Below are positions 1 through 64,000 of a stretch of DNA of 64,000 nucleotides, piece by piece. The DNA is taken from NCBI GenBank assembly GCA_020137815.1, contig CM035354.1, positions 2,542,001-2,606,000 of the forward strand. Direction: 5' to 3'. The first letter of the stretch is position 1. Each line of letters starts with the position of its first letter. Both the position numbers and the translations under genes were made by a program. Origin of the DNA: Hormiphora californensis. Taxonomy: Eukaryota > Animalia > Ctenophora. The notes beneath the pieces are model-generated. The model saw only the letters and a program-made list of their open reading frames with translations, was not told where the DNA came from and made no database searches.

Positions 1-522
1 ACCGTACACTTTTACGGCAATGACGGCGTTTGCATTTTTAAGTACCTCGTCACCCGTGACGACCCGCAATGGCTATTTTCAACATCTATTCTTCTGGTAA
101 ACTTCATGTGTTTCATCTTAATCTTGGTAAGCTACGGGTACATCAACTTCAAAACCCGCCAATCAAGCCGGAATGTTGGAGCTGCAGTGGGTCGTCGGGA
201 TACTAACAGAGCTCTACAAGCAAAAATCTCTTCGATAATCCTGACTGATTTTTTCTGCTGGGTTCCATTGAGCATTGTCTCATTTCTTCATCTCTCAGAA
301 GCTGTAAATGCGTCAACTTGGTATCCCTTCTTTTCAATTCTGATCCTCCCCATCAACTCGGTGATCAACCCCCTGTTGTATGACTCAAACTTCTACTTTG
401 GTCTCATTCTTATTCCAACACGAGCTATCAGTCGCATTGTAACACGTTTCATTACGTCTTTACAGAGTTCCAATGAAATACAGCCAGTGGAAACAACTCA
501 CCAGGAAACAGCCCTTGGATAA
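1..522 (+). CDS. 3' end (TM5-TM7 and tail) of a rhodopsin-class LDLa/GRL101-like GPCR, truncated by the window edge
   Basis: Frame 1 open from base 1: HFYGNDGVCIFKYLVTRDDPQ...TDFFCWVP...LPINSVINPLLY; aligns by eye with FYGTDPTCLFKFFVSPTDPQ...LPLNSALNPLLY of the GPCR at 52741-54175. Confidence 0.9.
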   Translation, partial: TVHFYGNDGVCIFKYLVTRDDPQWLFSTSILLVNFMCFILILVSYGYINFKTRQSSRNVGAAVGRRDTNRALQAKISSIILTDFFCWVPLSIVSFLHLSEAVNASTWYPFFSILILPINSVINPLLYDSNFYFGLILIPTRAISRIVTRFITSLQSSNEIQPVETTHQETALG

Positions 523-545
523 GTATAGGGGTCGTGAACAAATCA

Positions 546-642
546 GGCGTGATACGATAAATGGAATGAACATGAACAAACTATTAATATTGTTAAACAA
601 TATTAATAGTTTGTTCATGTTCATTCCATTTCGTATCACGCC
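546..642. repeat. Near-perfect palindrome (~46 bp arms), probable small MITE, just after the GPCR stop
   Basis: ggcgtgatacga..aatggaatgaacatgaacaaactattaatattg / caatattaatagtttgttcatgttcattccatt.tcgtatcacgcc. Confidence 0.85.
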
Positions 643-926
643 ACAATTTGTTTGGCTAACAACAAACTATGTGTAATGTGTATCAGACAATATACTTAGA
701 CGGATTAGAAGGACAAAGGTCAACATGGACAGTGCACTTTATTTTCTGTTTTATCAACTATGTCATTATATGCATGTATGTATCAGTATGTATAATATAA
801 TAGATAGATATAAATTGTTTATTGCTACCCATTAGACGCATTTTATTTCTCTAAAGTTGTAAACAATGTGATAATCAGAGAAACTGTATATAACTGTGTA
901 TATCGAAATTAATTGCGTTCTATTAG

Positions 927-1703
927 CACCTCCCTCCCAAAATAGTACCATTGACACCTCCCTCCCAAAATAGTACCATTGGCACCTCCCTCCCCAAATA
1001 GTACCATTGACACCACCCTCCCCAAGTAGTACCATTGACACCTCCCTCCCAAAATAGTACCATTGACACCTCCCTCCCAAAATAGTACCATTGACACCTC
1101 CCTCCCAAAATAGTACCATTGACACCTCACTCCCAAAATAGTACCATTGACACCTCACTCCCAAAATAGTACCATTGACACCTCCCTCCCAAAATAGTAC
1201 CATTGACACCTCCCTCCCAAAATAGTACCATTGACACCTCCCTCCCAAAATAGTACCATTGACACCTCCCTCCCAAAATAGTACCATTGACACCTCCCTC
1301 CCAAAATAGTACCATTGACACCTCACTCCCAAAATAGTACCATTGACATTTGACACCTCCCTCCCAAAATAGTACCATTGACACCTCCCTCCCCAAATAG
1401 TACCATTGACACCTCCCTCCCCAAATAGTACCATTGACACCTGCCTCTCAAAATAGTACCATTGACACCTGCCTCCCAAAATAGTACCATTGACACCTCC
1501 CTCCCAAAATAGTACCATTGACACCTCCCTCCCAAAATAGTATCATTGACACCTCCCTCCCAAAATAGTACCATTGACACCTCACTCCCAAAATAGTACC
1601 ATTGACACCTGCCTCTCAAAATAGTACCATTGACACCTGCCTCCCAAAATAGTACCATTGACACCTCCCTCCCAAAATAGTACCATTGACACCTCCCTCC
1701 CAA
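927..1703. repeat. 28-bp minisatellite, ~27 copies, in HOP2 intron 1
   Basis: Head-to-tail CACCTCCCTCCCAAAATAGTACCATTGA, no spacers. Confidence 0.95.
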
Positions 1704-1768
1704 ACGACCCAGCTTGTGATCACGTGGCACATGTACCTTGTTGCCACCTCTTACTCAACAACATGTAC

Positions 1769-1873
1769 CTGAGTCTTTCCAATCTCTTTGTGAAGGTTGT
1801 TCAGGACATCAGTGGCGCTATAGGGCCGATTTTGGGAGGTCATATACTGGAGAATCTTCTCATCGGGGCCCAT
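1769..1873 (-). CDS. PSMC3IP: First coding exon of HOP2/TBPIP meiotic recombination factor; remainder not seen in window
   Basis: Not in ORF track. MGPDEKILQYMTSQNRPYSATDVLNNLHKEIGKTQ then gtacat donor; matches the Hop2 winged-helix motif IL.Y...QNRPYS..DV..NL. Confidence 0.85.
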
Positions 1874-2517
1874 CTCTAGCTGTCACCTAGATACAGGACA
1901 GATATTTAGAGAGGAATGTGAAGAAGGGTACACTTTGGTGGGATATATCAGCGATCTGAGATTTAGCAACTAAGAATGTATGGATGACCATATATCTTCT
2001 TAGGCCAGGAGAGAAGTCAGAATATGGTTCGACATGAGAGCATGATTGGCCATTTCCGGTGGCCCAATAAAGGCTGTCAGAATCAGACCTTCGTTTATAA
2101 AGCGCGATTCGTTGGCACCGAGCTAAGAATTAATAAGGCCTTATAAGGGCACATCTCAGATCGCTGGAGGTTGGGAAAAGGAGAAGAAATACACGTTGAA
2201 TAAGGTTTGGCGGAATACGGAATATATAGCGGTCTATAACACACAAAATTTAACTTTCAGTCTCAAAAATGTACAAAATAAATCACAATAGTTTAAACAT
2301 GCAAACATCTCAAAGTTGTCTTCCCCCGTTCTCTCTCAAGAAATAGAACAATGTCCAGCACTGTGCTCAATCCCGCGTATATAAACACACTCTCATTCAA
2401 ACTCTCTCAAAAAGGTCTCTGTATTGTTCATCATGACGTCAAATAAACCCACATATTATGACGTCATCATTTCGTGACGTCATAACTTCGTGACGTCATA
2501 ACTTCGTGAGGTCATCA

Positions 2518-4880
2518 TCACCTTCTCCGTGACCTAGAACTCCAATTATAGTCCGTCATCTCAACCACTCTCTGACCATCAAACATGAGATTCCGTGTGG
2601 GATACGGAACAGGAACACCACTCTGCCCAGGCATCTGCTGACACGCGAAAGCCCTCACGGCCCCTGATCCCTGATCCCCGTTTAGATAATCATCCTCCGG
2701 GACCACCTGGTGCTCCGCTATGAAATCCAGGAGGAAGAGAACAAGTCTGCGATGGTTGGTTGTCAGCTGGGTGAGGTTCTCCTCACTACACAACTTGTGA
2801 CGTAACAACAGGTTACACGCGTGATGGTTCACCTCCGTGCTGAACAAGTGGAACACCAAAGTGGATATCCAGCATTTTCCAGTCATCAAACCGGTCCACT
2901 GTCACATCCCCCGCCCTAATGGGAGGGGATTCAGTCCTGTCTGTCACTGAACTGGGCGTTATGGTTGATAAAGGTGATGTACCCACACGTGTTACTAGTG
3001 AGGAAGGATAACTTCTCAATGGCAGGGTGTCGTGCCAGATCCAACCCTACCACACCCTCTCCCTCCTCTTCCCGGAATTCAAGAGGGAATGTCACGTACG
3101 CTATCTCTGCTTCACTTCTCCTGCTGTACGCTTGTAACAATACAGCCGAGTGGGTTAGCGCCTCATTCAGAGCCATTAGTACATTGCTAGTGTTTACAAT
3201 GGTACTCTCATGTCCCCAGGTAGTGATCATCAGTCTCTCATACTCCCATAGTTCGGCAGGGAGATGGGGCAGCCTGGTGCCCTTGGAAAGGAGAAACGAG
3301 ACAGGTCCACAACCAGTTAGATGGTACACCGACATCTTCAACCAGACACTGTTAACCTCGGGTACCGGGGGTCCGATGTGGTAGGGACTACTCGAACTAA
3401 CGGTCCGCACCTCATTGCTAAGAGGAGCCATGGAGATTAGTAGGTGGTAGTTCTTGTTGAGGACCCTGGAACACGTGCTAGCATCCAGAGAATTGAGACT
3501 TTCACATCTGATCAGATCTACCCCCGCACCAACCCCAACTGGATCAACTGCAGCGTTGTACCTCAGGAACTGGATTGTGTTCCGCAGGGTAAGGGCGTGG
3601 TCAAAATACCGTTTAGCTTCACCTTCCGCTGTGCTCTTCACTTTTTCCAGCTCGGACAGGAAGGAATCAAGAGACTCATCAGACAGTTTGCCCACCTCAA
3701 ACATGGTGACAGCGTGAGTTTTCAGTCCTGGTGAGAGGTTACCCATCATTAGGAATGCTGTCAATGTTGAATCAAACAGGAACGCTATCCGTTTTGTGTA
3801 TCCCTCCTCACTAGGTTGTCGGAGTAGGGCAACTTTATCAAGCACAGGTGGTTCTTTACTATCAAACACCTCGGATGTCCCTTCTTTTTCTAAAGGAGCA
3901 GCGTATGATGTCATATCTTCAGTGATTGAATACCCACTAACAGCGCCACCCCAACTGGGATGCCAATCCAACAGTTCCTTGACCTTCTTCTTAGCAAACC
4001 CCAGCCTGATGTACATGGAGACAGCATTCTTCACCAACTCCGCATCTACCTCCAAGACAGACGCCAGATCTACAATCTTTGTGTGTTCGTCAATACTAAC
4101 GAAGATCTTGTATAGCAGATTCTCAAAGTAGTCGCCCATGACACGGTTCATCACAAAGTTCTCGAGGGGAGGCACCACAATCATATCTCCATCAGCCACG
4201 GGTACTGTTAAATAAACCAAGCCTCTGCTGTAGAGGGATAAACATGTTGATTTGTCCAGGATTCCTACCTTACATCCACTGCCCGCGTCAATCAGCAGGT
4301 CTACCATGGCTTTTTCGGGTGGAGTCAGAGATCGAATATCTTCCTCAGTCACCAAACCAATGTGAATTTCCCAATAAGGTTCCATAATGGTGGGAGGTAT
4401 CGGCTTAACAGGGAGTAGCATGGAAGCGGGGCGTCTCCTGAAAAACCTCCTATTTCGACTCTGGTTCATCATATCAATGTACTGGTTTCGCCCAATCCCT
4501 AGAAGCCGGAGACCATCTGCTGCGGTGAAGTTGGGAAGAGAATCATAACTCCTCTCCTGCTCCATAATCGTTTCCATCATTCGAGAATAATACACAAATG
4601 GGGTGATCCTCAGACCCTTAACCATGACATCACTCAAATGATAAGGGTACAACATGAGATGGTTCCTGCTGTATTCAATCAGATCCTGGTAATATTTCTT
4701 CTCATCTTTGCACACCTGTCTCACAACACTCCCCTTCCACCTTCTCTGGTTCTTAATGTTATAATCAAGGACAGCCTTCTCCCATTCTTTGTGACTGTTC
4801 CCAAAGGAGAGCTTCACGCTGGCTGGGAGCTTGTTCCACCCGTAGTTGCGAGCTAGGTGGAGTTCCACCTCAGGGTTCAT
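2518..4880 (-). CDS. FAM91A1: FAM91A1, single coding exon, two apparent frameshifts near 2940 and 2848
   Basis: LMLYPYHLSD, SYDSLPNFTAAD.LRLLGIGRNQYID, RIAFLFDSTLTAFLMMGNLSPGLKTHAVTMFEVGKL; C-terminus continues DWKMLDIHFGVPL / FSTEVN...PYPTRNLMFDG in adjacent frames. Confidence 0.95.
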
Positions 4881-5805
4881 GACGGTGCGCTACAGAGGAA
4901 TAGAGAGGGTTACATGGGCTGTGTTTTTGGAGTGGGGTTACACGGGTCGCTACAGAGGAAGAGTTACATGGGTAGTGTAATATTAGAGAGGGGTAGGGGA
5001 AGCAGGGATTACATAGTACGTATATCACTAGAGGGGTAGGAGTGTTGGACGGTAATGTAAGGAATTGACATGGTGTGGGGACTCCAATAGGATTGCAAGC
5101 AAGGGTTGCGACAGTTTAAAACTCTCTGGTATTTCAACAAACCTCCCAGCAATCTTTGGAGGTTTGATTGAGGTTCAGGAAACCTCCAAACCTCGTCAAT
5201 CAAGGCAGCTGCAGGAAGCTAGCGTGTGTACATTTACACACGCGCGCAACGAGAGGTCGATTCTAAAATGTGTCGTAGAGTTCTAAACGCGCAACCCTCC
5301 CTCAGCAAGGGGGTCATCGCGCGTTCCGTACAAAGTGGACATTTGCCACAGTCTTCTGCCCCTGTCGCACAAATTACACACATATCTTCAGGGGTGAGAA
5401 TGAGAGGGATAGAAAAATGAGAAGTGGACGGGAGAACGAGGGAAGGCGAGGGAGAACAAGGAATGGCGAGGGGGAGAGAGAAAGGAAGAGAGAGAAAGAG
5501 AGAAAAGGGTACCATTTGGCAGAGAAAAAGCACATCGAACGGGAGAAGAGAAGTTATTTTGACGATAGGCCAGAAAATGAAAACATAATCAACACAAGAT
5601 GTTCGTGTAGATTTTCCCACGGACACAGCTCCAACTCCTAACACGCGGTGATTTATACTGGACTTGTTTTCTCCATGCCAAAGATCGACGAAATCTGGTC
5701 AAAGTTGGAGCTACAGCCGTGAGAAAACCAAAGTGAGAGAGCTATTATTGCATTTAGAACCAGAGACCAGGAGAGGCCGAGGAGAATCGAGAGGTAGAGC
5801 GAAAC

Positions 5806-5810
<5 letters not shown>

Positions 5811-5885
<75 letters not shown>
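5811..5885. repeat. (GA)n microsatellite
   Basis: Direct reading. Confidence 0.95.
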
Positions 5886-5889
<4 letters not shown>

Positions 5890-6116
5890 AGGATCGAGAG
5901 GGAAGGGTCGAGAGAAGGAAGAACGAGACAGTCTCGTCGAGACTCGAAAGCCGAGAGGGGAGCAAAAAAGGATCGAGGGAGCGAAAGAAAGAAGTCAAAG
6001 AGGTGAGATGGAGCCGATAAAATTGAAGAAGTAGTGTGGGCATTTGTGGGTGTGCAACAGAGGAGAAATTAAGAACACAATACTTTTTTTCGGGTAATTA
6101 AAAACAATTTAAGAAA

Positions 6117-6563
6117 TTAGGCGACGGTCACACAGACACCACCAGCCTCTTTGATCTTCTTCTCTGCTTCGAAACTGAAGAATTTGGCCTTCACGATGAC
6201 AGGCTGAGCGGGGAGTCGTCCCTTTCCGAGGACCTTGAAATATCCAGCACGGACACAGTCGATAACAGGGGCCTTTCCGTCGGTCCTCTTGGCGTACTGT
6301 TCCCTGGTCTGTTCGCTCACCAGGTTCCACACCTTATCCACATTGATCTCGGGACAGTAGACGGGGTTCTTCTTCAAATGCAGATGCCTCATACCGACCT
6401 TTCCGAAATACCCGGGATGGTACTTGTCAAAGTTGATCCTGTGGTGGTGCTGTCCTCCAGCGTTTCCTCGGCCTCCAGGATGTTTCCTGTGCTTTCCAAT
6501 TCGGCCGTGTCCAGCGCTGACGTGTCCTCGCAGCTTCCTGCACTTCTTCTTGTGGGCCACCAT
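6117..6563 (-). CDS. RPL27A: 60S ribosomal protein L27a (uL15), 148 aa
   Basis: [51 protein letters not shown]; ATG 1 nt after acceptor tttgtttgtag. Confidence 0.98.
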
Positions 6564-7179
6564 CCTACAAACAAATTGGGGCGGGTTTAGAAATGGGACA
6601 TGTTTTGGGGCCAATACGAGGGGTTTACTGGGGTAGTTGGACGGGTTTTTGGGTTTAAAAGGGAATTACTAGGGGGCGTCTTCATGTCTTTAATGGGGTA
6701 GTTTGAGGGATTTGGGACACTAGCGGACAGCATGTTGTTTAGTTTAATTGTGGTAGTTGGGTATTATTAGAAGGGTTTTCTACAAGAGGAAATATATGGC
6801 CAATGGCCATGGGTCTAGTAAGGGCTACTAGGACATAGTAGGTGGGTACCCATGCTAATTGAACAAGCAAGCAATTACTATTTACTAATTTAAAAAGTTA
6901 CAAAAAAGTAAAAACTGTACTCATTTCCATCAGGGGGTTCAGGGGAACAAGTGTGCTATGTTTCTATTAGACAATTTTAACCGGTTATCTAAGTTTTCAC
7001 AGTACACCGTTTCCGGTGGTTAAAGTGTACTGTGAAATTTTAGACCACTGCAAAAACACTAGTAATTATAAAGTAAAATACCGCTGCAGTGGTATGTGAA
7101 AAATTAAACACTTTCTAGTCACACGCACACAGTGTGAACATTACAAACATTACAAACTGAGTGAACGGGATAAAGATTA

Positions 7180-7735
<556 letters not shown>

Positions 7736-7786
7736 ACTCAATCTTTATCTCTTTCACTCAGTTTGTTTCCAAAATCATCTAATAAA

Positions 7787-8056
7787 ATTAGATGACTGCT
7801 TTTACATGCTCTATTACACAACAATAATGTTAAAGATTCTTTCACTTTTAGGCCTCGCAGGCTCGGCCCAAAAGTACAACTACAGAGCTCGCAGGCTCGC
7901 TCAGTAGTTACACTTAGCGTGCCTCGCAGGCTCGGCAGCTAAGTAAAGGATCTACCTCGACCTGTCGGTCTCGGTTCATTATTGTTGTATTTAGAGCACT
8001 CGGCCTTCGGCCTCGTGCACTAAAAAGTAATAGACCATTTTAACCAGTCATCTAAT
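7787..8056. mobile_element. Non-autonomous element with terminal inverted repeats and five internal hairpins
   Basis: attagatgactg...cagtcatctaat; internal stems capped by TCGCAGGCTC (x3), TCGACCTGTCGGTCTC and TCGGCCTTCGGCCTC. Confidence 0.7.
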
Positions 8057-8608
8057 CATATATTGTTCAACAATTGACTTGAATTCAATCAGATGTGTTG
8101 TTTAATGTACTAATTAACGTTCATAGCAAGAGTTCGAATATAGAGAAGATTGCCGTGTGAAAGAGGGAATCAAAGAATGCAAAATGAATCGATGTAACAA
8201 TTTTTTCAGCGTTAACTAACAGAAATATTGGAATCAGGGTGTCAGAAAGGTATTTTTAAACGTCAATATCGGTTGAACATCTTGATCACGTATTTTTGCT
8301 AAACGGACGGTTGGTAGGGATTCGAACCTAAATCTTTTGCTCAACATGTTTGCAGTTTGCCTGACATTGTTTTGTTAGAACCTAATTTAGAGGTAAATAA
8401 GGTCATCTGAGTCAAGACCAAAATAGCAGGTGAAGCAGAGACAGTGGTACACCCATAACCGAGCGGACCTAAATTTTCAGCTGGCGCCAGTGCGTCTGGA
8501 ATAATAACCGAAACAATTGTCATACTATGTTGATCGTTTCATAGGCAATTTACAGTCAACAGCTGAACATTACGAAAGATGTTCCTCACCCCCATGGTAC
8601 CGATGGTC

Positions 8609-8683
8609 AGTTATCTGAGAAGTTATCTGAGAAGTTATCTGAGAAGTTATCTGAGAAGTTATCTGAGAAGTTATCTGAGAAGT
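8609..8683. repeat. 12-bp tandem repeat x6
   Basis: AGTTATCTGAGA. Confidence 0.9.
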
Positions 8684-9496
8684 CGAGAGGCCAGTGAAGG
8701 TTGCTCGAAACTACTAGTGTGTCCAGGGAAATTGTGGTTTGAGTTCAGTATTTAGAAAGTTGGAACTGAAAGTAGGCTAAAAGTGACGACGGGGGAACCG
8801 GAAATATTGGAATCATGGTGTCAGCCCTCACGGTTTTTTAGGATTGATAGTGTTGAGGCTGGGGTTGGGATTAGGGCTTATGATTACACTTTCAGATGGA
8901 CATTGGATTGGCAAAAACGGTTGAGTGGTTACAAGATTACGAAAAATGTACAATTCACAAGACATAGTGTGGCCTAAATGAATCTTCTTTACCTCTGTGA
9001 GACGGGCTACCACTGGTAGCCTACCAGGGAATTATCTCAGGGGCTTATGTAGCCTCTGACAGATGGTAAGAACCATTTTATTGCAGAGTGCTTATTGAAA
9101 AACCGGGTTAACCGGGCCTAATAATATGGAACGTAACAATCAGGCCAGGGTTATCAGAACATTAAGGTTAAAATAAATTCATGTCATTGTTTTTAATCAA
9201 GTATAGTAGTGCTTTTTTAACAGGCCTAGATCATGACGACGCAAGGCGCCCTTGACGAGTAAAGGCGACAAAGCAAAGCGTTAACAGAAACGGAAACTTT
9301 TGAGTTAGCGAAATTTCAGATTTGAAAAGTTTTATTTTTTAAATTCGTATCGTGTTTCTTCTCGCGCGGCGCCGCGCGAGTCACCAATGCAGCGGTATCC
9401 TTATTATAATTTGCAAATGAACGTCGTGGTGAGTATGATGACCTATCATCACGTGCAAATGGTGGGGGGGTTGCCAAGGAGGTGCCCTGGGAGGGG

Positions 9497-9722
9497 TAAA
9501 GTCGGATTTTTTGAAACTGTCACCCCCCCTGAAATAACAAAATTTGCCATATCTCCGGTTCCTGATAAGATAGAGACTTGAAATTTGGAGGTTCGGAAGA
9601 ACTTAGCAAGATCTTCGTAACTTCCAAATTTCAAGTCTCTATCTCGTCAGGAACCGGTTTTATGGTCATTTACGAAGTTTGAAAATACCCAGGGGGGTGA
9701 CAGTTTCAAAAAATCCGACTTT
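9497..9722. mobile_element. Palindromic MITE
   Basis: TIR aaagtcggattttttgaaactgtcacccccc / ggggggtgacagtttcaaaaaatccgacttt plus inner inverted pair; solo end of same family at ~47330-47361. Confidence 0.85.
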
Positions 9723-10821
9723 ATTGGAGGGGGGATACTGCACGTGCGTGTTATTGGTTGTTTGTTGCGTGTTCCTGTGTTGTTCCTGTGGTGTTTTAGG
9801 ATCTACTGCTGGGGCCCCTATGATTGCCAAAGCCTTTCTACCTACGTACCCCGTTGATTCTCTACACATCTACAATTCTACGGATCTTTATCACCTGATT
9901 CTACATGTTATTCAGCGGGATTTCCCTTGATGTTTATCACCAGCGCTCTACCACTACCAACCTCCGTATTCTTTACCCCGACATGGAGAGACGAATAGTA
10001 AGAGAGGGGGAGAGAGACATAGAGACGGATGGGGGGGGGGGCTGTTGTAGGACTTCAATGGGCTTTCTAGTCTATATTATAAAGCAGAGAACAGTGCAAG
10101 ACAAAATTTGGGGGAGGGGGTTTTAGGGTTTGCACGTGGAAAATTGACGTGTTGTTAGGGATGGTTGGTGGGGGGTTTGGGGAGTGCACGTGCGTGTGTA
10201 AAGTTTTTCTAATCTTGAGGGATAATAGCTGATTTGAAAGAGCTTGAGATTATCTTTCTAATGAGCCTTGGTTTTTTGAAATTGGTTGAGAAATGACCGA
10301 GTTATGAGGGAAATGGTGAAAAATGAGGACATTTGGGGTTCTGAACTGCTTCAGATCACAGATTGAGAGAAGGGTGAGGGGAGTGTTCATTATGGCGTTA
10401 TAGGGGAGTGAATAGAGGGTGAGATGGAGTGAATAGGGGACGATATGATTCAATAGGGGCCGAGGGGAGTCAATAGGGATAAGAGGCGTGAGGACTGAGG
10501 ACTGAGGGGAGTCAACAGGGGGAAGGGGGTGTGTGGATTATGATCTCGCGACCGGAGGTGCCGCGAAGCGGCGCCGTAGGGAGCAAAGTAGGCATGAGCC
10601 AGGGATCGGGATTGAGATGATTCAATAGGGTGTGAGAGTTTTTTGTTCTTTTGCCTGGGCTCTCTAGTTTGTCTTAAATTTTGCCGCCTACATCAAAATG
10701 CATCGCGATTTTGTTTGACTCGATCCGAAATTTTTGTGCACAGTCAGAAAATTTTGTTTCAAAATTTCAAAACTGATCTTATCTGTTTTTCGCCTCTATT
10801 TCGTCCTCCCATCGGCTGAGT

Positions 10822-11898
10822 ATGACAGAGAAAGTAGTACCAGTGGAAGAAGTAAGACGATTCATATCAGACTGCCTCAAATCGTGTGGTGGTCTACCGG
10901 AATGTTGCTCTGACCTGGCGGACATTTTGGTTGAAGCAGATAAACGAGGCCATTACAGCCATGGTGTCAATCGTCTGGAGGTATACTGCCGGGATTACAA
11001 GCAAAACTCAACTGACAAAAACGCCAAACCAGTAATAGAAAAAGAAACTGTTTCCACCGCTTTGGTGAATGGAAATAACGCCCTTGGTGCAACCGTCGGT
11101 AAATTCTGTATGAAGCTAGCGATAGAGAAATGTAAGGAGACTGGAGTTGGTGTAGTAACTGCTAAGGGGTCTAACCACTACGGTATTGCTGGGTTTTATG
11201 GGTTGATGGCTCAGAAAGAGGGATTAATAGGGATTAGCATGACAAACACATCCCCTGTCGTGGTGCCAACTCGAGCGAAAAAGTGCACACTGGGCACAAA
11301 TGCCATGGCTGTGATCGCGCCGGGGATAAATGATGATTACTATGCTATGGACATGGCGACGAGTACTGTAGCATTGGGCAAATTGGAGGTTGCGAAACGT
11401 AAAGGAGAACCAATCCCACCCGGTTGGGGATGTGACTCTGAGGGCCGGCAAAGTTTGGACCCGGAGTCAGTTCTAAACGGTGGTGGATTGCTACCACTAG
11501 GTGGAACAGAGGAGACGGGAGGTTACAAGGGAACCGCCCTGGGTACCACTGTAGAGGTTCTATGTGGTATTTTGTCGGGGTCTGCCTGGGGTCCCCATAT
11601 CCGGAGTTGGGCCAACCCAGACCTCACCCAACCAGCCAATTTGGGGCAGTTCTTCATGGCTTTAAACCCGGGCATGTTTGGTGAGGGCTTCCAGGGACGC
11701 TTGCAGGAGTTTATGAATGAACACAGGGACTTGGAGCCGGCGGAGGGGACTGAGAAGGTCCTGGTGCCAGGGGACCCAGAGAGATCTGCAGAGAGGGCAT
11801 GTTTGGAGAGGGGTGGGATCCTATACCACCCTGCAATGATAAGGGATTTGGAGAATCTTGCGGAGAAAATGGGTGTTCCACCGATGAAACATCTTTAG
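10822..11898 (+). CDS. Malate/L-lactate dehydrogenase of the Ldh_2 (YjmC/AllD-like) family, intronless
   Basis: EADKRGHYSHGVNRL, KGSNHYGIAG, LGTNAMA, DMATS, LLPLGG...GGYKG, VLVPGDPE. Confidence 0.95.
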   Translation: MTEKVVPVEEVRRFISDCLKSCGGLPECCSDLADILVEADKRGHYSHGVNRLEVYCRDYKQNSTDKNAKPVIEKETVSTALVNGNNALGATVGKFCMKLAIEKCKETGVGVVTAKGSNHYGIAGFYGLMAQKEGLIGISMTNTSPVVVPTRAKKCTLGTNAMAVIAPGINDDYYAMDMATSTVALGKLEVAKRKGEPIPPGWGCDSEGRQSLDPESVLNGGGLLPLGGTEETGGYKGTALGTTVEVLCGILSGSAWGPHIRSWANPDLTQPANLGQFFMALNPGMFGEGFQGRLQEFMNEHRDLEPAEGTEKVLVPGDPERSAERACLERGGILYHPAMIRDLENLAEKMGVPPMKHL

Positions 11899-12105
11899 TT
11901 TTCAAACACACTCAAATTTTCAGCATTTTCAGAATATTTTTACAATTTTGTTGTAATAAAAATTTGCTTCAGAGGGATTCGTTTATAAATCTTTGTAACT
12001 TTTTAATGTTAAATAATAAATGTTATTTCTTAGTTCTTTCTAAACCTGTTGTTTTTCATTTCATTTTGATCCTCTTAACCACTCAATCTATCTCTTCTAG
12101 GCAAA

Positions 12106-13361
12106 ATGTCGGTCATTCAGTCGGGCCAGCACGTTCTTTTTATCAACACAAAAACATCAGAACAAAAGTGTGTCCGGCTCCCCAAACACCAGAAAGTATT
12201 CCTCAAACCCTTCTCCTTCACTCCTGATTCCCTGATTGGCCAGCGATTCAACCACACCTACAGGGTAGAGAAGTCCCAGTTGTGTAAGGTCCAGGAACAG
12301 CCCAGCCTGGAGGAGCCGGTTCTGAACTGCGACAAGACGAACGAGTTCATTAGGGATGATGGGACAGTCCAGTCTCTCTCACAGGATGACATAGAGGGAA
12401 TGAAGGCGAGCGGGGTTGCTGGTGAGGAGATTATTAGGACTCTCCGTGAGAATAGCTCCAGTTTTAACCAAAAAACAGAGTTCTCAAAGGCAAAATGGCT
12501 GAAAAAGAAGATGAGCAAGCACCAGCCGGGAATCATAGTGCGACGTCCCTCGATCCGATTGTTTTGTACCTCCCCCACCAGTAAACTCCGGCCGGATATC
12601 CTTGGAAAGATTGTGAGTGTGGGAATGTTTGGTCTGGTAGCCGGGTCTTGGTGGCCGAGACAGGGGACGACCTGCTAACAAGTGCCATAGCTCAGCGGCT
12701 CGATGGGGAGGGTTGTGCTGTTCAAATATACGAACAGAGACAGCCCCACTGTATGTTCACTGTTTGGTTAGACCTTACCGCCGCTCAGAGGGCAGTGGTT
12801 AGGTATTACCCCCTCAAATTCCTGGCCCGCACTGATCCTGAGTGGAAGGAAGAGGAGCAGAAGGAGGAGAATAAAGTTGAGGAGGTTGTGACGGAGCTGG
12901 GGAAGCGGAAACGAGAACAAGGAGTGGAGGATTGGAACAAATATCAGTCTGTTTGCGAGGAATTGAAAGAAGGGAAATATGACTCACTAATCATATCAGC
13001 TCACTATGATCCCTTTCCGGTGCTCGAGCTAGCCTGGGATATCCTCCGGGCCTCGGGGAAATGTGTCATTCACACGGAGTACCTCTCCCAAGTTGTGGCA
13101 TGTGCCAACTTTGTGAATAGTAAGGGGTGCAGTGATCTGAGTGTGGTGGACCAGTGGTATAGGGAGATCCAGGTACTGCCCGGGAGGACACATCCCGATA
13201 TGAGGATGCAGATTGGGGGAGGGTTCATTCTCAGTTGTACGAAACTTATCCCCGGTATCTTTGAGCATGATTCCGTGCCTACAGTTACACCTGCTGCTCC
13301 AGTTATTGAGAAGGAGTCGGCGCCCACAAACAATGGTTTAACAACTGAGAACACTGAGTAA
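12106..13361 (+). CDS. TRMT6: tRNA m1A58 methyltransferase non-catalytic subunit (Gcd10/TRM6); one apparent frameshift near 12625
   Basis: QSLSQDDIEGMK, NSSSFNQKTEFSKAKWLKKK, REIQVLPGRTHPDM..GGGFIL; adding one base at gtgggaatg restores GNVWSGSRVLVAE. Confidence 0.93.
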
Positions 13362-13365
13362 TGTG

Positions 13366-13474
13366 CAGGAACCGACCGAATCAGGAAATACTGGTTCTTG
13401 ATTGGCTGATAACCAGTCACGTGACCTAAATAACGAGTTCTTATTGGTTGTTTACTTGTTTCGGTCGGTTCCTG
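13366..13474 (+). mobile_element. 109-bp hAT-type MITE, copy 1
   Basis: 15-bp TIR caggaaccgaccgaa/ttcggtcggttcctg; 8-bp TSD gtaatgtg. Confidence 0.92.
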
Positions 13475-13647
13475 GTAATGTGTGTGACACAACTTGTTTA
13501 ACTTATTTATTTTTATCCACCATTTTAACCTGAACTTTTTACCACAACATTGAGTGTTTACTTTCACATGCTGATCTTATCTAGGTATACTCAATATATC
13601 TCTTGAATCAGATTACGTTTTCAACCTCCCTAACTATAATACAGATC

Positions 13648-15124
13648 ATGTTATTCCGGTTTCGGGGTGGTGAGGATTGTCCAGATTGGGTGTTGGCAGA
13701 GATAGCAACCATCTCCCGGTTGTCATCTGTTAAACTAAAACTCATCTGTGTACAGGTAATTAATTAGTAATTAATTGTAATTACGGTTACCATTGTTTAT
13801 AACCGTTGATTTCCCTTTACAGATTATGAAGAATATAGGGACGGACTCACTGAAGTATGAAATGTTAACTAAGCTAACAGACCAGGGAAAGTTAACACTA
13901 TCAGATGTCAAGGCCATGGTTGCCTGTATACGGTTTATCTTGGAGAGCTCCCTGAGGAGTTCAGTTGATCCTGCATCTCTTGATAGCGAGTTACAACAAC
14001 TCGGATTCCCCAAGGTATTTGTGTCGTGATGCGGGTTTTAGTTGTATTGTTCATACTATTATGTGCAACAGCACAATGTTTTAGGTCTAGTGTCTACATA
14101 AACTTCACATCATATATTGGAATACTCTCTAGTTGATGCTTGATAAATGCAACCTAAACTTATCAATACCCCAACCCCCCACTCAGGAGCATGCCACTGC
14201 ACTGACCCCCCCCCCCCACTCAGGAGCATGCCACTGCACTGACCCCCCCCCCACTCAGGAGCATGCCACTGCACTGACCCCCCCCCCACTCAGGAGCATG
14301 CCACTGCACTGACCCCCCCCCCACTCAGGAGCATGCCACTGCACTGACCCCCCCCCCACTCAGGAGCATGCCACTGCACTGACCCCCCCCCCCACTCAGG
14401 AGCATGCCACTGCACTGACCCCCCCCCCCCCCTCAGGAGCATGCCACTGCACTGACCCCCCCCCCCTCAGGAGCATGCCACTGCACTGACCCCCCCCCCC
14501 CACTCAGGAGCATGCCACTGCACTGACCCCCCCCCCACTCAGGAGCATGCCACTGCACTGACCCCCCCCCCCACTCAGGAGCATGCCACTGCACTGACTA
14601 AAGCCTACACTCAGGTCCATACCAATGCACTGACCCCCCACCCCCCCACTCAGGAGCATGCCACTGCACTGACCCCCGCACCCCCCACTCAGGAGCATGC
14701 CACTGCACTGACTAAAGCCTACACGGATTATTGTGAAGATGGTAGTGAGGCTCTTAGGAAACTTACTCTCCGTCTTCCCCCACCCACTATTAACTGGTAG
14801 GTGCCATCTATTTAGTAATGACTAATGGGGATGACTGGTGGGCCCGTAACTTAGTTGTACATCACGTAATAGATTGGAATGAGGGCCACTTTTTACCCTC
14901 GCTCATATATATTCCATTGAGCCCATCCGGTTATATTATACCCACTCATTCACTCCAGGTCGGTCGACTACATTGTTACTGATAGTAAGGAGGGAGATGT
15001 AGGAGAGCCACTCCTAAATCTAACAATTAATGGAACACACTGTACCCTTTCCAGCGCTAAACTTGATACCCTGATACATGAGCTGAAAACTGCTGCAGAG
15101 TGTATCAAAAATGTGAAACTGTGA
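13648..15124 (+). CDS. COMMD4: COMM domain protein 4; exons 13648-13755, 13823-14014, 14693-14796, 14959-15124
   Basis: [40 protein letters not shown]|EHATAL, W|SVDY; GT-AG junctions keep the frame. Confidence 0.93.
14173..14712 (+). repeat. ~35-bp tandem array (~15 copies) of the COMMD4 exon 3 acceptor plus first 20 exon bases
   Basis: (C)n-ACTCAG|GAGCATGCCACTGCACTGAC; last copy continues into the exon. Confidence 0.92.
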
Positions 15125-15297
15125 TACAGCGATCAGAGGACTTTTCTTTTTATAACATGTTTTTGTAACCTAATTTTGATTTATTTTTGATGTTATTGTG
15201 TTTTCAGTAATACTTATTGCGTTTAATTATCAAATTACCCGGCTTCTTTTATGAAACATTCCTCGTCCTCCTCCACAGAGAATGACAATATCTAGTG

Positions 15298-16203
15298 ATG
15301 GAGGAGACTCTAAAGAATGCTGACACCCTCCTCTACCTACTTTCCTACTGTCATTCCTCCCCGTTCCTTGACCGAGATGTGATCACCAAGACACTCAGTT
15401 GGGCCGAGTATCATGGCCGGTTACATAATAAATACTCCGCAAACAATCGAGTAAGGACAGTGCTGGATGTGGAGCTGAAAAAGCTAGCCTTCCGGAATGC
15501 GATTCTGGTGAACTGTTTCGGGTTTGATTTTCTTCGCACCTGCCATGATTTGGCGCTGTTCCTGATTTACAATCATCCCTTTTTGAAGGAGAACAAAACA
15601 ACTGATGTCCCCGCTCCACATTCACAATACAACCTCTACTTCAAGGGTATGATATGTATACAGGGTGGTACTCCAGATATTATCAAAGCTGTGGCAGACA
15701 CTCTCAACCAGCTACATAGTTTCCAACCGGGCGGGGTTTTCACCTCAGCACCCCAAAGTGCCACTAAAATCCTACTTAGTAGGGTGGTTGATGAGGGTCA
15801 ATTGTTGGAAGTATTTCTAGTAGCTAGTGGTGAGATACAGGGTGTCATTATAGGGTGGTTGCTCACACACAAACCTGACTGGAGTGTATTCAAACCTTCC
15901 CTAGTCTGCAAATGTTCCATTTTATCGGACGATTTCTTTAAACTGCACATTCGGTTTCTGTTACAGTTGTTGCAGCAGTGTTACAGCAATGCGGGGAGGT
16001 TGTCCGAGAATACCAGTAGGTGGGTGTTTGGGGAACCAATAGGAGATCAGAACATGTGTAAACGAGTGTTGTGTGAGCATGTGGTGTTACTCCATACCAC
16101 CTCCAGACGGAAATATCTGATGGCCTTTCTTGATAATCTAATGAACAATCATCCCCAATTAAAATACTTTGCACGAATTCTTGTTAGTTTTTGTAATGAT
16201 TAG
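15298..16203 (+). CDS. FANCF: Divergent Fanconi anemia group F protein, intronless
   Basis: MEETLKNADTLLYLL...VITKTLSWAEYHGRLHNKY...VRTVLDVEL resembles FANCF N-terminus (V.RALQWARYL..IH.RF...IR.AL); similar size. Confidence 0.7.
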   Translation: MEETLKNADTLLYLLSYCHSSPFLDRDVITKTLSWAEYHGRLHNKYSANNRVRTVLDVELKKLAFRNAILVNCFGFDFLRTCHDLALFLIYNHPFLKENKTTDVPAPHSQYNLYFKGMICIQGGTPDIIKAVADTLNQLHSFQPGGVFTSAPQSATKILLSRVVDEGQLLEVFLVASGEIQGVIIGWLLTHKPDWSVFKPSLVCKCSILSDDFFKLHIRFLLQLLQQCYSNAGRLSENTSRWVFGEPIGDQNMCKRVLCEHVVLLHTTSRRKYLMAFLDNLMNNHPQLKYFARILVSFCND

Positions 16204-16417
16204 GACTCATTTTTAATATCTTGTCAGTACAATTATAATTTTTACATACAGTGCAGAATGTTTTATAATTTCTTATAATTGATTACAGTAAATAACTCTT
16301 GTGTTTTATTACTTCATTGCTCAGTCAACTATTCTTCTATAATCATGATAACATATTCTTGATATCCAATTCAACTCCTACAGATACAGCACAATGTGAG
16401 AGTTAATACCACACAAT

Positions 16418-19211
16418 ATGGTTGAACAACCTTGTTCTGAGAATGACGACATCAAGAATGCTATCCGGCGACTCCGCAAAAAACTCCGTCAAATTCGGAA
16501 CTTGGAGCGATTGCAACGGTCCCTGTCCCCAGAAGAGAGGGTGAAAGTAGGAAGTAGGGGCGAGTTGCAGGAGTCACTTGGTAGGTTCCTGGCATTAGCT
16601 GATCAGTTTAATGTGTCAACTGTATCAGATAGGTCTACTACTGAGCAACAGAACATATCGGTAGAGAAGGAGAAGGAAGATATGGACGGGGGCCAGTGAA
16701 TCATTGGAGGAGCAGGACAGGGGTCAGTGAGTTAGCGGAGGATAGTGCCGATAGTACAGGGTTTAATGTCAGTGTACTAGTAGAGGAGGAGGGTGATGGG
16801 ACTCAAGATCAGATGACATATGATTTGCTAAGTGAAGCAGCATCATCACCAATACCGTTAGATATGAGCAGCCCGTCTCCAACTCCAACTTCAAACAGCC
16901 TTCCCAAATCCTCTCCTGCTCCTGCTAAGATATCCCCTGGTTCAAAAACACCAACCACATCAAACAAACAAACTCCTGCCAAAACTAAACCCCCCGCTGC
17001 TAAACCAGTTAAATTCTCTGCAGTGTGGACGGAGTTGGACACTCACCAGGATGATTTGGTGATCAGTACCAGTGTGACACCCTCCTACCTCTGTACCGGG
17101 GGGAGGGACAGGTGTGTCACCCTACTGTCACCCTCCCCTCCCCATCACCCCCTCCTTCATACCCTTGGGGAACACACAGACACCGTCACATCCATCCTAG
17201 TCCTACCTGACCCCTCAACCATCTTGACAACATCTCTAGACTGCTTCGGTGAAGGTGTGGAAGGATGGTGCTATACTGCACTCAACCTACCTCTACTCCC
17301 CTATTACTGCAGCAGCTATACATGGGGTTAGAGTTGTAATGGGTACTCAGGGTGGCAAGGTGATGTGTTATAACACTGCTAGAAGGGAGGTTGAGTGGGA
17401 GAGAGGTGTCACATGATGATACCGTGTCTGCCGTGGAGATAACTGACACGCTAGCATTCTCCGCTAGCTACAATCTAGGTATTAAATAAATAATAAATAG
17501 CCTCCTTTCTATTCTATTATCTAATTGTGGTAATCAGTTGTAAACTGAGGTTTAGAACACACGGTTAACCAGCCTCCTTTATAATTATATTTTTTAAATT
17601 CAAACTAACGGGTGACAACTAAAAATTGTCCCTAATTTAAAACAGCTGTAGAAATTTTCCCTTTTGAGATACAGCTTCGGGCCAGTGATAGACTAAAAAG
17701 TTCATTTTCATTGCGATATCGCATCATTTCCTCTTGCCCCACCAAAGCATGAAGTACGTGAAATCTACACAATCTTCTAGCACCTCTAGCGCCTGTTCTG
17801 TTTGAGATACAGCCTCGGGATAGTGATATAATGATTTTTTAGACAATTTTGAACGAAATTAACTTTGTTTCAAACTTCGTAAATCTCAATTTCCTGATAA
17901 GAATCTTCTGTAATAAAGCGTAGTTTACAGGTAATTTGAGAAATCGCCATTTCGACAATCTCTTGAAACATTAATGACGTGGAAAACCAACTTCCTAATG
18001 AGCTGAAATTTTTAAACTTGGCAGTTATGTTGGTTATAGCATGAACAACCAGACTTCCAATTTTGAGAATTCTATCTCATCGGGAAGGTTGTTTCTGATA
18101 ACATAGAAATTTCAAATCTCCGTACTACATGCTTCGGAGGGACAAGAGGAAATGATGCGATATCGCAATGAAAATTAACTTTTTAGACTTTGCCGGTATG
18201 GTATTCCGATTCAAAATTGTCTGAAAAATCGTTCTATTACTGACCTTAAGCTGTATCTCAAAAGGGAAAATGTATACAGCCGTTTTAAATTAGGGACAAT
18301 TTTTAGTTGTCACCCGTTAAAACTTACTTTGTCGGTTTAATTAACTCTTTTTCCAGTTGTTTGGGATCTAGCTACACAAAACAAGATCAGTGAGGTAGAG
18401 GGAGCCCGGAAAGTGGGGAGTTGTGCGGCAGTAGGGAACACCCTGTACTTTTGTAATGGTGGACCCAGTGTTAAGGCTTGGAGCGAGGGACGGGTTAGGA
18501 GTGTTTTTAGGAACTCTTTAGCTCAGCATAACTCTACTGATTGTATAAGGGTTTGTGGGGATCTTCTCCTAGCTTGTGTTTATGAGCTGGATAGTGGATC
18601 GTCTGTCATTAACGGTGAGTACCATTTTGTTCTTTGGTTTAGAGATGCCAAGGTGTTGCCTAATTATTAATTAATTACCCTAATTATTAATTAATTGCCT
18701 TAATTATTAATTAATTGCCCTAATTATTTCAGTTTGGAACATTAAGTCCTCGACCTACATCTGTACAGTGGCAGCACCTGTGTCTTGTATTACCGCTATT
18801 GATGTAGTTTCTACCTCTCCCACCCTGTACACTGCCCTAGTGGGCGGTACATCAACTGCACTTCTCACACTCTCAAAATCAGACAGGTAATGAGAATATT
18901 GATTAATTAATTAATTAATTAATATTAGGTAGGGGGTACTTCAACATCTTGATATGGTTTTTAAATAAGCCATGTCCTATCACTAGCTCAATGTGATATC
19001 TTACCAACCAATCTCCTATAGGTTATCTGGAGCTACCTTTGAAACCGGACTACGACCGTACAGAAAGAACGAGTGTTCTGAACTTGACAGTGAAAGTGAA
19101 AATATAATCGAGAGTGAGGGGAGTGATGACAGTGAAGATGAAGAGGAGGGAGACGTTAGTGGGGCAGATACTGCAGCAGCAGCTTCATACTATTGGTGTA
19201 CAATTGTGTAA
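16418..19211 (+). CDS. WD40-repeat protein with N-terminal coiled coil, acidic tail and CaaX end; exons ~16418-17479, 18357-18614, 18733-18885, 19022-19211; several frameshifts in exon 1
   Basis: IRRLRKKLRQIRNLE; LCTGGRDRCV, HTDTVTSI...TTSLDC; ends YYWCTIV-stop. Confidence 0.7.
17608..18317. mobile_element. Tc1/mariner-type foldback MITE in WD40 gene intron
   Basis: ~70-bp TIR acgggtgacaactaaaaattgtccctaatttaaaac..., TA on both sides, second inner inverted pair 17706-17758/18121-18173. Confidence 0.88.
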
Positions 19212-19328
19212 AATATATTGGTGTTTTAAAATTAGATGTTTTGTTATATGTTTTAGTCACTTTTTTTTAGTTTTGATTTGAATTCGTTTTAGTTTCAAAT
19301 AAAGTCACCAAATTTTCTTGCCGTAGCA

Positions 19329-20837
19329 ATGTTACGAAAGTTGATAAACTTACTTATCACACTTCTGACTGTGTTAAGGAATGTCTTTGCAGCAATCGGA
19401 GGAGAGGCCGCAGGTTCGTAATAGAAGGGAATAGAATAGAAGGGAATAGAATAGAAGGGAGATATTAAATCGAATAACATAGAACATGTTAGATTTCAAG
19501 GTCTAAGCACACGTTTGTAATCTAAACTCTTTTCCAGGTAAAAAGATTGACAGACTGCTATTCTTTGTTTCTGGACGGCACAAAATCCAGCGAATTGCCT
19601 GTGAACTGAGGGGAGTTGATAAAATGAGGTCTCTGGAGAGATGTCTCTCCTTGTCTGCGTGTCCCGAACTTCAGGTAGGTCTACAACTTGCAGGAGGGCG
19701 CGGCAGAGTGTTTGGTGGACTGCGCGCGCGGTTATACACGGTATACTGTGCGCGTAGCTGGAGCGTGGGAAAAATGTACGAGTACACTAAATGTATTCTT
19801 GTCAACATTAATTGATTTCATCTTATCATACTGATAACAGTATAAATGTGTCAAGTCGATAAATCTTTTGACAGGCCGTTAACACAGTTTTGATGTTTCA
19901 GAGGTTCAAGACCATCGTGGACACCCCAACTCTAACTTCCACGATCATGCGAGTAAAGAAGATAAAACCGGAACACGATGCTGAGTTTGCGGCTCGAGTG
20001 AGCATTATTTTCAATCCTATTTGCCAGATAAACAAGCTGCTTGTAGCAGCCGTGAGTGAGAGGAGGGAGGTATATAATACTGAGAATGAAACACATGAGG
20101 CAATGTTGATGGAGCTATGGGCGACTCTACAACCTGATAATTCTCTAGACAACAGGATCTCTGAACAGTGGGATGTTATTGGTTTCCAGGGGACGGATCC
20201 TGCTACTGATTTTAGAGGTACGAAGTCTTAATTAGATAAACGGGTGTTTATCGTCCCGAAATGACCATTTCTAATCTCAACAAAAACAGATGTTGCTTCC
20301 ATTTTCTAACACCCAATGAATCTAACACGCATTGTCTGTTTCAGGTATGGGAGTGTTCGGATTGAAATGTCTGCTCCATTTTGCTAAAAAGAATGTTGGG
20401 AAAAGCGGCTTGGTAGCCTCTCACCATCCTCAATATGGGTTCTCCCTTGCCATTACCTCAATCAACATAACATCACTCATGATGCAATTACTGGAAACTG
20501 GCCAACTCAGGTGGGTTAAATCTCTGATAAGTTAGAGACTTAGAAAAACATTCGATTTCTAATTTCTGGAATGTACTTTTCTTATCGTGTACCTAACCAC
20601 CCTTATCCCTCTCCCAGATCTCATTTTCTGTACAAGTGTGTAAAGGGTGGGAGCAGAAATCTAACACTAAACGATGTCTATGAACTCCATGCCTCTCTAC
20701 TCCACTCCTTTATAAAGTTCTATCAAGATCGTAAACCCGCCTGTATCATGGAGTTTAATACTCACAAGGCGGCCTTTGGGGAGGAAGTCAAAGAACGAAT
20801 GGCGGGAGATGCACCTGTTTTTGAAAGTGTGTCTTAG
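19329..20837 (+). CDS. ELMO domain-containing protein (ELMOD1/2-like); exons ~19329-19413, 19538-19674, 19902-20217, 20345-20510, 20618-20837
   Basis: QWDVIGFQGTDPATDFRG|MGVFGL, HPQYGFSLAITSINIT, PACIMEFN. Confidence 0.92.
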
Positions 20838-21224
20838 AACTTTCGGGCTGGATGAATTGTTTTGGAATGGGGTTATTATATTTGAGTTTTGTAGATTTAG
20901 TGTGCATGTAAAAATAGAGGCTGGACCTCATCTTCGTAATTAGAATATGAAATTAGTTAGAACTACTTGATGATGATTTGTTTGTTATTTGTTATTTGAG
21001 CGTACGCCAGTTTTAGTATGGTGCACTGTTTTTGCGTGTTGTTTGAGTGAGACTAGGAGTGAAATGAAAAGAGAAAGAATGGAATATGAAAAAGTGAGAG
21101 CATGTGAGATAGAAGAGAGATTGTTATAGTGGAAGGAGAGAAATTATGGAAGGAGAGAGAGAACAGTGCTGTCCAGGACCACAGAAGATTTCGCAAGGTG
21201 ATGTTGTATGCACGTGATGAAAGT

Positions 21225-21231
21225 CTCTCTA

Positions 21232-21272
<41 letters not shown>

Positions 21273-21299
21273 CTCTCCTCTCCTCTCTCTCCTATCGCT

Positions 21300-21396
<97 letters not shown>

Positions 21397-21403
21397 CTCT
21401 CCT

Positions 21404-21480
<77 letters not shown>
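21225..21480. repeat. (TC)n microsatellite
   Basis: Direct reading. Confidence 0.95.
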
Positions 21481-21481
<1 letters not shown>

Positions 21482-21820
21482 CTCGGTCCGCCCCCGTAGA
21501 TCAGACATACTCATGCTGGAGCTTCCATCTCACTGAGAAGGACAGTGCACATTGAGACCACACCATCTGTAGTTTTCTCTAGCTTGTGTGTGTGTGTGTG
21601 TGTTTGTTAAAAGAGTAACATGGTAAGAGTCTATTGATCATTGTTAAAATAACTGTGAAACTTTTTTTCATTTGTGCACTTGCTTACAGTGCATCATTCG
21701 TAAAACATCGCTGTTGTTATTTTGTATCTAAAATATTATGCTCTCTACCTGAGACTTCTCTGAACTCCGTTGAATACCAACCAAAAAACATATTTTCCTC
21801 TCCTCTATCTCTCTCGGCAG

Positions 21821-22210
21821 GAGGCATCTGGTTTCCACGCAATCACGCCGTCTTCAACTGAGACACCCCGAGATGGCGCAAAGAGCGCCGCCGCCGCTTT
21901 GGAGGACATGGTGAAACGGTCAGCGAGCGTGACTCCCGGTATTAAGGATCCCAGGAAAACAAAAAGTGCAAAAAGTTCAAAGAGTGGCAAAAAGAAGAAA
22001 GGGAAGAAAAGTGGAAAGAAAAAGAAGAAAGCAAAAACACCTCCCGTTTCTTTTGAACAGTTAAAATCCCCCTCTTCCATGGCCAACGCGTACTACATCT
22101 GCCATAACGCACCAGATTTTCTTTTTGTTCGGGGATTCAAATTCAAGGCTCGGTCAGCCTGGGACTCGGTACCACCAACCATAAAAATGAAAATCCTGGG
22201 ATACTACTGA
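21821..22210 (+). CDS. SMKR1: Small lysine-rich protein 1-like; exon begins after acceptor at 21820, candidate Met 21908
   Basis: Lys-rich tract then LKSPSSMANAYYICHNAPDFLFVRGF, matching the SP.AM.N.YYI.HN..D.L..RGF motif. Confidence 0.8.
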   Translation, partial: EASGFHAITPSSTETPRDGAKSAAAALEDMVKRSASVTPGIKDPRKTKSAKSSKSGKKKKGKKSGKKKKKAKTPPVSFEQLKSPSSMANAYYICHNAPDFLFVRGFKFKARSAWDSVPPTIKMKILGYY

Positions 22211-22845
22211 GAAACGGATAGAACATAGATTGGATGGTGGATCACCAATCACCATCACCATGCAAAACTTTGATAAAGGTATCATGGCTAAGACTTGCCT
22301 GCAAGTCAGGCTTGGTCAATATATCGTCTTTATCTGGGCAATATCGTACATACAGCACATCTTGTGGACTGGTGTTGGCCGGGCAAATTGCCAGAATGAT
22401 TTATATTATGATCATGAATGATTTATTGGTTTTTGTACAAAAGTTCATAATTGTTTTGTTGTGTTCGTGTGGTGTGTAGTTGTACAACTTTAAGTTTTGA
22501 ATTTTCAACTTGAAACAAAAGCCCGATTCTTCAGTGTTACAAAGTCATGGGACATTATTTCATATTGGATTTCACACACAGTGTATCTGGCAATGTTTCT
22601 GAATCACACACAAACAAAAATCACAAAAAGTCACTTCATCAAATTTGATCAAAAGCGCAAAAAACATTGTTTTAATCAGGTGCCTGCACTGATATATTGT
22701 TTATCCTATTGTAGTTCTCCCCTGTGCTTGTGATTTAGTTGCACACTGCATTTCATACCGACTTCATAGTCACACCATCAAACTGCCACGAGCCCGACCT
22801 CACTAACCCAGCAGCTGGTGCCAGCCCAGAATCTGTTCCCTGGAG

Positions 22846-24349
22846 TCACATGGAGTATGGTGGAGTATTGACGAGGTATATATCCTTCAGTTCCTTCCTT
22901 CGGAGATAGCACGCAGCCAACATTGTCACAATCTCAAGGATGACCACAGCACACACGGTTATAATCACTATCGTTGTTTGGGCTGAGGGACAATGGAGAT
23001 GAGCGGGAGCTAAGTGAGATGTGATCGTGGGAGAGATAGGGTGGGGTCACCCACTGGTCACACATAAACGTTACACTCAATACTCATTTTAGAGCAAGGA
23101 TATTGGTCACATGCTATAATTATACTCACAAGCTATGAAGTGTTCAATCTGTGCTTTACATCCTGTCTTGTACGCTGTAAGGGTGTTACACGCACCCCCT
23201 GGTACCACATCTGCAGGAGATTTAGAGTTACGAGGACTCCTTGGACTGGGGTCTTGCGAGAGGATTTTAATTTTTAAACTGTACCTAAACTGAAAACCAT
23301 GTAGAGATTGCCTGAATCTGCTATAATATGTTCTACCACGTACCAGAACAGCAAGATTTGGGGAGGTCTATTTGTGTGATGATCCCATAATCAGTTGGTC
23401 CATTGTAGCCACAACACTCTAGGAGGCCTTGAATGTGATCAATAGTCGCGTCAGAAGTCGTGTCTCCTTTACCGTACTGTAGGGGAATGGGGATAAATGT
23501 AGAATGCAGAAAACACCGATCTTAATTATTCAAAATCTCATTTCCTCAGTGCGGTCAGATTTGGTGTGTGGCACCATGAGACAGTTTTAGAATACACCAG
23601 GGGAAATATCATCAACTCACTTACATTTTTTACAGTTCGCTCCACCGTTTGATCAATCTCGGTGACAATGATGTGTTTTTCTACAGCGTATAATACACCT
23701 GGGGTGAAGTTGTAATGATATTTATTGTTTCATTTACATTGCCATGCTATACATAGACCAGAGTTGCAGACCAAAAAGTTAGAAAAGGGTGACCTCTCGA
23801 GTGGACAAGTGATCTTGTAACCACTTACCACCTGGCACCTACCAATAGCGATTTCTCCTAGTAGCAGGAGTAGCATGAGGCAGAAGTAGACTGAGAGGAG
23901 AACATGATTCTGTAGGCACGCCCCCAGACATCCAAATAGACTTAGCACAATCACTACCATACCAAAGGCGATTAAAAAGTATCTGAAATAGCTTGGTTAT
24001 TTGTGACGTGAGGTCGTGCAATGTCAGATTGTCACGGTTAGGAGGGATCAGAAACTCAGATTTTACTCTCGGGCAAATAAACGAGGTCGCGCTGCTGCAA
24101 AGTGCCTGATTACGTCAAAGTCTGTTCGGTGTATTAGTAAAAATTAAAACATTTCGAGATGTATCTTGACTTGACTCACGCGACAACGTCCAGTCCTTTC
24201 ACGTCCTCCATGTCGGTAAACTGGTTCATAGCAATTTTAATGTACACCCCACATCCCAGTAGTATTGCCCCGGTCATGAGTGTCGCAAAGTTTAACCCAA
24301 ATAGGATAACACGGATAGCACCCGCGATGAAGTCAGTTAGGCAACCCAT
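22846..24349 (-). CDS. Tetraspanin, about 6-7 exons
   Basis: MGCLTDFIAGAIRVILLGLNF..., SLFGCLGACLQNHVLLSVYF, ECCGYNGPTDY...PKSCC, GCKAQI, final TM VVILEIVTMLAACYL. Confidence 0.92.
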
Positions 24350-25316
24350 GCTGCTGTAGGATACCTCACAAGGGGTTTAGTTAGAGAAAGTGGAACTGAA
24401 TAGTAATCTGGGATTTTCTAAATGTGGGGATCGAAACTGACAAGTTTCTGTTAAAAATCAGCGACAAAAGACAAACTACCCAATACAACATTAGCACCAG
24501 CCCCTTCATGGAAACTGACGTTTGGATATTAAGTTACTGGACCTTTCTAAGTGTACATGTAACTTAACGCCGTTCTTATCACCAAGCAACACATATATCA
24601 CCGATAAAACGGGTGCGACTGCTGTTCGGCATGGCGATTGGCGGCAGTGAAAAGCAAAATTGGGATGAGTTTGACGTCATCGATTACGTCATCAATTAAG
24701 TCAATACAAAATGCAGATGATGATTCATGATATATGTGAATATTTCAATCAATACGGGGGAAGCAAAGCTTATCCCGGCCCACGAGTCGTGGCTTGCCAG
24801 TCGCCCTTCCTATGCGACAGAAATTGCAAATAGAGAAATCGTCTCAACCAACGGTTCTTTACGCCAACAAGAATATTTGCACTATGTATCCATAGCGCTG
24901 TATTTCCCCGCCATTGGCATGTGACACTCCTAATTACATCCCATCACCCATGACCTAATGAGATTCTGAAAGGTGAGACAGAACAGTGCAGGTGATGAGC
25001 TGCCTAATTAGGCTCCTTTTCTAGTCTATGTGATCTCCACTCAACTGACCTCATGTAATCAATGACAATACCAGAGCGCAATTGTAATGACGAACACATG
25101 ACGAACGATGAACGTTATGAATAGCAAACAGGAAGGGGCGCGCGGCGCCGGGCTGCGCGTTCTAATGAAAGTACGTCATTTCAGCACGGTAATAACTTTG
25201 CGGGCGTCGCCTTCGTGGAAAATTTGAATTAGAGCGTGTGTGAAGTATTTCAAATGATATTTTGAGCACTCCGCACTGGATGGTTGCTATGGATGGGTTA
25301 CGTCACGGGACAAAAA

Positions 25317-25799
25317 AAGCGTGACACTTCACTAGTATGTAAACTTGTCGAATTCTAAACCCCTATGCCTTTTTTCCCCGCCCGGTGAATGCCGAAGGCA
25401 TTCACCCGGATGCCTTTTGTAAAAAGGCATAGGGGTTTAGAATTCGACAATTTTATTTTACATACTAGTGAAGTGTCACGCTTGTATTGTAACGTAACCC
25501 GCTCAGTTGCGAGGGACAACGATGTTGCTCCTTCATCAAATACTTCAATGGTACGTTTTCAGGAAATGTGAGCCGCGCAATGTGGCGCACAATTTAGTGC
25601 TACTAAAACACAATAATTTGTTCTATACGGTTTGACTGATTCATAGATGATCGGAAATGCCTGTCCCGCCTTCCCATTAGATGGTTATGAAAATAAAGGT
25701 TGGCGGGGAAACATAGCATTATGAAACATAATGCAGTTATTCTTGTTGCAAAAGGCATCCGGGTGAATGCCTTCGGCATTCACCCGGGCGGGGAAAAAA
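25317..25799. repeat. Interlocking inverted-repeat structure between divergent tetraspanin and Ly6 genes
   Basis: 25317-25370 inverts with 25423-25483; enclosed 25371-25420 inverts with 25748-25799; both contain ggtgaatgcc-GAA-ggcattcacc. Confidence 0.85.
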
Positions 25800-26444
25800 T
25801 GTTCATATTAACGTCATGGAATTCCATGGAACTAATTAAAACATGAACTACAACCTTGTTACTCAATGGGATCAATAATGTTAATTCAACAATCAACATG
25901 TTTCCATATTTTCATTTATATTTCAGTTTTTCTCTGTCCCAACTCCCATGTTCTCTTCTCGTCTACCCGACTAGGTGTGTAGACGTGTGTACGAGTACGA
26001 CACTACGACTTACCTAGACACTTAGACAGACATCAGACAGACCACGTACAGTGTACACTGTCTGTCTGTCTGTCTAGGTTTGTCTCTCTGTCTGTACACA
26101 TGGCCTACAGCTCGCCTATTGCACACGATCAGCTCGGTGGTTTGATGACCTGTTACATCCTGAACAAACAATAGAGAGATCATCCCCCGACCCAGCTACC
26201 ACCGTTTCCGGGAATAGTGAATAGGTCTGTTTTTCTTACCCCCCACATTACTTCACCACCTAAATACAACCTGTTAACACACACAAACTTGTGCTTGATA
26301 TCTAGATCCATTTTCATTGTCATCTTAGCTTTACTTCAAAATCTATAAAGTTGTTTTGAACTGAATCACAGTTTGCAGTAACTACCAACTATCCAGTATA
26401 ACCCCTTAAAATTATTAAAACTAAACTCCTCTCCAGCCTCCAGT

Positions 26445-27656
26445 ATGTTGCGTGTCCTGTTTTTGCTTGGTCTGCTAGGTTGCACATTTGCCCTGCAGTG
26501 TTACCAGTGTACTACCAGGGAGGACAATATCGATAGTTGTAATACTGTCATTTGTAATGGTACGTGATACTTGTTTCACCTAGTAACATGTGATAAAACG
26601 TGCAGAAACTTCAAAACTAGCCCGTGGCTGATGATACTAAATATAGACTTTACATAGCATCATCATTTAATAGAGTCTACATTCTACAAGTTGTAGGTAC
26701 AACATAACAGCTCCCCTCCCCTAGGCCCACAACTTACAACGGCAATGCAACTATTTCAATTCCATGCCCTGTTGCAGGTGAGAGAGCGGTGTGTTACAAG
26801 AGGGAGTACACCTTTGAGTCCAATGAGGATGTTCAATACGAAGAGAGGAGCTGTGTCCAGGACAAAAACTACATCGGTAAGTATTGTAAGGGGTAGTCAC
26901 ACACACACCGTAGTGTAGGAAGAGTGTTTAGCAAAGGGTAGTGTAGAGACTCTAGATATAGAGGGAGTGTTTAGTATTCTAAAGTTTTAGGTCTTCTAAA
27001 ATTTTAGTTCAGACCTTCAGTACTGAACTTGAAGTAGTTACGGGCACTCCGAAGAAGTTATGACAAACAAAGCAAATTGGTGCAGAAATATGGGAGCACT
27101 AGCTGAGTACTACTCAGGGTTGTATTACACTGTAATACTATTACAGACCTTTCAACTTTGTAGACTGTAATACTGTAGTACACTTGAAGAGAGACCTGTG
27201 TAATTAGGGGATATCTAACAGTCTTTAGTTATAACATTGCGTTTAATGGGCAAGTGCACAGTTTGAGTTCCGTCACTGTACTCTACATACATGGACTTAC
27301 TACCCTGAACAATGTCCCCGGCACTAGCAAGATTAGAAACTGAGTGGGCAGTGAGCTGGAAGCTCTAAAGTGAGTATATGAAGGATTGTTGGTGAGTGTA
27401 GTAGGCATACGAGAAATTAGGATATATACATTCCATGTCCAAGAGTCCTAAAAGGAATTAGCAAGCAAAATAAAGTATGATATCACACTTTATTTTCAAC
27501 ACCTTTTCAGAGGACATGTGTGACGAGAATGACGAGCAGGAGGAGTTGAAGAAATGTAAAGTTTACACATGTGACGATAACAGGTGTAACTCTGGTGTAA
27601 CCGTTACTGTCACTGTCTCCCTATTGGTTGCCATGGTTGCTGCCAGATTCTTGTAA
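26445..27656 (+). CDS. Ly6/uPAR three-finger protein, signal peptide and GPI-type tail; exons 26445-26559, 26778-26876, 27511-27656
   Basis: Not in ORF track. MLRVLFLLGLLGCTFA-LQCYQC...10 Cys...YTCDDNRCNSG then hydrophobic C-terminus. Confidence 0.88.
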
Positions 27657-28272
27657 ATTCGTGATTTCATAACATATCGTTGAGTGTTTTTGAGGCAGCT
27701 CTAAAATTTTAATGATATTGAAATTTTGAGTAATTATGCTTAAAAAGTCATTGTTCTTGTGGCAGCAAAACAACTAAATTCACATAAAATATACACATGT
27801 CACATAGATGATAATGAATGACATGAAGAACGTCAAAGGTCTTTTTGACAGGAAACGTGATCCCTGACATAAGGTGACACAAACACGAATAATATACTCC
27901 TATAACACACAGTCTTTGACACACACACATACGAACCATGGCAAACTCTCAAGAAGCTGATCGATCGCAGCAACATGGTTTAATTTGATTGCTAGCTGAG
28001 ATCGAGTAGAGAGAGATATTGTCATGACCACATGTCACAAGAGACTGAGACACATGTTTATGACAATTACAGCTTTACAAGTTCCTAAGTCAACAACGTA
28101 TAGACAGAAAACTCTCAATATTTGGGCAATGTTTGGTCACCATGGTCAGGGCCAGGATCAATTCCAAGAACTCTAAGCAGTCTACAATTCAGGTTTGCAA
28201 TCATCATTACAATTCAGAAGAGACTCTGCGAGTGATTCGAGTGAAGAAAAAGCTTGGGTTCCGCTGCGATCA

Positions 28273-29130
28273 TTACCAAGGACACACAGCTGCTGGCTTG
28301 ATTCCAATCTTTTGTCGTTTGTTACACTTGATCCAAGAAAAGTCAGCTCCACAAGCCTTCTCCTCCTGTAGGGGTTAGCGAGCTTTAGAATTGTAGGAGG
28401 CATAGGAGACATAGGAGACATTAGGGATTAGGGATTAGGGAGACATAGGAGACATAAGGGATTGTAACGAATGAAAAGCGGCTCTAGCTTATTATTGATG
28501 TGGCGTTTGCCAGATCTGAGCGCACTGTCAACACCGGGTCTGGCATGGCAGAGAATGTGGCTGATTACATGGCGATTTACCTGTAGGGTGTACCAGGGAC
28601 AGAGGTTATTGTGGGCCACAACATGAGCTGCCCTCCTGCTATCCTTGGGAGGGCGCTCTATCACAAATCTGGGTACCTCACTTTTTAACTGAAAGAAAGG
28701 GGTAGCATTACAAATATGCAGTTAGCAAATATGTATACGCTACCGTAAATCAAATGGTAATTGGTCTAGTGAAACAGCGGCCTACACGATCAAAATACTG
28801 GGAGAGATCCCCTGACCCAAAGCAGACCTTTCTACATTCTACAGCGGTCAGCAGTACTATTAGTACATGGCTAGTAGTGCTAGTAGTGCTACTACTAACT
28901 ACCATGAGGGTTGGCTCCATTGCAACCTATTCTCGATCTCACTCAGGCATCAATGTGGCCAACCATGAGGGGACTGGGAGGGGACATGATGCCATTTGGT
29001 GACATTTGGTGTCAAATGGTTACACGTCACATACCCTGCAGCAGAGAGAGTTGCTGATCCACACGTGATTGAAATCCTTCTTACAGGTGGGACACTTTGG
29101 TATGGTGTTGTGGGTACTAGCTGTCGGCAT
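28273..29130 (-). CDS. Putative small 4-exon Cys-containing protein of unknown family
   Basis: MPTASTHNTIPKCPTCKKDF...LCCR|gt, ...HNNLCPWYTLQ|EEKACG...VCPW-stop with canonical sites; exon 2 phase does not resolve cleanly. Confidence 0.3.
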
Positions 29131-29509
29131 ATTTGCAGTGCAGAGAAGCTTTTGTACAAACTACAGAAACACGCGGTCGGTGGAGTTCGTACAGAGGTCA
29201 GAGAGAGACGTGGTATAGATCAAAGACGCGGTACAGATTGTGGCTGGAGCAGCAGAAGATTGTGGCCGGTGCAAAAGAGAGGAAGCTAGACTACAGCTGC
29301 TGCTGGTCCTTCAACGATGCACTAAATCAGGTCACGTGATGTGAGCTACCAATAGGGGGATAGTTCACACAGAGAAATGGGAGACCCCCTGGGGTGTCTG
29401 ATAGCTGCGGGGGAAGCAATCTTTTTAACACGATTTCCCCATGCACTGTTTGTTATATGCTGTGCATTTCAGAGAGGAGAGAGAGAGGCAGCTGGGAGGG
29501 GGAGAAAGA

Positions 29510-29850
<341 letters not shown>

Positions 29851-31179
29851 ACTTGCAGAATCGTGGGGACGAATTTTGAATTTTTTTTAGTTTTTTCTTG
29901 GTGGAAAGCAAATTTTGGTTGTAATCGACTAATTTTGGCCTGCGGAACACGATCCCGTTCATGAAAAAGCTCTCAAAATTTAAGAACATGTCCAAAATGA
30001 ATATTTTTAGGTCAAAAATGAACTTTAGCATCATTTAATGATGCATATCAATTCCTGTCAGTTTCGAGGTGCTGAACACGATCATAAAAAGTTGAAATCA
30101 AGAACATGTCAAAAACTGGTGAAAACCACACATATTTCCCTGTTTTTACCATTTTTCGGTTAAAAACTACACCTTTTAAATCGCGATGCCAACGTAACTG
30201 ACAAACACTATCTCGATTTTGTCTTGCTGATGTGATAGAGAATTGTCCATAGTTTCACATTAGCTAGATACTGAATGGCCTTGTCGAATCACTTGGTCAC
30301 TAAAACAAATGTAAAAATACCCTGGGGCACGCCGTGCCCCCCCCCCCCCCCCCGATGAGCATTGCTATTCGATTGTTGGATATGAATAATTTAGCAATAG
30401 CAGTCACAGAGTTAATAATTATTGCCACGAGCAGTCAGACGGACAGATAGACAGGCAGACGGAAAGACAGACATAAAGACAGACATGACAGACAGACAGA
30501 TAGGCAGATCTCTCCCTCTCTATCCATCTAACTGTTCTTTGCCTCAGCTCGATATAACCATTATGAAAAACAAAGCCATTAGCTTTGGCACGCCGATGCT
30601 TGAGTAAGACTCTTACTCAGTAAGAGACACATAAAAGAATGGAGAGATAATCCAAGGCAAAGAATTATTAAAGCATTCCTTAAGCACCGACACGTCAGAG
30701 ATGGCTAGTCACGGAGTGAGAGATATGGAGAGACTATAGAGAAAAAAGAGAGATAAAGATAAAGGGAGAGGTCAACTCAAGCTCAACGATCGAGCATTAT
30801 TAAATTTATATCATACAACTTGGACAACTTTATATTTTCCCTGCCCAGATGATCGTTTTAGCACGTGTGCTCTGATTTTTAGACTAGTATGGGAGTTGGT
30901 AGCTAATATCGCTTTCTTCCCGGTGCATAATACTGATCCTTGTCAAGAGCCGTTCTTTTTTCTTCTAAATGCAATTTAATTTAATTAAAGAGAAACAACG
31001 ATTTTGCAGTACTAATATTCAATTAAGAACAGGAGCTTTGTCAGACGTCTTCAGCTATAACAACAATGAAAAATGAAAGTGTTTATGTAGTGGAGAAGAG
31101 GATATGGGATCCGGGGAGGGGAGGGGAGAGGAAGGGATGAGATCCGAGAAGGAAGATGCGATCCGAGAGGAGGGGGATT

Positions 31180-31743
31180 AGGTGTCCGCTCCGCCCCCTA
31201 AAAAAGGGTCGTGTCTTTCAAGCCAAATTGCACGTGATCCACCGGACCGATTTGCATCCGGTTTGTCGCAAAAGACTACAAATTGATCCTAATATACTGG
31301 AAAATACCCGAGAAGTTTGTCTGTCAACAGGAAGTGGGTCAAAATTGACACTGAAGTCAAATCTATATTCTGGCTTCCGAGAGTTTCTGCACTACGCCCA
31401 TGCGATTTAGAAGATATTGGGAGATATGTTGATGCAATTAGCATCAGCTATTAATGCCGGGTATTTTCCAGTACTCACAAGAGTTCAACCTATCTTCTGA
31501 TACCCTCAGATTTATTCTAAACCGTCTGGGAGTGGTGCAAAAAGGCTCGGAAGCCAGATTATAGATTTGACTTCAGTGTCAATTTTGACCCACTTCCTGT
31601 TGACAGACAAACTTCTCGGGTATTTTCCAATATATTAGGATCATTTGTAGTCTTTTGCGACAAACCGGATGCAAATCGGTCCAGTGGATCGCGTGCAACA
31701 TCCCTTGAAAGAAACGACCCTTTTTGGGGCGGAGCAGACACCT
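31180..31743. mobile_element. Foldback element with ~200-bp inverted arms
   Basis: 31180-31380 is the near reverse complement of 31547-31743; no TSD seen. Confidence 0.85.
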
Positions 31744-32367
31744 GTGTGTGAGCTCAATCTTGGTCGCGCACGGTGTCTATGTCACCAAGAGGGGGATAGG
31801 GGAGGTGATCCACGGGAAGGGAGAAGAGGTGATCCGAGCTGAAGAGAATTAGGAAACAGGTTTGGGATATCTAGGTTTGATGGAGATGCCAGCAGGTCGG
31901 GGTTTGAAGGAGTTGGCAATCCTGGGGAGAAGGTGAGTCCATTGGAGGTTGACAGTAGGAACTTTATCTGTTCGGTTAATCGCCGGTTCTATAAATGCAG
32001 CATACAAACGAGAGTGTGTGTGAGAGAAAGAGAGTGAGAGAGAGGGAGTTTTGGACATCAGTAATATCATGCAGTTGAATATTTTACCAAAACATGAGTT
32101 GACTTCAACGCTAAAGCAAATAGGGAAATGATGTGTGACGTTAAGTTAAACCGAACCGATGATCAGTCTCAGTTGTAAGTTCTTTTTCCACTTTGATCAT
32201 CATCATCTAACGTTCTAAAACTCGCAGCGATCCCGCCTGAGCTCCTTTTACGGTACCGTAACTTAAGATAGGATGGTGTCAACAATTCGAGATTGGTGAC
32301 ATTCGCGAGACTGTAATTGTCCAAAAGATGTCAGTTTTCCTAATTCAGCTACCATTTCCCTGAAATT

Positions 32368-32394
32368 CGCCCGTAGGGCGAACGGGTTTACTAG
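32368..32394 (+). mobile_element. Helitron-like 3' terminus
   Basis: Hairpin cccgt-agggcga-acggg followed by CTAG and host T; 5' end not located. Confidence 0.5.
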
Positions 32395-33858
32395 TAGTGT
32401 GGAATTTGTATTGTTCATACTATTATGCGCGGGGGAGGTGCAACAGCACAATGTGGAATAGTCGTTAGTAGAGACATGCCCAGAGGCATTTATGGGAGAA
32501 AAACAGCCGTTGTAGTAGTATCTATGGGTCTAAGTCCTAAGAGTCCCCTTATTAATATCTGTCTCGGCCGGGCAATATTATTATAGCAGGGTCTAAGAGG
32601 TACCTATCTATAAAGATCTGAGTGATATCTAGCAGGGTCTAAGGAGTGTCTAGAACTATAATATGGGTATCTAGGATGCTCGGAGGGGTATCTAGAAGGG
32701 GCATCTTATGGGGTCTGAAGGGTACTTAGTAGAATCTCAGGGGCATCTTGTAGACTCTGAGGGGTATCTGGTGGGGTCTGAGTGGTTCCTAGTAGAGTTT
32801 TAGAGGTTTCTAGCTACATCTGAAAGGTATCTAGTAGGGCATGAGGGGTATCAAGCAGGGCCTCAGGATCATTCACAGGTCTGATCTAAGCCACATAACA
32901 TGTTCGGTCATAGTATGACCTTTTTAAGCTATATAATAGCTGAAACACGGATATGCATACATCTAATTATCTAATTATCTAATTAACCAAATGAGATAGG
33001 AACTTTTCATGGGTGTCTAGTAGACAGTGTAGACTAGTACTGTCTACCCCCTCATTACATACTTTAGTATCCTGATTTTAATCTCTACTCTAATTCTAAA
33101 ATTATTTCCAATATTAGGCTCTGCCTGAAGTTACAGGTGGCACACACACGCGGAAATGACCATGTTGCCCCTCAACCCGCAAGTAAAAAAGCTCAGAGGT
33201 GTTCCAGAAGACCCTTAGGGACACGTTGGTGAAGGAATTTTGATGTTCCAAATTGTTTCCCCAGTCAGGGCGAAAATTGACATTCTTGTTCTAACATAAA
33301 AAAGCTTAACTTATAGCCAATTAGGGCCAATTAGGGCCAATTACGCACCAATTTGGCAGAGCTGAGTCACTAATATCTCTCCCTATAACCCTTCCCATTA
33401 TTAGTCTGCCCCACTAATGGGATCTCCCGCACCCTCAAACCTCACGGCCATCATTAGCTGTGCTGGTATCACTAAGTGATTGGCCCTGTGCGTAGGGTCC
33501 CCAACAAGGGTTCACGCCCATGGCAACCGCTCTCCCCTCCCCTGGACGTCATTTTTTAATTTAACTTCTTTAATTGAGTTCTAATAAAATTACACAGCGT
33601 TCTAGACATCACAATTAGGTATATTAGGTATATTTCTAAGGAAAAAAGACGGAAATGTAACACCCTACCATTGAGCAGTAGGGTATCACATTTCCGTCTT
33701 ATTTATGTCGTTCATCTCATTCTCGCAAAAATATATTTTTGGCGCAAATTAATTAATAATTAAGTTGTAACATACTAGCAGAAATTAACTCCGCACAGTT
33801 CAAGCTAACAGTTTTATACTTAACACCCTCAACTATTAAGTGATATGTGAGTGTTGAA

Positions 33859-35476
33859 ATGAAACGTCTCCTTCTCTTCACAGCTGCATTGTGTGGAACA
33901 GTTGTTCTCACTGCAGGTTTGTTAAACAATATAAAATATTTGATGCTTTATAGCTATAGTTCATAAAACGTGTTCTTTTGTTTTTAGCACACAGGCTCGT
34001 TCAATAAAATACAATGCGTTATACCCTTCAGACTGGACAGCTGTAGAGCGGGATGATGTGAAGATACCCTGGGACCTGGAGGTAACATCTCTCCAGATAA
34101 AGACAGACTCTACACTGGGTAGTGGTGAGGTGATCATGGTGTTGATGTACGACAAGGACAGCAACTATATCGGTAATGTGGTTGTGAAGTTCTCCTCCCC
34201 AATGCAGTATTTTATAGGCTGGTGCAACTACTACACAGACCTGCCAGTGCAGCCTCCGGTGGGGGTGGAAAAGATCTGGACGTTTACCAAAACAAAGACC
34301 GCGTTCATCATCACATGCAACAATGTGGAGGTGCTGAACTACCTGTTCACAGATAGTTCAGAGAGCAGCTGTGTTACACAGTTGGGTGGTGATGTGGAGC
34401 AGATCAAGTTTACCAGCATTTCTGACACAGCATCAGACTACTATAACAGAGCAGGTAATGGTAATACCACGTTTAATAGTACTGTACAGAATGGGGCGAT
34501 CAGTGTTACATCATACAAGCTGATTCAACAATGAACTGCAACGTACCAATGATCAGCTTTCCATTACATGTCACCTGTAAATTGTAATCAACTTACATGT
34601 CATTAACTATTTCCATTCAGAACCTCATTGTCCTGCATTTACTGTTGAGGGATCAACACAAGGAAGTTGGGCTGCCTCACCAACAGGAACATCTGCCAAC
34701 ATCGTATGTGCTGCCAACCATATCCTAGTAGGAAGCGCAACATTGACATGTCAGCAGGATCTATCATGGTCAAGTGATGTACCGGAGTGTGATAAAATTG
34801 GTAAGTTCATTTAGTAATTAATGCTATTTACATTTCTTGACATATTTTATTTGCCACATAAAACACTTCAACCCCACAAGGCAGGCCACAACTAATTACC
34901 TCAGGGCTACCCTGAGTAATTTCAGTAACTCTGCGAGGGTTTTAAACCGCTTTTTATTAATATTTGTCGCTTACAGTTTGTCCTGATTTTACGATTGCAA
35001 ACAGTAAACTCATCAAATACGAATCGGCGGAGATTGGAAATGTCACGACAGTTTCCTGTGCAGATTTCTTTGAGTTACAGGGTGAGAGTGTTCTTACTTG
35101 TAATGCTGTCTCTAGCACTGATGCCGAGTGGAGCAGTGATGCACCTATTTGTACAAAAGGTAATTTCTATCTAGGCATGCCTGATCTCCTTTATCCCCCA
35201 TTGTGTTCACGTCAAAACGGTTATAACTATCCTAAGATGGATAGAAACTATTCACTTTTTATAATTTATACTACCCAGGTTGCACTGAGTTTTCAATCGC
35301 CAACTCTGGTTCCTGGGGCCCAATCCAAAATGACGGAGATACCCTGACTGTTACCTGTTCCCGGGATGGGGATATTCTAAATCTGGTAGGGGATGATGTC
35401 GTTACCTGCAGTTTCTCAGCGGATACTAAAAAGTACACCACTTCAGATTTGCCTGCTTGTGAATTCAACAATCAAT
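33859..35476 (+). CDS. Secreted protein: signal peptide, ~140-aa unassigned domain, three sushi/CCP repeats; exons 33859-33916, 34032-34454, 34621-34800, 34977-35159, 35279-35476; 3' end not found
   Basis: MKRLLLFTAALCGTVVLTA; phase-1 exons with C...C...L.G...LTC.....WSSD.P.C. Confidence 0.85.
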
Positions 35477-36053
35477 GTAAGTCATGAACATTTTGACAAA
35501 AATGACTAATATCACACAATGACTGATAAAACGACTAGTTTGAAATGACGAGGACATCAGACTCCCAACCCAATGGACACACTATCCCCATGCCACGTAG
35601 CTCACCTACGTCACTAATGTCATATCTCTGAATCATAGTCCATAGAGCATATGCATTATATCACGATAGCAATCCCAGCTACAGACATCATCCCCCATCT
35701 CATTAACTGAAATTAACGAAGATATAACAGAACTTTGTTTTGATCAAACCCGTATGAAGATGTAGGGCATGGAGCAAGGCAACCTTTTACCCGATATACA
35801 TTCTGCTGCTACTGCAGGTAGGAACCGGCGATTTTATTTTTTAAAACGACCAATTCGATCTTGATTCGATCTTTGGTTGACCAAAAAATATCGATTCGAT
35901 TCGATTCGATCTTTGCAAAGCTTTGAGCAATCAAAAACATTTCGATTCAATCTTCACTTGATCTTTGGGCCATCAAAAAAATCGATTCGATCTCGATTCG
36001 ATCTTTGGGCTATCAAAAAATTTCGATTCGATTCGATCCGATCTTGGAAAATA

Positions 36054-36483
36054 GGGCAGGTGAGTAGAACTTCTGATTTTTCACTCTCTCAGTTCTCACT
36101 TCTCACTCACTCTCTATCTCGGTCTCTTTATCGCCTATGGTCTAGTTGGATACGTGACACAAATCACTGTTAGGGCAGGGTAATTCGGTCTCTCATCCGC
36201 CCATGGTTGATTTGGATACATGACACGAATCATTATAATTAGGGGAATGTGATTCGGTCTCTCTACCGCCTATGGTAAAGACCGATACGTGAAACGAAAC
36301 ACTATTAGGGGGGGGGGACGATTCGGTGTATCTACCGCTTTAGTCTAGTTGGATACGTGATCCATTCCAGCCTTTTATTGCAGCCTTTTATTGCAGCCTT
36401 TTTTTGCAGCCTTTTATTGCAGCCTTTTATTGCAGCCTTTTATTGCAGCCTTTTATTGGGAGCGAAGTTCTACTCACCTGCCG
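36054..36483. mobile_element. TA-flanked MITE with internal ~59-bp and 14-bp tandem repeats
   Basis: TIR ggcaggtgagtagaacttc / gaagttctactcacctgcc. Confidence 0.8.
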
Positions 36484-36496
36484 TATGATTTCCCTC

Positions 36497-38534
36497 ACTG
36501 AGCCATTCTCATTGAGTGACTGAGCCATTCTCATTGAGTGACTGAGCCATTCTCATTGAGTGACTGAGCCTTGGGCACGTCGCGCCCCCCATGTTCGCGC
36601 GCCCGTAGGGCGATCCCCTTACATACGGGGCGATCCCCTTACATACGGGGCTTGCCTGCTTCGCAGGCAAGACTGAGCCATTCTCATTGAGTGACTGAGC
36701 CATTCTCATTGAGTGACTGAGTCATTCTCATTGAGTGACTGAGCCATTCTCATTTCTCATTGAGTGACTGAGCCATTCTCATTGAGTGACTGAACCATTC
36801 TCATTGAGTGACTGAGCCATTCTCATTGAGTGACTGAGCCATTCTCATTGAGTGACTAAGCCATTCTCATTGAGTGACTGAGCCATTCTCATTGAGCGAC
36901 TTAGCCATTCTCATTGAGTGACTGAGCCATTCTCATTGAGTGACTGAGCCATTCTCATTGAGTGACTGAGCCATTCTCATTGAGTGACTGAGTCATTCTC
37001 ATTGAGTGACTGAGCCATTCTCATTGAGTGACTGAGCCATTCTCATTGAGAGACTGAGCCATTCTCATTGAGTGACTTAGTCATTCTCATTGAGTGACTG
37101 AGCCATTCTCATTGAGTGACTGAGCCATTCTCATTGAGTGACTGAGCCATTCTCATTGAGTGACTGAGCCATTCTCATTGAGTGACTGAACCATTCTCAT
37201 TGAGTGACTGAGCCATTCTCATTGAGTGACTGAGCCATTCTCATTGAGAGACTGAGCCATTCTCATTGAGTGACTTAGTCATTCTCATTGAGTGACTGAG
37301 CCATTCTCATTGAGTGACTGAGCCATTCTCATTGAGTGACTGAACCATTCTCATTGAGTGACTGAGCCATTCTCATTGAGTGACTGAGCCATTCTCATTT
37401 CTCATTGAGTGACTGAGCCATTCTCATTGAGTGACTAAGCCATTCTCATTGAGTGACTGAGCCATTCTCATTGAGTGACTGAACCATTCTCATTGAGTGA
37501 CTGAGCCATTCTCATTGAGTGACTGAGCCATTCTCATTGAGTGACTAAGCCATTCTCATTGAGTGACTGAGCCATTCTCATTGAGTGACTATTGACTAAG
37601 CCATTCTCATTTCTCATTGAGTGACTGAGCCATTCTCATTGAGTGACTGAGCCATTCTCATTGAGTGACTTAGCCATTCTCATTGAGCGACTTAGCCATT
37701 CTCATTGAGTGACTGAGCCATTCTCATTGAGTGACTGAGCCATTCTCATTGAGTGACTGAGCCATTCTCATTGAGTGACTAAGCCATTCTCATTGAGTGA
37801 CTGAGCCATTCTCATTGAGTGACTATTGACTGAGCCATTCTCATTTCTCATTGAGTGACTGAGCCATTCTCATTGAGTGACTGAGCCATTCTCATTGAGT
37901 GACTTAGCCATTCTCATTGAGCGACTTAGCCATTCTCATTGAGTGACTGAGCCATTCTCATTGAGTGACTGAGCCATTCTCATTGAGTGACTGAGCCATT
38001 CTCATTGAGTGACTGAGCCATTCTCATTGAGTGACTAAGCCATTCTCATTGAGTGACTGAGTCATTCTCATTGAGTGACTGAGTCATTCTCATTGAGTGA
38101 CTGAGCCATTCTCATTGAGTTACTGAGCCATTCTCATTGAGTGACTGAGCCATTCTCATTGAGTGACTGAGCCATTCTCATTGAGTGACTGAGCCATTCT
38201 CATTGAGTGACTGAACCATTCTCATTGAGTGACTGAGCCATTCTCATTGAGTGACTGAGCCATTCTCATTGACTGACTGAGCCATTCTCATTGAGTGACT
38301 GAGCCATTCTCATTGAGTGACTGAACCATTCTCATTGAGTGACTGAGCCATTCTCATTGAGTGACTGAGCCATTCTCATTAAGTGACTGAGCCATTCTCA
38401 TTGAGTGACTGAGCCATTCTCATTTCGCATTGAGTGACTGAACCATTCTCATTGAGTGACTGAGCCATTCTCATTGAGTGACTGAGCCATTCTCATTGAG
38501 TGACTGGGCCATTCTCATTGAGTGACTGAGCCAT
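36497..38534. repeat. 22-bp satellite, roughly 85-90 copies, with a 100-bp hairpin-rich interruption at 36570-36672
   Basis: GAGCCATTCTCATTGAGTGACT. Confidence 0.95.
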
Positions 38535-39132
38535 GCAGTATGCTCTACTACCTCCAATTGCAACAATATCGTCCAATTCTGCCAGCATAAAGTCAATTCA
38601 AGATTTTACCGCGCGATCAGGTTTCGAATGCGAACCGGATGGTTAAATAAGTCTGGCGCCGCAACCCATCTGAGCGCACTGGCGCCGCCATACAGGTAAA
38701 ATAAGAATCTAGAATTGACTTTGTGAGTAGAAAGTAAACTCAAGTAGTTCAATTTTTTGACAAGTTTAAAATACGTCCAAAGAAATAAATATCCATCATA
38801 TCAGCAAACACTGAAAAATTCACACGTCAGCCCACTCAAACTCAAAGTCATTAAACCAAATTGGTAGTTGCCAATCTCGACCCGGCCCTTTTCGCGAGGG
38901 TTAGAACATAACAAATTGGTAGAGAAAGGGAAAGTCCTAAACGCACATCAGCCCGTGTATATTGTTGTTTTACAACAAAGAATACGCTGTCTGGCGCCGC
39001 CGCGACCCCATTTGAGCGCATTTTCAAATCGGAGTCTTGCGCCGCCATACAGAGAATGAGTCTGTTTTACAAATTCAGCACACACACAGCTGCTATCTGA
39101 CACATATATAAAATAAAGAAGAGTCCCATACA

Positions 39133-42100
39133 TCATCTTTCAACGGCAGCATCTTTGCCTTTCTGGAGCACACTCCGGCATAGCTTCACCTCTTCCTCTC
39201 TCTGGTCTTTGGAGCCTGAAAAGGAGTTGTTGTTACTGTTAGGGAAAGTGTGTTGTACTACAAATTGTTCTAAATTGTAGCAATTCAAATTGTAGCAATT
39301 CAAGTAGAAGTTTTGAATACTGATAGGGTAAACTGGGGTAAAATGGTCCATTTTTTAACCTTTTAGGTTCTAAAACAAGCAATTTAATAAATTTATACAG
39401 CAGGAAGAAAAAAATATATAGGCTATCCAATGAAACGATTTCCTTTTAAAGCAAAAATTCGGAACAGAACGAGCAGGTGTCCGCTGGAGAAAAAAGTCAC
39501 GTGACACACGTTATTCTATGAACCGTTTTGCCCCATACATGTGCCACTTTGCCCCGTGGACCGTTTTACCCCAGTTTACCCTATGTAGTGTAGTATGTCG
39601 AGGAGGTGGGGGATAGAGGTTGGGGGAAATTTACCCGTCCGGTAAATCGAGGGTACGGTAAACCGTTGGGCCCGGTAAATCGGGGTGCCCGGTAAATCGG
39701 GGTGCCCGGTATATCGGGGTGCCCGGTATATCGGGGTCAAATAGCGTTAATTTCCTGTATCAGGGGAAGTTTATCCTCCCGGTAAATCGGGGTTCCGGTA
39801 AATCGAGGGTACGGTAAACTGAGGGGCGGGTTTGAGTTGTTGTGTAAGGGGTGGGGCTTCTCCACCCCTTACTAAACAAGGTTTAAGCGTACCTAATTTT
39901 CTGAGCAGTTCCGAGAGGATTTCCTCCGCATTTCCAGGAAATGTCCTTTCCGGGAACTGCCCCGCTATGAGATCTATAATACGGAGTGTGTGAACCAGAC
40001 TGGTATCCTCGGGGAGTTCGGCTTCCGTTTCAAGTCTGTTAAACAGTTGGCCGTGAAGGTTCTCTTTGTGGAATCTTTCACATTGGCCACTTGGGTCCTC
40101 CAAACAGATACTCGAAATGAAGAACAGTGCCTGGAAAACGGAGAAATGGGGTGAGCGAGAGAGAGAGAGAGGTACAGTGTCTGGAGATTGAGAGAAATGA
40201 GATGAGCGAGAGGGGCACATTGGTACAGTGTCTGACGAATAGGGAAATGAGATGAGCGAGAGGGGGGTACATTGGTACAGCTTGCCTGAAGTGAGGAGAA
40301 ATGGGATGACAATAATAACGGTACCTTACATCGTAGTTTCTTGTCCTTTGAAAGGGCACAATTGAGTGGTGCTGTGTACCCATCCAACTCAGTAAACTTA
40401 GCCAGAGCATTAGCGTTACCTCGAACCAAACCTGTCCGAATTAGAAGTTTAGAACCAGGAACCGACCGAATCAGGAAATACTGGTCCCTGATTGGCTGAT
40501 AACCAGTCACGTGACCTAAATAACGTGTTCTGATTGGTTGTTTATTTGTTTCGGTCGGTTCCTGTTTAGAACCCACTGTCACGCTTCCTGGGTTTGAGAA
40601 TCAAAACGGGGTTAATCAGAATCAAATCACACGGGCAGTTTAGGACTACATGGTCAATAGTTTGGAACTACATTCCTGGGTGGCAAGTCCCAGCTTTCAC
40701 AAAAACGGTGTCGTTCCCCTCGTGAGAATTTTACTTACAAGAAATGGCGAGTAGGGCTTTAGTTTGTACGGAGAGAGGTTTCCCCGGCTCTGTCATCTTC
40801 AGAAGATCTCCCAGGATAAATGTCTCAGTAGCAAAGTTAGCTACCTTTTCATTGTTCTGTACAGCAGCTGCTATAACTTCACATGCTAACCCCTGGAGCT
40901 CACTGAGGGGGAGAGATAGAGAGGGAGGGAAGGGGAGGGAGGGATAGAGAGGGAGGGAGGGAGAGGGAGGGAGAAACTAGAGATATAGATAGATAAAGGG
41001 GAGACAATGAGAGGTCGAGGGAAGTAGGAATCTAAAGCAAGATAGCAATAAACTAAACTTCGACTAACTCCAATTAACTTTGAATCAAGGTAATGTGCTA
41101 TTGTTAACTTACGGGTCGGGGTTCTTGATGTACGCAGAACAAACGTGAAGTCCTCCCATTAGGTACAAATCTGAAGAAATGGTGCAGTGATATATCTTTC
41201 AGTGCAGATCAGCCATCTTTCATTCCTACCATATCCCTCTCGACTCTTGCTTTTCTCGACCAACTGTTTGGCATTCACCTTCCCTCTTTATCCCAAACTC
41301 ATCTTATTCCAGTCTCACTAACCCCCAGTTGTCATGGCAACTCCCCCCAGTTACCATGGCTACCCAACTCACCTCCAGTTACCAGGACTACCCAACTCCC
41401 CCAGTTACCATGACTACCCAACTCCCCCAGTTACCATGACTACCCAACTCCCCCAGTTACCATAACTACCCAACTCCCCCCAGTTACCAGGACTACCCAA
41501 CTCCCCCAGTTACCATGACTACCCAACTCCCCCCAGTTACCATAACTACCCAGCTCCCCCCAGTTACCATGACTACCCAACTCACCCAGTTGCCATAACA
41601 ACTCACCATTAGCCTCGTCCATATCTTCAGCGGAGTAGGCAAGTTCCTCCAGTGCTTCAACACATTCCTCCCTGCCACTATCCTCCTTTCTTAGCAGCTC
41701 AATCCTTTCACTCATTTCTTTGGCAGGGTTCCTTCCCTCCATCTCTCCTATCACGTTGTTGAGGAACTCCTGCCGCTGTGTGGGAGTTGTTATGGTAACT
41801 GGGGGCCGGGGGGGGGGGGGGGGAGTTGTTATGGTAACTGGGGGGGGGGGGTTGTTATGGTAACTGGGGGGGGGGGGGGGTGTCATGGTAACTGGATGGA
41901 GTTGGGTAGTCATGGTAACTGGATGGAGTTGGGTAGTCATGGTAACTGGATGGAGTTGGGTAGTCATGGTACATAGTTCACTCTTTCATAGTGGAGTTCA
42001 CTCTCATAGTGAAGTGGTCTCTCGTTAGTTAAAATACGACCACTCACGTGGATTACTATAACGACTTCTCTATCTAGAGAGGGGACTATCGCAGGTAACT

Positions 42101-45100
42101 AAAAACTTAGTTTTGTCATTGACTGCATCAGGTGTTACCCAGAGGGAGTCCTTTACTTTCTTCTTTACTTTCTTCTTTACTAAAGAATAGCTGCTGGCGA
42201 ACTAAAGACTTTAGTCCGAGCATCATGAAACTACTAGAGAACTAGAGATCTGTAGAACATTCTATCAGCACGAGCCAATCACAGGCCAGCATTTCTAATT
42301 CCTGGCCTCTGACTGGCTCGTTGAGGACTATGAGTTATAGTTGCGGTGTGGCCTATATAATAAGTGCCCACTGCACCTCAACTGTACCACAACCATGATC
42401 TTTCTAGTTCTACTCATCGCTCTAAGCACAGGGTATGAGGCATCATCCTGGCCGTGTCCCGCGGGGTCATATTGCCCCACTTTCAGACTCAGTGAGAGAG
42501 TGCAATCCTAGATACTATTGCCCCGCTAATTCCACCCGTCAAGTCGTCTGTCCTGCTGGTAGCTTCTGCCCCGATCCTTCTGAGAAATATATCTGTCCAG
42601 CAGGTAACAGTGCTGCTTGTAGTCGTATTACAATGTGTAACAATGTCGCAATTTTAGTGGAGAAACGGTATCCGAACACCGTGCGCAGACGTACACTTTA
42701 CTTAGCGCACGAGTAATAAATCTAGCTGAAAAAGTGTGCTTTATTACCCGCACACTACGTAAACGGTGCGTCTGCGCACGGTGTTTCAATACCGTTTCTA
42801 GTTATTAAGCGGCTGTGTAGTTTCTTTAGAGAAAATTTTCTCATTTTCGAAAATGAGTTGAAAGTTGAGTACATAAACATTCTATCTAAATGGTTTTTTG
42901 GTTTTATAGCTCAGTTGTAGTTCTATTTGAGTATTTGAGGAAGCTACTCTTTCCAAGTGGCTACATGTTTCTGAACCACCAGGAACCGACCGAATCAGGA
43001 AATACTGGTCCCTGATTGGCTGATAACCAGTCACGTGACCTAAATAACGAGTTCTGATTGGTTGTTTACTTGGTTCCTGTGAACCACATTGTATTGTGTT
43101 CCAGGAAGCTACTGCAGCTACGGCTCAATAGAACCGAGGAACTGCACTTATGGTGGCCATTATTGTCCAGAGGGAGCTAAACACCCGACCTCCTGTCAGG
43201 CAGGCTTCTACTGTCCCACACCAGCTGAACGAATAGTTTGCCCCCAAGGTAACTAAACTGGAGGGACTTGATCAATGTCAGGAAATTAGGACATGTGGCA
43301 ATTTGTATAGCTGCTTTTCTCCCCGCAGTGCATTTTAGTAGGGGCATCACCTGACATTAGTTTTATCCAGGAACCGACCGAACCAGGAAATACTGGTCCC
43401 TGATTGGCTGATAACCAGTCACGTGACCTAAATAACGAGTTCTGATTGGCTGTTTACTTGTTTCGGTCGGTTCCTGTTTATCAGATATCCACAGCAGGTA
43501 ACAGTGCCGCTTGTAGTGCGGAGATACCATATTTGAAATACAGTAATGAGACACAAATGCGCGAGTGCTTATGTCAGTACGTCATAGCACGTTGATTGGC
43601 CACGCTTGCGCGTCTTCTTACCGTAATTCAGACCAAAACAGTTTTTCAGTACCGTTTTCCCACTATGTATATCTTAAAGCACAGCTGCAGTAGTAAGGTA
43701 CATTTGAGGGACCTGGTTCCATAATGGTATATCTGCAGAAAGTGCATTTTGAGATAATCGCAAAAAACTGTTTTTTAAACTTCAAGCAGTTGCACTCCAT
43801 TAAATATACAATCTTACCCCGTCAACCCTATGCATTTTAGAAACCTCAAGCAATTATCCTCAACTTCTAGTAAAAAGTAACAGATTCCAACAAAACAGCA
43901 AAAATTCTCGGCCCGTAGAAAAAGTTTAGTCTCAGATATACCAACCTCCTATTATTATAAGTGGTATATCTGCAGATATACCATTATTGTTTTAGATAAG
44001 TGGTACATATGCAGATATACCACCGTTTATAAAAAATATTGGCTGGTATATCTGCAGATGTACCTAGTTTTATATTTTTTTGAAGGTGCATTTTTGCAGA
44101 TATACCAAAATTTCTATTTCTAATTGGTACATCTGCAGATATACCATACATGGTAACTGTCTAAGGGTGGTACATCTGCAGATATACCCCCAAAGCATCG
44201 GTATATCTGCAGATATACCCCAAAGCATCTTTGTACTATCTTAAGATATCCCAAGGAGGCCAAAAAACTGCAAAAGTGGTGGTATAAGTTAAGATGTACC
44301 AAAGTTTTTTTTTGTGTTCCCGAGGTCAGATCTTCACCAAAATTGGTCAGGAGGTACATTAGACCATCCCAAACATGCTCCCACTGTTATCTCCATTTTG
44401 GTATATCTGCACTTATACCATTATGGAACCAGGTCCCTCATTTGTGTTATGTAGGCCACCTTATATATAGCTCGAACTAGCTTCTCATAAAATCCCCCTC
44501 TCTTCGCTCGCGGGACTACCGTGTGACGTGAGCTAATGATTATTGATTGGTACCATTGGTACCTATTCTCGCTCCGCTCGGTCGATCTCAGTCGCGCGCG
44601 ACGTCGATCTCGCATACTTCATGTCCATGTCACCAAAGCTAATGAAAGGAAGCTGGATTTCTAATTAATATTCCCACTGCAGGTACATATTGTAATACTG
44701 CCCGTACAGAACCAACAAACTGCACCGCTGGCCACTACTGCCCAGAGGGGTCAACAAGGCAAAACCGCTGTACTTCAGGATTTTACTGTCCTACCCCCTC
44801 TGAACAAATCGTGTGTCCTGCAGGTAATATATAAGGGATGATACTTATAATTGTGTCTTGCAGTGCAGGGCACCCATAGCTCCTCATAATATCCCCCTCG
44901 CTTCGCTCGGGAACTTCCGAGGATCAGAGCTAGAGCTATACAAGATGAATAGAGTTTGAAACTCGAATTAGTATACTATTTATTTCTTGCACTACTAGAA
45001 TTATATTTCCCTTTACATATGATATCAACCTTTCAGGGTTCTACTGCCAATACAGCTCCACAAAGCCCCGTGAATGTCCCTCCAACATAGGGCGGTACTA

Positions 45101-45858
45101 CTGCCCAGAAGGCTCTGAAAGGGTCACCTATTGCCCAGATGGGATGATGTGCAACACAACATCCGACGCTATACCCTGCCCAGCCGGGTACTATTGTCGC
45201 TATGGCAGAGCGACCCAGTGCCCTGTGAGGTATTACTGCAAGGAAGGGTCAGCGAGACCTACCGTCTGTCCCCGTGGAACCACTACCACTGAGAAGGGGT
45301 CCGTGGAGTGTGTTGAGCAGGACTAAACTGGAAGATTTGGAGGATTTGGAATGAAGATTTGGAATGAATTGAAGAATAGCTTAGATTGCAAACAAAATGT
45401 GATTTTGTAGTGAGATTTACAGTTTTACAGATTTAATTGATTAAAAATAAAAAGAATGTTTTGAATTTCTCGGCTCCCTGGACAGGACTTTTTTCCCCCA
45501 ATATAGGAAATTAACCTTATTTGACCCCGATTTAGTGGACACCCCGATTTAGTGGACAAGAGCCTTTCCCCCGAGGGTGTCCCTCAATCGGTGTCCGACT
45601 GTAACTGGAGATGAGTTGGGTAGTCATAGTAATTGGAGGGAGTTGGGTAGTCATAGTAATTGGAGGGAGTTGGGTAGTCATGGTAACTAGGGGGAGTTGG
45701 GTATTCACTATTCATGAAGTATGAGAGCTAGAGACACCTACTTCCTTGTCGATTGGTTGGAGGACTTCGTTCTGCCTGTGTTCCTCCTGATACCGGAGAG
45801 ACCACTGGAGAATAGCATTCCAATTGGGATGATTCAGCAGGTTGTTCTCCCCTGACAT
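39133..45858 (-). CDS. HSPBP1: Hsp70 nucleotide exchange factor HSPBP1/Fes1; exons 45742-45858, 41607-41775, 41113-41170, 40739-40902, ~40325-40431, ~39893-40130, ~39133-39215
   Basis: NWNAILQWSL...PIDKE|RQEFL; ALEEL..SAEDMDEAN|DLYLMGGL; CEVIAAAVQNNEKV; KALLAIS|CLVRGN. Confidence 0.88.
39323..39584. mobile_element. MITE in last HSPBP1 intron
   Basis: TIR atagggtaaactggggtaaaatggtcca / tggaccgttttaccccagtttaccctat. Confidence 0.8.
39630..39820. mobile_element. pogo/Tigger-like MITE remnant with ccggtaaatcgggg subterminal repeats; relatives at 45480-45601 and 54562-54667
   Basis: Shared aaatcggggtcaaata..gttaatttcct core; relatives end in CAGTC. Confidence 0.65.
40456..40564 (+). mobile_element. 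109-bp hAT-type MITE, copy 2
   Basis: Same TIR; TSD tttagaac. Confidence 0.92.
41320..41971. repeat. ~26-bp X-box-like minisatellite in opposite orientations on the two sides of HSPBP1 exon 2
   Basis: cccagttaccatgactacccaactcc (41320-41600) vs ggagttgggtagtcatggtaactgg (41780-41971). Confidence 0.9.
42272..42362 (+). promoter_or_regulatory. Candidate CCAAT + TATA promoter of the nested Cys-rich gene
   Basis: agccaatca at ~42273 and tatataat at 42354, ~40 nt before the ATG. Confidence 0.45.
42395..45326 (+). CDS. Secreted Cys-rich protein built of CPAGxYCP repeats (GCC2/GCC3, ephrin-receptor-like), nested antisense in HSPBP1 intron 1; exons 42395-42603, 43105-43248, 44683-44823, 45037-45326
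   Basis: MIFLVLLIALSTG signal; CPAGSYCP, CPAGSFCP, GGHYCPEG, GFYCPTP; phase-1 introns; AATAAA at 45446; one extra base near 42482. Confidence 0.85.
42661..42799. mobile_element. Palindromic MITE
   Basis: agaaacggtat..acaccgtgcgcagacg / cgtctgcgcacggtgt..ataccgtttct. Confidence 0.7.
42980..43079 (+). mobile_element. hAT-type MITE, copy 3 (9-bp deletion)
   Basis: TSD tgaaccac. Confidence 0.9.
43368..43476 (+). mobile_element. hAT-type MITE, copy 4
   Basis: Full TIRs; only 6-bp flank match tttatc. Confidence 0.9.
43706..44439. mobile_element. Non-autonomous DNA transposon, Sola-like
   Basis: TIR gagggacctggttccataatggtata; 4-bp TSD attt; many internal ggtatatctgcagatatacc palindromes. Confidence 0.75.
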
Positions 45859-45862
45859 GATG

Positions 45863-47250
45863 CTATTGGGAGATGTGGTTAGGGATGAGGTTATAGGCAG
45901 GAGTGGAGGTTAGGGACGAGGCTAGCTGTTGGGAGATGTGGTTAGGGACGATGCTAGCTATTGAGAGATGTGGTTAGGGACGGGGTTATAGGCAGGAGAT
46001 GTGGTTAGGGACGAGGCTAGCTATTGGGAGATGTGGTTAGGGACGATGCTAGCTATTGGGAGATGTGGTTAGGGACGAAGCTAGCTATTGTGATATGTGG
46101 TTAGGGACGAAGCTATCTATTGGGAGATGTGGTTAGGGACGAAGCTAGCTATTGTGATATGTGGTTAGGGACGAAGCTATCTATTGGGAGATGTGGTTAG
46201 GGACGAAGCTAGCTATTGGGAGATGTGGTTAGGGACGAAGCTAGCTATTGGGAGATGTGGTTAGGGACGATGCTAGCTATTGGGAGATGTGGTTAGGGAC
46301 GATGCTAGCTGTTGGGAGATGTGGTTAGGGACGATGCTAGCTATTGGGAGATGTGGTTAGGGACGATGCTAGCTATTGGGAGATGTGGTTAGGGACGAAG
46401 CTAGCTGTTGGGAGATGTGGTTAGGGATGAGGTTATAGGCAGGAGATGTGGTTAGGGACGATGCTAGCTATTGGGAGATGTGGTTAGGGACGATGCTAGC
46501 TGTTGGGAGATGTGGTTAGGGACGATGCTAGCTATTGGGAGATGTGGTTAGGGACGAAGCTAGCTGTTGGGAGATGTGGTTAGGGACGATATTAGCTATT
46601 GGGGGATGTGGTTAGGGGCGATTCTAGCTATTGGGAGATGTGGTTATGGACGATATTAGCTATTGGGAGATGTGGTTAGGGACGAAGCTAGCTATTGGGA
46701 GATGTGGTTAGGGACGATATTAGCTATTGGGGGATGTGGTTAGGGGCGATTCTAGCTATTGGGAGATCTGGTTAGGGACGAAGCTAGCTATTGGGAGATG
46801 TGGTTAGGGACGAAGGCACGAAGCTAGCTATTGGGAGATGTGGTTAGGGACGAGGCTAGCTATTGGGAGATGTGGTTAGGGACGACGTTAGCTATTGTGA
46901 TATGTGGTTAGGGACGACGTTAGCTATTGTGATATGTGGTTAGGGACGACGTTAGCTATTGTGATATGTGGTTAGGGACGAGACTAGCTATTGGGAGATG
47001 TGGTTAGGGACGAGGCTAGCTATATTGGGAGATGTGGTTAGGGACGAAGCTAGCTGTTGGGAGATGTGGTTAGGGACGATATTAGCTATTGGGTGATGTG
47101 GTTAGGGACGAGACTAGCTATTGGGAGATGTGGTTAGGGACGAGGTTAGCTATTGTGATATGTGGTTAGGGACGAAGGCACGAAGCTAGCTATTGGGAGA
47201 TGTGGTTAGGGACGAGGTTGGCTATTGGAGAGTATTGTGAGGGATGAGGT
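45863..47250 (-). repeat. 32-bp tandem array (~43 copies) of the splice acceptor preceding the HSPBP1 ATG
   Basis: Sense unit TTCGTCCCTAACCACATCTCCCAATAGCTAGC; last copy reads ...CCCAATAG|catcATG. Confidence 0.92.
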
Positions 47251-47466
47251 TAGGGGGATAGCCACCATTGTCGAACAAGGCGAGGAGGCCGTTCTTTTGT
47301 GACAAACATGGGATGGTTTGTTGAGTTTGGTGACAACTTCAAAAAATCCGACTTTACCCTGATACAAACAATGGGCAAGTGTAACAGAATAAAAAGAAGG
47401 ATATCGGATTTTCTCAAATAGCATATTGGATCAGTAAAACTTGTTAAAAATAAAGGCTGTGATAAT

Positions 47467-48696
47467 TTAAAAAGCAAGCTTCTTTAGCAACAAATACACG
47501 TTCTGGCCCGTCTCCATTCCATGTAAATTGTTAGCCGCGCCCTTTAACCTCATCAGAAGTCCCCCGTACGAAATATACGCAGATAAAATAGCGTTAGAGT
47601 CCCCAAAATCATCTCCTTCAATCCTGTACACACGTCCAAACATGACATACTCAAATGTGTCAGCTCGAGTACCCTCCAGGTTGGAGGTATAACTTCCATC
47701 GTCGGGGGCCCCATCCTCGTGGAGAGTGGTGGCGAGCATCAGACGGAACTTGTCTCTCAGTATCACTGGATACACCTGACAGGGGGAGGGGGGGTTGTCA
47801 TGGTAACTGGGGGGGGGGTTGTCATGGTAACTGTGGGGGGGGGGTTTGTCATGGAAACTGTCTCTCAGTATCACTGGGTACACCTGACAGGGGGGGGGGG
47901 GTTGTCATGGTAAGTGGGGGGGGGGGGTTGTCATGGTAACTGGGGGGGGGGGGGTTGTCATGGTAATTGAGGGGAGTTGGGTAGTCATGTTAACTGTCTC
48001 TCAGTATCACTGGGTACACCTGATAGGGGAGGGGGGTTGTCATGGTAACGGGGGGGAGGGGTTGTCATGGTAACTGGGGGGGGGGTTGTCATGGTAACTG
48101 TCTCTCAGTATCACTGGGTACACTTGACAGGGGGGGGGGGTTGCCATGGTAACTGGGGGGGGGGGGGGGGGGTTGTCATGGTAACTGGGGGGGGGGGGTT
48201 GTCATGGTAACTGTCTCTCAGTATCACTGGGTACACTTGACAGGGGGGGTAAGGGGGGGGGGGCTAAGGGGTGGGGGACAACAAAGCAGGGGAAAGGGTG
48301 CGTGTTCGGTACCTCACGTCATTCAGGGGCCGGGCAGGGTGGTTTTGGGTTGGATCAATACTCTCATGGGGGGGGGGGGTGACACGTAACACTTTGTAAC
48401 ATGTAACGCGCACAAAAAGTTTTCTGCACATGTTACTATTGTGCACATGTTACAAAGTGTTACAAAGTGTGACTAAATACCACGTCCTAACTCCTACCCA
48501 ACCTACCAGCAGGTTCTACATACAAGTTCTACTCCACAAACACACAGACAACATATACCTGGGTGTTCACATCGAGAATTAGATCCATCTTGAAGGACTC
48601 ACTCTCACAAAATAACCGGGACACTCTGTCAAAATGCTTGCCATTAGGGTCCACATCTTTCACATCGAAAATATCTTCAAACAGAACTCCCGCCAT
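47467..48696 (-). CDS. POLR2H: RNA polymerase I/II/III subunit RPB8; exons 48559-48696 and 47467-47775, 148 aa
   Basis: [46 protein letters not shown]|VYP...[15 protein letters not shown]...[11 protein letters not shown]. Confidence 0.97.
47776..48250 (-). repeat. X-box-like/poly-G minisatellite with four extra copies of the POLR2H exon 2 acceptor and first ~23 exon bases
   Basis: tctctcagtatcactgggtacacc/ttgacag at ~47860, 47995, 48100, 48212, separated by ggttgtcatggtaactgggg units. Confidence 0.9.
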
Positions 48697-49263
48697 TTCA
48701 CTACACCCTATTATACCATTGAGGAAATGTGTTAGAGATAATAGGGGAATTGTGTTTGAAAATTAAATAATTTCCCGGCTTCGTTTCCATGTGCTCGTCA
48801 TTTGAAAACTGAAAAAGTTTGATGTAATTTATCTGAATTCTGTTAATTCTATTCTCAATTCGCTTACATTTTACAGCCTATTAATTGAAGACCACTGACA
48901 TCGATTAAATATATGCACCGGGTTCGATAATCCCCCATTTAATGGGGGGCCGGGGTTCAATCGGGGGCCCGCGGCGTTCAATCATCAGCCTCTTTACGAA
49001 CAGGTGTGCTGGAGTTATAATAGCATTGGTAAATAGTACACAGAAATCCAGGTAGTTAAGTACTGGAATTTCTAGAGTTATTGTAAACCGTAGCACGCTC
49101 TTTGTTGTTGGTCTGGAGCGGCGCTCTTTATTTGGAAATTAGGAGCATTGAAACAAGTGTGCTGACCATGCTTCATCAACTTTGCACCTCTCGTCTTTCA
49201 GTCCCCGCTCCTCTCTCACTCTCACTCTCTCACTCTCACTCTCTCACTCTCTCACTCTCACTC

Positions 49264-49332
<69 letters not shown>

Positions 49333-49581
49333 CTTGTCTCGTTTTGATACTTGTTGTAGTTTTTGTTACAAATTCAAGTACGTACCTGTGAACAAACCCC
49401 AACAGCCAAATTGGGGGTCAATCGATGTTGGTGTGGGGGGGGGGGGGTGGGGTTCATTGTTAGTGGGGCTCATTATGTTAGTTAGTATTGTATCATCACG
49501 CTTCCCTCCCACTACCACCTGTTCCAGACCCCCCTACCCGAGACAAACACCGGCTCACAATCACAGCTTTCTCTATCTCTT

Positions 49582-49635
<54 letters not shown>

Positions 49636-50326
49636 ATTTTATCCCTTGTCTCTCTCTTTCTCACTGTCTCTCTCTTTTTTTCTCTCCCTATCTCTATAGA
49701 GAGGTGTATCATATGTGTGAAACGAGCTATCGCCTCCCTCTCTATCGTTTTTTGTATCACTAGCAGTCGATTCTTTTCTTATTCAGCCGATTCTAGTAGC
49801 TCGTTCTAGTAGCCACCTGGCCCAGCGATGGAGTGAGGTCTCGTACTGATGATATGTTGCGGGCAGGTTCTAATAGCAAACATAATGAGCTTTTGTCGTG
49901 TCATGCATCACATCTTTTGAATATGTTCCATGCCGACTCATTGCATATTATATGGTACATATATTTGGGGGGCCCGGGGACGAAATCGTTGAGCCAGTAG
50001 ATTTTTTGATTCAAAGAGATGGGGCACTGTTTCATGTTGCCATTTAAAAATGCTGCCCATCCCTTACACCTGTTACAATATTAGTTCAATCTGTTGTTGA
50101 AGCGATTATTTTCCACACCTTTAGACCAGCACACTCTCTCTCTCACTCTCTCTCTCACACTCTCTTGTGCAGGCTAATGACTTGTTAACAAAAACCACAT
50201 GCGGCGATAGTCTCGCTTTTCAATTGTAGATCTTTCTGCTCCGCATCTATTTCTGGATGTAAAAACGATATTTCTGGATGTAAAAACGATATTTCTGGAT
50301 GTAAAAACGTTATTTATCAGTAGCGA

Positions 50327-53300
50327 ATGTCGTCGACTCTTCTACTAATTTTATTGGTCTCACATGCGTTATCTATTAGCATTCCACCAGGTAGGATTTC
50401 TTTGTTTTGTTCAAACCTTTTTAATTTATAGGGAGGGTCGAACAAGGCAAGGATTTCTGAAGACTATCATTTAGAGACCGATATATTATATCATAGCGCT
50501 CCCACTAACTCACAACAACTCCCCCTTCCAGGATTTACCGTCACAGAGGAGAGTGGCTACCTGAAGCTCTCCAACGGCACCCACCTTGCCTGTTGGACCT
50601 CCCCCAATACCACATTACACAGTTTCAACGGACAGAGACTGCTTCAGACAGGAATACTCAGACATTTGCCCCGGAGACATCCTCTTTTACCAGGCATGTG
50701 GGGCTATAGATGAGAGCAAGTGCGGAGGAGCGAGCCATGGAATGTACACGTTTGGGGGAGAGGTTGGACTCTGTGGTCATCACGTCTGTCAATACTGGTC
50801 TAGTAGTAAGGAGGCATACTATAACATTAGTGGCAACACTGTACAGTGGTATTTTGATTGTAATAACCGGACTAATTGTGTGAATAAAGACAACCCGGGT
50901 GTTGATGAGAGATCCTGTTCCTACGGACCTCACAAGTGTGAACGAAGCGGTAAACTCATACCCCAGGACCAGATTTGCGATGCCAAGGTGGACTGTTTAG
51001 CGGACTACGCAGATGACGAGTTGCATTGTAACCATAGTTACGGTATAGACTGCACTGATAGGTGGAACAGATCCCGATGGTTGCCACCCCGGTATATCTG
51101 TGATAACTCTCCCAACAACTCCTTCTTCTACTGTGCGGATGGTTCTGACGAGGTGGGATGTGAGAACGTGGTGGGGTGGTGCCTTGCCAAGGACCATGCT
51201 TTCCAGGACACAGTACACGTGAGGAACCTGACTGCAAGGCAGATGTGCGCACCGACACTAAACCCCTCTTATCTCGCCATGTGTAGATGGCAGGGACAAG
51301 GTTAATTGTACGGGGCAGGGGGCGTTGGAGTGTAATGTGGACGGGTACCCCTCTACACTCACCTCACTCGCCCTCTGCACTGGATATCCAATTTGTGACG
51401 CTGAGGGAGAAGGAGGGAGATTAACATTAGGGGGCGAGGGGGAAAGATCAGCAGGGAGAGGAGGACGATCAGCAGGGGGAGGACGATCAGCAGGGGGAGG
51501 TGGTGAATTAGAGGGAGTATCATCTGAGAAGGATGAGGTATACATGGACGAGTTGTGCAGTGTAGTAGAGCACCAGTGCTACCTACACAAGCATTACATT
51601 GTGATGGGGAGATTGACTGTCGAAATGGATCTGATGAGTCCCGGTGTGAGGGGGAGCTGATACACAACGTCACCTGTGTAAGGAGGACCAGTAAGACACG
51701 TGATGTCACTGACCAGGTTGCCATGGGCGGTGACGTCACTAAGCCGGTTGCCATGGCAATACCACGGAGCTGGTTGTGTGACGGGGTGAGGGACTGTGTA
51801 GACGGAGAGGACGAGGATAAGGATTTGTGGAGGGTTTGCGGAGAACGTTGTGTCCCCTGGGAGGAGAAATGCGAGGAAATGTTTAAATGTGGAGACGGCA
51901 TCTCCATCAGGGAAGTCAGAACTCTGTGATGGGGTGTTGCAGTGTGAGAGGGAGCGTGATGTTTGTAGTGAGGCACTGGGAGGGATCAGCTCACGAAGTG
52001 ATGCCCTGGCTAAACGTATCAACCGGATACCACACCATGCCCACTGCCTCCCCGGTATCACCCAGAGTCTAACTGAGCTAACAGGGATCACCTGTGTTAC
52101 ACGAGGTATGGGGGACATTGTCCCTGACAGTTACGGTGTACCAACAGAGGCCGTTAGAGTCCCGTCAAGACTCCCACCCGGTATTAACTGTCTGGATCTC
52201 CTGGGTGAGATATACCTCGTCATGGTATGCGCTGGTATCTGCCCCGGACCTTGTCCGATCATACCCCCAACCTACGACTCCTGTCTCTCCTCTCCCTCCC
52301 GGATATTCACCCTGACCAAGGGAGCACCCCCGGGTCTCGCCATGGTACGGCGGGACAGGACCTCACATACAGGGTACTCCCATATCCCCTGGTTCCCCTG
52401 TAAGAATGGGGAGTGTGTGCCCTACTCCAAGGTTAGTAGGAGCGCTTAGAGCATGCACGTGCAAAAGTCGCGCGCCACACGACACTTAGGCTACTGTCAC
52501 TCCTTTGCTTTACTAGGTGTGTAACCTGGCTGATGACTGTGGGGATGGTAGTGACGAGGAAATGTGCAAAAACAGCTTCAGGTGAGAGTATTTAGTGTTT
52601 AGCACGGCAACATAGAGCTGTCAGCAGCTGCCAATGCTCTGAAAGTTACAAATCTTCCAAGCAGGACAGAAAGCTCCTGCCACTTCAATGAGGGTAGACT
52701 GAACAAGTACCACGTATTAGAGCTAATACTCCAATTGCAGGTGTAATAACGGACAGGTGATCGCCGCCTCACGGCACTGTGATAACATCATGCACTGTAC
52801 GGACGGCAGTGATGAGTGCGGTAGCTGTGGTAACGGACTCCGCATCATCACGGTGCCATGGTTACGTGGATGCGCATGGGTTATCGGTGTTATTGCAACT
52901 GTCGTTAACGGTATTATAATCGTGTTCAACATGTGGGTAGCTCGCACTGCCAAGTCAGAGGTTGCCTTTATCAACACCATACTGCTAACGCTGGTTGCCA
53001 TAGGAGACATGACTCTGGGTTGCTATCTCCTCGTAATTTCAATAATCGACCACAGCTATGGTTCAGAGTTTTGTGAACAGCGATACACCTGGTTGATGAG
53101 CAGATCTTGTGTCGTTCTGGGTGTTCTGAACACCACCGGAGGGCAGCTATCGCTCTTTTCAATGACAGGACTCAGTTTGTTCAGGATGATGGTGGTGAGA
53201 AAACCCCAGCCATCGAGCGGTATCAGAACCCGTCACTACGTTCTATCTGCACTGGTTACCATGGTAATAGTGACTCTAACCCTCATGATCGCAGTGACAC

Positions 53301-54175
53301 CTCTCCTTCCCATGGCAGAGGATTTCTTCCTGAACGGCCTGTACTATGGGAGCCCTAACCCATTATTTAACGGTGTTCCAAGTAAACAGGAGCACCAGCG
53401 AATTATCCAGGGTTACTATGGGAGACTGGTTAATAGGGGTAACCATGGTAACCAAGGTAAAGACACTCTCTCCTGGGATGAGATTAGATCTCTTGTTAGG
53501 GAGATGTTCACACAGCATATGGGTGGGGTCGAGGGACGCAGCTGGAGCTTCTACGGTACTGACCCGACATGTTTGTTCAAGTTCTTTGTCAGTCCTACCG
53601 ACCCTCAACTGTACTACTCATGGAGTGTCCTGGTGATTAACCTGTGTTGTTTCGTTACAATAGTGATTAGCTATCTCTACGTGAACTGGCGGACCCGCCG
53701 GACATCATCCCAAGTTGCATCCACAAAGAGTTCGGACAAACTCCGGGCCATACAACGCCGTATAGCCCTGATCATTGCCACTAATGTAGCTACAGCCCTG
53801 CCATTTGTTGTTATAGCCCTACTCCATTCATCTGGGATTATTGATGCCACACCCCTTTACTCTCTCTTCTCCCTGCTCATTCTACCCTTGAACAGTGCAC
53901 TGAACCCACTGCTGTACCAAAGCAAACCGTTACAGACCCTCAGAAAGGTAGCTGCAGGTTCTGTGTTACCCAGTTGGGTACATGCCATCTCCTTGGCAAC
54001 CGGAGAGAGAAGATTCTCCCTGGCTGATACCCGGGTTTTGTTAACTGAGTTTCTATCCGTTAGAAGGGGCACTATCAACCCATCACCCGAGGCGAGTATT
54101 GTAAGACAGGCCCCTGTAGAACCCATTGTGGAGGAGATAGAGGAAAATGGGACTGTTACGGAGACAAAGACATGA
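50327..54175 (+). CDS. LDLa-repeat rhodopsin-class GPCR (GRL101-like, no LRRs seen); exons 50327-50390, 50532-52431, 52517-52581, 52741-54175; at least four apparent frameshifts in exon 2
   Basis: Signal MSSTLLLILLVSHALS; CDAKVDC..DE, CADGSDE, CDGEIDCRNGSDE, CNLADDCGDGSDE; 7TM with LVAIGD and LPLNSALNPLLY. Confidence 0.9.
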
Positions 54176-54422
54176 TAGTGTGATATATATTTAGTTATTG
54201 ATCGGATATACATGATATAGTGTGATATTTGGTGATATTTGGTTATATTGATTAGAGAGTTGATTTGGTTATTGATTGGAGAGTTTAAATACCTTTAAAT
54301 TGGTTTCTTAAGTTTTCCTTTGACACTTGTCACGATCAATGATTCGCCTCTCGTCGTCATTCACATTATAAGCTATGTAAGGAAGAAGGTTAAATTTGGG
54401 AAATGCACACTATGCTTGGGGA

Positions 54423-54531
54423 CAGGAACCGACCGAAACAAGTAAACAACTAATCATAACTCGTTATTTAGGTCACGTGACTGGTTATCAGCCAATCAGG
54501 GACCAGTATTTCCTGATTCGGTCGATTCCTG
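54423..54531 (-). mobile_element. hAT-type MITE, copy 5
   Basis: Reverse orientation; flanks cttgggga / cttggggga. Confidence 0.9.
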
Positions 54532-54759
54532 CTTGGGGGACCGGTGGGGGTATTGTAAATTCAGTCGTACCTCAATTTACCAGACCTCGTTGAAATAGAA
54601 CCTTAAATCTCGATTTAGCGGACAGATAAATTTCTCCCGTGGAATCCGGTAAATCGAGGTTTGACTGGTAATAAATAAACAAAAACAATTTAAAAGTTAA
54701 AACCGTCAAATGTAATAATAAGTTAGCTGATAAATTAAAACCCACTTTCTCAATACCCT

Positions 54760-62893
<8,134 letters not shown>

Positions 62894-63578
62894 CTGAGAG
62901 GGAGTAGAGAGTTAGTTTTACTAACTCATTGTACACATCACACGTATATAAATGCTTTGCAAAATAGTTAGAGAAATGGACTGCGAGGAGCTTAGGAAAG
63001 CCATCGGATTATATGAGAGAATACTGGAAAACTCCTGTCATATTATATTTTTGTTTCTACATAATAGGTTAGTTGTTCTTTCTCTGTTTGCCATTAAATT
63101 GTTATTATTCCTTTTTCTTCAGTATAATGTACATTACTGATTACACCCGGCATATACCAGGCAATTATTCTTCAGTAGCAAATTCCACGTATGCCCCAGC
63201 TTTTTCTAGTAGGAACATGTCTCACAGGACCATGTAATATGATATGACCCTGATAATATGAAGTTACACGGCCTGATATCGCATCGCATCGCATTGTCAT
63301 GGTGTGCAGCTAGAACTCTGGATGACGCACATTTTTCTCAAAAGTTCCTTCCTTTTGCATTGTGAACCACTATTTAAATTCCTTGCTCATTCCACTGTAA
63401 TCTAATTTTGCAGATGGTGGCATCTCGCAGCGTTGTCTTAGTTACCGTACCCGGCCCTGAGCCTGCATATATTCCTATTGTGTCTTTGTGAGCCTGCATT
63501 TATTACTGTTGAGACTTGATCATGATCATTATTCAATACACGAAACCTTTTAGCTAGGTTACACACTGTGCTACTATC

Positions 63579-64000
63579 ATGGCGAGAAGTGACCCTACTG
63601 TTGACGTAGAAGCAGCTGCAAACCAAGGTGAGTAAGTTACTATTAGTAACTAGTTACTCAGAGTAACTAGTTACTAATAGTAAGCACTACTTCGTCTGAT
63701 AGCTCTTATTGACAAAATGCCAATATTAGAGATAACTTTCTTGCGGGATTATCCGAGTTATTGCAACCCGAGATAACTGAATATGCCCCCCTCTAGATGA
63801 AGAGAAGAAGGAAGAAGAGAAGAAAGAGGAAATAAAAAAGGACGAGGAAGACATGTCAGTAACTGAAAAGTCAGATAAGAAATACATAGATTGGAGTACT
63901 AAAGTTGGGGCCCTTGGTTTTATGGCACTGTGCTTCTTCCACGTGTACAATTTCTTTCTAATACTGGCTGTTGGTATGGCTACTGATACACTTATATCAA
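63579..64000 (+). CDS. 5' end of a membrane protein gene (possibly CLN3/battenin-like or MFS); exons 63579-63627 and 63797 to window end
   Basis: MARSDPTVDVEAAANQ|gtgagt, phase-1 join to DEEKKEEE...WSTKVGALGFMALCFFHVYNFFLILAVG, open to the end. Confidence 0.55.

What the first reader, a model, noticed from the sequence alone, without database searches (positions are those of the whole stretch)
45863..47250. About 43 tandem complete 3' splice acceptors forming the HSPBP1 leader
Seen: on the sense strand each 32-nt unit has a branch-point CCCTAAC, pyrimidine-rich CACATCTCCC and AATAG; a common variant changes TAG to CAG and so keeps YAG; the last unit sits 4 nt before the ATG; I found no ATG inside the array; the array starts ~220 nt after the POLR2H stop on the same strand. 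Known: ctenophores use spliced-leader trans-splicing. Inference: this is an amplified trans-splice acceptor; any unit would give the same protein with 5' UTRs in 32-nt steps, possibly tuning processing of a POLR2H-HSPBP1 dicistronic RNA.
Basis: partly seen in the sequence, partly recalled or inferred. Interest (0 to 1): 0.85.

Follow-up and report, generated by a model that had tools for sequence, protein, structure and literature searches.

The report
Mirage repeat at a trans-splice acceptor
In a comb jelly, the likely splice signal just in front of the HSPBP1 gene has been copied head to tail about 43 times, a repeat type already known from lancelets and likely a tolerated by-product of DNA slippage, here at what is probably a leader-splicing site where spare copies would cost the protein nothing.

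Summary
The array is real: 43 branch-motif units at 45863-47254 (minus strand), between POLR2H (Rpb8) and a Fes1/HSPBP1 gene, last AG 4 nt before the ATG. 38 of 42 aligned units keep CTAAC plus YAG; 3 lack AG. DNA contigs of a second sample hold the same unit types, so it is no assembly artefact. It is one of three acceptor-spanning repeats among 35 acceptors checked in this window; the others lie in cis-introns (COMMD, POLR2H), and RNA of two studies joins POLR2H exon 1 to the last copy. This matches amphioxus 'mirage' minisatellites; the scan noted such repeats on other pieces of this genome. Signs of selection are weak: lacking ATG is expected by chance, and splice columns are only marginally more conserved (p 0.05-0.13). 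Likely a neutral slippage repeat seeded at a probable spliced-leader acceptor, the last copy being the main site. No RNA tested the leader junction, so a ladder of 5' ends stays open. What differs from known mirages is the trans-splicing setting, where decoy use would be harmless: a natural test of how an acceptor is chosen.

The parts
45863..47254 (-). Tandem array of about 43 units (mostly 32 nt), each a copy of branch motif CCTAAC, C/A-rich tract and AATAG, usually followed by a second YAG
45863..45890 (-). Terminal unit: probable true acceptor (branch motif 45883-45878, AG 45864-45863), 4 nt before the ATG
   Evidence: sequence; score 7.1, 97th percentile of background AGs; use as a splice site is inferred
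45884..45914 (-). AG-less variant unit directly before the terminal unit; two more at 46009-45979 and 46456-46426
   Evidence: the type is also in DNA contigs of run X5
47211..47254 (-). Diverged 44-nt boundary unit holding the first AG of the array (47223-47222)
45742..45862 (-). HSPBP1/Fes1 exon 1 (121 nt from the terminal AG; ATG at 45858; donor GTAGGT follows)
   Evidence: same start Met in a eukprot gene model, 34 of 39 identical
39133..41775 (-). HSPBP1/Fes1 exons 2-7
   Evidence: exon 2 matches Pfam Fes1 41-87 of 89, E 6e-5; other exons by reading frames and splice signals, no Pfam match on the three further exons tested
47255..47466 (-). Spacer: POLR2H 3' UTR (RNA contig reaches 47357), fragment of a high-copy dispersed repeat at about 47313-47361, one donor-like site at 47357, no AATAAA or ATTAAA
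47467..48696 (-). POLR2H (Rpb8): exon 1 48696-48559, exon 2 47775-47467
   Evidence: Pfam PF03870 on both exons; junction in RNA contigs of X7, X8, X9
47751..48249 (-). Second mirage: five copies of the POLR2H exon-2 acceptor plus about 25 exon bases inside the intron; internal control
   Evidence: RNA joins exon 1 to the last copy
14175..14712 (+). Third mirage: about 15 copies of an acceptor plus 20 exon bases in an intron of a COMMD-family gene; internal control

Best explanation
The array is a minisatellite made of copies of the sequence just before the HSPBP1 start codon, which is likely the gene's spliced-leader acceptor; it likely grew by slippage and unequal exchange, is likely neutral, and the leader likely goes mostly to the last copy. 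Shown: the repeat, its unit types, its presence in a second sample, two like repeats at cis-acceptors nearby, and last-copy use at POLR2H in RNA of other individuals. Inferred: (1) seeding by short homology between the first exon bases (CATCAT) and the bases before the branch motif (CCTCAT), with a 4-nt TAGC duplication giving the second AG; the copied piece stops short of the G of the ATG, which is why no unit holds a start codon; (2) growth by local duplication, perhaps helped by the G-rich opposite strand; (3) POLR2H and HSPBP1 are co-transcribed or HSPBP1 has a short outron, and the leader is joined by trans-splicing; (4) exon definition across the 121-nt first exon favours the terminal AG; (5) occasional use of upstream copies only lengthens an ATG-free 5' UTR, so selection against the array is weak and it could reach about 43 copies.
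For: 3 of 35 acceptors picked by hand in the window are the last copy of a junction-spanning repeat, against 5 of 600 random AGs (binomial p about 0.005); two of the three are cis-acceptors, where decoys score as well as the true site (COMMD 8.8-13.4 against 10.7; POLR2H up to 15.1 against 14.9). RNA contigs of 3 of 3 runs laid, from two studies, run from POLR2H exon 1 straight into the last copy. Array turnover is that of an ordinary minisatellite: 25 unit types among 42, near neighbours more alike than shuffled order (lags 1-4, p 0.006-0.04), diverged boundary units. No ATG is expected by chance; 13 of 24 non-signal columns are as invariant as the signal columns, and a type without AG persists in 3 copies. 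Run X5 (other sample and study) gave 76 contigs on exon 1 and the last units, including the AG-less type. Mirages are reported not to disturb splicing (PMC3087553, PMC3902484, passages). Leaders are on at least 56% of Iso-Seq reads in Hormiphora and 13% of its genome is tandem repeat (PMC8527503, passages).
Against: 20 of 41 upstream units are identical to the terminal one over the 23 nt ending in AG and several score as high or higher, so nothing in the local sequence singles out the last copy. In Ciona trans-splicing prefers the first functional acceptor and genes average three to four sites (PMC11155486, passages); cis-intron behaviour need not carry over. Only 1 of 18 variant alleles harms CTAAC or YAG (p = 0.048; 0.13 when the AG-less type is counted), a hint of constraint. 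The POLR2H contigs come from other individuals, whose intron may hold fewer decoys, and contigs drop rare isoforms. The acceptor list was picked by eye and at least one entry (before the FANCF-like gene) is uncertain.
Confidence: 0.55

Rival explanations
1. Same neutral origin, but the leader is often joined to upstream copies (first come, first served), so HSPBP1 mRNAs carry a ladder of ATG-free 5' UTRs up to 1.4 kb whose length follows the allele.
For: 20 of 41 upstream units match the terminal acceptor over 23 nt; no donor-like GT inside the array; the first AG lies 245 nt after the POLR2H stop, like the 154-326 nt spacing at four other genes; Ciona prefers the first functional acceptor (PMC11155486, passages); no protein cost.
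Against: Last-copy use at POLR2H; upstream use makes a first exon of up to 1.48 kb; reported mirages leave splicing normal.
Confidence: 0.2
2. One reading: an amplified trans-splice acceptor kept by selection to tune processing of a POLR2H-HSPBP1 dicistronic RNA.
For: TAAC invariant in 42 of 42 units; the one change at the YAG keeps a pyrimidine; 1 of 18 variant alleles harmful, p = 0.048; unit types shared with a second sample.
Against: p = 0.13 with the AG-less type; 13 of 24 non-signal columns also invariant; ATG absence is chance-level; like arrays at cis-acceptors where amplification cannot help; other clustered genes of the window make do with one acceptor.
Confidence: 0.08
3. HSPBP1 is not trans-spliced here: the array is the 3' end of an ordinary first intron that starts at the donor-like site at 47357, or is simply untranslated leader from a nearby promoter.
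Against: The site lies in a high-copy dispersed repeat and the POLR2H 3' UTR already reaches it, leaving about 100 nt for a promoter and first exon; acceptor-before-ATG is the pattern of several clustered genes here.
Confidence: 0.12
4. Assembly artefact, or a C-rich satellite that only resembles an acceptor.
For: Apparent frameshifts in other genes of the window suggest indel errors; a C-rich 28-nt array at 927-1704 also shows AGs with no exon after them.
Against: 25 unit types with ordered structure; the same types in another sample; the last unit runs directly into the exon; the 927-1704 AGs score lower (-1.3 to 4.6).
Confidence: 0.05

Closest known systems
Amphioxus 'mirage' minisatellites (Adh3, globins BflGb6/BflGb9, troponin C, PGBD5); PMC3087553 and PMC3902484, passages read; the original Adh3 paper was not read
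   Same: Head-to-tail copies of a splice boundary, units of 10-160 bp, many but not all keeping AG/GT, diverged boundary units, authentic site at the exon-side end.
   Different: Here the boundary is probably an outron/first-exon (trans-splice) boundary, only 1-4 exon bases are in the unit, decoy use would not change the protein, and the animal is a ctenophore.
Human F7 intron 7 37-bp VNTR (PMC1557585, abstract and outline)
   Same: Minisatellite whose end unit spans the true splice site; identical pseudo-sites are functional but normally silent.
   Different: Donor side and cis-splicing; the rule found there picks the most upstream donor. No equivalent rule was found for tandem trans-acceptors.
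Ctenophore spliced-leader trans-splicing (Hormiphora californensis, PMC8527503, passages)
   Same: Lineage and probable processing route; abundant tandem repeats and nested genes, as in this window.
   Different: The main text has 0 hits for 'operon' and 'satellite'; supplements not seen; Derelle 2010 not held.
Multiple trans-splice acceptors per gene in Ciona and trypanosomes (PMC11155486, PMC6597758, passages)
   Same: Several acceptors upstream of one coding region; in trypanosomes acceptor choice is tied to 3' end formation of the upstream gene.
   Different: Those sites are unrelated sequences, three to four per gene in Ciona, not about 40 near-identical repeat units.

Membership tests
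Mirage minisatellite | Minisatellite-like tandem duplication | tested here: met
   period 32, 42.2 copies, 86% matches
Mirage minisatellite | Unit spans a boundary that is really used for splicing | tested here: inconclusive
   unit holds branch motif, AG and 1-4 following bases, last copy runs into exon 1; no RNA junction at this site was available
Mirage minisatellite | Many but not all units keep the splice signal | tested here: met
   38 of 42 keep CTAAC and YAG; 3 lack AG
Mirage minisatellite | Local homogenisation with diverged boundary units | tested here: met
   neighbour likeness at lags 1-4; 44-nt first unit and AG-less penultimate unit
Mirage minisatellite | Length instability between haplotypes | not testable with these tools
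   present in a second sample, but summed contig depth is no copy number and no listed contig spans the array
Mirage minisatellite | Does not disturb regular splicing | tested here: inconclusive
   untested for HSPBP1; holds for the neighbouring POLR2H repeat in contigs of other individuals
Spliced-leader trans-splice acceptor | Acceptor signal upstream of the start codon without a paired donor | tested here: inconclusive
   AG 4 nt before ATG, no donor-like GT in the array, but one donor-like site at 47357 in the spacer
Spliced-leader trans-splice acceptor | Leader joined to this AG in mRNA | tested here: inconclusive
   no RNA contig lay on exon 1 in 3 of 3 RNA runs
Eukaryotic operon | Same-strand genes with short stop-to-acceptor distance | tested here: met
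   245 nt to the first AG (1604 to the last); 154-326 nt at four other genes
Eukaryotic operon | One precursor RNA covering both genes | not testable with these tools
   only contigs were offered; they cannot show a single transcript

The most novel reading that the evidence does not exclude
A mirage at a spliced-leader acceptor is used along its length: the leader is joined to many of about 38 intact copies, giving HSPBP1 a ladder of ATG-free 5' UTRs up to 1.4 kb set by repeat allele, and the first copies fix where the POLR2H mRNA is cut from a shared precursor, so a VNTR acts as a heritable dial on operon processing.
Probability: 0.15. Interest if true: 0.68.

Novelty: new variant of a known kind. 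Interest (0 to 1): 0.3.

Why it matters
As a neutral mirage it adds a trans-splicing case to a repeat type known from lancelets and seen elsewhere in this genome. Its real use is as a ready-made experiment: about 40 near-identical acceptors, told apart by point variants, in front of one gene where no choice is punished. Mapping leader junctions on it would show whether trans-splicing takes the first acceptor transcribed or the one defined by the first exon. Searches for a printed case found mirages only at cis-boundaries; the library lacks most subscription papers.

Tried and rejected
Loose ends at the POLR2H junction (88, 170, 140 letters) are shown only for 30 letters, so a leader on POLR2H could not be read. 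The X9 contig end at 47357 coincides with the edge of a high-copy repeat, so it gives a minimum 3' UTR, not a poly(A) site. No whole genome is held. Metagenome scans: exon-1 protein, 598 pattern hits, none confirmed; unit 20-mer, 1 hit, a single copy in unrelated-looking DNA, judged chance. No look-alike stretch in other scanned genomes. PDB sequence search with exon 4 gave nothing meaningful. No leader-end motif in the window at up to 2 mismatches. Folding of the last 303 nt gave z = -3.2, but from short pairings between the palindromic TAGCTAG parts of different units with ensemble frequency 0.001; no structural role is claimed. ATG absence as a sign of selection: rejected. G-quadruplex drive: G4Hunter-type mean 0.76, above the window's 90th percentile (0.49), 42 TTAGGG; kept only as an untested contributor. 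Derelle 2010 not held. No supplements were read; those of PMC8527503 may bear on operons and repeats.

Full report
Observation. Tandem Repeats Finder gives an array of period 32, 42.2 copies, 86% matches at 45862-47228. On the minus strand 43 CCTAAC-type anchors run from 47254 to 45883. The gene upstream on that strand is POLR2H (Pfam Rpb8 on both exons) and the gene downstream has a Fes1 domain in exon 2; I call it HSPBP1 rather than SIL1 because exon 1 shows no signal peptide by eye. A eukprot gene model starts at the same methionine with 34 of 39 identities; its identifier format is one I recall from Pleurobrachia, and earlier scan notes also name that genus. The last AG is 4 nt before the ATG and the POLR2H stop is 245 nt before the first AG. 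Of 42 aligned units (the diverged first one was left out), 38 keep CTAAC and YAG, 33 have TAG, 6 CAG, 3 have no AG, and 30 of 41 non-terminal units have a second AG 4 nt later. With a matrix from 34 other acceptors picked by eye, true sites score a median 10.3 (leave-one-out), the terminal unit 7.1 and the other array AGs 0.0-9.7: moderate acceptors, with nothing marking the last one.

Is it real? Run X5, DNA by the tool's guess, from another sample and study than the best holder, gave 76 contigs on exon 1 and the last three units and carries the AG-less type. No listed contig spans the array and depth is no copy number, but an assembly artefact is unlikely.

It is not alone. Two cis-introns of the window end in repeats that copy the acceptor plus the start of the next exon: about 15 copies in a COMMD-family gene (14175-14712) and five in POLR2H (47751-48249). 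Three of 35 acceptors are the last copy of such a repeat, against 5 of 600 random AGs (p about 0.005). Their decoys score like the true sites. RNA contigs of X7, X8 and X9, from two studies, run from POLR2H exon 1 directly into the last copy; these are other individuals and contigs drop rare forms. The repeat type is published for amphioxus as 'mirages', which keep many but not all splice signals, vary in length and do not disturb splicing (PMC3087553, PMC3902484, passages); the human F7 VNTR is a donor-side case (PMC1557585, abstract). The name and the first paper came to me from earlier scan notes on other pieces of this genome; I checked the papers and the pattern in this window myself.

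Is the array under selection? Absence of ATG is uninformative: 80% of shuffled units lack one, only 3 of 96 single changes would make one, and P(0 in 18) is 0.56. In the column test 1 of 18 variant alleles harms CTAAC or YAG where 23 of 96 possible changes would: p = 0.048 with the terminal and three AG-less units dropped, 0.13 with the AG-less type counted as one event; 13 of 24 non-signal columns are invariant too. This is a weak hint at most. The order of the 25 unit types shows local duplication (lags 1-4, p 0.006-0.04; lag 5, p 0.13) and the boundary units are diverged, as in ordinary minisatellites.

Is the site a trans-splice acceptor? Inferred, not shown. Leaders are on at least 56% of Iso-Seq reads in Hormiphora (PMC8527503, passages). 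In this window, single acceptor-like sites lie just before or shortly before the start codon of the Gcd10p, COMMD, FANCF-like, ELMO-family and Hop2 genes, for four of them 202, 283, 154 and 326 nt after the previous stop (171 rather than 154 if the nearer AG is used). The POLR2H 3' UTR reaches at least 47357, about 100 nt from the array. The spacer has no AATAAA and one donor-like site inside a high-copy repeat. The RNA runs offered did not cover HSPBP1 exon 1, so the junction itself is untested.

Mechanism. The first exon bases (CATCAT) resemble the bases before the branch motif (CCTCAT), and the consensus unit begins with CATC right after a second AG that looks like a TAGC duplication. Misalignment at this short homology would copy the last 28 nt of the outron, stopping before the G of the ATG; further slippage or unequal exchange would give about 43 copies and push the true acceptor from about 250 to 1604 nt behind POLR2H. 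By analogy with POLR2H and published mirages, exon definition across the 121-nt first exon likely favours the last AG. Against this, 20 of 41 upstream units equal the terminal one over 23 nt and Ciona prefers the first functional acceptor (PMC11155486, passages), so a ladder of 5' ends remains a fair rival (0.2). A selected amplifier is unlikely (0.08).

Novelty and verdict. It works like a mirage and meets three of six defining features, with two inconclusive and one untestable; none failed. The probable trans-splicing setting was not found in print. New variant of a known kind; interest 0.3, mainly as a natural test of acceptor choice.

Noticed in passing
window 14175-14712 (+) and 47751-48249 (-): Acceptor-spanning repeats in cis-introns of a COMMD-family gene and POLR2H; in POLR2H the two most upstream of five copies have a changed acceptor.
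   Followed up: yes
window 45601-45707, 41813-41975, 41338-41596, 47790-48200: A dispersed 26-27-nt C-rich satellite family sits beside splice sites of HSPBP1 and POLR2H; before HSPBP1 exon 2 it gives six AGs scoring 8.5-11.9 against 9.4 for the true site.
   Followed up: partly
window 10822-20817 (+): Operon-like run of six same-strand genes (Ldh_2, Gcd10p/TRM6, COMMD, FANCF-like, a WD-like gene named by eye, ELMO family) with acceptor-like sites before the start codons.
   Followed up: partly
window about 42500-45327 (+): Cysteine-rich multi-exon gene nested antisense in HSPBP1 intron 1; the related gene model P0001 has only a short stretch between exons 1 and 2, so the nesting may be lineage-specific or that model mis-assembled.
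   Followed up: no
window 1769-1887 (-), 927-1704, 1-520 (+): Hop2 gene right after FAM91 with an acceptor before its ATG; its first intron holds a 28-nt x 27.5 array and, by eye, the end of a nested GPCR-like gene.
   Followed up: partly
window about 2931 (-) and 12606 (+): FAM91 and Gcd10p reading frames break before the end of their Pfam profiles (299 of 447; 171 of 295): indel errors, tiny introns or real frameshifts.
   Followed up: no
window 47313-47361 and 9490-9725: Fragment of a very high-copy repeat in the POLR2H 3' region; a related copy with inverted ends at about 9490-9725 looks like a small non-autonomous transposon.
   Followed up: partly
window 36509-38534: Large 22-nt satellite (about 80 units) downstream of HSPBP1, not tied to an exon that I could see.
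   Followed up: no
window about 56640-61290 (+): Apparently full-length LINE-like element with endonuclease, reverse transcriptase and RNase H-like parts (by eye) inside an intron; no leader-end motif found at up to 2 mismatches.
   Followed up: partly
window 13366-13476, 40470-40563, 42980-43080, 43370-43476, 54425-54530, 61458-61568: Repeated element of about 110 nt with inverted ends, at least six copies by eye.
   Followed up: no
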